A stretch of 64,000 bases of DNA from Bacillales bacterium (lineage in GTDB: Bacteria > Bacillota_I > Bacilli_A > RFN20 > CAG-449). The notes under the pieces were generated by a model that did no database searches, had not been told where the DNA came from, and was given only the letters and a program-made list of their open reading frames with translations. Positions 1 through 64,000 of this stretch are shown here, piece after piece; position 1 is the first letter of the stretch; each line of letters begins with the position of its first letter. The stretch lies in contig JAQXGN010000055.1 in the NCBI GenBank assembly GCA_029006735.1, forward strand, positions 3,239-67,238. Reading direction: 5' to 3'. The translations under genes were made by a program, and so were the position numbers.

Positions 1-5
1 AATTT

Positions 6-26
6 TCTCAAGGTTGAGGTTTTTTT
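6..26 (+). terminator. possible rho-independent terminator of a + strand gene that ends upstream of the window
   Basis: Short hairpin TCTCA-AGGT-TGAGG followed by T7 (20-26). The stem is only 5 bp and lies at the window edge. Confidence 0.3.
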
Positions 27-220
27 ATTTATATACAAATATTTGATTTCAATAAAATTAGATAGATTTCATAAAATCTAAAAAAATATACTGATAAAAA
101 TTTATTTGTTACCAAGATTTTTTTGTATTATATCAAAACTTAGAATCATTTAGAAATCTTTTTTTGGTTCTAAGATATTTTAAATAAATATAATAAATTT
201 TAATGCTTTATATAAAAATA

Positions 221-253
221 TACTAAATAGATACTAAATATATACTATTTAAT
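221..253 (+). repeat. TACTA-N6 x3 array, 11-bp phased direct repeats (copy 1)
   Basis: Units read tactaaataga/tactaaatata/tactatttaat. The third unit overlaps the plsY stop codon (245-247). Same architecture as 10813-10845 and 15746-15778. Confidence 0.8.
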
Positions 254-985
254 CTTTTTATCAAAGATATGTACTGTTTTTTCTTCACCTTTCATTAATC
301 TAACAATATTGTCTTTATGACGAATAATTAAGATAATTGAAAAGAGAATTAATGAACATGAATAGATAATTTTTGATAAAGGAACACTAGCATTAGCAAT
401 ATTAAAATTCATCATCCATGGTGGTAAAAAGATTAAAGCGAACGAAGTTAAAGCGATAATACTTGAGGCTAACATTGATGATAAAGATACTTTTTTTCTT
501 AATCTTAATATAACCATAAAGACAATAAAACCAAATATTGATAATGACCAAGAACTTGCTAAACAAATTCCACCAAAACTAGATACTGCTTTTCCACCTT
601 TAAAACCATATTGGATAGGGAAACAATGACCTATGATTGCTCCAAGAGCAGATATGATAAACCCATAATCCTCTAAAGCACCATATTTAACTAAGTTTTC
701 TTCAGAAATTAAATTATGTAAAACTGGGATATATTTGATTAAAAAATAACATAATAATACTGCAATAATTGTTTTTAAACAATCCAAAATAATACATAAT
801 AAACCATATTTTTTACCATATACTCTTCCGACATTTGTTCCTCCAGCATTATGTGAACCATAATTTCTTACATCTTCATTAAAAATCTTTTTACTAATGA
901 GAATACCATTTGAAAAACTACCAAAAAAATAACCAATAATTAAACAAATTAATAATGTTAATATGATGTAGATAATCGTTGGCAT
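245..985 (-). CDS. plsY: glycerol-3-phosphate acyltransferase PlsY
   Basis: Polytopic membrane protein with the PlsY signature GSHNAGGTNVGR. The ORF-track TTG start at 1012 was trimmed to ATG 985, which is preceded by AGAGGAGGAAAG. plsY-parE-parC order matches Bacillus. Confidence 0.85.
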   Translation of the reverse strand: MPTIIYIILTLLICLIIGYFFGSFSNGILISKKIFNEDVRNYGSHNAGGTNVGRVYGKKYGLLCIILDCLKTIIAVLLCYFLIKYIPVLHNLISEENLVKYGALEDYGFIISALGAIIGHCFPIQYGFKGGKAVSSFGGICLASSWSLSIFGFIVFMVILRLRKKVSLSSMLASSIIALTSFALIFLPPWMMNFNIANASVPLSKIIYSCSLILFSIILIIRHKDNIVRLMKGEEKTVHIFDKKIK

Positions 986-1054
986 GTAATCTTTCCTCCT
1001 CTTGTAAATCAAAAATAATATTAATATATTAATATAGAATTTTAAAGTATTTTT

Positions 1055-1063
1055 TGTTATAAT
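1055..1063 (+). promoter_or_regulatory. possible extended -10 promoter (TGTTATAAT) for parE-parC
   Basis: TGnTATAAT lies about 33 nt upstream of the parE ATG. The -35 region is weak. Confidence 0.35.
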
Positions 1064-1095
1064 TCAAATGTTGCAGTGAAAGTGAGGTTTTTATA

Positions 1096-3045
1096 ATGGA
1101 CAGCTATAAAGCATCTGATCTTAAGATTTTAAAAGGTCTTGATCCTGTTAAAAAAAGACCTGGTATGTATATAGGTTCTACCGATTGGCGTGGTACTCAT
1201 CATTTAGTTTGGGAGATTGTTGATAACGCAATCGATGAAGCAATTGCAGGCTATGGTAAAAAAATCACAATTACAATAAATAAAGATGAATCTATTACTA
1301 TAAGTGATGAGGGTCGAGGAATTCCATGCGACTATAATGAAAAAGAAAAAATGGAAGGCATGGATATTGTATTCTGTACTCTTCATGGTGGTGGTAAATT
1401 TGATGGGTCAAATTATAAATCTGCCGCAGGTCTTCATGGTGTAGGTTCTGCTTGTGTTAATGCTTTATCTACTTTTGTAAAAGTAAATGTATATAAAGAT
1501 GGCAAAGAATATTATGCTGAATATCATAATGGGGGAAATAAAAAATCGGGAACTAAATTGATTGGTCCTACAACTAAAAGAGGTACTACAATTACTTTTA
1601 AACCTGACTCTAAATTACTTCCTGAACCTATTTTTAATTATGATTTAATTTGTGAAAGAATTAATAATTCAGCTTGTCAATGTCCTGGAGTTAGATTTAT
1701 TTTATCGGATGATCGAGTAAAAGGTGGAAAAAAACAAGAGTATTTCTATACTGATGGAATTAAAGAATATTTGGAAAGAAAAAATTCTGCACATAAACCA
1801 CTTCATCCTTTAGGATATTTTTCTGATGTAAGTAAAGAAATTAAAGTAGAATTTGCTTTCCAATTTTTACAAGATGTCTATGAAGAGAAAGTATATAGTT
1901 TTGCTAATTCGATTTATACTTCTTTAGAAGGATCTCATGTTAGAGGATATCGTTCTGGATTAACAAAAGCATTTAATGAATATATTGAAAGAAATAAATT
2001 ATTAAAAAATGGAAAACTTGATGGAAATGATATTCGTGAAGGTTTATCTTGTGTTGTTTCTGTAAGAATTCCTGAATCTAAAATCCAATTTGAAGGTCAA
2101 ACAAAAGAAAAATTAGGAACTCCAGATGCTTCAGTTGCAATGGATGCTTTAGTTTATCAAAATATGACTCGTTATTTAATTGAAAATAAAGAGTATGCAA
2201 AGGCAATTGTTACTAAAATATTACAAGCAAGAGATGCTCGTTTAGCAGCAAGAACTGCAAAAGATGATGTTAGAAAAATGTCACCAAAAGATGCAGAGAA
2301 AAATGCTTTATTATTATCTGGTAAATTAGTCCCACCTCAATCAAAAGACTATAAAAAGACAGAATTATTCATTGTTGAAGGTGATTCTGCTGGTGGAAGT
2401 GCAAAAAAATGTCGTGATAAAAAATATCAAGGTTTATTACCTTTACGTGGAAAACCTAAGAATATTTCAAATGATGCCGAAGATGCATTTATGAAAAATG
2501 AAGAATTATCGACCTTAGCTTATACAATTGGCACAGGTACAGGAAAAGATTTTAATATTCGTAATTTACATTATGATAAAGTTATTATTATGACCGATGC
2601 TGATACTGATGGTGCACATATTCAAAATTTATTAATTAACTTTTTCTATCTTAAAATGCGTCCATTAATTGAACTTGGACATATTTATGTTGCTTGTCCA
2701 CCTTTATATCGTGTTAGTAAAATGGTGGGGAAAAAAGTTATTGAAGAATTTGCATGGAATCAAGTCGAATTAGATCAAGCTAAGAAAAAGATTGGTAGTG
2801 GATATCAAGTTTCTCGATATAAAGGACTTGGTGAAATGGATGCTGATCAATTATGGAAAACAACAATGGATCCAATGCATAGAAAATTGATTAGATTAAC
2901 AATTGAAGATGCAGATACTGCCGGTAAGTATGTTTCTTTATTTATGGGTAAAGATGCATCATTAAGAAATGATTGGATTAAAGAAAATGTTGATTTTTCT
3001 ACAAAAGGAGATTTCTTTGTTGAGGAGGTGAAGAATAATGGCTAA
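1096..3045 (+). CDS. parE: DNA topoisomerase IV subunit B
   Basis: GHKL ATPase and TOPRIM motifs are present (GLHGVG, EGDSAGGS, PLRGK, DADTDGAHI). It overlaps the downstream ParC-type subunit by 8 nt and is adjacent to plsY. Confidence 0.85.
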   Translation: MDSYKASDLKILKGLDPVKKRPGMYIGSTDWRGTHHLVWEIVDNAIDEAIAGYGKKITITINKDESITISDEGRGIPCDYNEKEKMEGMDIVFCTLHGGGKFDGSNYKSAAGLHGVGSACVNALSTFVKVNVYKDGKEYYAEYHNGGNKKSGTKLIGPTTKRGTTITFKPDSKLLPEPIFNYDLICERINNSACQCPGVRFILSDDRVKGGKKQEYFYTDGIKEYLERKNSAHKPLHPLGYFSDVSKEIKVEFAFQFLQDVYEEKVYSFANSIYTSLEGSHVRGYRSGLTKAFNEYIERNKLLKNGKLDGNDIREGLSCVVSVRIPESKIQFEGQTKEKLGTPDASVAMDALVYQNMTRYLIENKEYAKAIVTKILQARDARLAARTAKDDVRKMSPKDAEKNALLLSGKLVPPQSKDYKKTELFIVEGDSAGGSAKKCRDKKYQGLLPLRGKPKNISNDAEDAFMKNEELSTLAYTIGTGTGKDFNIRNLHYDKVIIMTDADTDGAHIQNLLINFFYLKMRPLIELGHIYVACPPLYRVSKMVGKKVIEEFAWNQVELDQAKKKIGSGYQVSRYKGLGEMDADQLWKTTMDPMHRKLIRLTIEDADTAGKYVSLFMGKDASLRNDWIKENVDFSTKGDFFVEEVKNNG

Positions 3046-5650
3046 AAAGAAAGAGATTATTCAATCTGAAGTTTATGAAGAAGAGATTATTAGTTCACCG
3101 ATTGAAGAAGTAATGTCAAATGGTTTTGGTCGTTATTCTAAGTATGTTCTTCAAGAAAGAGCAGTTCCTGATGTTAGAGATGGTTTAAAACCAGTTCAAA
3201 GAAGAATTTTATATACAATGATTCTTGAGGGTAATACTTCAAATAAACCTACTAGAAAGTGTGCTCGTACAGTTGGTGCAGTTATTGGTAGATTCCATCC
3301 TCATGGTGACACTTCAGTCTATGAAGCAATGGTTCGTTTATCTCAAGATTGGAAAATGCGTTATCCTTTAATTGATTTTCAAGGGAATAATGGGTCAATA
3401 GATGGTGATGGACCTGCTGCATATCGTTATACAGAAGCAAGATTATCAGAATTATCTGATTTAATGGTTCAAGATTTAAATAAAAATACAGTTGATATGC
3501 AACTTAACTTTGATGATCAAGAATTTGAACCTGTTGTTTTACCATGTCGATTCCCAAATATGCTTGTTAATGGAACTCAAGGTATCGCTATTGGTGCTTC
3601 TACTGATATTCCACCTCATAACTTAAGTGAAGTTATTGATGCGATTAATTATCGTATTTCCCATAAAAATTGTTCAACTGAAGATTTAATGCAATTTATT
3701 AAAGGCCCTGATTTTCCTACGGGTGGTATTATTAAAGATCAAAAATCTTTATTACAAATCTATAAAAATGGAAATGGTTCAATAAAATTATGGTGTAAAG
3801 TTGATATCGATACTTCAAATAAAGATGTTGATCAAATTATTATTCATGAAATACCATGGGGTAAAGATAAATCTGAATTAGTTAGTAATATCGATAAATG
3901 TCGTTTTGCAAATGGATTAACTGCGATATTAGAAACTCGTGATGAAACTGATAGAGACGGATTAAGAATTGTAATTGATGTTAAAAAAGGATCAGGGGCA
4001 GATAATATCTTGAATTTCTTATTATCAAAAGGTGTTTTAAGTACCACAATTAAGTTCAATTCTTTAGTTATTGATAATAATCGTCCATTAGTTGCATCAT
4101 TATTGGAAATGATTGATCGTTATATTGATCATCAAGTTGATGTTTTAACTCGAAGAAGTCAATTTGACTTAAATAAAGCAAAAAATCGTCTTCACATTGT
4201 GGAAGGCTTAATTCATGCTTGTTCTATTATTGATCAAGTTGTTCACACAATTAGACAATCTAAAGATAAACAAGATGCAAAAATTAAATTAGTTAATAAT
4301 TTTCAATTTAGTGAAGTTCAAACTGATGCTATTTTAAATTTACAATTATATCGTTTATCTAATATTGATATAGCAACACTAGAAAAAGAAGAAATCGATT
4401 TAAAAGAGACAATTAATTATTTGGAAGGTTTATTATCTTCACAAACTAAGATGAATAACTTAATCAAATCTGATTTAACAAAAGTTAAAAATCAATTTGG
4501 TGATGAAAGAAAAACATTAATTGAAGAACAAGACACATCATTTGAAGTTGATAAATTAGCATTAATCAATAAAGAAGATGTCATGGTAGCTATTACTCGA
4601 GATGGCTATATTAAGCGTAGTAACATGAAATCATATAAATCAGCGCAAGATAGTCTTCCAGGAATTAAAGTTGGAGATGCTTTCCGTGGTATTTTAAAAA
4701 CAACAACAATTGATACATTATTGTTATTCACTAATTTTGGTAACTATATAGCTGTTCCTGTTTATAAATTAATTGACAATAAATGGAAAGAAGAAGGGGC
4801 ACATATTAATGATATTTCATCCTTATCACCAAATGAAAAAATTGTTTCAGTTATCGATGTTGCTGAATATAAAAAAGGTGTTTATGTTATTTCTTTAACT
4901 AAATTAGGACAAATTAAACGTTGCCATTTATATCAATATGAAACATCAAATAGTAAAAAACCAATTAAGTGTTTTAAATTACAAGATAAAGATGAAGTTA
5001 TTGATGTCAAGGTTGGATATGGTCAATCTCGGGTCTTAATTCTATCAGATAATGGAACAACTTCTTATTATGATGAAAGTGAAATTAAACCAGTTGGATT
5101 AAAAGCAGGTGGAGTAAAAGGAATTAAACTTGATAAAGATTCTAAAGAAGTTGCTGGTTTATTGACTATTGAAGAAGATGAAAAGATTAGGTTACTTGCC
5201 TTAACTAATCATAAAGGTGTTAGAATTGTTGATGCACATAACTTAAATATGACTTATAAGTTAGGAGCTAAACAACAATTGTTTAAATCATTTAAATCTG
5301 ATCCTCAAACAGCAATCTATTTAGGTAAGATTGATAAAAAAGAAGAAAATCCATCAGTTACTGTTTTATTTGAAAATCAAGAAGTCATTAATATTGATTT
5401 AAAGGATGTGAAGAATTTACCATTTGATAACTATTTAAAGAGTAATTTAAATATTATTAATGATTTTGATATGGTCGATGTTTACGAGTTTATCGTCCCT
5501 TGTATTTCAGAAGATACAAAAGTGAAGGAACCTCTTATTAAAGAAGATGAACCTCGATTAGTTGAAGAAATATCAACTCATAAAGCTAAAGTACAAGATG
5601 AAGAAGTAAGTGTTCAATTATCTTTATTTGACTTTGTTGATGATGATTAA
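3038..5650 (+). CDS. parC: DNA topoisomerase IV subunit A, with about 60 aa of extra acidic C-terminal tail
   Basis: FGRYSKY...PDVRDGLKPVQRRILY and AAYRYTEARL (catalytic Tyr region) are present and no GyrA-box was seen. The tail ends ...VQLSLFDFVDDD. Confidence 0.85.
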   Translation: MAKKKEIIQSEVYEEEIISSPIEEVMSNGFGRYSKYVLQERAVPDVRDGLKPVQRRILYTMILEGNTSNKPTRKCARTVGAVIGRFHPHGDTSVYEAMVRLSQDWKMRYPLIDFQGNNGSIDGDGPAAYRYTEARLSELSDLMVQDLNKNTVDMQLNFDDQEFEPVVLPCRFPNMLVNGTQGIAIGASTDIPPHNLSEVIDAINYRISHKNCSTEDLMQFIKGPDFPTGGIIKDQKSLLQIYKNGNGSIKLWCKVDIDTSNKDVDQIIIHEIPWGKDKSELVSNIDKCRFANGLTAILETRDETDRDGLRIVIDVKKGSGADNILNFLLSKGVLSTTIKFNSLVIDNNRPLVASLLEMIDRYIDHQVDVLTRRSQFDLNKAKNRLHIVEGLIHACSIIDQVVHTIRQSKDKQDAKIKLVNNFQFSEVQTDAILNLQLYRLSNIDIATLEKEEIDLKETINYLEGLLSSQTKMNNLIKSDLTKVKNQFGDERKTLIEEQDTSFEVDKLALINKEDVMVAITRDGYIKRSNMKSYKSAQDSLPGIKVGDAFRGILKTTTIDTLLLFTNFGNYIAVPVYKLIDNKWKEEGAHINDISSLSPNEKIVSVIDVAEYKKGVYVISLTKLGQIKRCHLYQYETSNSKKPIKCFKLQDKDEVIDVKVGYGQSRVLILSDNGTTSYYDESEIKPVGLKAGGVKGIKLDKDSKEVAGLLTIEEDEKIRLLALTNHKGVRIVDAHNLNMTYKLGAKQQLFKSFKSDPQTAIYLGKIDKKEENPSVTVLFENQEVINIDLKDVKNLPFDNYLKSNLNIINDFDMVDVYEFIVPCISEDTKVKEPLIKEDEPRLVEEISTHKAKVQDEEVSVQLSLFDFVDDD

Positions 5651-6342
5651 TAATTATACTTTTTAAACTCAGAAAGGAGCTTTATTAAAGCTCTTTTTTC
5701 TATTCTAGATACATAACTTCGCGATATATGATACATTTTTGAAATTTCTTTTTGAGTATGTTCTACTTCGTTATTTAATCCATACCTTAAAGATATAATC
5801 TTTAGTTCACGTTCATCTAGTATTTCTAAATAACGATTTAAAGCTTTTATTTTTTGTTTCGTTTCTAATTGTTCTTCCAAAGAATCATCGATAGAAGGGT
5901 AGATATCAATTAGATGAATTTCTTGACCATCTTTATCTACACCTAATGGTTCATTTAATGAAACATTTTTTGAGTGTTTTTTATTACTTCTTAAAACCAT
6001 TAATATCTCATTTTCAATACAGCGAGCAGCATAGGTTGCTAGTTTTACGTTTTTTTCGTAAGAGAATGTATCTACTGCTTTAACTAAACCGATTGTACCA
6101 ATAGAAATTAGGTCATCTATATTTTCATCTTTTGATTCATATTTGCTTGCAATATGAGCTACTAAGCGTAAATTATGAGTTATTAGCTTGTTTCTTGCTT
6201 CATCGTGAGTCTCTTGATTAAAGAATTCTTTCATGCATTTTTCTTCTTCTTGTGGACTTAATGAAGGCGGTAAGACAGAGTTTTGAATAAAGCCTAAAAG
6301 GAAAGAGCAATTTAGTAAAGAAAGTATAAGATTTAAAAACAT
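5647..6342 (-). CDS. sigK: sporulation sigma factor K precursor (pro-sigma-K), uninterrupted
   Basis: The hydrophobic pro-sequence is followed by LRLVAHIASKY, DLISIGTIGLVKA, ATYAARCIENEILM, NVSLNEPLGVDKDGQEIHLIDI and ISRSYVSRIEKRALIKL. These segments match B. subtilis SigK better than SigE. Confidence 0.8.
   Translation of the reverse strand: MFLNLILSLLNCSFLLGFIQNSVLPPSLSPQEEEKCMKEFFNQETHDEARNKLITHNLRLVAHIASKYESKDENIDDLISIGTIGLVKAVDTFSYEKNVKLATYAARCIENEILMVLRSNKKHSKNVSLNEPLGVDKDGQEIHLIDIYPSIDDSLEEQLETKQKIKALNRYLEILDERELKIISLRYGLNNEVEHTQKEISKMYHISRSYVSRIEKRALIKLLSEFKKYNY
5675..5699 (+). terminator. rho-independent terminator of parC, embedded in the 3' coding end of convergent sigK
   Basis: Hairpin GAGCTTT-att-AAAGCTC (5677-5693) is followed by T6 (5694-5699). 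No T-run follows it on the opposite strand. Confidence 0.6.
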
Positions 6343-6422
6343 ATATTCACCATTAAAATTTATGATTTAAAAATAATGATATTCATCATTTATTAAATTA
6401 ATAAATTACTTTAACGATGATA

Positions 6423-6451
6423 TTTAAATTCATATGAATTTATCTTATAAT
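6423..6451 (+). promoter_or_regulatory. possible sigma-A promoter of the yqeG operon
   Basis: TTTAAA-17 nt-TATAAT (-10 at 6446-6451), with the SD GAGGAG and ATG 6469 downstream. Confidence 0.35.
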
Positions 6452-6468
6452 TAATATGAGGAGAATAT

Positions 6469-6987
6469 ATGCGAAATTATATACCAGATTTTTATGCGAA
6501 AAATATCTATATAATTCCTAATGATTTTTATAAAAATCATCATTTTTCTATTTTATTTGTAGATTTAGATAATACATTAGATTCATACTTATGTGAAACT
6601 CCTTCAAAAAAAGCTCTTGATTTAGTTAATGAATTAAAATCGATAGGAATAAAAATATTTATTATTTCTAATAATCATTATGAGCGAGTAAAAAAATATG
6701 CGAGTGTACTAGAAGTTGAATACTTATATAAATCAGGTAAACCTTTTGGTAAAAAAATTAATCAATTTATTGACGATAAAAAATTAAATCGAGATAATAT
6801 TCTATTAATTGGTGATCAACTAATAACTGATATTCGAACTAGTAAAAGAATTAAAGTGAAATCATTATTAACGGATAAACTAGTAAAAGAAGATCAATGG
6901 ACTACAAGATTTAATCGTATCGCGGATACAATAATAAGAAATAGATTAAGAAAAAAGAATATTTTAAGTTCTAAGGAGGTAAAATAA
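6469..6987 (+). CDS. yqeG: YqeG-family HAD-IIIA phosphatase
   Basis: DLDNTL and GDQLITD HAD motifs, and first position in a yqeG-yqeH-yhbY-nadD-rsfS operon. Confidence 0.8.
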   Translation: MRNYIPDFYAKNIYIIPNDFYKNHHFSILFVDLDNTLDSYLCETPSKKALDLVNELKSIGIKIFIISNNHYERVKKYASVLEVEYLYKSGKPFGKKINQFIDDKKLNRDNILLIGDQLITDIRTSKRIKVKSLLTDKLVKEDQWTTRFNRIADTIIRNRLRKKNILSSKEVK

Positions 6988-8099
6988 TGGGAAAAGTTGT
7001 ATTAAGATGCTATGGATGTGGTTGTGAACTACAAAATTCAAATCCTAATGTCACTGGATATACCCCAAAATTAATTGAAGGTAATAGTGTGATATTTTGT
7101 CAACGTTGTTTTCGTTTACAACATTATGGAATCAATAATGATGAAAATGTGTCTACTCCTAAATTTGATCAAATATTAGCTAAAGCTATTAAGAAGAAAA
7201 ATTTAATTCTTTACGTAGTTGATTTATTTAATATTGAAGGATCGATAATTAAAGAAGCTCATAAATATATCAAAGATAATCCAGTTTTAGTTTTAGCAAA
7301 TAAAAGAGATATTTTACCTAAGCTAATAGATGATAATAAATTAAGAGAATTTGTTTATCAAAGATTAAAAAGTGAAGGGGTTAAACCTTTAGATATCATT
7401 ATTGTCTCTGCATATAAAAATTATAATTTAGATGAAATCTATTTAGCATGTAGAACGTTAAGAAATAAAGGTGATATTTATATTATTGGTGCATCTAGTG
7501 TTGGTAAATCATCTTTCTTAAATTCATTTATGAAATCATATAAAAATGAAACAAGAAATGTTATTTCTACTTCACCTTATCCAGGAACGACAGTAAGTAC
7601 AATTACAATTCCAATTGATAATAAGAGCTATATTCATGATACTCCTGGGGTACTTGTCAAAGATTCTTTCTACGGATTATTAGAAAAGAGTGCAATAAAA
7701 TATGTTATTCCACGTACCGAAATTCGTCCAAAGTCATTTCAATTGAATTCTAAACAAGCTGTTTTTATTGGTGGTCTTGCTAAAATAGAAATTATTGATG
7801 GAAGTAAGTGTGGTTATACTTTCTATGTATCGAATGATGTTGAATTACATCGTTGTAAGTTAGAGAATACTAATGTTAGTTTTGATTCATTAGTATCAAG
7901 AGCAAAAATTAGACCAACAAGTGTAATTGTTAGAAGTTCAGAAGATTTAATTAGTCATGAATTTGTCCTACCAGAAGATAAATCTGTTGATATTGTTATT
8001 TCAGGCCTTGGTTGGGTTGCAACAAAAGGAAAAGGACAAAAAATTATTGTTAAAGCACCAAAAGGTATCAATGTTATTATTCGTGATAGTGAAATTTAG
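6987..8099 (+). CDS. yqeH: ribosome biogenesis GTPase YqeH
   Basis: N-terminal CxxC...CxRC zinc ribbon and a circularly permuted GTPase (NKRD ... GASSVGKS ... DTPG). Confidence 0.85.
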   Translation: MGKVVLRCYGCGCELQNSNPNVTGYTPKLIEGNSVIFCQRCFRLQHYGINNDENVSTPKFDQILAKAIKKKNLILYVVDLFNIEGSIIKEAHKYIKDNPVLVLANKRDILPKLIDDNKLREFVYQRLKSEGVKPLDIIIVSAYKNYNLDEIYLACRTLRNKGDIYIIGASSVGKSSFLNSFMKSYKNETRNVISTSPYPGTTVSTITIPIDNKSYIHDTPGVLVKDSFYGLLEKSAIKYVIPRTEIRPKSFQLNSKQAVFIGGLAKIEIIDGSKCGYTFYVSNDVELHRCKLENTNVSFDSLVSRAKIRPTSVIVRSSEDLISHEFVLPEDKSVDIVISGLGWVATKGKGQKIIVKAPKGINVIIRDSEI

Positions 8100-8108
8100 G
8101 AGAAGTCT

Positions 8109-8402
8109 ATGTTAAGTAAAAAACAAATTAAATATTTAAGAGGATTAGCAAATCCTCTTGATGCAAAATATCAAATCGGAAAAAGAGAATTATCTAAAGA
8201 ACAAATTGATATGCTTGATAAAGCTTTAATTAAGCATGAATTAATTAAAATTAGCGTTAATCGTAGTGTAGTTTCCCTTAAAGAAGAAATTGCAGGTGAA
8301 TTAAGCGAATGTTTACATGCTGAACTAATTCAAATTATTGGATCAGTTATTGTTCTATTTAGAAAAAATTTAAAGGAAAGTAATTATCATTTACCTCAAT
8401 AA
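8109..8402 (+). CDS. yhbY: YhbY/CRM-domain RNA-binding protein
   Basis: 97 aa with LSKKQIKYLRGLANPL...QIGK, typical of YhbY/YqeI, in the syntenic position. Confidence 0.8.
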   Translation: MLSKKQIKYLRGLANPLDAKYQIGKRELSKEQIDMLDKALIKHELIKISVNRSVVSLKEEIAGELSECLHAELIQIIGSVIVLFRKNLKESNYHLPQ

Positions 8403-8403
8403 T

Positions 8404-9501
8404 ATGAAAACGATAATTTTTGGTGGTTCATTTGACCCAATTCATAATGGTCATATACAAATTGCAAGAAAAGCTCAATCTATTCTAAATGCAGATCGAG
8501 TTCTTTTTCTAGTTGCAAAATCACCACGTTGGAAAAAGACAATGTCTTCGACTAATCATCGTATAAATATGTTAAAATTAGCCATTCAAAATGAAAAAAA
8601 TATGGAGATTTCATATTTAGAGGTCGATTCTATTGAAGAAGTGAATTATACTTATAAAACTTTATTAAGATATGAAAAGAAAGATGATGAGGAAGTTTAT
8701 TTTCTTTTTGGATATGATCAATTAGAAGTATTAGATAAGTGGTATGAGATTGATAAGTTAAAAGATTTAGTGCATTTAGTAGCCTTTAATCGCCTTGGTT
8801 ATTCTATTAATATGAATAATGTTACTAAATACAATGTTCAATTGATTGATATTGGATTATCTAGTATGTCAAGTAGTGCATTACGGGAATTAAAAAATGT
8901 AGATGCACCTAAAGAGGTTTTAGATTATATTGTTCAAAATGAACTATATTATATTCCTAAGATTAAATCATATATAAGTGGACATCGTTATGACCATACT
9001 ATAAGTGTGGCAAATACAGCTTATGAAATCGCTAAAAGGAATTCTATTAATGTAAGTAAAGCTTATATTGCAAGTTTACTTCATGATATTGGTAAAAATG
9101 TTGATATAAATTTGCAAGATGCGTTTGTGAAAAAGAATTATCCTAGTTACTATGGCTTATTACCTTTAGCTTTGTATCATCAATTTGTTAGTGTAGATAT
9201 TGCAAAAAATGACTTTAAAATTGATGATAATGAAATTATTGAAGCAATTAAGTATCATGCAACTGGGAAGGCAAATATGACTAAATTAATGAAATGCGTC
9301 TATGCTTCTGATAAGATTGAACCAACTAGAGACTATGATTCATCTTTATTAATTAATCAATGCAAAGAAGATATTGATTTAGGATTTAATCAAGTATTAG
9401 AAGAAAATGTGTTATTTTTTAAAAAGAAGAATATTCCGTTTAAAAATCTATTAACGATTTCATGTATCGAATATTATTTAGGAAAGGAAATATTAAAATA
9501 A
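8404..9501 (+). CDS. nadD: fusion of nicotinate-nucleotide adenylyltransferase NadD and HD-domain YqeK phosphohydrolase
   Basis: The N-terminal half has GGSFDPIHNGH. The C-terminal half has the HD motifs RYDHTISV and LLHDIGK. The two are separate adjacent genes in B. subtilis. Confidence 0.8.
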   Translation: MKTIIFGGSFDPIHNGHIQIARKAQSILNADRVLFLVAKSPRWKKTMSSTNHRINMLKLAIQNEKNMEISYLEVDSIEEVNYTYKTLLRYEKKDDEEVYFLFGYDQLEVLDKWYEIDKLKDLVHLVAFNRLGYSINMNNVTKYNVQLIDIGLSSMSSSALRELKNVDAPKEVLDYIVQNELYYIPKIKSYISGHRYDHTISVANTAYEIAKRNSINVSKAYIASLLHDIGKNVDINLQDAFVKKNYPSYYGLLPLALYHQFVSVDIAKNDFKIDDNEIIEAIKYHATGKANMTKLMKCVYASDKIEPTRDYDSSLLINQCKEDIDLGFNQVLEENVLFFKKKNIPFKNLLTISCIEYYLGKEILK

Positions 9502-9502
9502 G

Positions 9503-9838
9503 ATGGAAGAAGTAAAATTAAGTATTATTAAAAAAGCAATTGATGAGAAAAAAGCGGAAGACATTGAAGTAATTGATGTTACTGGACACAATCCTTTTTA
9601 TGATTTTGTTGTGATCGCGACTATCGGTAATTCTCGTCAAGCAAACGCTATTGTTGATGAAATAAGCAAGAATTTAGCTTTAATCAAAGAAGAAGTTAAT
9701 CATATTGAAGGTGATACATCTTCTTCTGATTGGATTTTAATTGATTGCAATGGTATTATTGTTCATTTATTCACCCTCCAAGAGCGTTTAAGAATCAATC
9801 TTGAAGAATTGCTTAAGAAGAACTTAAAACGTTTCTAG
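9503..9838 (+). CDS. rsfS: ribosome silencing factor RsfS
   Basis: 111 aa with KKAEDIEVIDV...FYDFVVIATIGNSRQANAI...DWILIDCNGIIVHLF. Confidence 0.85.
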   Translation: MEEVKLSIIKKAIDEKKAEDIEVIDVTGHNPFYDFVVIATIGNSRQANAIVDEISKNLALIKEEVNHIEGDTSSSDWILIDCNGIIVHLFTLQERLRINLEELLKKNLKRF

Positions 9839-9848
9839 AGGTGTTAAA

Positions 9849-10535
9849 ATGGGGAAAATATATAGTCTTATTGTTGCAGCAATGCAAGTTGAATTTGATG
9901 CTTTAAAAAATGAACTTGATTCTTATAGAGAAATAGAAGTTCAGAATGAAAAGCTTTTAGAGTTTTCTTTAAATGGAGAATATTATTTATTAGGTTTAGG
10001 AAAAATAGGGAAAGTTAGTACGGCTTTTTTTCTTGGTAAATTATTTTCTTGCTTAACAATTAAAAGAGTTTTTAACATCGGTACTTCTGGTGGAGTAAAT
10101 TCTTCATTAAATATTTCTGATGTGATTATTGCTACTGAGGTAGGGTATTATGATGTTGATGTTATCGACTTTGGTTATCAAATGGGACAAGTTCCTGGGT
10201 TTCCTAAATATTTTACTTCTGATTTAAATTTTATAGAGTCTAAGAAGATTTCAAGTAAGTTTAATATTGTTAAAGGATTAATTCTTTCGGGTGATAATTT
10301 CGTCTCTAAGAGAGTCTATAACAAGACAATTTTAAAAGATGTAAAAGAGTGTCTTGCTTGCGAAATGGAAGCGGGAGCAGTCGCACAATGCTGTTATTCA
10401 ATGAATATTCCATTTGTAATAATTCGATCGATTTCTGATATTGTAACTAAGGATGACAACAATCTAGATTTAGATAAAAATGAGAAGAGCGTATCAACTA
10501 ATTCTGCGTTAGTATTACTCGAATTGATTAAATAA
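9849..10535 (+). CDS. mtnN: 5'-methylthioadenosine/S-adenosylhomocysteine nucleosidase
   Basis: PNP/UDP family; AAMQVEF, GTSGG, CEMEAGAVAQ and IRSISD motifs. Confidence 0.8.
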   Translation: MGKIYSLIVAAMQVEFDALKNELDSYREIEVQNEKLLEFSLNGEYYLLGLGKIGKVSTAFFLGKLFSCLTIKRVFNIGTSGGVNSSLNISDVIIATEVGYYDVDVIDFGYQMGQVPGFPKYFTSDLNFIESKKISSKFNIVKGLILSGDNFVSKRVYNKTILKDVKECLACEMEAGAVAQCCYSMNIPFVIIRSISDIVTKDDNNLDLDKNEKSVSTNSALVLLELIK

Positions 10536-10551
10536 TTAAATAAATAATAAT

Positions 10552-10581
10552 GCTAGTAAGTGTGATATTTACTAGCTTTTT
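10552..10581 (+). terminator. rho-independent terminator of the yqeG-mtnN operon
   Basis: GCTAGTAA-9 nt loop-TTACTAGC followed by TTTTT. Confidence 0.7.
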
Positions 10582-10669
10582 AATTGTCTAAAATTGTCAG
10601 GTAATAGGGGATTTATACACATTTAGACATTATTTTCTTATAAATTTCCTAAAATTGTCTTTTTATATT

Positions 10670-10697
10670 ACTTCGCATAATACTCATTATGTAAACT
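10670..10697. other. dif: dif chromosome-dimer resolution site (XerC arm ACTTCGCATAA, spacer TACTCA, XerD arm TTATGTAAACT)
   Basis: 22/28 identity to the B. subtilis dif sequence as I recall it (ACTTCCTAGAATATATATTATGTAAACT), with the XerD arm 11/11. CGCATAA also matches the E. coli dif left arm. It lies in the convergent gap between the + and - strand gene runs, with xerD 1.4 kb away. Confidence 0.8.
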
Positions 10698-10812
10698 AAA
10701 TATATAATAAAATGCGATATTTCGACATTTTATATTAATAATTATTAATGTATCAAATAGATATTAGTATAGTTATCCACAATTATTTAAATATTATTTT
10801 TATTAAATTATC

Positions 10813-10845
10813 TACTATATAAATACTAAATATCTACTAAATGCG
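10813..10845 (+). repeat. TACTA-N6 x3 array, 11-bp phased direct repeats (copy 2)
   Basis: Units read tactatataaa/tactaaatatc/tactaaatgcg. The array is 116 bp from dif and lies beyond the deoB terminator. Confidence 0.8.
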
Positions 10846-10855
10846 ATAATAATAT

Positions 10856-10892
10856 AAAAACTAGATGTCATTTAATTATTATTTCCATCTAG
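10856..10892 (-). terminator. probable terminator of deoB
   Basis: On the - strand, CTAGATG-18 nt loop-CATCTAG is followed by TTTTT. The large loop lowers confidence. Confidence 0.5.
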
Positions 10893-10902
10893 TTATATAT
10901 GA

Positions 10903-12093
10903 TTAGTTTAATACTTCTTTAAATGGTTCTCCAATTTGATTTTCTTTCTTTAAATCAAAGTTTGTAATGATTGTCGCACCTATATCTGCAAATGTATTAT
11001 GTTCGTTAAGCTTTCTTCCATCTTTAATTGATTTCGAATAAATTATTAATGGGACTTTTTCACGTGTATGATCTGATCCCTCCCAAGTTGGATCATTTCC
11101 ATGATCTGCAGTTATCATTAATAAATCATCTTCATTAAGTAAAGGAAGAAGTTCACCTAACTTTATATCAAACTCTTCAATCGCTTTACCATAACCAATT
11201 GGATCTCGACGATGACCATATTCAGAATCAAATTCAACTAAGTTTACAAAACATAAACCTTTCCAAGAATTATCTAATGCTTCTAATATAGTCTTATTCA
11301 TTCCATCTAAATTAGATATTGTCTTTTGGGTTTTAGTAACTCCAACCCCATTAAATATATCTGATATTTTCCCAATACAAGACACAGTATAATTATTATC
11401 TTGTAAAATATTCATATATGTTCTTCCGCTTGGTGATAAAGCTAAATCATGTCTATTTGGTGTTCTTTTAAAGTTAGTTGGATTAGTTCCGATAAATGGT
11501 CTAGCGATAATTCTACCTAAATAATATTCAGGTCTTAGGCATATTTCTCTAGCGATATCACAATAATGATATAATTCTGGAACTGGAATTATATCTTCAT
11601 TCGCTGCAATTTGTAAAACTGAATCTGCACTTGTATAAACGATTAAGTCACCTGTTTTTAGTTGATGTTCTCCCCATTTTTTTATAATTTCTGTTCCACT
11701 AGCAGCACAATTACCAACTATTTTTCTTCCACATCTATCTTCTAATTCTTTGATTAATGCTTCAGGGAAACCGGATTCTGTAAATGTTTTAAATGGTTTA
11801 GTTGTATAAATACCCATCATTTCCCAATGTCCAGTCATTGTATCTTTACCATTAGATAGTTCATTACATTTTAAAACATAACTACTTTTATGTTCTACTT
11901 TATTAGTTCCAATGATATCATCTAAATCCCCTATACCTAATTTATTTAAATTTGGTATTTTTAAGCCATTACACGATTGAGAAATATGAACAAAGGTATT
12001 TGTTCCTTTATCATTGAATTTATCAGAATCTGCCATTTCTCCAATTCCTAATGAATCACATACTATTAGAAATATTCTTTTATATTTTTTCAT
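10903..12093 (-). CDS. deoB: phosphopentomutase
   Basis: [19 protein letters not shown]..., [16 protein letters not shown] and GSDHTRE metal-site motifs. Confidence 0.9.
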
Positions 12094-12135
12094 GATATTC
12101 CTTCTTTCTTACTTTTTTATTTTACCATATTATTA

Positions 12136-13011
12136 TTAATTCATGTACTTATCATATGCAGATAGTATTCTTTTTGTTGATACATGGGTATAGATTTGTG
12201 TAGTAGTTATTTTACTATGGCCTAACATTTGTTGGACCATGATTAATTCTGCCCCACATTCTAATAAATGTGTTGCAAAACTATGTCGCAATGTATGAGG
12301 TGATATCTCATCTTTAATACCTGCCATTTCAGCATATTTTTTTACTTGTTTCCAAAAGAATTGACGAGTAAGTACTTCTCCATGATGATTTAAGAATAAA
12401 TAATCACTCTTTTTATTTACATTTTTATTCCTAACTTCTTTAATATATTTATTTAAATATTCTAATGCAAACTCTCCAATTGGTATTATGCGATCTTTAT
12501 TGCCTTTTCCTTGAACTACTTTTATACAATTTAATGAAGTAGAAAAAGAAGATAACTTTAGATTTAATAACTCACTTACACGTAATCCACAAGAATACAT
12601 AACTTCTAACATTGCTCTATCTCTAATACCAATATCTTTAGATAGATCAGGTTGCTCAAATAAAGATTCTATATCTTCTATAGATAAAACAGAAGGCAAA
12701 TGTTTACCTATTTTTGGGGTTTCAATTGTTTTAGCTTCAATTTTTAGAATATTTTCTCTAGTTAAAAATGTATAAAATGATTTAATTGTAATTGCTCTTC
12801 TACTAATTGTTGATGAACTTTTACCTTCATTTCCTAAATATACGATGTATTTCTTGATATCTAGATAATCTAATTGATCAGTATCTTCTTTTTTTAAAAA
12901 ACGAAAAAACAACTCTAAATCTTCTTTATAATTATTATAAGTTTGATTAGATAATCCTTTTTCTACTAATATATATTCTAAAAATCTATCTATTGCATCA
13001 TCTATTCTCAT
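12136..13011 (-). CDS. xerD: site-specific tyrosine recombinase XerD
   Basis: GLRVSEL, GKGNKDRIIP, LTRQFFWKQVKKYA, PHTLRHSFATHLL and LGHSKITTTQIYTH are present. The xerD-deoB order matches Bacillus and the gene is adjacent to dif. Confidence 0.85.
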   Translation of the reverse strand: MRIDDAIDRFLEYILVEKGLSNQTYNNYKEDLELFFRFLKKEDTDQLDYLDIKKYIVYLGNEGKSSSTISRRAITIKSFYTFLTRENILKIEAKTIETPKIGKHLPSVLSIEDIESLFEQPDLSKDIGIRDRAMLEVMYSCGLRVSELLNLKLSSFSTSLNCIKVVQGKGNKDRIIPIGEFALEYLNKYIKEVRNKNVNKKSDYLFLNHHGEVLTRQFFWKQVKKYAEMAGIKDEISPHTLRHSFATHLLECGAELIMVQQMLGHSKITTTQIYTHVSTKRILSAYDKYMN

Positions 13012-13016
13012 TTATT

Positions 13017-14186
13017 TTATTCCTTTTTTAATTTACTCGCGGGAATGAGCATTTCTTTATTCATCTTATTATTGATTTGATTGATAATAATCCTGGTTTT
13101 GCACTCTTCTTGATGTTTTGAAAGATTGAAGAAGTTGGTTTGTTCTTGATAATCTTCTCTATTTGTAAGGTTAGATAAAGTAACTCCAATTAAACGTATT
13201 AACTTCCCTTCAAAGTATTCATTATATAATTCTAAAGCACATTTATAGATATCTTCAAATTTATTAGTTGCATAATCTATTGTTTTTCCTTTTGAAAAAC
13301 TTTTAAATTCAGAATTTTTAATGATTAGCGTAATCTTTTTACCGATTTTATTTTGTTTAGTTGCATCTTTAGAGACACCTTGAGATAAAACATAAATCAT
13401 TTGTTTAATTTCTTCATAATCAGCCGTATCAAATAAAAAAGTTGATGAATGTCCAACTGATTTTGGATCCCATTGTTCAACGATTACTTCATCACATCCT
13501 TTTCCATAAACCCAATCTTTGAATTGTTGATAGTTTACACCTAATAATTTTTTAAGTTCTTTAGATTCATTTAAAGCAAAATCTCTAATTGTATGAATTC
13601 CTAATTCTTTTAATTTAGGAGCAGTTTTTTTCCCTATGCCATACATATCTTCTATTTTAATAGGCCACAATATTTTTTTAATATCTTTTCGTCTAATAAT
13701 AGTAATACCCATTGGTTTTTTTATATCTGATGCCATTTTTGCTAAAAATTTAGTTGGAGCTAAGCCGATAGAACATAATAATTTTGTTTCTTTATATAAA
13801 TTATCTTGGAGTTCTTTAAGAAATTGTTCAGGAGAAGAACAATTTTTCATACATTCTGTCATATCTGCATAACATTCATCAATAGAAGCGATTTCTATAA
13901 TATTAGTATATCTTTTTATATATGAAAAAAAATCTTGGCTTAATCGATGATATAATTCAAAATCAGATGAGCGAATAATTACTTCCGGACATAATCTTCT
14001 TGCCATATATGTCGGCATAGCAGATTTGATTCCATATTTCCTAGCCTCATAACTGGCAGTTGAAACGATACCTCTTCTAGTAGTACCAGCAATAATTAAT
14101 GGTTTACCAATTAAGGAAGGATCTTTAATGGTTTCTGCGGTTGCAAAAAAAGCATTTAAATCAATATGCATAATGATTTTCGCCAT
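13017..14186 (-). CDS. dinB: DNA polymerase IV (Y-family)
   Basis: IMHIDLNAFFA, SIDECY and GIGKKTAPKL motifs; SD AGGAGG upstream. Confidence 0.85.
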   Translation of the reverse strand: MAKIIMHIDLNAFFATAETIKDPSLIGKPLIIAGTTRRGIVSTASYEARKYGIKSAMPTYMARRLCPEVIIRSSDFELYHRLSQDFFSYIKRYTNIIEIASIDECYADMTECMKNCSSPEQFLKELQDNLYKETKLLCSIGLAPTKFLAKMASDIKKPMGITIIRRKDIKKILWPIKIEDMYGIGKKTAPKLKELGIHTIRDFALNESKELKKLLGVNYQQFKDWVYGKGCDEVIVEQWDPKSVGHSSTFLFDTADYEEIKQMIYVLSQGVSKDATKQNKIGKKITLIIKNSEFKSFSKGKTIDYATNKFEDIYKCALELYNEYFEGKLIRLIGVTLSNLTNREDYQEQTNFFNLSKHQEECKTRIIINQINNKMNKEMLIPASKLKKE

Positions 14187-14244
14187 AAGAAATCCTCCTA
14201 TTTAAATTATAATTCATTATCATTTGATTTAAAATATTTGTTTA

Positions 14245-15627
14245 TTAATCTATCGAATGTTTGATTTGATTATTGTTTGATATATTTGTAAGATTTTTAA
14301 TCCATTTTCCTGAAATAATTAAGAAGAATCCGGCGACAAATTTTAATAAATCAATCGCATAAACTACCATAACAAAATAGATTAATGGTAAATTTGTTAT
14401 TTTTAATAAAAGAAAAGATAATGGAATTTGAATACCCCAAGAATAGAAAGAATCAAATAAGATTACAATAATTGATTTCCCTCCACTTCTAATAATAAAG
14501 AAAAATGAATTATTGCATGAACAAATAATGACATATATTGAATATACATAAATTAAGTATTTACCAAGCTGTCTAACATTTTCTTCTAAACCTGTATAAG
14601 AAGAAGAAATAACAGGAGCAAGAATAGTAAGGATACATCCTAAAACAATACCAACTATTAATGAATACGCCATAGAAATATATGATTTTTGTTTTGATTC
14701 TTTATTTTTACCTTCACCAAGAAGATTACCGATTAAAATAGTAATAGATTGACCAAATCCTAAACAAACAACAAATATTAAATTATAAATAGTTGTTGCA
14801 ATTGGTAAAGCAACTGTTGCAATTGGATCATTTTTATTAAAAATAAAGACTAGCATTGTTTGTCCTAATGCCCATAAACCTTCATTTAATATCAACGGAA
14901 TAGAACGTACTATGAGTTTTGAAAATAGATTTTTATCAACTTTAATATTGTTTTTTATATCATATACGAAATCATATTTCTTAAAAATGATAAAAATTAT
15001 TAAAATAATCATTTCAAAAAATCTTTCGACAATTGTGCCAACTGCTGCACCTGTTGCACCCATTTTAGGCATATTCAAATAACCGAAAATTAAAATGAAA
15101 TTAACACCGAAGTTAATTATAGCACCAATTCCAGTTATTATCATTGGTAAAACTGTTTTATGAGATTCTCTTAAACAAGTAGAAATTGACGATGTAATAG
15201 CGTAAGGTATTAATTGAATTGTAATCAATTTTAAGTATTTACAAGCAATAATTATTTCTGCTTCATCATTAGTGAATAAGAGTACTAGTTGCTTGTTACA
15301 AGTTAAAGCTACAATTATACAAATTAAGGCAAGTATAAATGACATCAAAAGTTTAAAAGAAAAACATTGTGTCATATATTTCTTATCTTTACTACCATAG
15401 AATTGAGAAAAGAAAATACTTCCTCCTTCTGTCGCTCCAAAAATCAATAAATTCATAACAAAGATGATTTGGTTTGCAATAAATACTCCACTAACAGAAG
15501 CATTATCTAATTTCCCAACCATCATTGTGTCTAATAAAGAGGCAATATTTAAAAAGAATTGTTGAATAATAATGGGAATTGCGATTATGGTTAATTTTTT
15601 TATAAAATTAAAAATATCTTTCTTCAT
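14245..15627 (-). CDS. MATE family efflux transporter
   Basis: 12-TM protein with a typical MATE N-terminus (PIIIQQFFLNIASLLDTMMVGKL). The TTG start at 15639 was trimmed to ATG 15627, which follows GGAGG. Confidence 0.75.
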   Translation of the reverse strand: MKKDIFNFIKKLTIIAIPIIIQQFFLNIASLLDTMMVGKLDNASVSGVFIANQIIFVMNLLIFGATEGGSIFFSQFYGSKDKKYMTQCFSFKLLMSFILALICIIVALTCNKQLVLLFTNDEAEIIIACKYLKLITIQLIPYAITSSISTCLRESHKTVLPMIITGIGAIINFGVNFILIFGYLNMPKMGATGAAVGTIVERFFEMIILIIFIIFKKYDFVYDIKNNIKVDKNLFSKLIVRSIPLILNEGLWALGQTMLVFIFNKNDPIATVALPIATTIYNLIFVVCLGFGQSITILIGNLLGEGKNKESKQKSYISMAYSLIVGIVLGCILTILAPVISSSYTGLEENVRQLGKYLIYVYSIYVIICSCNNSFFFIIRSGGKSIIVILFDSFYSWGIQIPLSFLLLKITNLPLIYFVMVVYAIDLLKFVAGFFLIISGKWIKNLTNISNNNQIKHSID

Positions 15628-15699
15628 ATAAACCTCCAAACTTTATTATTATAACAAAATAGATTTTTATTTCAAACTGAATAAAATGAAACAAAAATA

Positions 15700-15735
15700 G
15701 AAAGAAATAAAAAAAGAGAAATTTTTTTCTCTTTT
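15700..15735 (-). terminator. terminator downstream of the glycosyltransferase-like gene
   Basis: AAAAGAGAA-loop-TTCTCTTTT hairpin (15712-15735), followed on the - strand by a T-rich tract. The stem is AT-rich. Confidence 0.55.
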
Positions 15736-15745
15736 ACAAATTATT

Positions 15746-15778
15746 TACTAATTTATTACTAAATATATACTAAACAAT
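15746..15778 (+). repeat. TACTA-N6 x3 array, 11-bp phased direct repeats (copy 3)
   Basis: Units read tactaatttat/tactaaatata/tactaaacaat. The array lies between the stop of gene 15789-17225 and its terminator. Confidence 0.8.
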
Positions 15779-15788
15779 AAATTTTTGC

Positions 15789-17225
15789 TTATTTTCCTTT
15801 TACTGCAAGCTTGACGACTTCATATCCACCATCATAGTAATGGGTTTTTTTCAAAGCGATGATTCTATTATTTAATTCAATTAAAATTCTAGAATCATTT
15901 ATTAATAAGTCAATCATATTATTTAATTCTTTTTTTGTTTTACATTCATAAGTAGAATCACCAATCTCTTGAGCGTAATAAGCTCCATACTTCTCATGGC
16001 CACCGATATGTTTGTTAAATATCTTTGGAATTGGATAGAAACTTAATTCACTTGGTTTTGTAATTAAGATATCGGATTTACGCATTAATAAATTAGTTGA
16101 ATATACTGCTTCAAAAATATTTTCATTATATATCGCATATATACCTTTAAAATCATCATTACTAATTATTTCTTTTAATTTACTATATTCGTTAAATAAT
16201 AAGGTTGAATTCTCTTCAATAGAAGGAATATGTTTTTTAATATAGTTCCAAACTTTTAAATGATCTCCAAAATTAATAAATACTATAACTTTACCTTTTT
16301 TTACTAATGGAAGAAGATGATTTAATGTTTCTAAATACATCTTTTCACCTGCACCTGCTCCTCCAACTGTTAATAATATACGTAAAGGTTGTTTATTATT
16401 AATTCGATTAATTCTTTCCTGACAATCTTTTTCTACATTAGAAACTAATTCATGGTCGATATAATGACCAACTTGAAATAGTTCATTATCTGGAATGCCT
16501 TTTAATGTTCTTTTTTTATCAAAGCCATTTAAAGATTTATAACCTAAATACGCATATGGGGTTTGTACAGTATGAATTGCTCCTTCAGAAAGATGTAAGG
16601 CCATTGGCCAATTATCTGGGATTGCATTTACAACATGGGTTAAAGAAGCATGAACTGCTCCTTGGCTTGGCCAAACATGAGTTGCAATGAAAGGTATATC
16701 TTTAGGAAATTCTTGATATAAAGGAGTTAATAATTCCGTATTTTTTTGATCGCAAGCATTATATGTTAATTTTTTAAAGCCTTCTGAATTTAAATATTCC
16801 CAATATTTATTAAAAAGAATTGATCTTTGTGATAATTTTGACCCTAATGAATATAAATCATTTTGTGATTTAATAAATTTAGATCCAGTTGATTCTTTAA
16901 AACTAGAAACATCAAACCAATAAGGAACATACCCTAATGCTTTCGCACATGAACAAATAGCTAAAGAGATACGATAATGACCAAATCCCATACGAATATT
17001 CCCAATCACTACGCCTCGAGAATCAAATTCACATTTTTGGTCACCAATTACGAGGTTTTTAATACCTAGTTCATCAATCTCTTTAATTGGTTCAGTTTTA
17101 AAATGATAAGTAACATTTGAATCATCAGAAAACTTTTTAATGAATTTCGCTTTTGATTTTAGGGCTTTTTTATATGTTTTATTATCAATTTTATTGCCGA
17201 ATATATATTTTGATTTATCTTCCAT
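15789..17225 (-). CDS. putative GT-B glycosyltransferase (MGDG synthase/UgtP/MurG-like) with a novel N-terminal region
   Basis: By eye, LRILLTVGGAGAGEK... and SDILITKPSELSFYPIPKI...GHEKYGA resemble the UgtP C-terminal half (AGAHG..., CMITKPGGITLTEA...GQEKENA). The N-terminal GFGHYR resembles the GNGH motif. Confidence 0.45.
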   Translation of the reverse strand: MEDKSKYIFGNKIDNKTYKKALKSKAKFIKKFSDDSNVTYHFKTEPIKEIDELGIKNLVIGDQKCEFDSRGVVIGNIRMGFGHYRISLAICSCAKALGYVPYWFDVSSFKESTGSKFIKSQNDLYSLGSKLSQRSILFNKYWEYLNSEGFKKLTYNACDQKNTELLTPLYQEFPKDIPFIATHVWPSQGAVHASLTHVVNAIPDNWPMALHLSEGAIHTVQTPYAYLGYKSLNGFDKKRTLKGIPDNELFQVGHYIDHELVSNVEKDCQERINRINNKQPLRILLTVGGAGAGEKMYLETLNHLLPLVKKGKVIVFINFGDHLKVWNYIKKHIPSIEENSTLLFNEYSKLKEIISNDDFKGIYAIYNENIFEAVYSTNLLMRKSDILITKPSELSFYPIPKIFNKHIGGHEKYGAYYAQEIGDSTYECKTKKELNNMIDLLINDSRILIELNNRIIALKKTHYYDGGYEVVKLAVKGK

Positions 17226-17311
17226 AATTACTCCTTGATAGATTAACTATCAATTTGATTTATAACCTATCTAATCTAATCTTAATGAAAAATTATCTTA
17301 ATGTCAATATG

Positions 17312-18094
17312 TTAATAGCTTGGTAATTTTGCATCTATTTTATTATCTTTTAATGAAATATAATCAGAAATCATCGCAATAAATTCTGAATTAGTTGGTT
17401 TTGCTTTACTTGCTGATATTGTATAACCAAATATTTCATCTATCGTATCAATATTTCCCCTATTCCATGCTACTTCAATCGCATGTCTAATTGCTCTTTC
17501 TACTCTTGAACCAGTTGTTTTATATTTTTTTGCAATTTCTGGATATAATACTTTAGTAATTTGTCCGATATATTCTGGATTAGAATATGAAGAAGTAATC
17601 GCCGTTCTAAGGTATTGATATCCTTTAATATGAGCAGGAATACCAACATCATGTAATACTTTGGTAATTTTTTGCTCTAATGAATCATCAATTGGCGTAA
17701 AGTTTTTAGTCAAATCAAGATTCATATTTATATGTTTTAATAATGATTCTACTGAATTTGGTTTTAAAATAAATTGATCCCCACCTAATGATGATACTAA
17801 AGCAAGAATATGATCATTAACCATACTAGATTGACAAATAATCGTTTGAATAGAAGGATAATCATCAATATTTAGTTTTAGTTCCTGTAATACTTCAAAT
17901 CCATCCATAATCGGCATAACCATATCAAGAATTAATACATCAATTTTATTAAAATATTTAATCTTGTCTAGTCCACTTTTTCCATCATTTGCATAACCAA
18001 CTACTTTCATATTTTCTTGTGTAGATAAGAAGCGACATACTTCAGTAATATAATCCTCATTATCATCGATAATAAAAACTGATTTTTTTTCCAT
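17312..18094 (-). CDS. spo0A: sporulation master regulator Spo0A
   Basis: Receiver domain (FIIDDNED...LDMVMP) plus the Spo0A-specific C-terminus ([19 protein letters not shown]). The start was moved to ATG 18094, preceded by GAAAGGA, because the ORF-track ATG at 18124 has no SD. Confidence 0.9.
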
Positions 18095-18252
18095 AAATTT
18101 TATTCCTTTCGAATTAATTATCATTTTTATATCGCATTTTGTTATATAAAAAAAATAAAAGAAGAATTACTGTATTTAATTCTCCTTTCAAACGAATTAA
18201 TAATATTAGAGTTCGCAAATAAAGTTTATTCGCTTTTCTTGCAACATCTATT

Positions 18253-19230
18253 TTAGGCGACATTATTTAATTGTTCTTGATACATATATTCAATATATAC
18301 TCCATAACCTTTAGTTACTTCGTTAACTAAAATATGAGTTACCGCGCCAACTATCATATTGTCTTGAATAATAGGTGAACCGGACATTCCAGAATATACT
18401 CCACCTGCTTCAAGTAAAAGACGTTTATCAGTAATTTCAAATGTAATTCCTTTCGTCTGTTTTGATGTTTGCTTTTTTAATTCGGTAATCTTTATTTCAA
18501 ATTCTTCTACATTATTTCCTTTTAAACAAGTTAAAATCTTTGCTTTTCCGAGTTTAATTTGATTTATCGATGCTACTTCTAACTCATTTTTATTACATGT
18601 AGAACAAGTATAAGGACCAAACATTCCATATTCTGTATTTTTATAAATATCACCTATATCATTATCAAATTTTGTGGTTGTTATTTTTTCTCCAACTTTA
18701 CCATTTTTTGATTTAGATATATTTAAAACATCTTCTTTATAGATATTTCCTTCATTAATATCAATTATTTGACCAGTGTAAGAATCGATAACTTCATGTC
18801 CTAAAGCACCATATGTTTTATTAACTGGATCATAATATGTTAATGTTCCTACACCTAGTATTCTTTCTTTGACATATAGACCACTTTTTATTTGATTATT
18901 TTCATAGCATAATCGTAAATTACGATTAATTAAGGTTTTATTCCTTATAATATCTAATGTTACTTCATCATATTTATTATCTTTAATTACGCTCAAAAAA
19001 GAATCGACACTAGATACTTTTTTCTCATTTAGTTTGACAATTATATCACCTATTTGAATATCACTATCTATCGAAGGGTTATAATATTCATCTTTTATTT
19101 TAACTTGGTATGTTCCTGTTACATATAATCCATCAATCTTCATTTCAAAGACGATATTTTCTCCACTGGGAATTAATGCTGTATTTAAACTACCAAATAA
19201 AAAGGCAAAACCTATTAATCCTAGTTGCAT
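18253..19230 (-). CDS. spoIVB: SpoIVB signalling serine peptidase (S55)
   Basis: PDZ-like segment plus LGHEV and GMSGSPII catalytic motifs. The recN-spoIVB-spo0A order matches Bacillus and Clostridium. Confidence 0.85.
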   Translation of the reverse strand: MQLGLIGFAFLFGSLNTALIPSGENIVFEMKIDGLYVTGTYQVKIKDEYYNPSIDSDIQIGDIIVKLNEKKVSSVDSFLSVIKDNKYDEVTLDIIRNKTLINRNLRLCYENNQIKSGLYVKERILGVGTLTYYDPVNKTYGALGHEVIDSYTGQIIDINEGNIYKEDVLNISKSKNGKVGEKITTTKFDNDIGDIYKNTEYGMFGPYTCSTCNKNELEVASINQIKLGKAKILTCLKGNNVEEFEIKITELKKQTSKQTKGITFEITDKRLLLEAGGVYSGMSGSPIIQDNMIVGAVTHILVNEVTKGYGVYIEYMYQEQLNNVA

Positions 19231-19284
19231 AATACTTCACCTCAATAGTAGTATTACCAATTTTTAATAAGAATTGCCAAAATA

Positions 19285-20946
19285 TTATGAGTTCATCTGC
19301 TTTATTAAATTTTTTGCAAGTTTTTTTGATTCGTTAGATTCATTTTCTCCCGTTATCATACTAGAAATTTTTTCTACTACTTGATCACCATTTAATTTAT
19401 AAACTTGAGTCTTTGTAACATCATTATCAACTAATTTTGAAACAAAATAATGATGAGAAGAGATCGCAGCCATCTGAGGAAGATGAGAAATAACAATAGT
19501 TTGAGATATTTGAGATATTTGTTTTATCTTCATTGATGTTGCTATTGCAACTCTTCCAGATATACCAGTATCAATTTCATCAAAGATAATTGTTCCTACT
19601 GGAGAAAGTTTATTAAAGACATTTTTAATTGCTAGATGTAATCTAGAAGTTTCTCCTAAAGAAGCAGTTTGATCTAATGGAAGATATTTACCACCTAAAT
19701 TTGCTCGTAATTTAAAGATAATCTGATTAAAACCAAATTTATTTAATGTAGTTTCTTCTAAACTAATTTTAAAATCGGCATTTTCTAATAACAAATCTCT
19801 TAGTTGCTCATTAACTTCTTTTTCTAATATTGGAATAAACTTTTCTCTTTCAAGGTGGATTATTCTTGCCTTTTCAATTGCCTTTTCTTTAATTGATGCA
19901 ATCTTTTTTTCTTGTTCATTGATAAGAAAGTCAAAATTTGTTATTAAATCGATTTGATTTTTAATTTCTTGGAACTTATCTAAAATATCTTGTGTAGTTT
20001 TACCATATTTTCTTTTTAATTGAAGCAAAGTAGATCTTCTTGAACGTAAATATTCTAAATGATCTAAAGATGATTCTAAATTAGAAAATTTACTCATAAT
20101 TTCTTCATGAACTTCATCTAATTTATAATACAAATCGAGAAAATCTTCTTTTAATGATGCAAATTTATCATCTTTAATATTAGATAATATCTTTTTTGAA
20201 TTATATAACAATCCACTTGCTTCATCGTATTGTGAATCAAATTCTTGGATATATGTAGCTAATTCTTGGAATGATTCTAATGATTTTAACTCATCTTCAA
20301 TATCCTCTAATTCGTTTTCTTGAATATTTGCTTTTTCTAATTCTTCATATTGATATGTTAAATAATCTAAATCTTCAAATGATGCATGATTATTTTTCAT
20401 TTCTTCGAGAGTTTTTACTTCAGATAAATAAGAATGATATAAATCTTGATATATTTTAAGATTATTAAAATATTCTTCATCAATCTTTCTAATATAAGCA
20501 TCTAGATATTTAATTTGTTCTTTACTATCAAAATAAGAATTATCTTTATGTTGTGAATGGATATCAATTATATGTCCCATAATCTTTTTTAAAACATTTA
20601 AAGGGACACTATGATAATTTAATCTTGCATATGACTTTCCATTAATATCCAATGTACGAGATACAATAATTATTTGATCTTCGGATATTAATTCACCATA
20701 TTCATCATTTATTTTTTTGCAATAATCTTTATCTTCTATATAGAATTCACCTTCAATAAAGGCTTTTTCTTGACCATTTCTAATTTTATTAAAACTCGAT
20801 TTTTCACCTTCAAGCAAACTTAAAGCATCAATTATGATTGATTTACCTGCACCAGTTTCCCCCATAATTGCATTCATTCCTTTTTCAAAAGAAATTTCAA
20901 TATCTTCAATTATTGCAAAGTTTTTAATGATTAAATGATTTAACAT
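19285..20946 (-). CDS. recN: DNA repair protein RecN
   Basis: Walker A GETGAGKS, a long coiled-coil, and the C-terminal FDEIDTGISG signature. Confidence 0.9.
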   Translation of the reverse strand: MLNHLIIKNFAIIEDIEISFEKGMNAIMGETGAGKSIIIDALSLLEGEKSSFNKIRNGQEKAFIEGEFYIEDKDYCKKINDEYGELISEDQIIIVSRTLDINGKSYARLNYHSVPLNVLKKIMGHIIDIHSQHKDNSYFDSKEQIKYLDAYIRKIDEEYFNNLKIYQDLYHSYLSEVKTLEEMKNNHASFEDLDYLTYQYEELEKANIQENELEDIEDELKSLESFQELATYIQEFDSQYDEASGLLYNSKKILSNIKDDKFASLKEDFLDLYYKLDEVHEEIMSKFSNLESSLDHLEYLRSRRSTLLQLKRKYGKTTQDILDKFQEIKNQIDLITNFDFLINEQEKKIASIKEKAIEKARIIHLEREKFIPILEKEVNEQLRDLLLENADFKISLEETTLNKFGFNQIIFKLRANLGGKYLPLDQTASLGETSRLHLAIKNVFNKLSPVGTIIFDEIDTGISGRVAIATSMKIKQISQISQTIVISHLPQMAAISSHHYFVSKLVDNDVTKTQVYKLNGDQVVEKISSMITGENESNESKKLAKNLIKQMNS

Positions 20947-21024
20947 AATTTACCTCTTTTGTTATTATAAGTTTTTCAGATTTAAAAAAACACGAAATAT
21001 AAAAAACTGTATAAATTATTTCCA

Positions 21025-21228
21025 TTATTCCATTTTTTCACTAATTCCATTTTGAATTAATTCGATTTTTTTTGTAACATCATTTAATTCTTCGTTTAAT
21101 GAAGAAGATAATTTCATAGCTTCTTCATATAAAGATAATGATTCTTCTAGTGTCATTTTTTCATTCTCTAATCTTTTACAAATGTCTTCTAATTTAGTCA
21201 TTTTTTCTTCAATAGATAATTTTTCCAT
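21025..21228 (-). CDS. xseB: exodeoxyribonuclease VII small subunit
   Basis: A 67-aa helical protein (LEESLSLYEEAMKL) directly after xseA. The start is set at ATG 21228, which follows AAGGAG. Confidence 0.8.
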   Translation of the reverse strand: MEKLSIEEKMTKLEDICKRLENEKMTLEESLSLYEEAMKLSSSLNEELNDVTKKIELIQNGISEKME

Positions 21229-21238
21229 AGTAGTCTCC

Positions 21239-22423
21239 TTATTTATCAATTACTTTTACTTTAATTGTTCCATCACTCATTTTTAAAGATAATTCATCAC
21301 CTAATTCTAGTAAACTAACCTTATTGATAATCTTATCATTTAGATATACTAATGAATATCCTTTATCTAAAATTTGGTATGGATTTAGACTTCTAAGTGA
21401 GGATAAACATGTTTCTAGACGATGTCTATATGATAAATTGATGTTTATAATTAATTGATTTAAGCGAATCTGTTTATTTTTTACATCCTTAATCTTTAAT
21501 TGATATAAAGAAAGTGGATTATAAGTTTTAATTAATGAATAACTTTTTAGATAACGGTTTTTTATTCGATCAAGACAATTTTTCATTAATTGAGTAGAAT
21601 AATTAGATAAATGCTTAATATATGATAATAATTCATCTTTATTTGGTGTGGCTTTAATACCAGCTTCAGTAGGAGTAATACAAGCATAATCTGCGACTAG
21701 ATCAATTAAAGTAGAATCAATTTGATGACCAACTGCAGTAATAAGAGGAACTTCAATAGTAGAAACAAATCGGACAAGTTCTTCATTGTTAAAGGCCATT
21801 AAGTCTTCATTTGCCCCTCCTCCACGAGAGATAATAAGCGTATCCAATTGATAATTTAATGCTTCTTTTAATGCATTGATAATCGACTGAGGTGCGCCTT
21901 CTCCTTGAACTAAGCAAGGAAAAACATAGATTTTAGGATTATACCGAGATTGAATTGTATGAATTAAATCATGGACAGCTGCTCCGGTTTTACTTGTAAT
22001 AATGCCAATAGTCTTTGGGAAAAGTGGAATTTCTTTTTTTGGTAAATTAAATATTCCTTCTTCTAATAACTTTTTCTTTAATTCTAATAATTTTAATAAT
22101 TCTTTTCCCTTTCCATATTGTTCAATCTTATGAGCGTATAATTGATAAGTACCATTTTTATCATATACTGATACATGACCATTAATTAACACTTCATCAC
22201 CATTTTTTAAATCAAATTTTAATGATCTAACATTAAAAGAAAACATCATACAAGAAATCTTACTTTCTTCATCTTTAATTGAGAAGTAGTAATGACCTGT
22301 ATAATGTTTATTTAAATTGCAAATTTCACCCTTTACTAAAACATTTGAAAGAAGAAAATCTCCTTCAATGAGGTTTTTAATATATTGATTTAATGTAGTT
22401 ACATTATAAATTTGCTTTTCCAT
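21239..22423 (-). CDS. xseA: exodeoxyribonuclease VII large subunit
   Basis: OB-fold N-terminus (VKGEICNLNKHYTGHYYFSIKD), then IGIITSKTGAA and ISRGGG motifs. Confidence 0.9.
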   Translation of the reverse strand: MEKQIYNVTTLNQYIKNLIEGDFLLSNVLVKGEICNLNKHYTGHYYFSIKDEESKISCMMFSFNVRSLKFDLKNGDEVLINGHVSVYDKNGTYQLYAHKIEQYGKGKELLKLLELKKKLLEEGIFNLPKKEIPLFPKTIGIITSKTGAAVHDLIHTIQSRYNPKIYVFPCLVQGEGAPQSIINALKEALNYQLDTLIISRGGGANEDLMAFNNEELVRFVSTIEVPLITAVGHQIDSTLIDLVADYACITPTEAGIKATPNKDELLSYIKHLSNYSTQLMKNCLDRIKNRYLKSYSLIKTYNPLSLYQLKIKDVKNKQIRLNQLIININLSYRHRLETCLSSLRSLNPYQILDKGYSLVYLNDKIINKVSLLELGDELSLKMSDGTIKVKVIDK

Positions 22424-22827
22424 TATAATATCTTATCTAATACAGCATTAATGAATTTAAATTCATTATCATCTAAATATTTTTTTGCTAATTCAACTGC
22501 AACATTAATCATCTCTGATTTATGGATTTCACCAACGTATTTATATTGACCAATTGATGATAATAAAATTGCATGAGCAACGATATTTATTCGATGTAAT
22601 TTAATTTTTTCCGATAGATTATCTTCGATAAGATGATCTATCTCTTCTTGATTTAATAATGATTTAATAACACATTCTTTTGAATATGTATCAATAGAAG
22701 AAAATTCGCATTCAAAAACTCCTTCCATTATACTTTTAACGTCTAACGAATTGTTATTTTTTTGATTAAACAAGTATAAATATACACTTGACATGATTTT
22801 TTCTTGAGATTGATTTCTTGACAACAT
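22423..22827 (-). CDS. nusB: transcription antitermination factor NusB
   Basis: About 134 aa between an Asp23-like gene and xseA, as in Bacillus. The C-terminus reads KFINAVLDKI. The GTG start was trimmed to ATG 22827, which follows GGAGAG. Confidence 0.75.
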   Translation of the reverse strand: MLSRNQSQEKIMSSVYLYLFNQKNNNSLDVKSIMEGVFECEFSSIDTYSKECVIKSLLNQEEIDHLIEDNLSEKIKLHRINIVAHAILLSSIGQYKYVGEIHKSEMINVAVELAKKYLDDNEFKFINAVLDKIL

Positions 22828-22853
22828 AATTCTCTCCACTTTATAAAGTAAAA

Positions 22854-23186
22854 TTATTCAATTCCAGCGACTTTAATTTTAATCTGAAATGGAACAACTT
22901 CACACATTTGTTCTAATGCTTCTGCAACTTGAATTTGAATGTTGTTGCATAGTTCATCAACATTATGACCTCTAGTAATAATGACTTGAATTGAGACATG
23001 AACTTGATTATTTTGCATTTCACAATGAACAGGTTTATGGAATCTAAATGGTGATTTGATATCTTTTTTAGTTGCTGCACCTGCTATCTTATTTGTAACA
23101 TAAGTTACAATTTGTTCATAAGCTTTTAATGAAATTCCTAATTTACCTTGTTTTGAATAATTTTGAATATATGCATACTCAGCCAT
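22854..23186 (-). CDS. Asp23/Gls24 family stress protein (YqhY-like)
   Basis: 110 aa with the Asp23-family pattern (GISLKAYEQIVTYV...VSIQVII..GHNV.ELC..IQ..V). Its position upstream of nusB matches yqhY. Confidence 0.7.
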   Translation of the reverse strand: MAEYAYIQNYSKQGKLGISLKAYEQIVTYVTNKIAGAATKKDIKSPFRFHKPVHCEMQNNQVHVSIQVIITRGHNVDELCNNIQIQVAEALEQMCEVVPFQIKIKVAGIE

Positions 23187-23243
23187 ATAGTTTCCTCCTT
23201 GTTAAATTATTATAAAGAAATAGTTGATTATAATCAATATAAA

Positions 23244-25409
23244 CTATTTACCCACTTGCTTTATTGATAAAGCAATTCTTTTTTTGTTTACTTCGACTCC
23301 AATAACTCTTACTTTAACGATTTGTCCTATTTTTAAAGCATCTAATGGATGTTTAATGTATTTATCACTAATTTCAGAAATATGAACTAAACCATCTTGA
23401 TGTACTCCAATATCAACAAATGCCCCAAAATCGATAATATTTCTTACTGTTCCATTTAATTCCATCCCAATTTGAAGATCTTTAATATCACAAACATCAT
23501 TGCGTAATTCTGCTTTTACATTGATATCACGAATATCTCTACCTGGTTTTTCTAGTTCGTTAATGATATCTTTTAATGTTTCAACGCCAACATTTAATTC
23601 TTTTGCAACTGCATTTATATTTAAATTATTAAGTTTTAATGTAAGAATATCACTACCGATATCTTCAATAGATAATTTTACATATTTTAACAATTTTAAT
23701 GTGATTTCATAAGATTCTGGATGAATACCGGTATTATCTAGAGGATAATGATCTTGAATTCTTAAAAATCCTGCACATTGTTGGAATGCTTTTTCTCCTA
23801 ATTTGCTAACTTTTAATAAATCTGATCTTGATTTATATTCACCATTATTTTCTCGATATGCAACAATATTTTTCGCAATTGAAGAATTAATACCAGAAAC
23901 GTAAGTTAATAAACTTGGTGAAGCTAAATTAACGTCAACTCCAACTAAATTAACACAATTTTCTACTACTCCACCTAAAGCTTCACCTAAATGTTTTTGA
24001 TTCATGTCGTGTTGATATTGCCCTACACCGATTGATTTTGGATCAATTTTTACAAGTTCGGCTAATGGATCTTGAACTCTTCTTGCTAAAGAAATCGCAC
24101 TTCTAACACTTACATCAAGGTTTGGAAATTCTTCAGTCCCCAATTTTGATGCACTATATACAGAAGCACCAGCTTCATTTGTAATAACATAATCTACTTT
24201 AATCATTGGATATTCTTTAAAAACATATTCTTTTAAGAATCTTTCTGATTCTCTTCCACCTGTTCCATTTCCTAATGAAATTAAATCGACATGATATTTT
24301 TTAATTAAAGTTGCTAAAGTTAATGCTTCTTTTTTTAATATTTCTTGATTAGTGACAGTTGCATGTAATACACCGGTATATAATACTTTACCTAATCGAT
24401 CAACAATTGCAATTTTACAACCAGTTCTTATACCTGGATCAAATCCTAAAACTACTTTATTTTTAATCGGTGCTTCTAATAATAGTTCTTTTAAATTAGA
24501 TTTAAATACTTCAATAGAAGTATTCTCACTAACTTCTAAAATATCTCCTCTAATTTCATTAGAAATAGATGGGAAGATTAGTCTTTTATAAGCATCAGTA
24601 ATTGCATCTAAAATAATTGGAGTAAAAATTGTTTCTTTTTTTATTAAATCTTTTGCGATGAAATTGATATTTGTCGTATCTTCACCTAAAATATCTACTT
24701 TTAAAATTCCTAATTTTTCTCCTCGATTAATAGCCAAAATACGATGAGATGCTATTTTAACAATTGGTTCAATGTAGTTATAATACATTGCAAATCGTTC
24801 ATTTTCATCGATAGCTTTTGGATCTAATTTAGTAGTAATCGAAAATGTTTTAAATGTATATTCACGAATCTTCTTACGATAAGACGCATTATCAGAAACT
24901 GTTTCTGCGATAATATCTTTTGCACCTTGAAGAGCTTCAAGGACACTATTTACACCTAATTCTTCATTAATAAAAGAAGAAACATATTTTTCAAAGTCAC
25001 CTTCATTATCTTGTTTTAAAATATAATCAGCAAGAGGTTCTAATCCTTTCGCTTTTGCGATGCTTGCTCTTGTTTTTTTCTTTGGTTTATATGGTCGATA
25101 AATATCTTCTAATTCACTTAATGTTTTCGCATTTAATAGACTATTTTTAATTTCCGAAGTTAATTTACCTTGTTCATCAATTGAATTCAAAATAGTATCT
25201 AATCGATCATAAAAATTTTTATAGTAAGTATATTTTTCAAAAAAGATACGTAATGCTTCATCACTCATTGAACCTGTCCATTCTTTTCTATAACGTGCAA
25301 TGAATGGAATAGTACAACCATCTTTTAAGAAATTAATAACATTATTTACTTGTTTTTCTGTGATATTTAAATCATTTATTAATCTATTTATTATAATATC
25401 TTCGTACAT
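23244..25409 (-). CDS. tex: Tex-like transcription accessory protein (YqgF/HhH/S1 domains)
   Basis: 721 aa with IPFIARYRKE, an RNase H-like LGFDPGIRTGCK segment, and a C-terminal S1 domain (GTVRNIIDFGAFVDIG...GLVHISE). Confidence 0.85.
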   Translation of the reverse strand: MYEDIIINRLINDLNITEKQVNNVINFLKDGCTIPFIARYRKEWTGSMSDEALRIFFEKYTYYKNFYDRLDTILNSIDEQGKLTSEIKNSLLNAKTLSELEDIYRPYKPKKKTRASIAKAKGLEPLADYILKQDNEGDFEKYVSSFINEELGVNSVLEALQGAKDIIAETVSDNASYRKKIREYTFKTFSITTKLDPKAIDENERFAMYYNYIEPIVKIASHRILAINRGEKLGILKVDILGEDTTNINFIAKDLIKKETIFTPIILDAITDAYKRLIFPSISNEIRGDILEVSENTSIEVFKSNLKELLLEAPIKNKVVLGFDPGIRTGCKIAIVDRLGKVLYTGVLHATVTNQEILKKEALTLATLIKKYHVDLISLGNGTGGRESERFLKEYVFKEYPMIKVDYVITNEAGASVYSASKLGTEEFPNLDVSVRSAISLARRVQDPLAELVKIDPKSIGVGQYQHDMNQKHLGEALGGVVENCVNLVGVDVNLASPSLLTYVSGINSSIAKNIVAYRENNGEYKSRSDLLKVSKLGEKAFQQCAGFLRIQDHYPLDNTGIHPESYEITLKLLKYVKLSIEDIGSDILTLKLNNLNINAVAKELNVGVETLKDIINELEKPGRDIRDINVKAELRNDVCDIKDLQIGMELNGTVRNIIDFGAFVDIGVHQDGLVHISEISDKYIKHPLDALKIGQIVKVRVIGVEVNKKRIALSIKQVGK

Positions 25410-25417
25410 AATTACCT

Positions 25418-25903
25418 CTAAAATTTATATAAGTCATAATTATTTTCATAACTAACTAATGCATAAAAGTTAGTTTGTTTTTCTTCAAGTGCCATTTGTA
25501 ATCTACATCCTTTTGCTTCATTTTTTGAAGGATTTTTTGCACTAGCTAAATTAAATGGTTCATTATAACCAATATGAGGAAGATTATATGAGTGAGGTTC
25601 ACTAATATAACTAGAAGGACACACAATAATACTTAAATTAGCTATATAAGTTTCTTTATAACTTAAAATTACAGTGTAAATGAAGTATTCTCCGTTCTGT
25701 GATTTAGTTTCTTCAAAATCTAAATTATATTTATCAGAAATATCATCCTTAGTTTTATACGGGCCTTGTTTTAAAATATTTAAATCATTTAATATCGTTT
25801 CTCCATAATGAAAATCAGTAATAGGAGTAGAAGAATTCAATTCATTATTACAGCTAAACAAAAATAATAAAGGAAAAATTAATATTAATTTATTTAATCT
25901 CAT
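25418..25903 (-). CDS. hypothetical lipoprotein
   Basis: With ATG 25903 (SD AAGGGTGA) the product begins MRLNKLILIFPLLFLFSCNN, a signal peptide plus lipobox. The ORF track extends to 26002. No family was recognised. Confidence 0.5.
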   Translation of the reverse strand: MRLNKLILIFPLLFLFSCNNELNSSTPITDFHYGETILNDLNILKQGPYKTKDDISDKYNLDFEETKSQNGEYFIYTVILSYKETYIANLSIIVCPSSYISEPHSYNLPHIGYNEPFNLASAKNPSKNEAKGCRLQMALEEKQTNFYALVSYENNYDLYKF

Positions 25904-25998
25904 AAATTCACCCTTAATTATTTTAACAATAATTAACAATAAATAAAAGATTAATAAAATAAAAACCACATATTTACTTGATTTATGATCTATATATA

Positions 25999-26184
25999 TC
26001 ATTTTATAACAATATAAACAATTAGAACACTATATAAATAATTTACTTCTTTTCCATCAAAAAAAGCAAAAGATGAATATTTAATATCTTTTATTAAATT
26101 ATCATCTAATTGCTTTAAATAATAGTTAACTTGCATTGTAATATCATCTTCTTTGTTTGATGAAAATATTTCTACTCTAGTCAT
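25999..26184 (-). CDS. Cse60-like small sporulation protein
   Basis: 61 aa. The pattern RVEIFSS..EDD....VN.YL......IKDIKYS.......E.NYLYSVLIVY matches my recollection of the Cse60/YteV family. Confidence 0.5.
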   Translation of the reverse strand: MTRVEIFSSNKEDDITMQVNYYLKQLDDNLIKDIKYSSFAFFDGKEVNYLYSVLIVYIVIK

Positions 26185-26229
26185 TTTATCACCAAATTAA
26201 TGATAAGATATTAGAACATCAAAATTTGT

Positions 26230-28626
26230 CTAAATTGCGACGATATTAACAATTTTTCCAGGAACAATAATAATCTTTTTAATTGTTTTTCCTTCAATAC
26301 GATTTTTAATCGCAGGATTATCTAATACTAATTTTTCAATTTCTTCTTTACTTGCATTTAATGGAACTTCCATTACTTCTCTTAATTTTCCACAAATTTG
26401 AATCGCCATTTTAACACTAAGAGAAACCATCTTTGATTCATCATATTTTGGCCATTCTTCAAATGCTAAAGTATGATCATGACCTAACAAAGACCACATT
26501 TCTTCACCAATATGAGGACAAATACAAGCAAACATTTTAATAAATCCTTCTGCATAATCTTTTGGACAAGCATTTAATTTATAAACTTCATTAATAAAAA
26601 TCATCATTTGAGAAATTGCAGTATTAAATGAGAGATTTTCAAAATCATTTGTTACTTTCTTTACCGTTTCATGATAAAGTTTTTCTAATTCTTTGACTTC
26701 ATAATCAACGATTTTAGATTCTTCAATAAAACAACGATAAACTCTTTGAATGAATTTGTATGCTCCTTCTACACCTTGATTTGACCAAGGTTTACTTGCT
26801 TCAAGAGGTCCCATAAACATTTCATATAAACGTAAAGTATCCGCACCATATTTTTTCGTAATATCGCTAGGATTAACGACAAATTCTGGGAATCTTTTGC
26901 CCATTTTTATACCATTAGAACCAAGAATCATACCTTGGTGAACTAATTTCTTAAATGGTTCATCTGCTTCTAATAATCCTTTTGAATGTAAATATTTTGT
27001 CCATATTCTTGAATAAATTAAATGTCCAACTGCATGTTCAGGTCCTCCGATATATAAATCGACAGGTAACCAATGATCTAATAATTTTTTATCTGCAAAT
27101 ACTTTATCATTATTTGGATCGATATAACGCATGAAATACCAAGAAGATCCGGCACTACCTGGCATAGTTGAAGTCTCTCTTTTGCCTCTTTTTCCATTTA
27201 TAGTTACATATTTCCAATTTTCTGCATTTTCAAGAGGTGCTTTACCATTTTTACCTTTATAATCATCTAATTCAGGTAAAACAAGTGGTAATTCATTATC
27301 TTCTAAAACATGAATTGTTCCATCTTCCATATGTACAACTGGAACTGGTTCACCCCAGTATCTTTGACGAGCAAAAATCCATTCTCTAAATTTATATTGA
27401 ACCTTTTTTTCACCAATTCCTTTTTCTTTTAGATATTCTAGCATTTTATTAATTGCGTCTTCTTTATTTAATCCATCTAAAAAAGAAGAGTTAATATGTA
27501 TTCCATCTTCAATCATCGCCTCTTTATTTATATCTCCACCTTCAAGAACTTGAATAATTGGAAGATTAAATTTCTTAGCAAAAGCATAATCTCTTTCATC
27601 ATGAGCAGGAACTGCCATAATCGCACCAGTTCCATATGTTGATAATACATAATCAGAAATCCAAATAGGGACTAATTTATTATTTACTGGATTAATTGCA
27701 TATGCACCTGTAAAACAACCAGTTTTATCCTTATTCAATTCGGTTCTTTCCAATTCTGATTTACTTGCAGCCATTTTTTTATAAAGTTCAATTGCTTCTT
27801 TTTGTTCACTAGTAGTAATTTCATCAACTAATTTATGTTCTGGAGCTAATACGCAATAAGTCGCACCAAAAAGAGTGTCACAACGAGTTGTAAATACAGT
27901 GAATTTCTTATCGCAACCATCAACTTTAAAATCTACTAATGCTCCAGTTGATTTACCAATCCAATTTCTTTGCATTTCTTTAGTTGAACTTGGCCAATCA
28001 ATTCTATCTAAACCTTCCAATAATTGTTCAGCAAAACTTGGTTGATCAATTACCCATTGTTTCATATTTTTTCTAATAACGGGATATCCACCTCTTTCTG
28101 ATTTACCATCAATAACCTCATCGTTTGATAAAACAGTTCCTAATTCTTCACACCAATTTACAGGCATATCAATATATTTTGCATACCCATCTAAATATAG
28201 ATTTTTAAAAATCCATTGTGTCCAATGATAAAATTCTTTTGAAGAAGTGACAATCATCTTGTCCCAATCATAATCAAAACCTAGTTCTTTTAATTGTTTT
28301 GTAAATGTTTTGATGTTTTCATTTGTAAAACCTTCTGGATGATTATTAGTTGAAATTGCATATTGTTCAGCTGGTAGACCAAATGAATCATATCCCATTG
28401 GGTGAAGAACATTATATCCTTGCATTCTTTTCATTCTTGAAACAATGTCAGTTGCAGTATATCCCTCTGGATGACCAGCATGAAGTCCTACTCCACTTGG
28501 ATAAGGAAACATATCTAAAACATAATATTTTGGCTTAGAAAAGTCATATACATCTGTTTTAAAAGTATGGTTATCTTCCCAATATTTTTGCCATTTCTTT
28601 TCAATTTGTTGATGATCGTAACTCAT
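26230..28626 (-). CDS. leuS: leucyl-tRNA synthetase
   Basis: HAGHPEGY (HIGH) and KMGKRF (KMSKS-like) motifs. The start is set at ATG 28626 ([13 protein letters not shown]), which follows AAAGGAGAG. The ORF-track N-terminal extension runs through the T-box terminator. Confidence 0.9.
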
Positions 28627-28644
28627 ATTTCTCTCCTTTTTTAT

Positions 28645-28848
28645 AAAAAAAGCGTCCCTAGAAAAATCTAAGGACGCCAATAATAACGCGATACCACCTT
28701 AGTTTAGTCATAATAATGACTACACTTAATTCTAGTTTTAAAGTAACAACCTGTATCTTTTTTTAGTCGAGTTCACTAATTTGATTAGTTATTTTTCACC
28801 TGCCAATAACTCTCTAAATAATCTTGTTAGCTACTACTACTTAATACA
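28645..28848 (-). promoter_or_regulatory. T-box leader of leuS (specifier CUC, Leu)
   Basis: On the - strand: AGUAGUAGUAGCUAA, AGAGAG, GGUGAAA, specifier context GUGAA-CUC-G (codon at 28771-28769), T-box AACUAAGGUGGUAUCGCG, and terminator GCGTCCTTAG...CTAGGGACGC followed by T7 (28645-28677). Confidence 0.85.
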
Positions 28849-28853
28849 TAAGT

Positions 28854-28882
28854 ATTATAATAACGAATTATCTTCTTTTCAA
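28854..28882 (-). promoter_or_regulatory. sigma-A promoter of the leuS leader
   Basis: TTGAAA-17 nt-TATAAT on the - strand. Confidence 0.6.
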
Positions 28883-28898
28883 GAAAAATAGCGTCTAA

Positions 28899-30260
28899 TT
28901 AATAAGTTCCATATCCGCCTTTTGATGCATTTTCTTTTTTCTTATTACGGATATTAGTCTTAATTATTTGTTTTTTATGATCTTCTTTTGCTTTTTTAAT
29001 CGCTTCTTTTACTTTTTTCTTATAACCTGGCTTAACTTTTTTTGATCTTACTTTTGCAATTTCTTTTTTAATTTTTGCTTCTAATACTTCATTCTTTTCT
29101 TGTTTTTTCTTACCAGTAATCGTTTCCACTTTTTTTAATGATGAATTACGCAATACATAATAATCAAAATCGATATTTTTATTCTTTTTAATTAGTTTTT
29201 GAACTAATTCCATTTTGTCATCATTATAGAAAATATATGAATCACCTTTATTGTTATTTCGTCCTGTTCGACCAGCACGATGATAATAATAATCTAAATC
29301 AGATGGCAAATCTAAAGAAATAACGCAAGTGACATTATCTAAGTCAATTCCTCTTGAAGCAATATCAGAACAAATGATTAAATTGAACTCACCTTGACGA
29401 ATCCTTTTCATAGTAATTTTTCTATCTCTTGATTCCATATCACCATTTAATAAAGCTGAACGAATTCCACGTGCATTTAATTCTCTATATACTTTATCTA
29501 CTTGTGTTTTCATTGAAGCAAAAACCATGGTATAGAAAGGTTTTTCTATTTCTAAAAAGCTACATAATGAATCAATTATATCTCCATGTTTAAGATTAAC
29601 TAAATGATGTTTAACATTGTGATTTACTTTATGAGTATCAATATCAATAATTTCTTCTGCTTCAATAAATTTATATGTATCTGCGATTAAATGATCTTTC
29701 ATTGTAGCAGTAAAAACTAATCTTTGCTTAGGATGAATAATATTTAATAAATCGCTAATTTGATTAATATAAGCATTATCAAGTAACATATCACATTCAT
29801 CTAAAACAATAGTATCAATCTTAGTAATATCAGTTAGATTATTCTTTAATAAAATATCATGAATTCTTCCAGGAGTTCCAATAACAATTTTTGGTTGTTC
29901 ATTTTTAAAATTAAAATCGTTTAAACTACTATTTTTATCAATACTTGATGACAATAATTTAATTTTAATTCCTAAAATATTCGCAATATCTAAAGCAAAA
30001 GAATAAGTTTGAGAAGCAAGTTCAACAGTTGGTGAAACAATTAATGCTTGTATTTTATCTAATGAATTATTGATTCGATTAAATATAGGAACTAAAAAAG
30101 CATGTGTTTTTCCACTACCCGTTTCTGATTTGCAAATTAATGACTTACCTTTTATTGCTTTAGCAATAACAGCTTCTTGAATAGGAGTTAAGTCAACATA
30201 ACCTAATTCTTTTAAAGCTTCAATTAGATCACTATTTAAATTATACGAACTAAATTTCAT
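28899..30260 (-). CDS. DEAD-box ATP-dependent RNA helicase with a lysine-rich tail
   Basis: Q-motif, SETGSGKT, DECD, TAT and HRAGRTGR motifs, with a basic C-terminal tail. Confidence 0.85.
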   Translation of the reverse strand: MKFSSYNLNSDLIEALKELGYVDLTPIQEAVIAKAIKGKSLICKSETGSGKTHAFLVPIFNRINNSLDKIQALIVSPTVELASQTYSFALDIANILGIKIKLLSSSIDKNSSLNDFNFKNEQPKIVIGTPGRIHDILLKNNLTDITKIDTIVLDECDMLLDNAYINQISDLLNIIHPKQRLVFTATMKDHLIADTYKFIEAEEIIDIDTHKVNHNVKHHLVNLKHGDIIDSLCSFLEIEKPFYTMVFASMKTQVDKVYRELNARGIRSALLNGDMESRDRKITMKRIRQGEFNLIICSDIASRGIDLDNVTCVISLDLPSDLDYYYHRAGRTGRNNNKGDSYIFYNDDKMELVQKLIKKNKNIDFDYYVLRNSSLKKVETITGKKKQEKNEVLEAKIKKEIAKVRSKKVKPGYKKKVKEAIKKAKEDHKKQIIKTNIRNKKKENASKGGYGTY

Positions 30261-30280
30261 TAACTTTTCTCCTCTCTATT

Positions 30281-32014
30281 CTATTTTGTTTCTACTTTAA
30301 TTTTTAAATCTTCTAATTGTTGTTCATCAACTGGCATTGGTGCGTTAGACATTGGACAAACTGCATTTAGATTCTTAGGGAATGCAATAACATCTCGAAT
30401 ATTATCAGTTTGATTAATTAACATTGAAACTCGATCTAATCCTAATGCGAATCCACCATGAGGAGGAACACCATATTTTAAAGCACCGACAAACCAACCA
30501 AATTTCTTTTGGATCTTTTCTTCTGTAAATCCTAATAATTCAAATATTTTCTTCTGTTCAGTTTGATCAAAGATTCTTAAAGATCCTCCACCTGCTTCAT
30601 ATCCATTAATGACAATATCATAAGCTGCCGCATAGACTTTTTCTGGATGAGTATCAAGTAATGATACATCTCGATCTAAAGGTTTTGTGAATGGATGATG
30701 ACATGGAGAAATTTCTTTTGTTTCTTCATTGTAATCAAATAGTGGGAATTCAACTACCCATAAGAAATCATATGATTTAGGATCATAAAGATTTAAATCT
30801 TTACCATATTGACATCTTAATGCACCTAAACAAGAACATACACGCATTCTATTTCCAGCGCCTACAATTACTAAATCATCTTCTTTTAAAGCTAATTCAT
30901 TAACTAATTGAGCTTGTAATTCTTCATTAATAAACTTCAATAAAGAAGATTCTAGTTTTCCATTACAATATTTAAAGAAGCCAAATTTACCAATACCGAA
31001 TTTTTTAGCGTGTAAATCTAAGTTATCTTGAACTTTTCTTGATGTTTTACTTGCAACTGAAGGAACGACAATACATCTAATAGTAGATGCATTTTTATAT
31101 ACTTCAAATTCTGAAGTTTTTAAAATTGAAGAAATATCATGTAATTTAATATCAAAACGTGTATCAGGTTTATCTGAACCATAAGTATCAATACAATAAT
31201 CGTAAGTAAATCTTCTAAATGGAGTTTTAATTTCCATTCCTAAAGCTTCTTTCCAGATTTCAGCAATTAAACCTTCACCTAAAGTCATAATGTCATCTTG
31301 TGACATAAATGAACATTCAACATCTACTTGAGTAAAGTCTGGTTGACGATCTGCTCTTAAATCTTCATCACGGAAGCAACGAGCGATTTGATAATATTTT
31401 TCCATACCACCAACCATTAATAATTGCTTAAATAATTGAGGCGATTGAGGTAATGCATAAAATGAGCCCGGTCTAGTTCTACTTGGAACAATATAATCTC
31501 TTGCTCCTTCTGGAGTCGATAAACATAGAATTGGAGTTTCTACTTCAACAAATTCATTTCTATCTAAATAGTTATGACATGCTTTTGATATTTTTGCTCT
31601 ATTCATTAACATTTTTTGCATTATTGGTCTTCTTAAATCTAAGTAACGATATTTTAAACGAGTATCTTCTAATGCATCTGTTTCATCTGCAATGATAAAA
31701 GGAGTTAATTCACTAGAATTAACAATCTTTAATTCTTCAACAGATACTTCAATTTCTCCAGTTGGTAATTTTTTATTTGCCACTTCTTTTTTAGTAACAA
31801 TACCAGTTACCTGAATAATATATTCATTTTTAATCAAAGCAACATCTTTAAATTTATCTTCTTGTAGTATTACTTGAGTATAACCCCATCTATCACGTAA
31901 ATCGATAAATACTAAACTACCTAAATTTCTTTTTTTTGCTACCCATCCAATTAAAGTAACTCTTTTACCTACGTCACTAAGACGTAATTCTCCATTATTA
32001 TGAGTACGTAACAT
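30281..32014 (-). CDS. aspS: aspartyl-tRNA synthetase
   Basis: MLRTHNNGELR start, FRDEDLRADRQPEF-like motif 2, and GLDR motif 3. The GTG start at 32023 was trimmed to ATG 32014, which follows AGAGGTGA. Confidence 0.9.
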   Translation of the reverse strand: MLRTHNNGELRLSDVGKRVTLIGWVAKKRNLGSLVFIDLRDRWGYTQVILQEDKFKDVALIKNEYIIQVTGIVTKKEVANKKLPTGEIEVSVEELKIVNSSELTPFIIADETDALEDTRLKYRYLDLRRPIMQKMLMNRAKISKACHNYLDRNEFVEVETPILCLSTPEGARDYIVPSRTRPGSFYALPQSPQLFKQLLMVGGMEKYYQIARCFRDEDLRADRQPDFTQVDVECSFMSQDDIMTLGEGLIAEIWKEALGMEIKTPFRRFTYDYCIDTYGSDKPDTRFDIKLHDISSILKTSEFEVYKNASTIRCIVVPSVASKTSRKVQDNLDLHAKKFGIGKFGFFKYCNGKLESSLLKFINEELQAQLVNELALKEDDLVIVGAGNRMRVCSCLGALRCQYGKDLNLYDPKSYDFLWVVEFPLFDYNEETKEISPCHHPFTKPLDRDVSLLDTHPEKVYAAAYDIVINGYEAGGGSLRIFDQTEQKKIFELLGFTEEKIQKKFGWFVGALKYGVPPHGGFALGLDRVSMLINQTDNIRDVIAFPKNLNAVCPMSNAPMPVDEQQLEDLKIKVETK

Positions 32015-32026
32015 AAACTTCACCTC

Positions 32027-33292
32027 TTATTTTTTTAATTTATTAACTATGTCTTCTTTCGACATAGCAACTTGTTGTTGATTAATTAAATATTTTAATT
32101 GATATAGATTATTTTTAACTTCATCTTCACCAATTACTATCATATATTTTGCATTTTTTCTTAATGCAATCTTTAAAGATGCTTTCATCGACTTATCTTG
32201 TAATGATAAATCAACTTTTACATTATTCTTTCTTAAAGTATGAGCAAAATCAAAAGCAATATCTTTATTTTCTACTCCAAGATAAACAATATATGCATCT
32301 AATTCATCTTTCGCATAAGTTTCAGGAGATATTTCTTTTAACAATGAATTTAGTCTTTCAATACCAAAAGCAAATCCAACACTTGATAATTCTGGTCCAC
32401 CGACTTCTTTAACTAAATTATCATAATGACCACCTGCTCCAATAGCCCCCAAATTTGTTCCATTATCAGAGATATAGTGAAATTCAAAAACAACATGAGA
32501 ATAATAATCTAATCCTCTAACTAGGGTATCATCGAGTTGATATTCAATATTATTATCATCAAGTAATCTTAATACTGAAGCAAATCGTTCTTTGGAAACA
32601 TCATTTAAGTAATCTCCCATTTTAGGTGCATCTTTAACAAATTCTTGATCTTCTTTCACTTTACAATCTAAGATACGTAATGGATTAACTTGATATCTTC
32701 TTTGACAGTCTGGACACATTTTGTCAATTTTATCATTAAAATAATCTTTTAACGCATCACGATATGCATCTCTAGAAGCTTGATCACCAATTGAATTAAT
32801 CTTTAATATTACTTTATTAAAGCCAATTTTATGCAAAGCATCAACTCCTAAAATAATTGTTTCAGCATCTTCATAAGCGTTATTTACTCCAACTTGTTCA
32901 ACGCCAAATTGATTAAATTGACGATATCTACCTGCTGATGGTCTTTCATAACGGAATGAAGGTCCACAATATTGTAATTTTAATGGTAAATCTTTTGTAG
33001 CATATAATTTATTAGTTACAACTGCTCTCATAACTCCTGCTGTTACTTCAGGTCTTAAAGAAATATTTCTTCCACCTTTATCTTGGAAATCAAACATTTC
33101 TTTTGTGACTATGTCACTACTTTCACCAGCTGAACGAGTAAATAAGTCAGTAGATTCATAAATTGGAGTATGAATAGGAAAATATCCATAAGTCAAGGCA
33201 ACTTCGTGTAAAGTATGCTCGATCTTTTCAATATTTAATGCATCTTCATAATATGCATCATAAGTTCCACGTTGTGGTTGATAATTTGCCAT
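32027..33292 (-). CDS. hisS: histidyl-tRNA synthetase
   Basis: RGTYD, FRYERPSAGRYRQF and GGGHYD-like class II motifs. SD AGGAGG upstream; hisS-aspS operon. Confidence 0.9.
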   Translation of the reverse strand: MANYQPQRGTYDAYYEDALNIEKIEHTLHEVALTYGYFPIHTPIYESTDLFTRSAGESSDIVTKEMFDFQDKGGRNISLRPEVTAGVMRAVVTNKLYATKDLPLKLQYCGPSFRYERPSAGRYRQFNQFGVEQVGVNNAYEDAETIILGVDALHKIGFNKVILKINSIGDQASRDAYRDALKDYFNDKIDKMCPDCQRRYQVNPLRILDCKVKEDQEFVKDAPKMGDYLNDVSKERFASVLRLLDDNNIEYQLDDTLVRGLDYYSHVVFEFHYISDNGTNLGAIGAGGHYDNLVKEVGGPELSSVGFAFGIERLNSLLKEISPETYAKDELDAYIVYLGVENKDIAFDFAHTLRKNNVKVDLSLQDKSMKASLKIALRKNAKYMIVIGEDEVKNNLYQLKYLINQQQVAMSKEDIVNKLKK

Positions 33293-33311
33293 AATTTTCC
33301 TCCTAAAAAAT

Positions 33312-33520
33312 AAAAAAAGTACCTCTAAGGGTGCTTCTGCACGGTACCACCTTAGTTCACTAAATCAAGTGCACTTTAATAGTTATAACGGAACAACCGG
33401 ATAAACTACTTAATTTCATTTATCTGTCTCCATAGTGTCAAATAATTTATCTATATAAATCTTTTCACCAAACGATTCTCTCTAAAATAATCAATAAATT
33501 ATCCTCTACTTCAACGACAA
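33312..33520 (-). promoter_or_regulatory. T-box leader of hisS-aspS (specifier loop contains GACAC)
   Basis: On the - strand: GAAGUAGAGG, AGAGAG, GGUGAAAA, loop UUUGACACUA (33439-33435), T-box AACUAAGGUGGUACCGUG, then a hairpin and long U tracts before the SD. Confidence 0.8.
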
Positions 33521-33524
33521 GTTT

Positions 33525-33553
33525 ATTTAATCACATATTTTAATAATTATCAA
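33525..33553 (-). promoter_or_regulatory. probable promoter of the hisS leader
   Basis: TTGATA-17 nt-TTAAAT with an upstream TG (TGATTAAAT) on the - strand. Confidence 0.45.
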
Positions 33554-33554
33554 G

Positions 33555-33584
33555 AAAAATAGTCCTAATATAAATATTAAGACT
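33555..33584 (-). terminator. terminator of lipoprotein gene 33586-34671
   Basis: A 10-bp stem (AGTCTTAATA/TATTAGGACT with one G-U pair) is followed by TTTTT on the - strand. Confidence 0.6.
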
Positions 33585-33585
33585 A

Positions 33586-34671
33586 TTATAATTCTTTAAT
33601 CATATCTCCAATTGTTTTTACAAATGGTAGATAAGTATCAATACTATCAGTTAAAACTTTTTGAACATCAATATTTAAGTCATCGAAAGTTTTATATTCA
33701 GTTAATGGATCAAACTTTTTCATATCACCATCTAATGGAGATACTAATAAGCGTGAATCAAATTTAATATTTGTCTTAAATAGTTTAGCTAAATAAGTAA
33801 AGCCAATATCGATATTTACATCAATCGCAGAAATAATCTCTGGAGTAAACTCTATATCCAAACTAATCTTTGTATTATTAGAAAACTCTAAAGCACTGTT
33901 AATTAAATCCGCTTTATCTTTTCCATATGTTTGAATCAAACTATAAATTGATTTATCATTTAATGATAAATTAATTGAATATTTATCATCTTCGACAATA
34001 GCGTAATCTAAATATTTTGCATATGCTTTATCTTCATCTAAGAAATTAGATAATATTTTTGTTGGATTAATATTGACAAAATCCATAATATTAGAAACGT
34101 TAGAAAAGCCTTCAAATGCTTCATTTCCTATATAAGAAGAAATAATATTATTAAATAATTCTGAGACATTATCCAAAGTTAAATCAAGTCCATTAGTATA
34201 AGTATTTTCATTATCTATAATATCTAAAACATCCTTACTTAAATGAAAATATAATGCATCATTTTCATACATGATTTTTTCATTTAATGAAGCTTTTGTT
34301 TCATTTGTTTCTATATCAACTCGATCAATTCGATCATACGTATTTTCAAATATTGATAAATTACCGAGAATTTCTCCATAACTTTGGTAGGAGTTATTAG
34401 CGATATCATATTCTAATTCATATTTTGCATTACTCAAACTAACTTTATTTGTTTTAATCTTTTCATTTCCTTGCTGAGTTTCTAAGGAAAAATTTAAATC
34501 ATCAGTTTGTAATTTTAAATTATCTTCAACTGAATTATTGATTAATTCTTTTGCAGCATCTTTTACTTTATCTTTTGTAGTATAGGTATTATCTGAAGAA
34601 GGATTGCCACAAGAAACAATCATACTAGCAAGTAATAACGATGCTAAAGAAACAAAATAATTATTTTTCAT
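33586..34671 (-). CDS. hypothetical lipoprotein
   Basis: Signal peptide plus lipobox (LLLASMIVSCGN). The protein is Asn/Asp-rich and no family was recognised. Confidence 0.55.
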   Translation of the reverse strand: MKNNYFVSLASLLLASMIVSCGNPSSDNTYTTKDKVKDAAKELINNSVEDNLKLQTDDLNFSLETQQGNEKIKTNKVSLSNAKYELEYDIANNSYQSYGEILGNLSIFENTYDRIDRVDIETNETKASLNEKIMYENDALYFHLSKDVLDIIDNENTYTNGLDLTLDNVSELFNNIISSYIGNEAFEGFSNVSNIMDFVNINPTKILSNFLDEDKAYAKYLDYAIVEDDKYSINLSLNDKSIYSLIQTYGKDKADLINSALEFSNNTKISLDIEFTPEIISAIDVNIDIGFTYLAKLFKTNIKFDSRLLVSPLDGDMKKFDPLTEYKTFDDLNIDVQKVLTDSIDTYLPFVKTIGDMIKEL

Positions 34672-34728
34672 AACTTATCCTCCTTTCATAATATAATTAT
34701 ACTAAAATAAAGTTAATAAATAGTATAT

Positions 34729-35706
34729 TTATTTAATTTTTTTTAAATCAAAGAATTTTAAAAACTCTTTTGGTGTATCTGCGATAAACTTGAAATGCTT
34801 ATTTTTTAATGGATGATCAAATTCAAGAATTCGTGCATGTAAGCCTAAACGATTGAATGTATTATCAGTTGAACCATATTTATCATCACCAACAATCTTA
34901 TGCCCTAAATCCTTCATATGAACACGAATCTGGTTCTTTTTTCCGGTGTCAATTTGAACTTTTAATAAGGACAAATTATCTTTTTCAACGATAACTTCAT
35001 AATGTGTAATTGCCTTTTGACCATTAATCTTATCTTGTGTAGAATACATAAGATTTGTTTTTGTTTGCATTAAATAAGAAACTCTAGTTCCTGATTTTTT
35101 TTCAAAAATTCCTTCGCAAATGGCGATATATTCTCTTACTTTAACTAGATCATTCCATTTGTCTTGTAATGCTTCTTTTAATTCTTCATTCTTAGTAAAA
35201 ATTAATACTCCGGAAGTCTCTTTATCTAATCGATGAACAACAAATATACGATTTTTAGGATCAGTTTTTCTAACATAATCCATTACATATCGATATGCTG
35301 TCTTTTCTTTTTCTTTATCATCGCTAATTGATAATAACCCACATGGTTTATTAATTGCGATTAATTCATCATCTTCATATAATATTTGAACTTTTGATTC
35401 TTTTTTTCCATTTGATTTAACTGGATATTGTGAAATAGTAACAATGTCTTTAGCGATTAATTCAAAATCAAATTGAGAAACACTTGCCCCATTAACTAAT
35501 ATTTGATGAGATGATAATAATTTTTTGATATTATTTCTTGATTTAAAAGTAATTGTTTCAATCAAAAAATCTAATAAAAGCATTCTACGAGGAACTATAT
35601 ATTCTTTAAAGAGCTTATCATTTGGTCGACCTTTCTCAAATCTTGTTGATTTTTTTGCACGATTTTTTTTACTAGGTCGAGAAGTAATTTTCTTATTTTC
35701 GTTCAT
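34729..35706 (-). CDS. RluA-family 23S rRNA pseudouridine synthase (RluD-like, S4 domain, basic N-terminal extension)
   Basis: HRLDKETSGVLIF catalytic motif and KNQIRVHM. The N-terminus is K/R-rich. Confidence 0.8.
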   Translation of the reverse strand: MNENKKITSRPSKKNRAKKSTRFEKGRPNDKLFKEYIVPRRMLLLDFLIETITFKSRNNIKKLLSSHQILVNGASVSQFDFELIAKDIVTISQYPVKSNGKKESKVQILYEDDELIAINKPCGLLSISDDKEKEKTAYRYVMDYVRKTDPKNRIFVVHRLDKETSGVLIFTKNEELKEALQDKWNDLVKVREYIAICEGIFEKKSGTRVSYLMQTKTNLMYSTQDKINGQKAITHYEVIVEKDNLSLLKVQIDTGKKNQIRVHMKDLGHKIVGDDKYGSTDNTFNRLGLHARILEFDHPLKNKHFKFIADTPKEFLKFFDLKKIK

Positions 35707-37901
35707 TAGTGAGTGACCCTTTCTACTTTATAAACGCTTGGTACATTAATTAATGAATTACAAACATCACGTAATTTTTGAATGTTTTTTACTGAAATTG
35801 TTAAACTAATCGTTGTTGTTAATGTATTTGGATGATATTTTGCAGCAATTTTACCACAAGTTACTTTTAATTGTGCAAGGAGATTCAAAACATCAACTAA
35901 TAAAGTATCACGATCTGTAGCTTGAATTGATAATTGGACTGGTGCAGTAGATTCTTCAACATTAGGATTCCATTCAACATCAATTAAACGTTTTGTTTCT
36001 CTTAAAATATTAGGACAATCTTTACGATGAACTTTAATTCCTTTTCCTTGTGAAACATAACCAATAATCTCATCTCCAGGTATTGGACTACAACAAGTAG
36101 ATAAAGTACATAAAACATTAGGTGTTCCTTTAACTAATACTGCTTGTTTAGAAAAAGTGAGTTTTCTTTTTGAAGTAGATTTTTTAATTAAATTATCAAT
36201 ATTATTCTCTTGTCTTAATCCTAAATAAGAAATAACATCAATAGGAACAATATTTTTATTTTCAATTAATAAGAATAATTCCTCTATTGTATCAACTGAA
36301 AAATACTTTAATACATCAGAAGTTAAATAAGTATTCATCTGTTGAGCAGAATACCCATTTTCTTTAAATATTTCAATTAAAGTATCTCTGCCTTTTTCAA
36401 TTTTGGTTTCACGTAAAAACTCTGCATTAATTTTTGCGAGATATTTTCTAATAAAGTTCTTTGCAGTATTAGTAACTGCAATCTTTAACCAACCTTCATT
36501 TATCATTGGTTTACTTGCAGTTTTAATCTCGACAACATCACCAGTATTTAATTCTTTAGATAAAGGTACTAAAGTATTATTCACTATTGCTCCTACTGCA
36601 CACGTTCCAACTTTTGAATGAATTTTAAAAGCAAAATCAATTGGAGTAGATCCAGAAGGTAGTTCAATTACTTTTCCATGTGGAGTAAAACAATAAATAT
36701 TCGCACCAAATATATCATGGGATAAAGTATCTATATATTCTTTTGAATCAGCATTCATCTTATCAGAAACTGCAACAAAATCAGAGAACCAATGTAATTT
36801 CTCCATAATTTCTTGTTGTTCTTTCTTTGGATCATATTTTGATCCTTCTTTATATCTCCAGTGGGCTGCGATACCATTTTCAGCGACTTCATCCATTTTT
36901 TCTGTTCTAATTTGAATTTCAATTGTTGTTGAATTCCGATCAATAATAGTAGTATGTAATGATTGATACATATTTGGCTTAGGAACAGCAATATAATCCT
37001 TAAATCGACCAGAAAGAGGTGTAAATTCACTATGAATTAGACCTAAAATCTCGTAACAATTTAATTCAGTTTTTGTAATAACTCTTAAAGCGACAATATC
37101 ATATATTGTATCAAAAGTAAGATGTTTGTTATTTAGTTTCTTCCAAATCGAATATGGTCTTTTAACACGAGCTTTTATTTCAAAAGGTATTTTTGTTGGT
37201 ATTAACATATCTGCAATTTTCTTTGCTAATTTTTTAATACTATCTTGTTTATAAATTATGTTTTTATCTAAGTATTCAGCGATTTCTTGATAACTTTCAG
37301 GTTCTAAATATTTTAAACATAAATCTTCTAATTCACCTTTAATCTCATTTAAACCTAATCGATCTGCAATTGGAACATATACATCAAGGGTTTCTCTAGA
37401 AATTGATTTCTTTTTTTCTGGAGTTTGGAAATCAAGTGTTCGCATATTATGCAATCTATCACATAATTTAATAACAATAACACGAATATCTTTTGCCATT
37501 CCTAAGAAGATCTTTCGATGTCCTTCTGCAACAAAATCTTTATCATGTCTTCTTTTATGTGATAATGCTTTAATTTTTGTAAGTGAAAAGACAATATCAG
37601 CTATTTCTTCAGTAAACTCATTAGATAAATCTTCTTGAGTTACCCCACAATCTTCGATAGTATCATGTAAGAATGCTGCCGATAAAGTAACTGGTCCACA
37701 GTTTAATGAAGCGCATAAATAAGCTACTTCAATAAGATGGATAATATATGGTTGCCCCGATTTTCTAAATTGTCCTTCGTGTTTTATAGAGGCATAATTA
37801 AAAGCACGACGTATTAATTCTACATCGTTTTTATTATGAATATATTGTGAGAACAGATTTTCTACATCCTCATATGTGTGTTCTTTTATGTTCTCACTCA
37901 T
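35706..37901 (-). CDS. relA: bifunctional (p)ppGpp synthetase/hydrolase Rel
   Basis: HD hydrolase (HDTIEDC), synthetase (YQSLHTT), TGS and ACT regions. The apt-relA order is conserved. Confidence 0.9.
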   Translation of the reverse strand: MSENIKEHTYEDVENLFSQYIHNKNDVELIRRAFNYASIKHEGQFRKSGQPYIIHLIEVAYLCASLNCGPVTLSAAFLHDTIEDCGVTQEDLSNEFTEEIADIVFSLTKIKALSHKRRHDKDFVAEGHRKIFLGMAKDIRVIVIKLCDRLHNMRTLDFQTPEKKKSISRETLDVYVPIADRLGLNEIKGELEDLCLKYLEPESYQEIAEYLDKNIIYKQDSIKKLAKKIADMLIPTKIPFEIKARVKRPYSIWKKLNNKHLTFDTIYDIVALRVITKTELNCYEILGLIHSEFTPLSGRFKDYIAVPKPNMYQSLHTTIIDRNSTTIEIQIRTEKMDEVAENGIAAHWRYKEGSKYDPKKEQQEIMEKLHWFSDFVAVSDKMNADSKEYIDTLSHDIFGANIYCFTPHGKVIELPSGSTPIDFAFKIHSKVGTCAVGAIVNNTLVPLSKELNTGDVVEIKTASKPMINEGWLKIAVTNTAKNFIRKYLAKINAEFLRETKIEKGRDTLIEIFKENGYSAQQMNTYLTSDVLKYFSVDTIEELFLLIENKNIVPIDVISYLGLRQENNIDNLIKKSTSKRKLTFSKQAVLVKGTPNVLCTLSTCCSPIPGDEIIGYVSQGKGIKVHRKDCPNILRETKRLIDVEWNPNVEESTAPVQLSIQATDRDTLLVDVLNLLAQLKVTCGKIAAKYHPNTLTTTISLTISVKNIQKLRDVCNSLINVPSVYKVERVTH

Positions 37902-37905
37902 AATT

Positions 37906-38433
37906 CTATTTATCCTCTACATTATCATAGATTAAACATTTTAATCCAAATGGTTCTAACTTTTTAACGCCTGGTAAGCTTGTAAGTCCGATTAAACAAA
38001 CTAAACCAACTACTTCTCCACCAAGTAAATTAACCATATTAATTACCGCTTCCATTGTTCCTCCAAGTGCAACAATATCATCAACAATAACAACCTTTTG
38101 GCCTTTTTTAATTGAATCTTTATGCATACAAAGAGTATCAGTACCATATTCTAAATCATATGTATAATTAATTGTTTCTCTTGGTAATTTGCCAGGTTTT
38201 CTAACTGGAATAAAAGGTAAATTTAAATTAAAAGCAACTGGACAACCAAATAAAAAACCACGAGATTCTGGGCCGACTATAACTTCTGCACCCATATCTT
38301 TTGCAAGTTTTGACATTTGATTAATTGCTTCTTTATATGCTTCACCATTTTGCATTAATGAAGTAACGTCTTTAAATTGAACTCCTTTTTTTGGAAAGTC
38401 AGGAATAACTTCAATATATTCTTCTAAATTCAT
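37906..38433 (-). CDS. apt: adenine phosphoribosyltransferase
   Basis: KGVQFKDVT and the VVIVDDIVALGGT PRPP motif. Confidence 0.9.
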   Translation of the reverse strand: MNLEEYIEVIPDFPKKGVQFKDVTSLMQNGEAYKEAINQMSKLAKDMGAEVIVGPESRGFLFGCPVAFNLNLPFIPVRKPGKLPRETINYTYDLEYGTDTLCMHKDSIKKGQKVVIVDDIVALGGTMEAVINMVNLLGGEVVGLVCLIGLTSLPGVKKLEPFGLKCLIYDNVEDK

Positions 38434-38548
38434 CTTGATAATGCTCCTTACTTAAGTATTATAATCATAATTATAATATGATTAAAGATTTTTTAATCGC
38501 TTAGTTAACATTTTGTATTTATTACATACATTATTTTGAGGTGATTAT

Positions 38549-38923
38549 ATGTATAATTCTTATTACAATGGGCCATTTTATAATAATCGTATGGTTTATC
38601 CTAATTCATTTAGAGGGATTAGATACCCTCGTTTGACATCGCAAATTGTTAAGCCATCTTCTTTTAATCTTACAAAAATACTTGATACCACGCAAAAAGG
38701 AATTAATACCGTAAATCAGATTATCCCAATTTATAAACAAGTAAAACCAGTATTTAGTCAAGTATCAACTTATACTAAAAAAATATCTTCTTTTATTAAC
38801 AAAAACTTTATGCGCGGTCCGATAAATCAAAACCATGAAGAATTAAATAATAAGACAACAAAAAACAGTCAAAATAAGATTCATAAAAATAATACTCAAG
38901 CATCTTCACCTTTTTATAAATAA
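38549..38923 (+). CDS. YqfQ-like hypothetical protein
   Basis: The Tyr/Asn-rich N-terminus, the segment LTKILDTTQKGINTVNQIIPIYKQVKPVF, and the position next to the ispH homologue recall B. subtilis yqfQ-yqfP. Confidence 0.4.
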   Translation: MYNSYYNGPFYNNRMVYPNSFRGIRYPRLTSQIVKPSSFNLTKILDTTQKGINTVNQIIPIYKQVKPVFSQVSTYTKKISSFINKNFMRGPINQNHEELNNKTTKNSQNKIHKNNTQASSPFYK

Positions 38924-38957
38924 ATGTTAAAATAATAAAGAAGTTAAGGTATTAATT

Positions 38958-39824
38958 ATGAAAGTAACATTAAGTCAAAGCATCGGTTATTGTGATGGAA
39001 TTAAATTCACCCTAGAAAATATTAATAAAATTTATAAATCTAATTCTAAAAAAAGGATTCATGTTTTTGGTCATATCGCTCATAATAAAAAAATAATTGA
39101 TTCGCTTAATGAACTTCATTTAGATATTGTAGAAGACTATACAAGATTTAAAAGATTAGTTAAAAAATATGATAAAGATTTAGATATAGTTATATTTGCT
39201 ACTAATGGTATCGATTGTGAAATTGAAACATACTTAAAAGAACAAAAAATTAAATATTATGATTTAACTTGCCCTATTATAAAAAATATGCTTAAGGAAA
39301 TTAAATCGACCTTAAAGAAAAAAATACCAGTTGCTTATTTAGGTAAACAGAATAATCAAACTACAAAAGCAGTTTTATCTTTATCCACTGATATTAAATT
39401 CATTAATATCAATAATCCAAAAGATGAATTAGTTAGTTTAAAAGAAGGGACATATCTTTTCTCTCAAAAATCTAATTCTCAATATGATATATCCCGTATT
39501 ATTGCTAATCTAAAAGAAAAGCAACCGCTTATCCATCTTTGTCATACCCCATGTCAAAAAACAATTGACTTAGAGGATTCATGGTATGAAGTTACTTCAC
39601 AAGAATATTTAATTACTTTAGGAAGTATAAAATCTTCTACTGTCAAAGAAATATTTGAATTATCTCAATCTTTATATCCAGATAGACAACATTTAATATT
39701 TGAAACACTTGAAGAAATTAAAGCATTTGAATTCAATAATCAAAAAAAGATTTTCTTAAATGCTGGTCCAAGTTATTCTCTTGAACAAGTTGAAGAGATT
39801 GTCACTTATCTTCAATCATTATAA
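38958..39824 (+). CDS. divergent IspH/LytB homologue (cluster Cys retained, catalytic residues replaced)
   Basis: By-eye alignment to E. coli and B. subtilis IspH gives: GYCDG (Cys12), IAHN (His41), LTCP (Cys96) and LCHTPCQ (Cys197 region). SAHG is replaced by ATNG, and GHPE by NNQT (39351-39362). Confidence 0.6.
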   Translation: MKVTLSQSIGYCDGIKFTLENINKIYKSNSKKRIHVFGHIAHNKKIIDSLNELHLDIVEDYTRFKRLVKKYDKDLDIVIFATNGIDCEIETYLKEQKIKYYDLTCPIIKNMLKEIKSTLKKKIPVAYLGKQNNQTTKAVLSLSTDIKFININNPKDELVSLKEGTYLFSQKSNSQYDISRIIANLKEKQPLIHLCHTPCQKTIDLEDSWYEVTSQEYLITLGSIKSSTVKEIFELSQSLYPDRQHLIFETLEEIKAFEFNNQKKIFLNAGPSYSLEQVEEIVTYLQSL

Positions 39825-40243
39825 AAATCATCAAGGCAATCAATTTTTAATTCGTAGATATCACTTATCTTAATCTGTTTACGATTTTCTAATATGATTA
39901 CCTTTTTTTGTTGATCATATTTTTTTAAAACTCCTTTTTCAAGATTATAATGGCCTAATGAATCATCTTTTTCTAAGACAAAATATATGATTTTTATTTC
40001 GTTTCTATCCTTTAGATGATTCAATAAATAGTTGATTTTATTAGAAATTAATTCTTTTTCTTCATTGTTTAATTCTTTTTTTCTTTCATAGTATATCCCT
40101 TTTTCTTCAATCGATTCTTCATATCCAGTAAGTGCAGCAAATGGTGCGAATTGACTCGCCCTATCTAATAAAGACATCTTCTTATGATTTTTAGATTCAT
40201 GATGAGGCAAAGAGATTATTTTTTCATATTTAGAATCTATCAT
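39812..40243 (-). CDS. YolD-like protein (accessory to the Y-family polymerase)
   Basis: RASQFAPFAALTGYEE motif. The gene overlaps the upstream polymerase gene by 4 nt, as in the B. subtilis uvrX-yolD and yqjW-yqzH pairs. Confidence 0.65.
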   Translation of the reverse strand: MIDSKYEKIISLPHHESKNHKKMSLLDRASQFAPFAALTGYEESIEEKGIYYERKKELNNEEKELISNKINYLLNHLKDRNEIKIIYFVLEKDDSLGHYNLEKGVLKKYDQQKKVIILENRKQIKISDIYELKIDCLDDFYND

Positions 40244-41757
40244 GCTTTATGGCCTCCAATTTGTTCATTTCGATCTTTACCGGTTGATTTTTCAAAAAAA
40301 TTTGTCCCTTTTAAGATTGAATTTTTACCATATTTTTTCTTAATGGATAAAATAGTTTCCTGCGCTTTTTTCTCTTTTTCTTGGGCTTTTTTATCATTCT
40401 TTTTTCTTTTTTCAAGTGCTTCTTGATCAACAAATAGAGACATCTGAAAATAAGAAGAAGAGACAACATCATTTTCATTTATTACGTTACTAGCAACGAC
40501 ATTAACTCGTCTAATTTTTAAATTAGGATTAACTATTTTTTCATATAGAGCACTTGCATAGCGAGTTAAAAGAGTACTTGAAGAAGTATACTCTTCAAAA
40601 TTTACATGACCTTGAGCAGGTTTTGGAACATTCTTTCCATAAAAATCTTTAGCGATTTGTCCTTTATATGATTTTTTAACCTCTTGATCTAATAAAGATT
40701 GACTATCATATCCTATATAAATACCAATCGCATTTGTCATTAATTTTTTCTCCACTAAAGATAAAGCTAAATTATCAATCATTTCTTTTAAAACAATTAA
40801 TCCATCATCATATGAATATGGTTCTAGTAAAACTTGACCAATACTTAAAGAAGAATTATCTGGTTTGTATGATTTAATATCACTCATTCGACAAGGTTCA
40901 TATCCCCAAGCGTGATCGATTAATAATTCAGCATTAATACCAAATTCTTTATAAAGTAAATCTTCATTATAATAATCATCATTTTTGCCTACTGAACATA
41001 AAGCAATATCGCCCATTGTATATAAACCTAATCGATTTAAACGTTCTTGATATCCTCTTCCGACTCGCCAAAAATCAGTTAAAGGAGTATGAGACCAAAG
41101 CTTTTCTTTATAACTTTTTTCATCTAATGATGCAATTCTAACCCCATCTTGATCAGGTGGAATATGTTTTGCCACAATATCCATCGATACTTTAGCTAAA
41201 TACATATTTGTTCCTATCCCGGCTGTAGCGGTAATACCGGTATTATCTAAAACATCTTTAATCATTGTTCTAGCTAATTCATAGCCAGTCATATTCAAGG
41301 CTTTTAAATATTTAGTCGCATCAATGAATACTTCATCAATTGAATAAACATGAATATCATCTTTCCCGATGTATTTTAAGTATATTTCATAGATTTTCGA
41401 ACTAATTTCAATATATTTTGCCATTCGAGGTTTGGCGATAATAAATGATATTTCATAATCCGAATTATTTTCAAGTTCCAGACTATTTGTTGATTTTTTA
41501 CTAAATTGATGTTTTTTATTTTCTTTTAATCTATTTGAATTGATCTTCTTTACTGTTTGATTAACCTCAAATAAACGAGGTCTACCTGATATTCCTAAGG
41601 CTTTTAAACTTGGTGAAACTGCTAAACATATCGTTTTTTCTGTTCGAGATGAATCAGCAACAACTAAGTTTGTAGTTAATGGATTTAAGTTCCGATCGAC
41701 ACATTCTACTGATGCATAAAATGATTTTAAATCGATACATATGAATACATTTTCCAT
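40240..41757 (-). CDS. Y-family DNA polymerase (UmuC/UvrX/YqjW-like)
   Basis: ICIDLKSFYASVE, SIDEVFID and a little-finger region, with the clamp motif QMSLF near the C-terminus. The start is set at ATG 41757, which follows AGGTGGTG. Confidence 0.8.
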   Translation of the reverse strand: MENVFICIDLKSFYASVECVDRNLNPLTTNLVVADSSRTEKTICLAVSPSLKALGISGRPRLFEVNQTVKKINSNRLKENKKHQFSKKSTNSLELENNSDYEISFIIAKPRMAKYIEISSKIYEIYLKYIGKDDIHVYSIDEVFIDATKYLKALNMTGYELARTMIKDVLDNTGITATAGIGTNMYLAKVSMDIVAKHIPPDQDGVRIASLDEKSYKEKLWSHTPLTDFWRVGRGYQERLNRLGLYTMGDIALCSVGKNDDYYNEDLLYKEFGINAELLIDHAWGYEPCRMSDIKSYKPDNSSLSIGQVLLEPYSYDDGLIVLKEMIDNLALSLVEKKLMTNAIGIYIGYDSQSLLDQEVKKSYKGQIAKDFYGKNVPKPAQGHVNFEEYTSSSTLLTRYASALYEKIVNPNLKIRRVNVVASNVINENDVVSSSYFQMSLFVDQEALEKRKKNDKKAQEKEKKAQETILSIKKKYGKNSILKGTNFFEKSTGKDRNEQIGGHKA

Positions 41758-41837
41758 TAAAATCACCACCTATATTTATTTTACCATATCTTAAAATTGT
41801 GATTAATATTGTTTTATAAAAATTTGATTTTAATATC

Positions 41838-41871
41838 AAAAAAGCAATCAGTATAATTTATACTAATTGCT
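41838..41871 (-). terminator. terminator of trmK (hairpin also has a T-run on the + strand)
   Basis: A 13-bp stem AGCAATTAGTATA/TATACTGATTGCT with one G-U pair is followed by T6 on the - strand. Confidence 0.7.
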
Positions 41872-41879
41872 CAATTTTT

Positions 41880-42536
41880 TTATTGTAATTTTTTAATTAA
41901 TTCATCAATTTCTTGATTAATTTTATTAAGATCATTTATTTTATTTTGAGGTAAATCTTTTGATAATAGAAATTCATTAATCCTTTTTTGATTGATTAAG
42001 TATTCTTTAAAATATTGATTCTTACTCTCTATTAATATATCGTTATAATTTCTTCCTACTACTCCTTTTTGATATAAACAAACATCATAATATTTATTTG
42101 CATCATAACAAGCATCTTGCTTTATTAAACCAAATCCATTATTAATCAAAAGATGATGAACTAATAAACTTTCTCCATGACAAGAAATAACGAAATTATC
42201 GATATTATTAAGTTTTTCTAATGAGGAAGATAAAATATAATTAATAGTTTCTCCACCCATACCAAATATGCAGACAGTTTTGCATGATAATGGAAGATTA
42301 CTTATTCCATCTGATAAAGAACATTCAATTAAATCACTCAAATTAAAATCAATAATATTTCTTTTTAGAATATTAAAAGGACCTAATTTATTTTCTACTG
42401 CAAAACCTTTTTTAGCTATATTATTATTAATTAAATAAGCGATTAAATAGCCATGATCTGCGCCTATATCTGCAACTAATTCGCTTTTAGGAACTAAAGA
42501 AGCACACATTAATAGTCGATTTGATAAATTAATCAT
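41880..42536 (-). CDS. trmK: tRNA (adenine22-N1)-methyltransferase TrmK
   Basis: VADIGADHGYL SAM motif, and a position directly after rpoD like B. subtilis yqfN. Confidence 0.75.
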   Translation of the reverse strand: MINLSNRLLMCASLVPKSELVADIGADHGYLIAYLINNNIAKKGFAVENKLGPFNILKRNIIDFNLSDLIECSLSDGISNLPLSCKTVCIFGMGGETINYILSSSLEKLNNIDNFVISCHGESLLVHHLLINNGFGLIKQDACYDANKYYDVCLYQKGVVGRNYNDILIESKNQYFKEYLINQKRINEFLLSKDLPQNKINDLNKINQEIDELIKKLQ

Positions 42537-42538
42537 AT

Positions 42539-43849
42539 TTATCTATTATTGTCCCTATAATCGCCAAATCTTTTTGCCCTAGAAGGATGTCTTAATTTAC
42601 GGATTGCTTTAGCTTCAATTTGTCTAATTCTTTCTCTAGTAACATTGAATTCTTTACCAACTTCTTCAAGAGTTCTTGGTCTACCATCATCAAGTCCATA
42701 TCTTAATCTTAAAACTCTTTCTTCTCGATCAGTTAACTCTTTCATTACTCTATATAATTCATCTTTTAATAAAGTCTTGGTTGTTGATTCAATTGGAGAT
42801 TGTGCTTCCTTATCTTCTAAGAAATCACCTAAATGAGAATCATCTTCTTCGCCAATTGGAGTTTCTAATGAAACTGGGTCAAGAGCAATTTTTTGAATTT
42901 CTAAGATTCTTTCTGGAGATAATCTATTCGCAGGATCCATTCTATCGGAAATTTCTTGTGCAGTTGGTTCTCTACCTAATTCTTGAATTAATTGTCTTTG
43001 ATAACGAGTAATTTTATTGATTGTTTCAACCATATGAACAGGAATTCTAATCGTTCTAGCTTGGTCAGCAATTGCTCTAGTAATAGCTTGTCTAATCCAC
43101 CATGTAGCGTATGTTGAAAATTTAAACCCTTTAGTATAATCAAATTTTTCAACTGCTTTAATTAATCCTAGATTACCTTCTTGAATTAAATCTAAGAATA
43201 ACATACCTCTACCAACATAATGTTTAGCAATAGAAACAACTAATCTTAAGTTAGCTTGAGTTAATTCTTGTTTTGCATCATCATCGCCTTCTTTAATACG
43301 AATAGCTAATTCTTTTTCTTTTTCTGGAGTTAATAAGCGGACTTTTCCGATTTCTTTTAGATACATTTTAACAGGGTCATTAACTTTTACACCTTCAGAA
43401 ATTAAAGAATCATAGTCAAAGTCTTCTACGCTATCAATCACTTCATCAGCGTTAAAACCACTATCATCATCAACATCTAATAACATATCATCTTCAAATG
43501 AACCGTTATTCATTTTTGATTCATCAAAATCGATATCATCTAAACTTTCGTCTTCTTCAGGACAAATAACTTCAATTTTCTTTGATTTAAAATAATTAAT
43601 TAAAGCATCTAATTCATCTTCACTTAATTCAAATTTTTGGAAAGCAAGAGCAACTTCTTCTTGATCTAAAACATGCGTTGATTCTGCATCTTTTTCAAAT
43701 TTTAATTTTAAAGAATTAATTGCTTTTTGACGTTCTTTCTTTTCTTGTTCATCATCAACATCTGGAATTGGAGTATCATCAAATACTTCATCCTCATCTT
43801 CTAATTCATCCATTTCTTCTTCAATAACAACTTTCTTTTTTCTACCCAT
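42539..43849 (-). CDS. rpoD: primary sigma factor RpoD/SigA with an acidic N-terminal expansion
   Basis: Regions 2-4 are readable ([61 protein letters not shown]). dnaG-rpoD operon. Confidence 0.95.
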
Positions 43850-45618
43850 TAATTTTGCTCCTTTCCTTCATCAAAATATTTTTGACAAATTAATGCTTTT
43901 TCCTTCTCTGTTTTCCCATCTATACTATTATAGAATTGGTTATCACGATTCTTTTTAATAATTTGTTTTTTCATTCTATCTAAATACTCTAACATGTATT
44001 CTTTATTGTATTCTGGATTAAAACGCGTTGTTTCTAATAAATCTGTGACTAAAGTAATGACTTTTTTGGAATAATCACTATTTGATTGAGATAAAGAAGT
44101 GATTAATTCACTTGTAGAAAATTCTCCTTTAGTCTCATATAAATCAATGATGTAATTTGCTAAATAATCATAAATTTTGTCAAAAAAGTACGCTCCTTGT
44201 TCTTTATACACATCGATTGCTTCATTATTTGTTAACATAAAATAAGCAACTTCACTTTGTAAAAGTTCTAAATTTTTGATTGTTCTTCTTTGATTACCCT
44301 TAACATATAAAGTATTGAAATCAATATGGGTATCTACAATATTATTACTAATCAAAGATTGATAGACTTTTTTATCAATACCTGTTTCTTTACATACTTT
44401 ATCTATTAACATTTCTTTTTCTAAAACGTTTGTTGTATTAGATATATGTGGGATTAATGCTTCTGCGAACATTTTTCTTCCATTAAGAGTTGTTGTATCA
44501 TATTGTTTTTTTAAAAAATTATAAATGAAATCGTTCTTATCAATTATTCGATTTAAAAACTTGAATAAAATATCTTTACCATATTTTTGTAATATTTCAT
44601 CAGGATCTAGAGTGCATTCTTTATAATTTACAACTTTATAATCAATACCTTCTTTTTCTAATACTTCTCCTGCTTTAATCATTGCCTTTTGTCCAGCATT
44701 ATCTCCATCAAGACATAAAACAATTTCTACATTTAATTTTTTTAATAATTTAGCATGATATTGAGTAAATGCTGTACCCATTAACGCTACTGCACATCTA
44801 ATACCTGCTTCATATAATGCAAAGACATCCATAAAACCTTCAGTTACATAAACACGTTGTTCTCTCTTTGCTTCATTTTTAGCATTTTGATAATTATAAA
44901 TAACTTTTGATTTATTAAATACGATTGTATTAGGTGAATTAACATATTTTGCTTCATCATTATCTTCAATTTTCCTACCAGAAAAACCAACAACATCGTT
45001 AAATTCATTATAAATTGGAAATATTAATCGATTATTAAAGCGATCAATAAATGAATCATTTTGTCTTGCTAAAATACCTGCATTACTAATCTCTTCAATA
45101 TCAAATCCTTTATTTCTCAATAACTTAATTGGCAGCTCTGGATTAGAAGAAGAAAAACCTAACCCAAAATATTCTTGCTTTTCTAGAGGAATATTACGTG
45201 ATTCTAAATACTTTTTTGCTTTTACACCATCATTTGATTTAAGTAAGTATTGATAAATTTCATTACTTGCTTTTAATACATCAAGAATCTTCTTTGTTCC
45301 TTCATTTATTACTCTTGTAGGTTTATTTAATAATGGATCAGTGAAACCAATCATTTCTGCAACTTTTCTAACTGCATCCATGAAAGAAATATGCTCATAT
45401 TCTGAGACAAATGTAAATACATTACCCCCTGATCCACAAACGAAGCATTTATAGATTTGTTTACTTTTGGAAATATGAAGTGATGGATCATGATCAGCAT
45501 GAAATGGACATATAGCAACATATGAATTACCTTTTTTTATAACATTAATGTAACTCGATATGATTTGAACTATATCGGCTTTTTCTTGTATTTTTGCAAT
45601 TAATTCATCAGTAATCAT
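43849..45618 (-). CDS. dnaG: DNA primase
   Basis: Zinc ribbon [10 protein letters not shown]...CFVCG and TOPRIM ([15 protein letters not shown]). Confidence 0.9.
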
Positions 45619-45644
45619 CTATTATAAAATGCTCCTCAATCGTA

Positions 45645-47012
45645 TTAGATACGACATTTATCTTGTAAATAAGATGCTAATTCATCGATTGGTAATCTAA
45701 TTTGTTCCATCGAATCACGATCTCTAACAGTAACACAATTATCATTTTCAGTATCAAAGTCAACTGTAATACAGAATGGAGTTCCAATTGCATCTTGTCG
45801 ACGATAACGTTTTCCAATTGAACCAGTTTCATCATATGTGACAGAAACATATTTTGCTAAAGCATTTGTAATTTCCATTGCTTTATCACCTAATTTCTTA
45901 CTTAAAGGTAAGATTGCAGCCTTGTATGGTGCAACTGCAGGATGTAAATGCATAACAACACGAGTATCATTTTCTAATTGTTCGACATCATAAGATTCAC
46001 ACATTAAGACTAATGCTAAACGATCTGCACCTAAAGCTGGTTCAACACAATATGGAATATATTTTTCATTAGTAATTGGGTCTAAATATCTTAAATCTTC
46101 ACCAGAATATTTCATATGACGTCCTAAATCATAATCAGTTCTATCTGCAATACCCCATAATTCACCCCAACCAAATGGGAATAAATATTCAATATCAGTA
46201 GTTGCAACACTATAGAATGCTAATGCTTTTTTATCATGGTCTCTATATCTTAAATTTTCAGGTTTAATATTTAAGTTATATAAGAATTCCATACAATATT
46301 TTTTCCAATATTCAAACCATTCTAAATCTGTACCAGGTTTACAGAAAAATTCCATTTCCATTTGTTCAAATTCACGAATACGGAAAATAAAATTACCTGG
46401 AGTAATCTCATTTCTAAATGATTTTCCAATATCACAAATACCTAATGGTAATTTCTTTCTTGTTGTTCTAACAACATTTGCAAAGTTAATAAATAAGCCT
46501 TGAGCTGTTTCAGGACGTAAATATACTTCACTCTTAGAGTCTTCTGTAACACCAATATGAGTTTTAAACATCAATTGGAATTGACGAATATCAGTAAAAT
46601 TAGAATTTCCACACTTTGGACATTTTACAGTATGTTCTTTAACAAATTGCATTAATTGTTCATTTGACCAACCATCACAACTAATGCCAAATTGTTCTTC
46701 AATTAAATTATCTGCTCTATGACGTGATTTACATGATTTACAATCTATCAATGGATCAGAGAAATTAGCAACGTGACCTGTTGCTTCCCATACTTTTGTA
46801 TTCATGATAATTGCAGGATCTAAGCCAACATTCATTGGTTGTTCAATAACGAATTTTTTCCACCAAATATCTTTAATATTTCTTTTAAATAAAACTCCTA
46901 ATGGACCATAGTCCCAAGAATTAGATAGTCCTCCATAAATTTGAGAACCAGGAAAAACATATCCAGAGACTTGTAAGTGATTTACAATCTCATCAAATTT
47001 ATAATTTGACAT
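45645..47012 (-). CDS. glyQS: glycyl-tRNA synthetase (single-chain alpha2 type)
   Basis: Class II motifs ([25 protein letters not shown]), 455 aa. Confidence 0.9.
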
Positions 47013-47093
47013 ATAATACCTCCTAAAACGAAATCTTTTCTATACTATTAAAAATATGGTTGTGTTGTCAACCTATTTTGAGTGTATTTTTAG

Positions 47094-47816
47094 TTATAAG
47101 CTATTTTTATAGATATCTAATGCTTTGAATTCTTTTAAATCAAAACTTGATAGTAAATATGAAGAAAATTCATCAATTAATTTAATTGCTATATCTTTTT
47201 TTAATGTATAATGATCCATTAATTCTGGTGAAACCTTGAAAACATAACGATATGATTTTAAAAGAATAGATGATGATAATTCCTTTATATCATTCGCACA
47301 TTTTTGGCAAATAAATCCACCTTCTTTATACGAAAAAGAGACAATATTACGTTTTGCACCGCAATTTATACAGGAATTATATTCTAATGCATATCCAGAA
47401 TTATTAATAATCTGTGCTAAACAGATGGCAACTAACGTTAATGAGTCATAATTTTCACCTAATAAACGTAATAAATTATAAAAATAAGGATATAGTACAC
47501 CATTTTCTTCATCTAAACATTTAATAAGAACTTCCGATATAAGTTGCATTGCTGCCATTTTTTCTAATGAATCAAACATTAAATAACTTGATTTTATTAA
47601 TTTACCTTGCGTTAAAGTCAATTTATCTTGACGTGAAGACAAAGTAAAAGATGAATAAGCAAATAATAAACAACTTGCAGCATTCTTGCTAGTTGGTGAC
47701 AAAATTCCACGTGCTAAAAAAGAGACAGTTCCATCTTTTGTTAAGACCGAAACCATCGCATCCTTTTCTTTATATTGAACTTGTTTAATTACAATGCCTT
47801 CAATCTCAATAATCAT
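47094..47816 (-). CDS. recO: DNA repair protein RecO
   Basis: OB-fold N-terminus, zinc motif CINCG...CQKC, and era-recO synteny. Confidence 0.85.
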   Translation of the reverse strand: MIIEIEGIVIKQVQYKEKDAMVSVLTKDGTVSFLARGILSPTSKNAASCLLFAYSSFTLSSRQDKLTLTQGKLIKSSYLMFDSLEKMAAMQLISEVLIKCLDEENGVLYPYFYNLLRLLGENYDSLTLVAICLAQIINNSGYALEYNSCINCGAKRNIVSFSYKEGGFICQKCANDIKELSSSILLKSYRYVFKVSPELMDHYTLKKDIAIKLIDEFSSYLLSSFDLKEFKALDIYKNSL

Positions 47817-47822
47817 ATTTAT

Positions 47823-48710
47823 CTACTCTTCTTCAGTATATCCAAATTCTTTTAAATAGTTTGATGAATCTCTCCATTTTTCCTCAACACGAACAAATGT
47901 TTTTAAATTTACTTTTCTTCGTAATAAATCTTCTATTTCTTTTCTAGATGTCATACCAATCTTTTTTAACATTTTTCCTTGGTGTCCAATAATAATACCT
48001 TTTTGCGATGACTTTTCACAAATAATTGTTGCATCAATATGCATAGTATCATTAATTTTACTCATTTGATCAATTTTAACCGCAACACAATGAGGAACTT
48101 CTGCTTGTAAAAACAATAATACTTTTTCTCGAATTATTTCACTGATTAAAAAAGAAACGGGATGATCTGATTTCATATCTTCTGGATAAAAAGCATAACC
48201 ATCTTGTAATACATTTTTAATTTCTCTAATTAAAACATCAATATTAAAATCTCTAATCGCTGAAATCTCGATTAGTTTTGCTTTAGGAAATAATTCTTGA
48301 TATTTCTCTTTTAAATGTTTAATCAAAATGTGGTTTGTTAAATCGATTTTGTTAAAAACAACAAATAGAGGGCAATCAACATTTTGTAGTGAAGAAGCAA
48401 TTGGACCATCTTTTTCCTCATTATATGGATTACCCGCATCAATTAATAATATAAGTGCATCGATTCCATTTAAAGAACCATATGCTTGCTTATTCATAAA
48501 CTTATCCAATTTTTGATGGGGAATTAAAATACCCGGAGTATCGATAAAAACAATTTGTGAATCTTTATCATTATAAATTCCTTGAATTGCATTTCTAGTT
48601 GTTTGTGGTTTAGGTGTTGCAATAGAAATTTTTGATTTGATGATTTTATTGATTAAAGTCGATTTACCTGCATTAGTTTTCCCAACAATTGATACAAATC
48701 CTGACTTCAT
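47823..48710 (-). CDS. era: GTPase Era
   Basis: GKTNAGKST, DTPG and NKID motifs plus a KH domain (IIGHQGKMLKKIG). Confidence 0.9.
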   Translation of the reverse strand: MKSGFVSIVGKTNAGKSTLINKIIKSKISIATPKPQTTRNAIQGIYNDKDSQIVFIDTPGILIPHQKLDKFMNKQAYGSLNGIDALILLIDAGNPYNEEKDGPIASSLQNVDCPLFVVFNKIDLTNHILIKHLKEKYQELFPKAKLIEISAIRDFNIDVLIREIKNVLQDGYAFYPEDMKSDHPVSFLISEIIREKVLLFLQAEVPHCVAVKIDQMSKINDTMHIDATIICEKSSQKGIIIGHQGKMLKKIGMTSRKEIEDLLRRKVNLKTFVRVEEKWRDSSNYLKEFGYTEEE

Positions 48711-48713
48711 ACT

Positions 48714-49115
48714 CTACTCCATACTTTCACTTGTAAAAATACAAGGTAATAATTCTTTTAACGATGATTTAAGTTTCTTTCCATTATTAGTCGCGACAAT
48801 AACTGGTGCGTCTAATGGAAATAATTCAGAAAGAACTTGACGACATGCTCCACAAGGATAAGGTAAATCATTTGCATCTGCAGTAATCGCAATAGCCACC
48901 ATATCTTCTTTCTTAATGCCTTTTAATATAGCTTGGAAAATCGCGTTTCTTTCTGCACACATTGATAATCCATAAGAAGCATTTTCAATATTCGCACCTA
49001 AAATATAAGAGCCATCTTTTAATAAAATAGCTGCTCCTACTGCAAAATGTGAATATGGTGAATATGATAGTTTTTGTGCTTCAATTGCTTTATTTATTAA
49101 TTCTAACTCGTTCAT
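48714..49115 (-). CDS. cdd: cytidine deaminase
   Basis: CAERNA and PCGACRQ zinc motifs, 133 aa. Confidence 0.9.
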   Translation of the reverse strand: MNELELINKAIEAQKLSYSPYSHFAVGAAILLKDGSYILGANIENASYGLSMCAERNAIFQAILKGIKKEDMVAIAITADANDLPYPCGACRQVLSELFPLDAPVIVATNNGKKLKSSLKELLPCIFTSESME

Positions 49116-49124
49116 TTTTCTCTC

Positions 49125-49589
49125 CTATAAACCAAGTATTTCCATGATTTCATCTTGAATTTTAAACATTTCTTTTTCTTCATCTTCCGACATATGATCA
49201 TATCCTAAAAGATGCAATAATCCATGACAAGTTAAGAAAGATATTTCTCGATCTTGTGAATGTCCATAATCCTCTGCTTGTTTTTCCATAACTTCTTTAC
49301 AAATAAAGATTTCGCCTAAATCTCGAGGTAAGCTAGATGATTTAATAATCTTAGTTTCACCTTCATAATCATCTTCAAATGCAAAAGAAATTACATCTGT
49401 TGGACGATCTATATGACGATACTCCTTGTTAATTCTATGTATCTCATCAATATTAACAATATTAATTTCAAATATAAAATAACCATCTAAATTTAAATGT
49501 TTAAATAATACTTCAGCAATATGATAAAAATATGCTTTATCATATTTTTCTAAACTAGTATCATTTTGAAAAGACATTTCAATTTCCAT
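49125..49589 (-). CDS. ybeY: rRNA maturation endoribonuclease YbeY
   Basis: HGLLHLLGYDH metal motif. The start could be the downstream ATG (MSFQND). Confidence 0.85.
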   Translation of the reverse strand: MEIEMSFQNDTSLEKYDKAYFYHIAEVLFKHLNLDGYFIFEINIVNIDEIHRINKEYRHIDRPTDVISFAFEDDYEGETKIIKSSSLPRDLGEIFICKEVMEKQAEDYGHSQDREISFLTCHGLLHLLGYDHMSEDEEKEMFKIQDEIMEILGL

Positions 49590-49668
49590 ATAAAAAAACC
49601 TCGCAATTTAGTATAACATAAATTACAAGATTTTAAAATTTATTTTAAAAATATTCGATTATTATCTA

Positions 49669-50868
49669 TTACAACGATTGAATATATTCACTTAAATCAA
49701 AGTAAGTATTTAAACATTTTTCATAACTAAATAAGTTATCTTCGAAATCGAATAATAAATGATGAATACGATCATAATATACTAAATAATACGCAATGAA
49801 AAATAATAAATAAGCGAATGAATTAATTTCGAAAAAGAAGTTCGATAAAGTAACAAATAAGACAATTAATGAATAAACTATTATCGATGCAGATGATTTC
49901 TCTTTGACGATTGAACTTGAATTGCTAGCTAGAAAATCATACAATTCTTCTAAATTATTATTTGTATTAATAAAATAATCTTCACTTTTATTAATTTGAT
50001 ACTTTTTAAATTTTGTATTATTAAACTCAATATATTTTTCACAATAAACTAATAAGAATGTTACAACAAGTAAAATAATATTATACATTCCGTTAATAAT
50101 CAAAATAAATGTAATAAATAAGGCAATAAATACTTGATTTATCGTTTGATATATCGCATTAATTTGATTTCCCTTAATTGATAATAAACTCTTCTTTTCT
50201 AATGGAGAAAAAATAATATTTTTTTGATTAGCGTCACTAAGTAATTTTATTATTTTTTTGTCGATGTATTTACTTTGTAATGATAAAAGTACACTTTTGC
50301 ATCCCATTGAAATAAAAATACCAATAAAAGTAATTACACAAAATAATAAATTATTTTTATCACTAGCAAAATAACTTAAACTATAGACGAGACAAAAATC
50401 GATTAATAAAGTAATAATATATAGCAAAAGATAACTATATTTTACTAAGGATCTTTTTACATTAAACTTGGTTTTTTCGACGTTTTCAATCATTAATGAA
50501 TACCCTGTAAAAATATTTAAAAATTCTTCTTTATCCATTTGAATTTGACCAAATGAAGGATCAGAAATAACAACAGTATTTTTAGTAGAATAATTTAATA
50601 AAACAAAATGCAAAATATCATTACTTTTTATCTGACAAATAACATTTTTATAATTGAATACTTCTTCTTTATTCTCGAATTGGATTCCTTTCTCTTCAAT
50701 CTTTAATTTTGCTGCGACTTTCTTCAAATCCAATAATGTATAATTTTTATCCTTTTTTTCTTTTTTCAAAAATAAATAATGACGATTCTTTGTTGCAGTT
50801 GCTATTTGCATTTTTAAACAAGCAAATCCACAATCAAATTCATCCTCTTGTAAACAAACATAACTCAT
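49669..50868 (-). CDS. C39 cysteine peptidase domain fused to an ABC-exporter-type membrane domain, with no nucleotide-binding domain
   Basis: The N-terminal ~130 aa reads QEDEFDCGFACLKM...ILHFVLL...ISDPSFG...FTGYSLMI (C39 Cys/His/Asp all present). About 6 predicted TM helices follow, and the ORF ends at 399 aa, 79 nt before ybeY. SD GGAGG upstream. Confidence 0.6.
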   Translation of the reverse strand: MSYVCLQEDEFDCGFACLKMQIATATKNRHYLFLKKEKKDKNYTLLDLKKVAAKLKIEEKGIQFENKEEVFNYKNVICQIKSNDILHFVLLNYSTKNTVVISDPSFGQIQMDKEEFLNIFTGYSLMIENVEKTKFNVKRSLVKYSYLLLYIITLLIDFCLVYSLSYFASDKNNLLFCVITFIGIFISMGCKSVLLSLQSKYIDKKIIKLLSDANQKNIIFSPLEKKSLLSIKGNQINAIYQTINQVFIALFITFILIINGMYNIILLVVTFLLVYCEKYIEFNNTKFKKYQINKSEDYFINTNNNLEELYDFLASNSSSIVKEKSSASIIVYSLIVLFVTLSNFFFEINSFAYLLFFIAYYLVYYDRIHHLLFDFEDNLFSYEKCLNTYFDLSEYIQSL

Positions 50869-50916
50869 AATTCTATAACCTCCTATATATTAATAAGGAG
50901 AGTTTTTTCATTTAAT

Positions 50917-51819
50917 CTAATATTTATTTAAAATTCTTTTTAATGTATAGTGTATAACAAGTTTTTTATTTTCTTCATCATGAAAAATAATAGTTTCTTT
51001 AATGATTTTTTCGTCTAGAGAAAAATCTTTTGCTATTTCATTCCTTATGGTATTTACTATATCAATAAAAGAATCGACATCAAGATTTTGATAAGAATAA
51101 TCAACTTTTTGATATACAATTCCATAAATTATTCCTTGTGTGCCTATATAAATAGGATTATCTTTATAATAATAGTTTTCATCTACTAATAATTGATCTT
51201 TCCTAACGAATTGATTTCTTTTGACTAATATATTCCCTCTTTCTATTTTTATTTCATCAATTATAGCGTCATATTTTGAATATATATTACCTTTTATATT
51301 AATATAATTTAATTCTTCTGGTCGAAGTTGATATTGAACAAAAATATGATTTCCTTTTTTATAAATAGAAAATAAAGAAAATAATTGATTATTGTTGTCT
51401 AAGATCTCTTTTGAAAAAGTTTTTAATTTGCTTGTTGAAGGAATCTTTTTATAGTTAGATATACCGCGCATCACTAATTCTTCATCAATAATCTTATTCG
51501 CATTTATATTATTTCCTTGAATCTCAATATCCATAATTCTAGTATTTAAAAAACCATAAAAAAACATAGAAATAATAATACCAATTATTAATGAATAATT
51601 AATTATTAAATTATTTATTAATTTATATATTCCTGTTTTATTTAAAACAATAATCGATGGATAGATCTTTTTAAGTTTTATATACTCTTTATAAGAACAT
51701 GAAAAATATACATCATTATCAACCTGTTTAAGAGAAAATATTTCAATATTATTATTTTTGATTACGCTTAAAAAATAAGAATATGAAAAGATGGTTAACT
51801 TTAAATGATATCTATTCAT
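50917..51819 (-). CDS. yqfD: sporulation protein YqfD-like
   Basis: YqfD layout: an N-terminal domain, a single TM (YSLIIGIIISMFFYGF), I.IQGNN, and a C-terminal ...GNILVKRNQFVRKDQLLV. It overlaps yqfC by 8 nt. Confidence 0.65.
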   Translation of the reverse strand: MNRYHLKLTIFSYSYFLSVIKNNNIEIFSLKQVDNDVYFSCSYKEYIKLKKIYPSIIVLNKTGIYKLINNLIINYSLIIGIIISMFFYGFLNTRIMDIEIQGNNINANKIIDEELVMRGISNYKKIPSTSKLKTFSKEILDNNNQLFSLFSIYKKGNHIFVQYQLRPEELNYINIKGNIYSKYDAIIDEIKIERGNILVKRNQFVRKDQLLVDENYYYKDNPIYIGTQGIIYGIVYQKVDYSYQNLDVDSFIDIVNTIRNEIAKDFSLDEKIIKETIIFHDEENKKLVIHYTLKRILNKY

Positions 51820-52018
51820 AAAAGATAATATTTTTCACCTTTCCAGCAATTTTAATTTCACTTTGACTCAAATATATAATCTTCAATTCATTTCCATTTA
51901 TAATTATTTGATCATTTTTCATTTTCAAAATAATTTGTTTATCACTAGCAGTATCAATTCTTTTATAATCTTGAATTAATAAGTAATTTAAGCAATAAAA
52001 AAGCATGGATATCACCAT
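51812..52018 (-). CDS. yqfC: sporulation protein YqfC-like (short form)
   Basis: The C-terminal segment IIINGNELKIIYLSQSEIKIAGKVKNIIFYE matches the YqfC pattern. The start is uncertain (ATG 52018 has no SD; ATG 52006 follows GGTGA). Confidence 0.55.
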   Translation of the reverse strand: MVISMLFYCLNYLLIQDYKRIDTASDKQIILKMKNDQIIINGNELKIIYLSQSEIKIAGKVKNIIFYE

Positions 52019-52047
52019 GCAATTATATGTAAATCAAAAGAATATTA

Positions 52048-52947
52048 TTAAATTTTTACACAAATTAATTCATATTTTCTAATTTTATTTGATGCGATAT
52101 AATCTAAACATTTCATCGTACGAGAATCTGAATCATTTATATAGTATTTTGAACGGATTTTTTTAATAGGTAAATTAGAAATATAAAATGTTGGTAAATC
52201 ATTTCTATTACGATTGTCGATTATTTTAAATAATACTTCTTCTTTTGCTATATTAGACAATGTATTTTGACCAAATTCATCTAAAAATAAATATGGAATA
52301 TTAGATAATAAGTTAATATCTTCTTCATATGAAGCTGGATTATTATAATAACTATCAACTATTGAATCAACAATATCTTTCGTATTAACATAGGCAACTC
52401 GTGCTTTAGGACAATACCTAATTATTGACACAGCAAACACACTCATGATACATGATTTACCAATTCCATCTTTTCCATAAAGAAAAATAGGTGTAATCGG
52501 TTCATTTTTCATAATATACTTAACTTTCCTTTTAAGGTTTTCAATTAGTTTTTCTCGTTCTTTACTATGTATTTCTAATAAATTAGTTAAGAATAAATCG
52601 ATATATTTATCATCACTATGATAAAAAACAAATTTTTGTTTAATCTTATCATGTTCTTTTTTCAAATCACATGAACAAACTCTTAATTCGAATTTAACTG
52701 AGTTATCGATTGTGTAACAAAATCCATTTTTCTTACAATTTATTAATCCAGGACATAACTTACATATTTCACGATCATTAAAGTAATGTAAAAATATGTC
52801 TAAATTATTAATAACAAATTCTCTAGAATAATTGTTTTCATTAATAAAACGTCTTAGATCATCATCATGATAAATTAATGATTCTAAATTCTTTTTTTTA
52901 ATCTCTTCAATTTTCTTTTCATCAATTATTGGTAAATCTATTTCCAT
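52048..52947 (-). CDS. dnaI: primosomal helicase loader DnaI
   Basis: Cys-rich N-terminal domain, AAA+ Walker A GKDGIGKS, and Walker B LFLDEFG. It follows B. subtilis-type dnaB. Confidence 0.8.
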   Translation of the reverse strand: MEIDLPIIDEKKIEEIKKKNLESLIYHDDDLRRFINENNYSREFVINNLDIFLHYFNDREICKLCPGLINCKKNGFCYTIDNSVKFELRVCSCDLKKEHDKIKQKFVFYHSDDKYIDLFLTNLLEIHSKEREKLIENLKRKVKYIMKNEPITPIFLYGKDGIGKSCIMSVFAVSIIRYCPKARVAYVNTKDIVDSIVDSYYNNPASYEEDINLLSNIPYLFLDEFGQNTLSNIAKEEVLFKIIDNRNRNDLPTFYISNLPIKKIRSKYYINDSDSRTMKCLDYIASNKIRKYELICVKI

Positions 52948-52955
52948 ATATTTTA

Positions 52956-54215
52956 TTAAAGAATAATATCATCAAATATACTATCGTTAAGAATATCTGA
53001 ATCTATTTCATCGTCTTCTTCATCTTCTTCCTTTTCTTCATTTTCTATTTTTACATTATATTTATTTGAGTATGTTTTTTTACGAGTAGATTTTAGTAAA
53101 TAATTCATTGTATCTAATGTAGTTTCTATTCCTTCTCTTACTAAGGCTGCAGCAATTTTTGTTACATAAGCTTTTGGTAATTGATTATTATTCCTTTCTA
53201 AGCAATAATCAATTAATGGATTAATAACTTGTGAAGTTAAGCCATATTTTTCTTGTAATTCACTAATTAAATTAATATCTGCTTGTGATACTTTCCCATT
53301 CTTCTGTTTAATTGATAAAAAATCAAGTGCTGAAACTTGTGACATTAATTTAACTTTTTCACCTAATTTAGAATTAGTGTCAAATGGAAGATTATTTTTA
53401 ATCTTTCCATGACGGATAACTTGATAAGATCTATCTTTGACTGCCAGTTCTTTTAAACGTTCAAAATCTATTTTAGGTTTCATATTTGGATTATATGATT
53501 GAGCGACTAAATCTGCCATTACTTGTTCACTAATACCAAATAATAAGGCGATATCTGAGATTTTCTTTAAATCACTTTTAGAAATACTTCTTGGTAAAAT
53601 ATGGAAAGTTTCTTCAATGGTCTTTGTAAATATGGATAAATCAAATCCTTTAGAAATATCTCTTGTTTCTCTTCCATATCCGCCTTTGATATCTTCGCTA
53701 TTTACAAAACTATCTGAACTAATATCTGGATTATATACATTTTTGAATGTATCAGTAATCTCAGCATAATCTGTTAAGTCTAAAATCTTTTCTTTATATT
53801 TTCTAATCAATTTTTGAACATTTTTTTCACCAATTTTCTCAATTAATAATCCTTTAAATAGAATATCATTGAAAAATTCTTGAGGTGTTTTAGGAGCAAA
53901 TAAGAGATATTTATAAAAAGCTTGGTCATTTTCTTTTTTATAATAAGTTCTTAATAATCCAATACCTTCAAGTTTTCTTCTTGCTTTAGAAATATCACCA
54001 ATATTATATCCTGTAGATAAAGATAAATCACTATGAGAAAATAGTCCATTTTGCGTATTTGATTTTTTAAAATCAGAATATAAAGATAGATATAAAGAAA
54101 CAGCATCACCACCAATAATAGGTTGATAAAGCATAGTCAAAGTTTCTCGGTCAAAATCAGTAATGATTGATTTTAAATACACTTCATAATAATCATCATT
54201 TGATAAATAAAGCAT
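52956..54215 (-). CDS. dnaB: replication initiation/membrane attachment protein DnaB (B. subtilis type, DnaD-like domains)
   Basis: The N-terminus reads ...LTMLYQPIIGGDAVSLYLSLY. DnaD-like repeats follow, then an acidic C-terminal tail. dnaB-dnaI pair. Confidence 0.75.
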   Translation of the reverse strand: MLYLSNDDYYEVYLKSIITDFDRETLTMLYQPIIGGDAVSLYLSLYSDFKKSNTQNGLFSHSDLSLSTGYNIGDISKARRKLEGIGLLRTYYKKENDQAFYKYLLFAPKTPQEFFNDILFKGLLIEKIGEKNVQKLIRKYKEKILDLTDYAEITDTFKNVYNPDISSDSFVNSEDIKGGYGRETRDISKGFDLSIFTKTIEETFHILPRSISKSDLKKISDIALLFGISEQVMADLVAQSYNPNMKPKIDFERLKELAVKDRSYQVIRHGKIKNNLPFDTNSKLGEKVKLMSQVSALDFLSIKQKNGKVSQADINLISELQEKYGLTSQVINPLIDYCLERNNNQLPKAYVTKIAAALVREGIETTLDTMNYLLKSTRKKTYSNKYNVKIENEEKEEDEEDDEIDSDILNDSIFDDIIL

Positions 54216-54368
54216 TCACTATTTCCTCCTGTATATCAATTTTATTATTTAAATAATAATCTTTCAACTAATATTTATGCAAAAGAAAAATAGTAATCAT
54301 TTTATTCTTTAATTTTTATCAATTTTATACTAATATATATTCGTACCAAATGAATAATAGGTGAAGAT

Positions 54369-55820
54369 ATGAATATTACAAAAAAGACAAAAATCGTATG
54401 TACAATCGGACCAGTATCAGACACATTTGAAAAGTGTTTGCAATTATATGATGCAGGAATGAATGTTATGCGTATTAATTTTTCTCATGGATCATATGAG
54501 GAACATTTAAAAAAAGTTGAAATTGCTGATCGTTTATGGAGAGAAAAAGGTATTATTATTCCAGTTATGTTAGATACCAAGGGACCTGAAATTAGAACTC
54601 ATTTATTTGATGGTGGTAGTGCTAAATTTTCTACTGGTGATATAGCAAGAATCTCAATGAAAGAAGTACTAGGAACTAATGAAAAGTTCTCAGTAACATA
54701 TGAAAATTTATATGATGATGTTGAGATTGGTCAAAGAATTAAATTAGATGATGGAAATTTAACATTTGTTGTTATAAATAAAGATATAAAAACCCATGAA
54801 TTAATTGTTAAAGCCTTAAACCATCATGTTGTAAAAGATAGACGTGGTGTGAATTGCCCTGATTCTTTTATCAACTTGCCTTATATTTCTGAAAAAGATT
54901 ATAATGATATTACTTGGGGATGTAAGAATAACATTTCCTTTATTGCAGCTTCTTTTGTGAGAAGTAAAAATGATATTGAACAAATTAGAGATATATTAAG
55001 ACAAAATAATCGTTCAGACATTAAAATTATTGCAAAAATTGAGAATCCACTCGCATTAAATAACATTAATGAAATCATTAGTGCAAGTGATGCAATCATG
55101 GTCGCAAGAGGTGATTTAGGAGTTGAAATTCCAGCTGAAGATGTTCCAGTAGCTCAAAGAGAAATCATTGAAAAATGCCGTATTGCTGGTAAACCAGTTA
55201 TCACAGCAACCCAAATGCTTGATTCAATGAAAACAAACCCAAATCCAACGCGAGCAGAAGTTTCTGATGTTGCTAATGCGGTCTTAACTGGATCTGATTC
55301 AGTTATGTTATCAGCAGAATCTGCTGCTGGAGAATACCCTGTTGAAGCATGTGCAATGCAAGCAAAGATTTCTGCAAAAATGGAAGCATATTTACCTTAT
55401 GAAACATTAGCTCAACAAGCATTTGATTCATCTAATAAAAATAATAACGATGCAATCTCTAATGCAGTTGCAACAACTGCCCTACTTATTGGAGCGAAAT
55501 TAATTGTTTGTTTAACTGAAGATGATTTGACAATTTCTCGATTAGCAAAATCTCGACCAGTTTGTCCAATCTTATCAATATCCAATAAAATGGAAATATG
55601 TAAATCAAGTGCATTAATTTGGGGTGTTTACCCTTACTATATTCCTTATTTACCTCAATTTATTGAGGAAATGGAAGTCTTTGCTTTATTAAAAGCAAGA
55701 AGTTTAGGAATTCCAGCAGGTTCACCAATTATTCTAACTGGTGGAACTCCAACTGGATCTGGAAAAACAAATTTTATGAAAATCATTACAGTTAACGAAG
55801 TTAAGGAGGTAGAACTATAA
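54369..55820 (+). CDS. pyk: pyruvate kinase
   Basis: TKIVCTIGP, MNVMRINFSHG, DTKGPEIR and MVARGDLGVEIP motifs. There is no C-terminal PEP-utiliser domain. Confidence 0.95.
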   Translation: MNITKKTKIVCTIGPVSDTFEKCLQLYDAGMNVMRINFSHGSYEEHLKKVEIADRLWREKGIIIPVMLDTKGPEIRTHLFDGGSAKFSTGDIARISMKEVLGTNEKFSVTYENLYDDVEIGQRIKLDDGNLTFVVINKDIKTHELIVKALNHHVVKDRRGVNCPDSFINLPYISEKDYNDITWGCKNNISFIAASFVRSKNDIEQIRDILRQNNRSDIKIIAKIENPLALNNINEIISASDAIMVARGDLGVEIPAEDVPVAQREIIEKCRIAGKPVITATQMLDSMKTNPNPTRAEVSDVANAVLTGSDSVMLSAESAAGEYPVEACAMQAKISAKMEAYLPYETLAQQAFDSSNKNNNDAISNAVATTALLIGAKLIVCLTEDDLTISRLAKSRPVCPILSISNKMEICKSSALIWGVYPYYIPYLPQFIEEMEVFALLKARSLGIPAGSPIILTGGTPTGSGKTNFMKIITVNEVKEVEL

Positions 55821-56683
55821 TGGAATACGTAATATCTATTGATATGGGAGCAACTAACTTAAGAGTTGGTATCGTTTCTGAAAAATTAGAAATCATTGAA
55901 GTTAATCGTGAAAGAACAACAAAAAATGATAAAGAAGCATTGTTTAAACAAATTTGTCGTTTAATTGAATCTTTACCATATAAGAAATATGATGTTAAAA
56001 AAGTTGGTATCTCTGCATGCGGTTTAATTGAACATGATTTTATCACTATTTTGCCTAATTTAGGTATTAGACAATTTGATTTAAAAAGCAAATTAGAGAA
56101 AAAATATGGATTTAAAGTTGAAATAAAAAATGATGCAAACTGTACCGCTCTAGCAGAAGCAAAATTTGGTTCTACTAAAGATGTTCGTGATTCATACTTT
56201 ATTACAATATCTTCTGGTATTGGCGGATGTTTAATTTATAACCATGAAATGGTTGATTTACCTTTTGAAATAGGTCATGCCCTCATTCCATATGGAACAG
56301 GATATGAAGAATTTGAAAAAGTATGCTCTGGAAATGGATTAGTTAAACTTTGTAGCGACAATTATTTAGTTGTTGAACATGCGGGAGAATTCTTTAAACT
56401 ATGTGCAGATGGTAATGAATTAGCAAAAACTATTTTAGATCAATGGATTAACATGGTCAGTTTATATATTGCAAATCTTCAAATGGAATATAACACTGAT
56501 AAGATTTGTTTATCTGGTGGTGTTATGAAATCTAGTTCATTATTTATTAATAAAATTGAGATAGTTGCAAATAATTATATTAATCGTTTCCCTTTAAAAC
56601 CAATTCATATCGTTTTAGCAGAATTCGATCAAGATGCAGGATTAATGGGTGGAGTTGCAGTTGCTCTATCAATTAAAGAATAA
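55820..56683 (+). CDS. glcK: ROK-family glucokinase
   Basis: IDMGATNLRVG, the ROK signature region, and GHALIP...CSGNG. The start overlaps the pyk stop. Confidence 0.75.
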   Translation: MEYVISIDMGATNLRVGIVSEKLEIIEVNRERTTKNDKEALFKQICRLIESLPYKKYDVKKVGISACGLIEHDFITILPNLGIRQFDLKSKLEKKYGFKVEIKNDANCTALAEAKFGSTKDVRDSYFITISSGIGGCLIYNHEMVDLPFEIGHALIPYGTGYEEFEKVCSGNGLVKLCSDNYLVVEHAGEFFKLCADGNELAKTILDQWINMVSLYIANLQMEYNTDKICLSGGVMKSSSLFINKIEIVANNYINRFPLKPIHIVLAEFDQDAGLMGGVAVALSIKE

Positions 56684-56698
56684 ATTAATAAAAAACTA

Positions 56699-56727
56699 TT
56701 GAAAATAATTTTTCAAAGTTCTAAAAT
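56699..56727 (+). promoter_or_regulatory. sigma-A promoter of the thrS leader
   Basis: TTGAAA-17 nt-TAAAAT. Confidence 0.6.
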
Positions 56728-56946
56728 CATTTTAAGCGTTGATAAAGACATGCTTATTAGAAATTACTAGAGATTGATTCATTTGGTGAAAGAATCATAC
56801 AACCTAATAAGAACTACTTTGGAGCTTACTTGGAAACAAGTCGTTCATCGCGTTAAGATGTCAATGAAGCGTATATTAATTATTAATATAAATTAAGGTG
56901 GTACCGCGTTTAAAGTTCAAGCGTCCTTATATTATGGACGCTTTTT
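56728..56946 (+). promoter_or_regulatory. T-box leader of thrS (Thr specifier, probably ACU at 56813-56815)
   Basis: AGAGA, GGUGAAA, helix CUUAUUAG/CUAAUAAG followed by AACUA (a Thr codon plus trailing A), T-box AAUUAAGGUGGUACCGCG (56892-56909), and terminator GCGTCC-9 nt-GGACGC followed by T5 (56921-56946). Confidence 0.85.
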
Positions 56947-56965
56947 ATATTTTTAGGAGGTTTTT

Positions 56966-58867
56966 ATGAAAATAACATGTTTAGATGGTAAATCAATCGA
57001 ATTTAATCAAGGTGAATCTGGATTAGATATTGCAAAAAAGATTTCCTTATCATTGGCTAAAGAATCTGTTGCATATAAATTAAATGGTCATATATATGAC
57101 TTAAATCGCCCACTTTGTGAAGAAGGAGAATTTGTTTTAATTAAGCAAGGAGAAAAAGATAGTTATGACGTATTAAATCACTCAACTTCTCATTTACTTG
57201 CTCAAGCAATTCAAAAACTATATCCAGGTGCTAAATTTGGTTTTGGTCCAAGTATTGAAGAAGGTTTCTATTATGATATCGACTTCCCTACACCAATAAC
57301 TGATGCAGATTTTGCAAAAATCGAAAAAGAAATGAAAAAATGTGCAGAAGGTGGATACCCTATTGTTAGACAAGAAGTATCTAAAGAAGAAGCTTTAGAA
57401 ATCTTTAAAGATAACCCATACAAAGTTGAATTAATTAATGGTATTGAAGGAACTATTTCTCTATATCGACAAGGTGATTTTGTTGATTTGTGTGCAGGAC
57501 CTCACTTGAGTAAAACATCACAAATTAAACATTTCAAATTATTATCTCTTGCAGGTGCTTATTGGAGAGGTGACATCCATAATAAACAATTAACAAGAAT
57601 TTATGGTACATCTTGGTGGAGCAAAGATGAATTAGATACTCATTTAAATAATCTTGAAGAAAGAAAGAAAAGAGATCATCGTAAATTAGGTAAAGAATTA
57701 AATCTATTTATGTTATCCGAATTTGGTCCTGGTCTACCTTTCTGGTTACCAAAAGGTTACACATTAAGAAGAACATTAGAAGATTTCTGGTTAAGAATAC
57801 ATCGTGAAAGAGGATATGAAGTCATCAATACTCCAATCATGCTAAATCGTCAATTATGGGAAACTTCTGGACACTGGGATCATTATAAAGATGATATGTT
57901 TGTTGTCAATGTTGAAGATGGTACATATGCGATAAAACCAATGAACTGTCCAGGTGCAATTTTAGTTTATAATAATTCACTGCACTCATATAGAGAATTA
58001 CCATTAAGATATGCAGAACTAGGTAATGTCCATCGTTATGAAGCTTCTGGATCTTTAAATGGATTATTTAGAGTAAGAGGATTTACTCAAGATGATGCTC
58101 ATATTTTATTAATGGAAAGTCAAGTTGGCGATGAAGTATCTCGTATTATTTCTTTATATGATTATGTTTACTCTGTGTTTGGTTTAAATTATTCAATTGA
58201 ATTATCAACTAGACCAGAAAGTAACTTTATAGGTGAAATATCAACTTGGGATCATGCAGAAGAAGCATTAAAACAAGCATGTTTGAAAACTGGGCATGAA
58301 TTTAAGATTAACCCAGGAGATGGTGCTTTCTATGGACCTAAACTCGATTTCAAATTAAAAGATTCTATGAATAGAATTTGGCAATGTGGTACAGTTCAAC
58401 TTGATATGCAACTTCCAGGAAGATTTAATTGTACATATATCGCTGAAGATGGTTCAAAGAAGACACCAGTTATGATTCATCGTGCTTGCTTTGGTTCATT
58501 AGAAAGATTCATTGGTATCATTATTGAAAACTTTGCTGGTCAATTCCCTACTTGGTTAGCACCAGTTCAAGTTAATATACTTCCAGTTGCTGATGTTCAT
58601 TTAGATTATGCCTTAAAACTTAAAGAAGAATTTATTAAATATGGTTTAAGAGTAAATATCGATAATTCTTCAGAAAAACTAGGATATAGATTAAGACAAT
58701 CCTCTATTCAAAAAACTCCTTATACTCTTGTAGTTGGCGACAAAGAAGTCGAAAATAATGGTGTTACATATCGAGTTATTGGTCACCAAGAACAAATCTA
58801 TGTTTCTAAAGAAGAATTCTTAAAACTTATTAATGATGAAATTAGTTCATTATCATTAAGAAAATAA
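56966..58867 (+). CDS. thrS: threonyl-tRNA synthetase
   Basis: TGS N-terminus, editing-domain HSTSHLLA, class II core (FRVRGFTQDDAH), and an anticodon-binding C-terminus. Confidence 0.95.
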   Translation: MKITCLDGKSIEFNQGESGLDIAKKISLSLAKESVAYKLNGHIYDLNRPLCEEGEFVLIKQGEKDSYDVLNHSTSHLLAQAIQKLYPGAKFGFGPSIEEGFYYDIDFPTPITDADFAKIEKEMKKCAEGGYPIVRQEVSKEEALEIFKDNPYKVELINGIEGTISLYRQGDFVDLCAGPHLSKTSQIKHFKLLSLAGAYWRGDIHNKQLTRIYGTSWWSKDELDTHLNNLEERKKRDHRKLGKELNLFMLSEFGPGLPFWLPKGYTLRRTLEDFWLRIHRERGYEVINTPIMLNRQLWETSGHWDHYKDDMFVVNVEDGTYAIKPMNCPGAILVYNNSLHSYRELPLRYAELGNVHRYEASGSLNGLFRVRGFTQDDAHILLMESQVGDEVSRIISLYDYVYSVFGLNYSIELSTRPESNFIGEISTWDHAEEALKQACLKTGHEFKINPGDGAFYGPKLDFKLKDSMNRIWQCGTVQLDMQLPGRFNCTYIAEDGSKKTPVMIHRACFGSLERFIGIIIENFAGQFPTWLAPVQVNILPVADVHLDYALKLKEEFIKYGLRVNIDNSSEKLGYRLRQSSIQKTPYTLVVGDKEVENNGVTYRVIGHQEQIYVSKEEFLKLINDEISSLSLRK

Positions 58868-58883
58868 TAATTTTAGACAAATT

Positions 58884-58932
58884 AAAAGATCCAAAATGTA
58901 ATAATCTATCTACATAAATGGATCTTTTTTTT
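58884..58932 (+). terminator. terminator between convergent thrS and the atp-linked membrane gene
   Basis: AAAAGATCCA...TGGATCTTTT stem with an inner ATGTA/TACAT helix, followed by T8. An A-run on the other side may make it bidirectional. Confidence 0.6.
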
Positions 58933-59893
58933 AATCTTTTAAATCATCAATTGTTACTGTGTAAACAGGTTTACTCTCTTTAACTTTATTTGTTTTACCA
59001 AAATTATTCATTAAGATATTTCTTATCTTCAAATTCATAATTCCAGATAATGTAGTAAAACCAATAAGTAATAAAATATTTATAATATATAACACATCAA
59101 CTACATCAAATTGATTATTAATTTTAACAAATGATAATTTACAAATTGGATTTGTTATTCCTATATAATTTAATATTAAACCAGTTGCAAATATTACTCC
59201 AAGGGCAAATAAGAAAGAAGACAAAATTACCATATCAACATATTTATTTTCTTCATCAAAGATAATTTCTTTAAAAAATATTTTATTTGAACGATTAAAT
59301 GCGATTGATATCAATGCATATATTCCTCCACAGATTAAGAAATTATATCCCATCATTTGATATTGATAAATCATCTCTTCTGTTAAAGGTTGTTCATAAA
59401 ATGATTCATATACATCAGTTAATATTTCAATATTAATCATTGAAATAGAACTCAAAATAAATAAGACAGCATAAATGATATATACTATTTTAAAAACTCG
59501 AGCAAAAGAAAATATATAATCTAGGGTAGTTTTCTTTTTTTTCTTAATATATGGATTTAAAGAATCAAATGGCTCAACATCTTTATCGTTTCTTCTTGCT
59601 GATTTTCTTATTTTAAAGCCTAAAATAATAAGATATACAGGAATAATACAATCAATACAACAAGAGAAAAAACCACTAAAATAATCACTTAGAACTAAAT
59701 CCGTATTATTTACTATAAATGAAACATAATCAAATATAAAATAAAAACTAATCAAAATAATACCTAAAATTAATACTAATAAAGGAAATTTGGAAATAAT
59801 AAATTCTTTTAGTTTAATAACTTTATTAGATGAATATTCATCAAAAGAGATTACTTTTTCAGCTTGTCTTTGTAATTCCTCAGAATCTCTCAT
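58931..59893 (-). CDS. hypothetical polytopic membrane protein translationally coupled to atpC
   Basis: About 6-7 hydrophobic helices; no family recognised. The start is set at ATG 59893, which shares an A with the atpC TAA (TAATG) and is preceded by GGGAGGG. The ORF-track TTG start at 59908 is less likely. Confidence 0.6.
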   Translation of the reverse strand: MRDSEELQRQAEKVISFDEYSSNKVIKLKEFIISKFPLLVLILGIILISFYFIFDYVSFIVNNTDLVLSDYFSGFFSCCIDCIIPVYLIILGFKIRKSARRNDKDVEPFDSLNPYIKKKKKTTLDYIFSFARVFKIVYIIYAVLFILSSISMINIEILTDVYESFYEQPLTEEMIYQYQMMGYNFLICGGIYALISIAFNRSNKIFFKEIIFDEENKYVDMVILSSFLFALGVIFATGLILNYIGITNPICKLSFVKINNQFDVVDVLYIINILLLIGFTTLSGIMNLKIRNILMNNFGKTNKVKESKPVYTVTIDDLKD

Positions 59894-60294
59894 TATTTTC
59901 CCTCCCAAAGTTCAATACGGCATTGGGCACGAACTAATGCTTCATTAGCACGAATTTTATCAATACTAGGATCGTTATTTTCTAAGCGAGATTTTGCTCT
60001 TTCTAATGCTTTTTTTGCTCGATCAATATCAATATCTTCTTTTAAATTGAAACTAGAAACAATGATATTAACCTCTTCTTCTCTAACTTGAAGTATCCCA
60101 TTTCCTGCGAAAAAGTTAGTTATTTTATTATCAATGTAAAAATGACCTATACAATTTACGATATTAGTAACTAATGGAAAGTGAGATGGAAGTATAGTTA
60201 AATAACCTTCACTACTTCTAATAGTTAATGAAGATACATTATTACTATATAAAACTCCACTAGGAGTGATTACTTTAAATAAAAATTCTGACAT
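59893..60294 (-). CDS. atpC: F0F1 ATP synthase subunit epsilon
   Basis: MSEFLFKVITPSG... The start ATG 60294 lies 1 nt after the atpD TAG. The ORF-track extension to 60333 overlaps atpD. Confidence 0.85.
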   Translation of the reverse strand: MSEFLFKVITPSGVLYSNNVSSLTIRSSEGYLTILPSHFPLVTNIVNCIGHFYIDNKITNFFAGNGILQVREEEVNIIVSSFNLKEDIDIDRAKKALERAKSRLENNDPSIDKIRANEALVRAQCRIELWEGK

Positions 60295-60295
60295 A

Positions 60296-61702
<1,407 letters not shown>

Positions 61703-62560
61703 CTATTGAGCATTAGCTCCACCAACAATTTCTGTAATTTCTTGCGTAATTGCTTGTTGACGAGCTTTATTATATTGTATTTGTAATTTTTCTATAATTT
61801 CTCCAGCGTTTTCTGTTGCAGTATCCATTGCATTTGATCTAGATGCTTGTTCAGAAGCACTTGATTCTATTAATCTACCTTGAATCATACTTTCTAAATA
61901 TAAAGGAACTAAAGATTTTAATACTTCTTTACTATTTGGTTCAATTAACATTTCCTTTTCTTTATTAGATAAGACGATTTCTTCATTTAATGTAATTGGA
62001 TATACATCTTCGATAGTTGGAATAAATGTAATCGAGTTCTTAAATGATGTATAAGCAATTTTTACATCACTAACTTGTCCTTTATGTAAATAAGACATTA
62101 AGTGATTTCTTAATTTACGGGTGGAATCTAAATCTAGGTGTGATAATATATCGACAAATGATGAATCGACATTATAACCATTTCTTGTAAAATAAGATAA
62201 TCCTTTACTACCAATAATAAGAACAATATCATTCTTTTTATCGATTTTATTCTTTAAAATTTTATAAAGATTATAATTATAGCCACCACATAACCCTAAA
62301 GTAGAAGTAACGACTATATATAAGGATTTATTTTCTAAACAAGTTGAACCAAAAACTTCTTTTTTATCTTCTTCAGAAACAGCATTAAGCAAAATCCCCA
62401 TCAAACGATGTAAACTAGAAGTATAAACATTTGTACCTTGTAATTTATTCTTCCAAATTCTTAATTTACTAGTCGCGACAAGTTTCATCGCATTAGTAAT
62501 CTTTTTTGTTGAATTAACACTACTAATACGTCTTTTTGTTGCTTGTAAACCAAGTGACAT
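61703..62560 (-). CDS. atpG: F0F1 ATP synthase subunit gamma
   Basis: N-terminal ...RISSVNSTKKITNAMKLVATSKL and C-terminal ITQEITEIVGGA. Confidence 0.9.
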   Translation of the reverse strand: MSLGLQATKRRISSVNSTKKITNAMKLVATSKLRIWKNKLQGTNVYTSSLHRLMGILLNAVSEEDKKEVFGSTCLENKSLYIVVTSTLGLCGGYNYNLYKILKNKIDKKNDIVLIIGSKGLSYFTRNGYNVDSSFVDILSHLDLDSTRKLRNHLMSYLHKGQVSDVKIAYTSFKNSITFIPTIEDVYPITLNEEIVLSNKEKEMLIEPNSKEVLKSLVPLYLESMIQGRLIESSASEQASRSNAMDTATENAGEIIEKLQIQYNKARQQAITQEITEIVGGANAQ

Positions 62561-62597
62561 ATAATCTTACCTCCTTTCAAAATGTAACATTAAACAT

Positions 62598-64000
62598 TTA
62601 TTTTAATTTATTAAAGAACACACTCATAACTTCTTTCATATGAGCGTCTAATTCATTTGAAATTACTTTCTTAGCATCTAATTCATCTAAAATATCATGA
62701 TGATTTAATGAAATATCATCAAATAAATCATCTAATGATTTCTTAACACTTGCAGTTTCTAAATCATCGATAAAGCGATTTTTTGCAGCAAATAATTCAA
62801 TAATTTGACGATTTGTTGAATATGGTGAATATTGATTTTGTTTTAAAACTTCCATTAATTTTTCACCATGATTTAATACTTTCTTTGTTTCTGCATCTAA
62901 GTCAGAACCAAATTGCGAGAATGCTTGTAATTCACGATAGTTAGCAAGTTCAATTTTTAAAGAACCTGCGACTTGTTTCATCGCTTTAATTTGGGCAGCA
63001 GAGCCAACTCTAGAAACTGATAAACCCGAATCGATAGCAGGTCTTTGACCAGCATTAAATAATTCAGTTTGTAAGAAGATTTGTCCATCAGTAATCGAAA
63101 TAACATTAGTTGGAATATATGCCGAAATATCACCAGCTTGAGTTTCAATAATAGGTAAAGCGGTAATAGAACCACCACCATTTTCTTCATTAACACGACA
63201 AGCTCTTTCTAATAATCTACTATGTAAATAGAAAACATCACCTGGGAAAGCTTCTCTACCTGGAGCTCTACGTAATAATAGAGCCATAGTACGATATGCA
63301 ACAGCATGTTTAGATAAATCATCATATACTACTAAACAATCTTTTCCTTGTTCCATCCAATGTTCTGCAATAGTAACACCAGCATATGGAGCAATATATT
63401 GTAAAGGAGCAAGTTCACTAGCAGTAGCAGAAACAACAACAGTATAATCCATTGCTCCTGCCTTTTTTAATTTTTCAACTAAATGAGCAACTGTTGAATT
63501 CTTTTGACCAATAGCAACATAAATACAATAACAATTCTTTCCTTTTTGGTTGATAATTGTATCTAAAGCAATTGCAGTTTTACCAGTTTGACGATCACCA
63601 ATAATCAATTCTCTTTGACCTCTACCAATTGGAATCATAGCATCAATTGCTTTAATACCAGTTTGAGGAGGAACAGAAACAGATTTTCTAGTCATAACGC
63701 CAGGAGCAATTCTTTCAATTGGACGATGTGCACTACATTTAATATCACCTAAGCCATCTAAAGGTTGACCTAAGGAATTAACTACTCTACCTAAAAGTGC
63801 ATCACCGACAGGAACTTCAACAATTCTTCCTGTTCTTTTAACGATATCTCCTTCTTTAATTTGTTGATCTGAACCAAGCATAACTACACCAACAGAATCT
63901 TCATTTAAGTTAAATGCCATACCATAAATGCCATGAGGGAATTCTAATAACTCATTCAACATACATTTATCTAAGCCATAGACTGTTGAAACACCATCAC
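62598..64000 (-). CDS. atpA: F0F1 ATP synthase subunit alpha (5' end outside the window)
   Basis: GDRQTGKT Walker A. The frame stays open upstream of the ORF-track Met (…[20 protein letters not shown]) to the window edge. Confidence 0.95.

What the first reader, a model, noticed from the sequence alone, without database searches (positions are those of the whole stretch)
10670..10697. Canonical dif site at a convergent strand switch: the window appears to span the replication terminus
ACTTCGCATAA-TACTCA-TTATGTAAACT has the 11-6-11 architecture of XerC/XerD dif sites. The right (XerD) arm is identical to the B. subtilis/S. aureus dif arm as I recall it, and the left arm shares CGCATAA with E. 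coli dif. It sits in an unusually long (367 bp) gap between convergent transcription units. Genes at 1096-10535 are on the + strand, and every gene from 10903 to 54215 is on the - strand. That is the pattern expected where two replichores with replication-co-oriented genes meet. xerD is 1.4 kb away. This explains the large non-coding gap and gives context for every other oddity in it.
Basis: partly seen in the sequence, partly recalled or inferred. Interest (0 to 1): 0.6.

Follow-up and report, generated by a model that had tools for sequence, protein, structure and literature searches.

The report
Chromosomal dif site at replication terminus
The 28-base sequence is the ordinary chromosome dimer-resolution (dif) site of an uncultured low-GC gut Bacilli bacterium, at the point where its two replication arms meet; the only unusual thing is a conserved set of protein-binding-type motifs a fixed distance beside it.

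Summary
Confirmed, and ordinary. ACTTCGCATAA-TACTCA-TTATGTAAACT lies at window 10670-10697 and is unique in the window and in the 1.49-Mb, 65-contig assembly. It sits 60 bp from the contig's cumulative GC-skew maximum. That point is the strongest skew switch in the whole assembly and has terminus polarity; dnaA and the skew minimum are on another contig.

In 35 of 41 genomes of the same order the arms occur exactly once. The four middle bases of the central region vary and the flanks are not conserved. In 20 of 20 relatives with 10-kb flanks the skew changes from + to - at the site.

The genome encodes XerD (1.4 kb away, catalytic residues intact), a XerC candidate next to trmFO, and an FtsK-type translocase with a gamma domain. 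The XerD arm is identical to that of B. subtilis dif; the arms match a published pan-bacterial dif consensus at 19 of 22 positions.

Minor corrections: ispH is a + strand gene inside the "-" block, and two - genes lie left of dif.

Not ordinary: a DnaA-box word about 100 bp from dif and a phased TACTAA array about 140 bp from it, both on the XerD side and both conserved across this lineage. Earlier notes of this scan already flagged this.

The parts
10670..10680 (+). dif left arm ACTTCGCATAA, the inferred XerC (CodV-type) binding half-site. It faces mtnN.
   Evidence: It is invariant or nearly so in 35 relatives. Assignment to XerC is by analogy with E. coli and B. subtilis dif (PMC5357621).
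10681..10686 (+). dif 6-bp central region TACTCA, where strand exchange takes place.
   Evidence: The outer T and A are invariant in relatives although the search pattern left them free. The inner 4 bases vary between species.
10687..10697 (+). dif right arm TTATGTAAACT, the inferred XerD (RipX-type) binding half-site. It faces deoB and xerD.
   Evidence: 11/11 identical to the B. subtilis dif right arm as printed in PMC3025954.
12136..13011 (-). xerD, tyrosine recombinase, 291 aa.
   Evidence: TIGR02225 340.4 bits, cut-off 329.6. It aligns to E. coli XerD structure 1a0p at E = 1.7e-57, with the R, K, HxxR, H and Y catalytic positions conserved. Its linkage to dif is conserved in relatives.
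10552..10576 (+). Intrinsic terminator of the mtnN transcription unit, upstream of dif.
   Evidence: an 11-pair stem followed by a T-run; 0 such sites expected in shuffles.
10859..10893 (-). Terminator-like hairpin plus U-run after deoB.
   Evidence: -11.5 kcal/mol, z = -3.4; the stem is followed by UUUUU.
10707..10733 (.). Small hairpin flanked by an A-run and a T-run, 10 nt after the XerD arm. Possibly a bidirectional terminator.
   Evidence: z = -3.1 on the + strand and -2.2 on the - strand. Similar hairpins are visible at this place in many relatives. Its function is inferred only.
10773..10781 (+). TTATCCACA, a perfect DnaA-box word, 103 bp from the dif start.
   Evidence: TT[AT]TCCACA lies on the same strand at +101 to +124 in 20 of 30 loci of the order. 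Only 18 copies of TTATCCACA exist in the whole assembly.
10813..10839 (+). Phased array of three TACTA-N6 units, 11-bp period, 143 bp from the dif start.
   Evidence: At least two phased units lie at +123 to +191 in 25 of 30 loci. Only 4 triple arrays exist in the assembly, 3 of them on this contig.

Best explanation
This is the chromosomal dif site of an uncultured low-GC Bacilli bacterium. Records of its relatives are titled Erysipelotrichaceae bacterium or uncultured Bacilli bacterium.

Proposed mechanism:
1. XerC, encoded on contig C37, binds the left arm ACTTCGCATAA. XerD, encoded 1.4 kb away, binds the right arm TTATGTAAACT.
2. When homologous recombination has joined the two sister chromosomes into a dimer, the two dif copies are brought together at the closing septum by the FtsK/SpoIIIE-type translocase.
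3. The XerCD tetramer exchanges strands at the borders of the 6-bp central region TACTCA and restores two monomers.

The site lies where the two replichores converge, between the terminators of two convergent transcription units.

Shown here: the sequence, its uniqueness, its position at the skew switch, its conservation once per genome, and the presence of the genes. Inferred: which recombinase binds which arm, the order of cleavage, and dependence on FtsK.
For: - Sequence and uniqueness.
- Skew: both GC and AT skew change sign in the 2-kb bin that holds the site. The contig's cumulative GC-skew maximum is 60 bp away. It is the largest skew contrast in the assembly, with + to - (terminus) polarity. 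dnaA is on C58, beside that contig's skew minimum.
- Relatives: 35 of 41 genomes of the order carry exactly one copy of the arms at 3 or fewer mismatches; the reversed-pattern control hits 2 of 41.
- Conservation pattern: the spacer's T and A were left free in the pattern yet are invariant, the inner 4 bases vary, and flanks are unconserved at about 0.2-0.3 bits per column against 1.6 in the arms.
- Skew in relatives: 20 of 20 have + skew on the left and - skew on the right, and the cumulative maximum is within 400 bp in 18 of 20.
- Independence from neighbours: two genomes of other families have different neighbouring genes (Tex-like protein, EF-P), yet the site still lies between convergent genes at the switch.
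- Independence from base composition: the same 22 specified bases occur in more than 120 species of several phyla, in loci of 25-72% GC, including two relatives whose dif neighbourhood is 48-52% GC.
- Machinery: XerD; a XerC candidate at 332.5 bits, downstream of trmFO, with R, K, HxxR, H and Y readable in its sequence; an FtsK gamma domain at 53.3 bits in an 854-aa frame.
- Match to known sites: arms 19/22 to B. subtilis dif and 19/22 to the consensus AATTCGCATAATGTATATTATGTTAAAT used in PMC6199493.
Against: - There is no direct biochemical or genetic evidence; the organism is uncultured.
- The assembly is a 65-contig draft at 94% completeness. A whole-chromosome skew curve is impossible, and a second site in the missing 6% cannot be strictly excluded.
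- The XerC candidate scores 332.5 bits, just under NCBIfam's equivalog cut-off of 335.15.
- Arm conservation in relatives is partly built in, because the relatives' sites were found with a pattern made from this site.
- I could not show KOPS/SRS-type polar words converging on the site.
Confidence: 0.95

Rival explanations
1. A conserved palindromic operator for a transcription factor that regulates the neighbouring nucleoside-salvage genes (deoB, mtnN), not a recombination site.
For: The site lies between mtnN and deoB in most relatives, and it is a partial palindrome.
Against: - It lies at the 3' ends of both convergent genes, beyond the mtnN terminator and the deoB hairpin, not in a promoter.
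- In G037 and G031 the neighbours are different genes and the site is still there.
- In several relatives 1-3.5 kb of other genes separate it from deoB.
- The same sequence occurs in unrelated phyla.
- It is single-copy per genome and tracks the skew switch.
Confidence: 0.01
2. A secondary Xer site: the attachment scar of an integrated element that exploits Xer (IMEX), or a plasmid-type site, with the true chromosomal dif elsewhere.
For: About 31 nt, the XerD arm plus AAATGCGATA, are repeated in degenerate form 130 bp to the right. That pattern could be read as a relic of a duplication.
Against: - No second site with 3 or fewer arm mismatches exists in the assembly or in any of 35 relatives.
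- The flanks are housekeeping genes in conserved order.
- Extra DNA next to the site in relatives encodes lipoprotein and permease genes with no second dif.
- The site coincides with the skew switch.
Confidence: 0.02
3. A chance AT-rich palindrome in a 27% GC intergenic region.
For: AT-rich genomes hold many short palindromes.
Against: 0 matches in 100 shuffles. One copy per genome in 35 of 41 relatives against 2 of 41 for the reversed control. 19/22 arm identity to an experimentally confirmed dif.
Confidence: 0.005

Closest known systems
Bacillus subtilis dif (Bsdif) with CodV (XerC) and RipX (XerD), and the translocases SpoIIIE and SftA
   Same: 28 bp with 11-6-11 layout. The right arm TTATGTAAACT is identical and the left arm matches at 8 of 11 positions. 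There are two recombinases, and the XerC-type gene lies downstream of trmFO, as I recall for codV in B. subtilis. An FtsK/SpoIIIE-type translocase with a gamma domain is present. The position is at the terminus.
   Different: The left arm carries the CGCATAA core typical of proteobacterial dif instead of CCTAGAA. xerD lies 1.4 kb from dif here and throughout the order. No RTP homologue was found, so there is no Bacillus-type Ter/RTP fork trap. A conserved DnaA-box word and a TACTAA array lie beside dif; I know of no such thing described for Bsdif.
Escherichia coli dif with XerC, XerD and FtsK, and the pan-bacterial dif consensus AATTCGCATAATGTATATTATGTTAAAT (PMC6199493)
   Same: Same architecture. 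Arms match E. coli dif at 17 of 22 positions and the published consensus at 19 of 22. Single copy, at the GC-skew shift point, as in the survey of Kono et al. 2011 (PMC3025954).
   Different: The central region is TACTCA rather than TGTATA. Direct activation of XerD by FtsK gamma is shown for E. coli but not for B. subtilis (PMC5357621), so which regime applies here is unknown.
Single-recombinase systems: XerS/difSL (streptococci, lactococci) and XerH/difH (Helicobacter)
   Same: The recombinase gene lies close to its site.
   Different: Those systems use one recombinase and atypical sites; difSL is 31 bp with an 11-bp centre (PMC5357621). Here the site is canonical at 28 bp, two Xer paralogues are present, and the XerS model scores only 119.8 bits against a 267 cut-off on this XerD.
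Plasmid Xer sites cer and psi, with accessory sequences bound by ArgR/PepA or ArcA/PepA
   Same: A core Xer site accompanied by conserved flanking protein-binding DNA at a fixed distance.
   Different: Here the centre is 6 bp, the site is chromosomal, and the conserved motifs (DnaA-box word, TACTAA array) lie on the XerD side and are of a different kind.

Membership tests
Chromosomal XerC/XerD dif site | 28 bp: two 11-bp half-sites of imperfect dyad symmetry around a 6-bp central region | tested here: met
   ACTTCGCATAA / TACTCA / TTATGTAAACT; the arms are complementary at 8 of 11 positions, counted directly from the sequence.
Chromosomal XerC/XerD dif site | Sequence similarity to experimentally confirmed dif sites | tested here: met
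   19/22 arm positions match B. subtilis dif and 17/22 match E. coli dif, using the letters printed in PMC3025954.
Chromosomal XerC/XerD dif site | Single copy per chromosome | tested here: met
   Unique in the 94%-complete assembly. One copy in each of 35 relatives that have a match.
Chromosomal XerC/XerD dif site | [quoted passage not shown] | tested here: met
   'Opposite oriC' could not be measured in a 65-contig draft. What was shown is polarity, rank among all skew switches, and dnaA lying on another contig.
Chromosomal XerC/XerD dif site | Cognate XerC and XerD recombinases encoded, with catalytic residues intact | tested here: met
   XerD is above the equivalog cut-off, and its catalytic positions align to 1a0p. 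The XerC candidate scores 332.5 bits, 2.7 bits under the cut-off, with catalytic residues readable in its sequence.
Chromosomal XerC/XerD dif site | FtsK/SpoIIIE-family translocase with a gamma domain | tested here: met
   PF09397 at 53.3 bits (cut-off 30.6) in an 854-aa open frame on C49.
Chromosomal XerC/XerD dif site | Polar KOPS/SRS-type words converging on dif | tested here: inconclusive
   GGGNAGGG and GAGAAGGG are absent from the contig. GAAGAAG is not polar on the right arm. De novo skewed words are confounded by GC skew and coding strand.
Chromosomal XerC/XerD dif site | Binding and cleavage by XerC/XerD, and dimer resolution in vivo | not testable with these tools
   Needs gel-shift, cleavage and excision assays.
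Bacillus-type RTP/Ter replication fork trap | RTP protein encoded | tested here: not met
   No PF02334 match in the genome at E <= 0.01; the B. subtilis control matches.

The most novel reading that the evidence does not exclude
In this lineage of low-GC Bacilli, dif may not be a bare 28-bp site. It may be the core of a conserved composite of about 180 bp:
- dif;
- a short hairpin;
- a DnaA-box word (TT[AT]TCCACA) about 100 bp from the dif start;
- a phased TACTAA-N5 array about 140 bp from the dif start.

All of these lie on the XerD side and in fixed orientation. The extra motifs would dock DnaA and/or an unidentified DNA-binding protein at the terminus. Possible roles are to position or insulate dif, or to couple the end of the chromosome cycle to the initiator.

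My evidence shows the conservation and the fixed spacing. It does not show any binding or function.
Probability: 0.4. Interest if true: 0.6.

Novelty: new member of a known kind. Interest (0 to 1): 0.2.

Why it matters
The dif site itself matters mainly for annotation. It fixes the replication terminus of a fragmented genome of an uncultured gut bacterium. It gives an order-wide dif consensus, ACTTCGCATAAT-N4-ATTATGTWAAnn, which can anchor contig ordering and growth-rate (origin/terminus coverage) estimates. It also explains the long non-coding gap.

It adds nothing new to Xer biology. The one point that could matter more is the conserved DnaA-box and TACTAA module beside dif. If functional, it would be an undescribed accessory of a chromosomal dif site.

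Tried and rejected
- KOPS/SRS search. Known motifs are absent or not polar. De novo skewed 7- and 8-mers are G-rich words, which orienting blocks by GC skew would produce anyway, so this is not evidence either way.
- Rfam scan of the gap. No RNA family at E <= 1, so the gap is not a known RNA gene.
- IMEX or phage integration at dif. No second site was found. The inserts beside dif in relatives are lipoprotein and permease genes. Rejected.
- Operator for deoB or mtnN. Rejected on position and on relatives with different neighbours.
- RTP/Ter fork trap. No RTP.
- Literature search for DnaA boxes next to dif. None of the listed titles or abstracts describes such an arrangement; I did not read the papers in full.
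- DnaA box at about +100 outside this lineage. Among 120 loci from many phyla with the same dif core, it occurs only in low-GC records titled Bacilli, Erysipelotrichia/-ales/-aceae, or in one case Azospirillum sp. CAG:239. It is therefore lineage-specific, not a general property of this dif variant.

Full report
**Observation.** The window reads ACTTCGCATAA-TACTCA-TTATGTAAACT at 10670-10697 on the + strand. No other sequence within 3 mismatches exists in the window, and none appeared in 100 dinucleotide-preserving shuffles. The window is C55:3239-67238 of a 1,492,564-bp assembly of 65 contigs at about 28% GC. A scan of every 28-mer on both strands found this as the only good match; the runner-up has 4 mismatches in the 22 arm positions.

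I checked the reference sequences instead of relying on memory. Kono et al. 2011 (PMC3025954) print E. coli dif as GGTGCGCATAATGTATATTATGTTAAAT and B. subtilis dif as ACTTCCTAGAATATATATTATGTAAACT. The right arm here is therefore 11/11 identical to B. subtilis. The arms overall are 19/22 to B. subtilis and 17/22 to E. coli. They are also 19/22 to the consensus AATTCGCATAATGTATATTATGTTAAAT, which another study used to find dif in 4,055 chromosomes (PMC6199493).

**Surroundings.**
- Left of the site, on the + strand: parE, parC, yqeH, a nadD-yqeK fusion, rsfS and mtnN.
- Right of the site, on the - strand: deoB, xerD, dinB, a MATE transporter and others.
- The 367-bp gap (10536-10902) is the longest in the window.
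- It starts with the mtnN terminator at 10552-10576 and ends with a hairpin plus U-run after deoB.
- No known RNA family matches the gap.
Two - strand genes lie left of the site.

**Is it the terminus?**
- GC skew is positive in every 2-kb bin from 1 to 10000 and negative from 10001 to 54000. AT skew changes sign in the same bin.
- The cumulative GC-skew maximum of the contig is at C55:13848, which is window 10610, 60 bp from the site.
- I compared 10 kb left against 10 kb right at every position of every contig long enough. The largest contrast in the assembly (D = 0.344; +0.191 versus -0.153) is at C55:14291, with + to - polarity, the polarity expected where two leading strands converge.
- All other switches are weaker, and most have one side near zero.
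- dnaA is on C58:22707-24026, next to that contig's cumulative skew minimum at 23432. The origin is therefore elsewhere.
- Because the assembly is a draft, the angular position relative to oriC cannot be measured.

**Relatives.**
- A search of 41 genomes of the same order with ACTTCGCATAA-N6-TTATGTAAACT, allowing 3 mismatches, found exactly one match in each of 35 genomes and never two. The same pattern read backwards matched in 2.
- The first and last base of the central region (T and A) were left free in the pattern yet are invariant. The four inner bases differ between species. The flanks carry about 0.2-0.3 bits per column against 1.6 in the arms.
- For 20 relatives with 10 kb on each side, all 20 have positive skew on the left and negative on the right. 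In 18 the cumulative maximum lies within 400 bp of the site.
- Gene order parE-parC...yqeH-nadD-rsfS-mtnN > dif < deoB-xerD-dinB, and the orientation of dif within it, are conserved across the family and beyond.
- The site is nevertheless not tied to those genes. Several relatives have 1-3.5 kb of lipoprotein and permease genes between it and deoB. Two genomes of other families have quite different neighbours (a Tex-like protein, EF-P), with the site again between convergent genes.
- Two genomes listed as the same genus have a dif neighbourhood of 48-52% GC, yet keep the AT-rich 28-mer with identical arms; only the inner four bases of the central region differ.
The hits span Xanthomonadales-type Gammaproteobacteria, Burkholderiales, Methylophilaceae, Clostridia, Erysipelotrichales and others, in loci of 25-72% GC.
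- This variant is therefore close to the general bacterial dif consensus, and nothing about the core site is peculiar.

**Machinery.**
- The 291-aa product of 12136-13011 (-) passes NCBIfam's XerD equivalog model (340.4 bits, cut-off 329.6). It aligns over its full length with the E. coli XerD crystal-structure sequence 1a0p, with the Arg, Lys, His-x-x-Arg, His and Tyr catalytic positions conserved.
- A second Xer-type recombinase of 307 aa lies on C37, immediately downstream of a trmFO-like gene. It scores 332.5 bits on the XerC model (cut-off 335.15), and its catalytic residues are readable. The trmFO-codV arrangement in B. subtilis is from my own knowledge.
- A third, weak hit on C1 (46.6 bits) is not a Xer-type match.
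- An 854-aa open frame on C49 carries an FtsK gamma domain.
- No RTP homologue exists.

**Mechanism.** The mechanism follows the established model (PMC5357621). XerC binds the left half-site and XerD the right. Two dif copies on a chromosome dimer synapse at the septum, and strand exchange at the edges of the 6-bp centre resolves the dimer. Which recombinase cleaves first, and whether the translocase activates XerD directly (as in E. coli) or only positions the terminus (as reported for B. subtilis), is not known for this organism.

**Rivals.**
- Operator for deoB or mtnN. This fails on position (3' of both genes, outside their terminators) and on relatives with other neighbours.
- IMEX scar or secondary site. 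This fails because there is no second site in this or any relative, and because the site coincides with the skew switch.
- Chance. Excluded by the shuffles and by the once-per-genome pattern.

**What is not ordinary.** Aligning the 215 bp to the right of dif in 28 loci shows two further conserved blocks:
- AGTTATCCACA, which contains a perfect DnaA-box word. TT[AT]TCCACA lies on the same strand at +101 to +124 from the dif start in 20 of 30 loci. Only five other occurrences were found on either strand in the roughly 90 kb of these loci.
- A phased array of the form TAC-TAA-N5-TACTAA-N5-TACT. At least two units lie at +123 to +191 in 25 of 30 loci.

In the window these are at 10773-10781 and 10813-10839. 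The assembly has only 18 TTATCCACA words and 4 triple TACTA arrays, 3 of the arrays on this contig. Among 120 loci with the same dif core from many phyla, the box at about +100 is confined to low-GC loci whose records are titled Bacilli, Erysipelotrichia/-ales/-aceae or, in one case, Azospirillum sp. CAG:239. It is therefore lineage-specific.

Two smaller features lie in the same stretch:
- A degenerate direct repeat of about 31 nt links the XerD arm region (10688-10719) to the array region (10818-10848).
- A small hairpin lies 10 nt after the XerD arm.

Earlier notes of this scan had already flagged and followed up the TACTA arrays and the DnaA box. My counts were made independently of them and agree. 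A literature search returned no title or abstract describing DnaA boxes joined to dif. I treat this module as a separate, unexplained feature and not as part of the verdict on dif.

**Verdict.** The dif site is a new member of a thoroughly known kind, so interest is low. The neighbouring module is the only part that might be new.

**Not done.** The search for polar KOPS-like words was inconclusive.

Noticed in passing
window 10773-10781 and 10813-10839; L001-L030 at +101 to +191 from dif: A conserved module lies on the XerD side of dif: a DnaA-box word TT[AT]TCCACA (20 of 30 loci, same strand, +101 to +124) followed by a phased TACTAA-N5 array (25 of 30 loci). Some relatives also have inverted arrays 140-390 bp left of dif. 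The module is lineage-specific to low-GC Bacilli-type (Erysipelotrichales-like) records.
   Followed up: partly
window 10688-10719 and 10818-10848: A degenerate direct repeat of about 31 nt, 130 bp apart. The XerD arm plus AAATGCGATA resembles the TACTA array plus AAATGCGATA. Meaning unknown.
   Followed up: no
window 10707-10733: A hairpin flanked by an A-run and a T-run, 10 nt after the XerD arm. It contains TTCGACA, the reverse of the Spo0A-box word TGTCGAA as I recall it. Comparable hairpins are visible at this place in many relatives. spo0A itself is at 17312-18124.
   Followed up: partly
L045 (G013:C3) and L046 (G001:C13): Two genomes listed as the same genus have 48-52% GC around dif, against 27% here. 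Gene order is the same and protein identity is 43-78%. That is an unusually wide GC range for one genus, if the kinship label is right.
   Followed up: no
window 1096-5650: The topoisomerase IV genes parE and parC lie 5-9.5 kb from dif, here and in most relatives. The decatenase genes thus sit beside the dimer-resolution site. This may be only a matter of conserved gene order.
   Followed up: no
window 8404-9501: nadD and yqeK are fused into one 365-aa ORF. It matches PRK07152 over its full length, the NadD model at residues 5-182 and the YqeK model at residues 188-345.
   Followed up: no
L075 (CAVJWU010000003.1): A close relative (28% GC, same dif and same module) is titled 'Azospirillum sp. 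CAG:239' in its public record. The title looks like a taxonomic misnomer for a Bacilli genome.
   Followed up: no

Follow-up and report, generated by a model that had tools for sequence, protein, structure and literature searches.

The window analyzed in this study, a 64-kb stretch of DNA (27.4% GC) from the MAG of a sporulating "Bacillales" bacterium, contains three exact matches to the motif TACTA-N6-TACTA-N6-TACTA, starting at positions 221, 10813, and 15746 and all carried by the + strand (Table 1). The element under study, array 2, is located between the convergent mtnN and deoB genes, and it starts 143 bp past the start of a dif site and 40 bp past the start of a perfect DnaA box. The last unit of array 1 provides the stop codon (TAG) of plsY. 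Array 3 is flanked by the start of a MATE transporter gene and the stop of a DUF6937/6938 gene, both on the minus strand. The 16-mer TACTAAATATATACTA is common to arrays 1 and 3. The coordinates of the three loci, the shared 16-mer, the intergenic location of all three copies, and the overlap of one of them with a stop codon were as reported in a preliminary description of this DNA.

Table 1. Coordinates of the arrays and associated features in the window
Feature	Position	Strand	Sequence	Remarks
Array 1	221..253	+	TACTAAATAGA TACTAAATATA TACTATTTAAT	plsY 3' end; 10.4 kb left of dif
plsY	245..1012	-
DnaA-box variant	10613..10621	+	TTATACACA	Fits TTATNCACA; 57 bp left of dif; possible second box, weak
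dif	10670..10697	+	ACTTCGCATAATACTCATTATGTAAACT = ACTTCGCATAA-TACTCA-TTATGTAAACT	XerD-type arm towards array 2
Perfect DnaA box	10773..10781	+	TTATCCACA	103 bp past dif start; 40 bp before array 2
Array 2 (element under study)	10813..10845	+	TACTATATAAA TACTAAATATC TACTAAATGCG	dif-linked copy
xerD	12136..13011	-		TIGR02225 XerD, 340 bits, above cut-off; 1.4 kb from dif
Array 3	15735..15778	+	TACAAATTATT TACTAATTTAT TACTAAATATA TACTAAACAAT	Four in-phase units; 5.1 kb right of dif

The three-unit motif was not found in 100 dinucleotide-preserving shuffles of the window. By our arithmetic, it is expected by chance at ~1.3e-8 per site (~0.002 per window), close to the ~1e-8 of the preliminary description, which had guessed a base composition near the measured one. 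Allowing up to two mismatches added only a fourth in-phase unit (TACAA, position 15735) belonging to array 3. A PWM built from 124 units gave scores of 27 to 31 bits for the three loci and of less than 14 bits for the rest of the window, with 0 to 1 matches in the shuffled window. None of the arrays matched an Rfam family or gave a significant RNA fold (z = +0.06 to -1.7), on which basis a function at the RNA level was rejected and the proposal that the arrays act as DNA was supported. In the 367-bp intergenic region containing dif, the search for ORFs revealed nothing beyond one ORF of 24 aa, and matches in the scan for promoter-like sequences were below shuffle expectation.

The dif site consists of 28 bp (11+6+11) and is conserved at 86% pairwise identity across the clade. 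It coincides with the maximum of the cumulative GC skew (10.25 to 10.75 kb), where the skew switches, and its arm TTATGTAAACT, the XerD half-site, is found nowhere else. The XerC and XerD arms were provisionally assigned by likeness to the dif site of B. subtilis. The gene encoding XerD, the tyrosine recombinase acting at dif, is located nearby. An explanation based on an IMEX or on a duplicated dif was dismissed, since each locus contains one dif. A flank of dif resembles the tail of the array (AAATGCGATA), a likeness confined to the window.

Within the clade, which comprises sporulating Bacilli of the gut that are uncultured, the arrays are confined to the neighborhood of dif. They are kept in about 18 related MAGs, in which the identity of mtnN decreases to 39%, and the 15 dif-containing loci harbor arrays that are intergenic in 44 of 44 cases and located between about -17 and +10 kb from dif. 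Thirty-seven arrays were found in ~224 kb of dif-centered clade DNA, against none in the ~158 kb of clade DNA located farther from dif. The PWM scan detected none between 16 and 64 kb of the window, and none was present in the four thrS-centered loci of relatives (88 kb), including locus L204, from the same species as L012 and ~37 kb from dif. The closest ParE relative, L207, has no arrays, and plsY-parEC is there located away from dif. The mtnN loci of other taxa, 1.2 Mb in total, contained only two arrays, both beside mtnN in MAGs at the edge of the clade. The Erysipelotrichaceae represented by L036 and L038 are sister taxa devoid of arrays. This terminus-only distribution was established up to ~60 kb from dif, i.e., over a small fraction of each genome. 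Syntenic copies, a search for which the preliminary description had proposed, include arrays at the 3' end of plsY in 11 relatives and equivalents of array 3, on the + strand at +4.6 to +5.1 kb, in L003, L004, L006, and L008. Relatives also have dif-proximal arrays on the left side, at a variable distance (95 to 354 bp), which are absent from the window.

The consensus (TACTAAWTAWN)3-4 describes three to four head-to-tail units of 11 bp, among which T1 (119/124), A2 (123), C3 (123), and T4 (120) are nearly invariant, the spacer being variable. Variants at position 1 are mainly T-to-A substitutions generating AACTA, one of them being a strain polymorphism. The arrays are still kept in L008, in which the GC content of the locus is 48%. 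The 11-bp units offer one recognition patch on the same face of the helix.

Array 2 is part of a composite module comprising dif, a DnaA box at ~100 to 114 bp, and the array at ~142 bp, both on the side of the XerD arm, in which the spacing and the helical phase are conserved and the sequence of the spacer is nearly random. This lock in distance and phase, the strongest feature of the locus, had been missed by the preliminary description. An initial search of 442 kb of clade DNA revealed 10 perfect TTATCCACA boxes, all located at +89 to +113 from the start of dif and 9 sharing the strand of the box of the window; L078, L305, and L307 added further dif-linked boxes (+99 to +114). The box is a perfect 9-mer of the consensus TTATNCACA with a conserved position, and we consider it a putative DnaA site. 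Box positions fall into two classes ~11 bp apart (101 to 103 versus 112 to 114), and the perfect box precedes three AT-rich repeats by 29 or 40 bp in 14 genomes, indicating that the helical phase is kept. Alignment of the loci on dif placed the TACTA units at about +142, +153, and +164, with TACTA at +153 ± 2 in 13 of 14 genomes and the dif-linked array of relatives starting at +131 to +143. The box and the TACTA units are present at a fixed distance from dif in 14 to 16 of 18 genomes, and the module was also found in L305, L307, and Ca. Scatoplasma. Identity is 39% in the spacer between dif and the array, versus a random expectation of 34%, and 86% in dif itself. Two DnaA boxes are present in L305, L008, and L011. 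In the window, the variant TTATACACA is one of 16 one-mismatch matches, a number at chance level, and is listed only because of its position beside dif. Scanning of metagenomes for the dif plus DnaA-box pattern returned a single match (L304; box at ~+111), devoid of a TACTA array; this match may be due to chance, and the JGI metagenomes scarcely sample the clade.

In the window, the arrays left and right of dif all point in the same direction. In the whole set, 22 of the 23 arrays located right of dif are on the + strand, and 6 relatives display an inverted pair around dif (- ... dif ... +). For example, L013 has arrays at -10.4 kb (+), -0.14 kb (-), +0.14 kb (+), and +7.3 kb (+). Orientation follows the chromosome arm in 35 of 44 cases and the 3' end of the adjoining gene in 33 of 42, i.e., about equally, and a role related to transcription is therefore possible. 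At least one flanking gene, usually the nearer one, has its 3' end facing the array in 42 of 44 cases, and many arrays are located between convergent genes. For arrays of the array 2 type, the distance to dif is fixed and that to the deoB stop ranges from -9 to 109 bp. Arrays located 6 to 95 bp upstream of a gene start were found for the MATE gene of the window and for recN in L003, L004, and L013.

A lead on the protein recognizing the arrays comes from Rok, the winged helix of which reads ~5 bp in the minor groove with a preference for TACTA and AACTA (PMC6212790). Rok clusters near ori and ter and co-localizes with DnaA (PMC11841835). It also oligomerizes and bridges DNA. The arrays are enriched in the same two 5-mers and adjoin, at dif, a DnaA box. 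On account of this shared preference, the most promising candidate is a nucleoid protein of the Rok kind or one with an analogous function. TACTA and AACTA are the top-ranked 5-mers of Rok; in the arrays, TACTA is invariant in the units and AACTA is the only frequent variant at position 1. Rok differs in that it binds extended AT-rich, horizontally acquired regions rather than short phased arrays at fixed sites, and its known distribution is limited to the B. subtilis group and its plasmids. Clade DNA totaling ~390 kb, which represents a small part of each genome, gave no significant match in a tblastn search with Rok (query validated against PDB 5ZUZ); the best match (L010, E = 0.38) was a lipoprotein. 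Depletion of TACTA was uninformative as a signature of Rok because the observed-to-expected ratio of 0.50 to 0.55 in the window and the clade was equaled by that of the Borreliella controls (0.55). No product resembling a DNA-binding protein was found among the unannotated ORFs of the window and the dif-adjacent ORFs of relatives, which encode lipoproteins or other products. SigK, Spo0A, and XerD, encoded by nearby genes, were rejected as binders, since their known motifs are unlike TACTAAAT and the XerD half-site occurs at dif only.

The element thus belongs to a conserved family of phased repeat arrays of a protein-binding type, and its fixed distance from dif beside a perfect DnaA box points to a terminus or dif accessory system not described before. 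The reading that we prefer, tentatively and with somewhat less than even confidence, is that the arrays form such a system and not a Bacillus-type replication terminator. An oligomerizing sequence-specific protein, which may be related to Rok or analogous to it in function, would coat each array head to tail. Beside dif, the protein filament and DnaA bound to its box would form a fixed nucleoprotein complex at the XerD half-site, which could control or shield Xer recombination or the traffic of translocases or SMC at dif. The satellite arrays, at gene 3' ends 5 to 17 kb away, would provide additional loading or bridging sites marking or folding a small terminus domain, and would not act as a polar fork trap. 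A more specific version of this proposal, which we consider doubtful, is that DnaA (at ~+100 bp) and the TACTA-array oligomer (at ~+142 bp) assemble in a constant helical register beside the XerD arm, where their complex would assist or license dimer resolution at dif. Dimer resolution would then be coupled to replication or to the status of DnaA, or activation by FtsK/SpoIIIE would be replaced or gated, and bridging of the satellite arrays to the dif complex would fold a terminus microdomain of ~25 kb.

Parallels to the composite module are found among accessory sequences of Xer and other tyrosine recombinases. At cer/psi (PepA, ArgR, ArcA) and in the DR1-DR2 repeats of the Tn4430 TnpI IRS, accessory sites are located on one side of the core at a fixed distance and phase, as are the box and the TACTA units here; in the known systems, they build a defined synaptic architecture. 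Known accessory sequences of this kind are borne by plasmids or transposons, are located on the XerC side of cer/psi, where resolution is independent of FtsK, and bind PepA, ArgR, ArcA, or the recombinase itself. The module differs from cer/psi in being chromosomal rather than plasmid-borne, in extending on the side of the XerD arm, in combining a DnaA box with TACTA repeats, and in the recurrence of these repeats kilobases away.

The preliminary description had proposed, among other possibilities, that the arrays are Ter-like sites of an RTP type, i.e., polar fork barriers at which a terminator protein would confine termination to the dif region. As for RTP-Ter, the sites belong to a Bacillota chromosome and cluster near its terminus and dif, and a winged-helix protein is a plausible binder. 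The inverted pair found in 6 relatives brackets a short interval as do TerI and TerII, almost all right-side arrays have the same orientation, and the 8-mer TACTAAAT resembles TACYAAAT, the core sequence of RTP B sites. However, the RTP Ter site is a bipartite sequence of ~30 bp in which two imperfectly matched inverted repeats (A and B) accommodate two RTP dimers, whereas the arrays are made of three to four direct 11-bp repeats. Ter sites are also not known to keep a set distance from dif or from a DnaA box, whereas array 2 does both. A search of the window with the presumed RTP Ter consensus (core ACTAANWNNWCTATGTACYAAAT), allowing up to 3 mismatches, matched no array; the sole 3-mismatch match, at 54329, was at chance level (23/100 shuffles). 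An inversion of orientation across the terminus was not observed in the window, and opposed groups of sites that would let forks in but not out were found neither there nor in the relatives, the pattern of which fits no trap polarity. In L013 and L208, + arrays at plsY beside - arrays at mtnN would block both forks before they meet, whichever the polarity, leaving the dif interval or 10 kb unreplicated. A tblastn search of the ~390 kb of clade DNA with RTP (query validated against PDB 1BM9) returned no match with an E value below 1, a weak argument since the DNA searched represents little of each genome. Membership of the RTP/Ter family was dropped on the basis of the consensus search, the tblastn search, and the orientation logic, and fork barriers are distinctly unlikely. 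Of the earlier interpretation, the action at the DNA level, the syntenic conservation, and the clustering around dif were supported, but not the polar fork trap. Signals for DNA motors, namely, unloading or stalling sites for SMC-ScpAB similar to XerD/XDS or MatP/matS or stop signs for SpoIIIE/FtsK, would account for the restriction of the arrays to the terminus, for their roughly mirror-symmetric disposition about dif (the arm rule above), and for their proximity to xerD and dif. Since the organism sporulates, the terminus must be the end point of translocation of the SpoIIIE type. A precedent established in B. subtilis is the unloading of SMC near the terminus in an XerD-dependent manner, as cited in PMC12322038. 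As in MatP-matS (Ter macrodomain of E. coli) and XerD-XDS, sequence-specific sites confined to the terminus would organize it or control SMC there. In these two systems, matS is a 13-bp palindrome dispersed over ~800 kb and XDS resemble XerD half-sites. Neither consists of phased direct repeats or keeps a fixed register with dif and a DnaA box, and the domain is here only ~25 kb. The arrays are unlike the XerD half-site and unlike matS or KOPS/SRS motifs, and those at plsY break the symmetry. Such signals overlap with the preferred accessory system, from which they differ in the downstream effect only; as a separate explanation, they are quite unlikely.

The frequent location of arrays at gene 3' ends, often with provision of the stop codon, would be consistent with polar transcription roadblocks or insulators protecting dif and converging genes where forks merge, comparable to the eukaryotic TTF-I and Reb1 sites, at which the bound protein stops RNA polymerase leaving genes. 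Orientation tracks the adjoining gene, including + arrays behind the head-on plsY, which break the arm rule, and the arrays are located before or after weak terminator hairpins. This explanation is nonetheless rather unlikely, since ~45 other gene ends between 16 and 64 kb of the window and all gene ends of the thrS loci are devoid of arrays, and plsY has lost its array in L207, in which this gene is not close to dif. Moreover, array 2 keeps its distance to dif and not to the deoB stop, the paired plsY arrays of L004, L008, and L208 are ordered opposite to prediction, and three arrays are nearest to recN 5' ends. An ordinary operator, with a small regulon located near the terminus by chance, would fit the spacing, since direct repeats at 10 to 11 bp, adjoining or overlapping the -35 element of the target promoters, are typical of response regulators of the OmpR family, and some arrays precede MATE or recN starts. 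Most arrays, however, separate convergent genes or follow gene 3' ends, where there is no promoter to regulate, the promoter-like scan gave chance-level results, and the flanking genes (plsY, mtnN, deoB, xerD, MATE, a spo0A neighbor, and recN) are unrelated in function. The arrays also follow the proximity of dif rather than gene identity (L207), and the phase lock to dif and the DnaA box would be unexplained, making an OmpR/PhoB-type operator very unlikely. That lock to dif is equally unaccounted for by an origin-like unwinding module, i.e., a DnaA box and DUE serving DnaA titration or helicase loading at the terminus. The parallel lies in the perfect box preceding three AT-rich repeats, as three 13-mer direct repeats adjoin box R1 in E. 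coli oriC, in the nucleation by a strong box of DnaA oligomers on 11-bp-phased sites in oriC assemblies, and in the presence of two boxes in three relatives. Yet the TACTA units are neither degenerate DnaA boxes nor contiguous DnaA-trios, the same arrays occur without boxes 5 to 17 kb away, and GC skew and gene orientation indicate a terminus rather than an origin, so that this function is highly improbable. Finally, the element might act without a protein, as curved or flexible DNA, or might consist of functionless, decayed 11-bp tandem repeats. AAAT tracts and TA steps recurring every 11 bp are predicted to cause curvature, and viral contigs matching the three- or four-unit pattern contained, among the matches listed, mostly unrelated perfect 11-bp tandem repeats including TACTA. 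Curvature would not hold T-A-C-T invariant while the A/T tail varies, recent tandem duplication predicts identical spacers and the opposite was seen, and position and phase are conserved across genomes with randomized spacers; we regard this explanation as extremely improbable.

Very little has been described of how bacterial termini are marked beyond the Tus/Ter and MatP/matS systems of E. coli and the RTP/Ter and XerD/XDS systems of the B. subtilis group, and chromosomal dif sites are generally regarded as free of accessory DNA and FtsK dependent. In the clade studied here, the spacing and phase between an array, a perfect DnaA box, and dif are maintained while the spacers randomize, and further copies of the array are present only within ~17 kb of dif. 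The module opens to testing a possible connection between DnaA, the initiator of replication, and the resolution of chromosome dimers, and provides a precise cis-element for fishing a new DNA-binding protein associated with the terminus or dif. Even if their function were modest, such as that of a landing pad for a nucleoid protein, the arrays would be a practical marker of the terminus in these MAGs.

Three exact matches to TACTA-N6-TACTA-N6-TACTA were found in the window, all on the plus strand and letter for letter as given in the preliminary description, versus none in 100 dinucleotide-preserving shuffles, indicating that the phased arrays exceed chance, as had been estimated there. Allowing two mismatches added only a fourth in-phase unit of array 3. 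A position weight matrix derived from 124 array units gave arrays 1 to 3 scores of 27 to 31 bits; no site in the rest of the window reached 14 bits or more in the same scan. The lone 8-mer TACTAAAT was not enriched (13 observed versus 9 expected in the window), indicating that the signal is the phased array rather than the word. The initial observation is confirmed and is much stronger than was known when it was made.

The window has a GC content of 27% and belongs to a metagenome-assembled genome (MAG) labeled "Bacillales bacterium." The host is a sporulating organism, since spo0A, spoIVB, and sigK are encoded in the window, and the two T-box leaders are consistent with a Bacillota origin. 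GC skew is positive to ~10 kb and then negative. The cumulative skew peaks at 10.25 to 10.75 kb, where gene directions converge, indicating that the replication terminus is located there. The xerD gene is 1.4 kb from dif. sigK is head-on to replication, a position kept in related loci L208 to L210, L305, and L307. The DUF6937+DUF6938 gene, which the window has between array 3 and spo0A, is missing from that position in L003, L305, and L307.

Features of the window, in order of position
Feature	Position	Strand	Remarks
Array 1	221-253	+	Overlaps plsY stop codon; 10.4 kb left of dif
sigK	5647-6342	-	Intact, without skin-like interruption; between parC and yqeG, 4.3 kb from dif
mtnN	9849-10535	+	Left neighbor of dif
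CTAAAATTGTC, two copies	10585-10597, 10649-10659		Between mtnN terminator and dif
One-mismatch DnaA box TTATACACA	10613-10621		Same strand as perfect box; 57 bp left of dif
dif	10670-10697		Canonical 28 bp, ACTTCGCATAA-TACTCA-TTATGTAAACT; between mtnN and deoB
AAATGCGATA, two copies	10710-10719, 10839-10848		13 bp after dif; after array 2
Perfect DnaA box TTATCCACA	10773-10781		Same position in relatives, +99 to +114 from dif
Array 2	10813-10845	+	Starts 143 bp after dif start
deoB	10903-12093	-	Right neighbor of dif
DinB/Pol IV gene (Y-family polymerase)	13017-14186	-	Adjoins xerD
Array 3	15746 (fourth unit 15735)	+	5.1 kb right of dif, between two minus-strand genes
DUF6937+DUF6938 protein gene	15789-17225	-	478 aa; between array 3 and spo0A
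T-box leader	33324-33523	-	
Small YolD-like ORF	39812-40243	-	Precedes UmuC-like gene
UmuC-like IMS protein gene (Y-family polymerase)	40240-41769	-	
T-box leader	56730-56931	+	Upstream of thrS (56966-58867)

Array 2 is not free-standing but is part of a composite module in which dif, a DnaA box, and an array hold a fixed architecture. A search of the initial 442 kb of clade DNA gave 10 perfect DnaA boxes, every one at +89 to +113 from the start of dif and nine sharing the same strand; further boxes were found at +99 to +114 in L305, L307, and L078. With the sequences aligned at dif, TACTA units were present at +142, +153, and +164 (±2) in the window, in L003, L004, L005, L008, L010, L011, and L013, and also in L208, L210, L305, L307, and L078, the unit at +153 ± 2 occurring in 13 of 14 genomes. 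The box positions fall into two classes one helical turn apart (101 to 103 and 112 to 114) and the box-to-array distance is 29 or 40 bp, indicating that the helical phase, taken as 11 bp per turn, has been preserved. Pairwise identity in the clade is 86% for dif; for the dif-to-box spacer it is 39%, versus 34% expected by composition. These comparisons show that selection acts on the distance and phase of the module but not on the sequence of its spacer. The module flanks dif on its TTATGTAAACT arm, which we assign to XerD by comparison with dif of B. subtilis. In the literature searched, no chromosomal dif was described that carries both a phase-locked DnaA box and a direct-repeat array.

Six relatives also carry an inverted array in the mtnN-dif interval, at a variable distance (95 to 354 bp); it is absent from the window. 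Several relatives have two DnaA boxes (L305, L008, and L011). The CTAAAATTGTC repeats, accompanied by one more AATTGTC and by ATTGTC-like words at the equivalent place in L004, may represent an additional binding site, located to the XerC side of dif. The 24 bp preceding the two copies of the exact 10-mer AAATGCGATA are 79% alike; ATGCGA is the core of the XerC-arm complement, and L003 has ATGCG after its array, but conservation of the duplication goes no further. The dif-like TCTTCGAATAATCATTCATTATGTACAT followed by TTATCCACA at ~+111, without a TACTA array, occurs on an unrelated metagenome contig of 33% GC (L304, JGI Ga0157372_10014137, 6960-7080, minus strand); this pair could be coincidental or could reflect a broader association of dif with DnaA boxes.

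Loci of relatives were gathered by mtnN alignment and exact-protein look-ups. The same arrays occur at syntenic sites in ~18 MAGs of related, uncultured gut Bacilli, with MtnN identity down to 39%, including "Candidatus Scatoplasma merdavium" and one 48%-GC locus; in the 15 loci that contain dif, each of the 44 arrays lies between genes, as first noted for the three of the window. The unit consensus is TACTAAWTAWN, with T1, A2, C3, and T4 conserved at 96 to 99%, A5 and A6 at ~80%, and only an A/T bias thereafter (124 units). Variants at position 1 are mostly T to A, giving AACTA, and include one polymorphism between near-identical strains. A core that is conserved while the spacers vary freely marks selected, putative binding sites rather than recent tandem duplication. 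Among the matches listed, those to three or four TACTA-N6 units in viral contigs were mostly unrelated 11-bp units in perfect tandem repeats; such repeats containing TACTA are common in phage and giant-virus contigs (e.g., TACTAAATAAA and TACTAACGATA, four copies each). They are unrelated to the dif arrays and show that the bare pattern is unspecific.

The clustering near dif proposed in the preliminary description holds: in clade DNA sampled to ~60 kb from dif, the 44 arrays span -17.3 to +9.7 kb, and ~224 kb of dif-centered clade DNA contains 37 arrays. No array was detected at 16 to 64 kb of the window or in 88 kb from four relatives' thrS-centered loci, of which one belongs to the species of L012 and lies ~37 kb away from dif. 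In L207, the relative with the closest ParE (82% identical; ENA ERZ27245999 k119_273356), plsY-parE-parC no longer adjoin dif and are followed by other genes (C39 peptidase, leuS, and tex), in what looks like a terminus-proximal rearrangement; the whole locus lacks dif, a DnaA box, and any TACTA array, even the otherwise constant plsY array being missing. The mtnN loci of other taxa (1.2 Mb, including 28%-GC Borreliella) contained only two arrays, both directly beside mtnN in MAGs at the clade edge. Arrays therefore track proximity to dif rather than gene identity or AT-richness. Where lipoprotein/ABC-transporter genes intervene between the dif-linked array and deoB (L208 19612-20769, L209 19863-20882, L210 20832-21827, and L307 10983-12771), the array remains with dif.

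The arrays had been likened to the Ter sites bound by RTP. The link to the terminus stood, as did action on DNA rather than RNA, since no Rfam family was found at the arrays and folds were not significant; the Ter-type trap did not. Unlike the arrays, a Ter site has two parts in inverted-repeat arrangement and binds two RTP dimers; its consensus matches no array, and no RTP homologue was found in ~390 kb of clade DNA, covering part of each genome. L013 and L208 combine plus arrays at -10 kb, minus arrays at -0.1 kb, and plus arrays right of dif, so that both forks would be halted before meeting, whichever orientation blocks. This excludes a strict polar fork trap; polar fork barriers are quite improbable. 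Arrays right of dif are on the plus strand in 22 of 23 cases, those beside mtnN are all on the minus strand, and those at the plsY 3' end (-10 kb) are plus in most genomes, minus in one, and paired in three. A chromosome-arm rule fits 35 of 44 arrays, and a rule placing TAGTA on the sense strand directly past a gene stop fits 33 of 42; since genes are co-oriented with replication, the two rules are confounded, and neither settles the matter. The gene-end rule favors polar transcription roadblocks, but the plsY array is lost where plsY lies away from dif, leaving this explanation unlikely.

Signals for motor traffic are likewise improbable. Most arrays lie at 3' ends or between convergent genes, which argues against the OmpR-type operator suggested earlier, or any typical response-regulator operator, and renders an ordinary regulon operator very unlikely. 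The element is neither an ORF nor a promoter: in the 367-bp intergenic region of dif, the sole ORF has 24 aa, and promoter-like hits were fewer than in shuffled sequence. We consider an origin-like unwinding module highly improbable, and bare DNA curvature extremely so.

The 11-bp phasing places the invariant TACTA on one helix face, which would suit head-to-tail cooperative binding by a small HTH/winged-helix protein. The literature offers one precise lead, Rok of B. subtilis, whose winged helix makes minor-groove contacts over ~5 bp and prefers TACTA and AACTA over every other 5-mer (PMC6212790); Rok oligomerizes, bridges DNA, clusters near ori and ter, and colocalizes with DnaA (PMC11841835). 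The TACTA/AACTA alternation and the neighboring DnaA box fit this picture. However, phased arrays are not known to be used by Rok, and no Rok homologue was found in ~390 kb of clade DNA; membership of the Rok family is therefore not claimed, "Rok-like specificity" being a statement on how the site works. TACTA depletion in the window was no stronger than in a Borreliella control.

The arrays thus form a phased, conserved, dif-restricted family. We propose that each array may be coated by an oligomerizing protein, which together with DnaA would build a defined nucleoprotein complex beside dif, on the XerD side. In model systems, activators of the FtsK type act from that side. Satellite arrays may provide extra loading or bridging sites of a ~25-kb terminus microdomain. 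The closest analogues are plasmid Xer accessory sequences (cer/psi), the accessory repeats of the TnpI IRS, MatP/matS, and XerD/XDS; all are nonhomologous, each departing from the present system in a defining feature. The dif module of these uncultured hosts is akin to known kinds of element, namely, terminus-marking sites and Xer accessory sequences.
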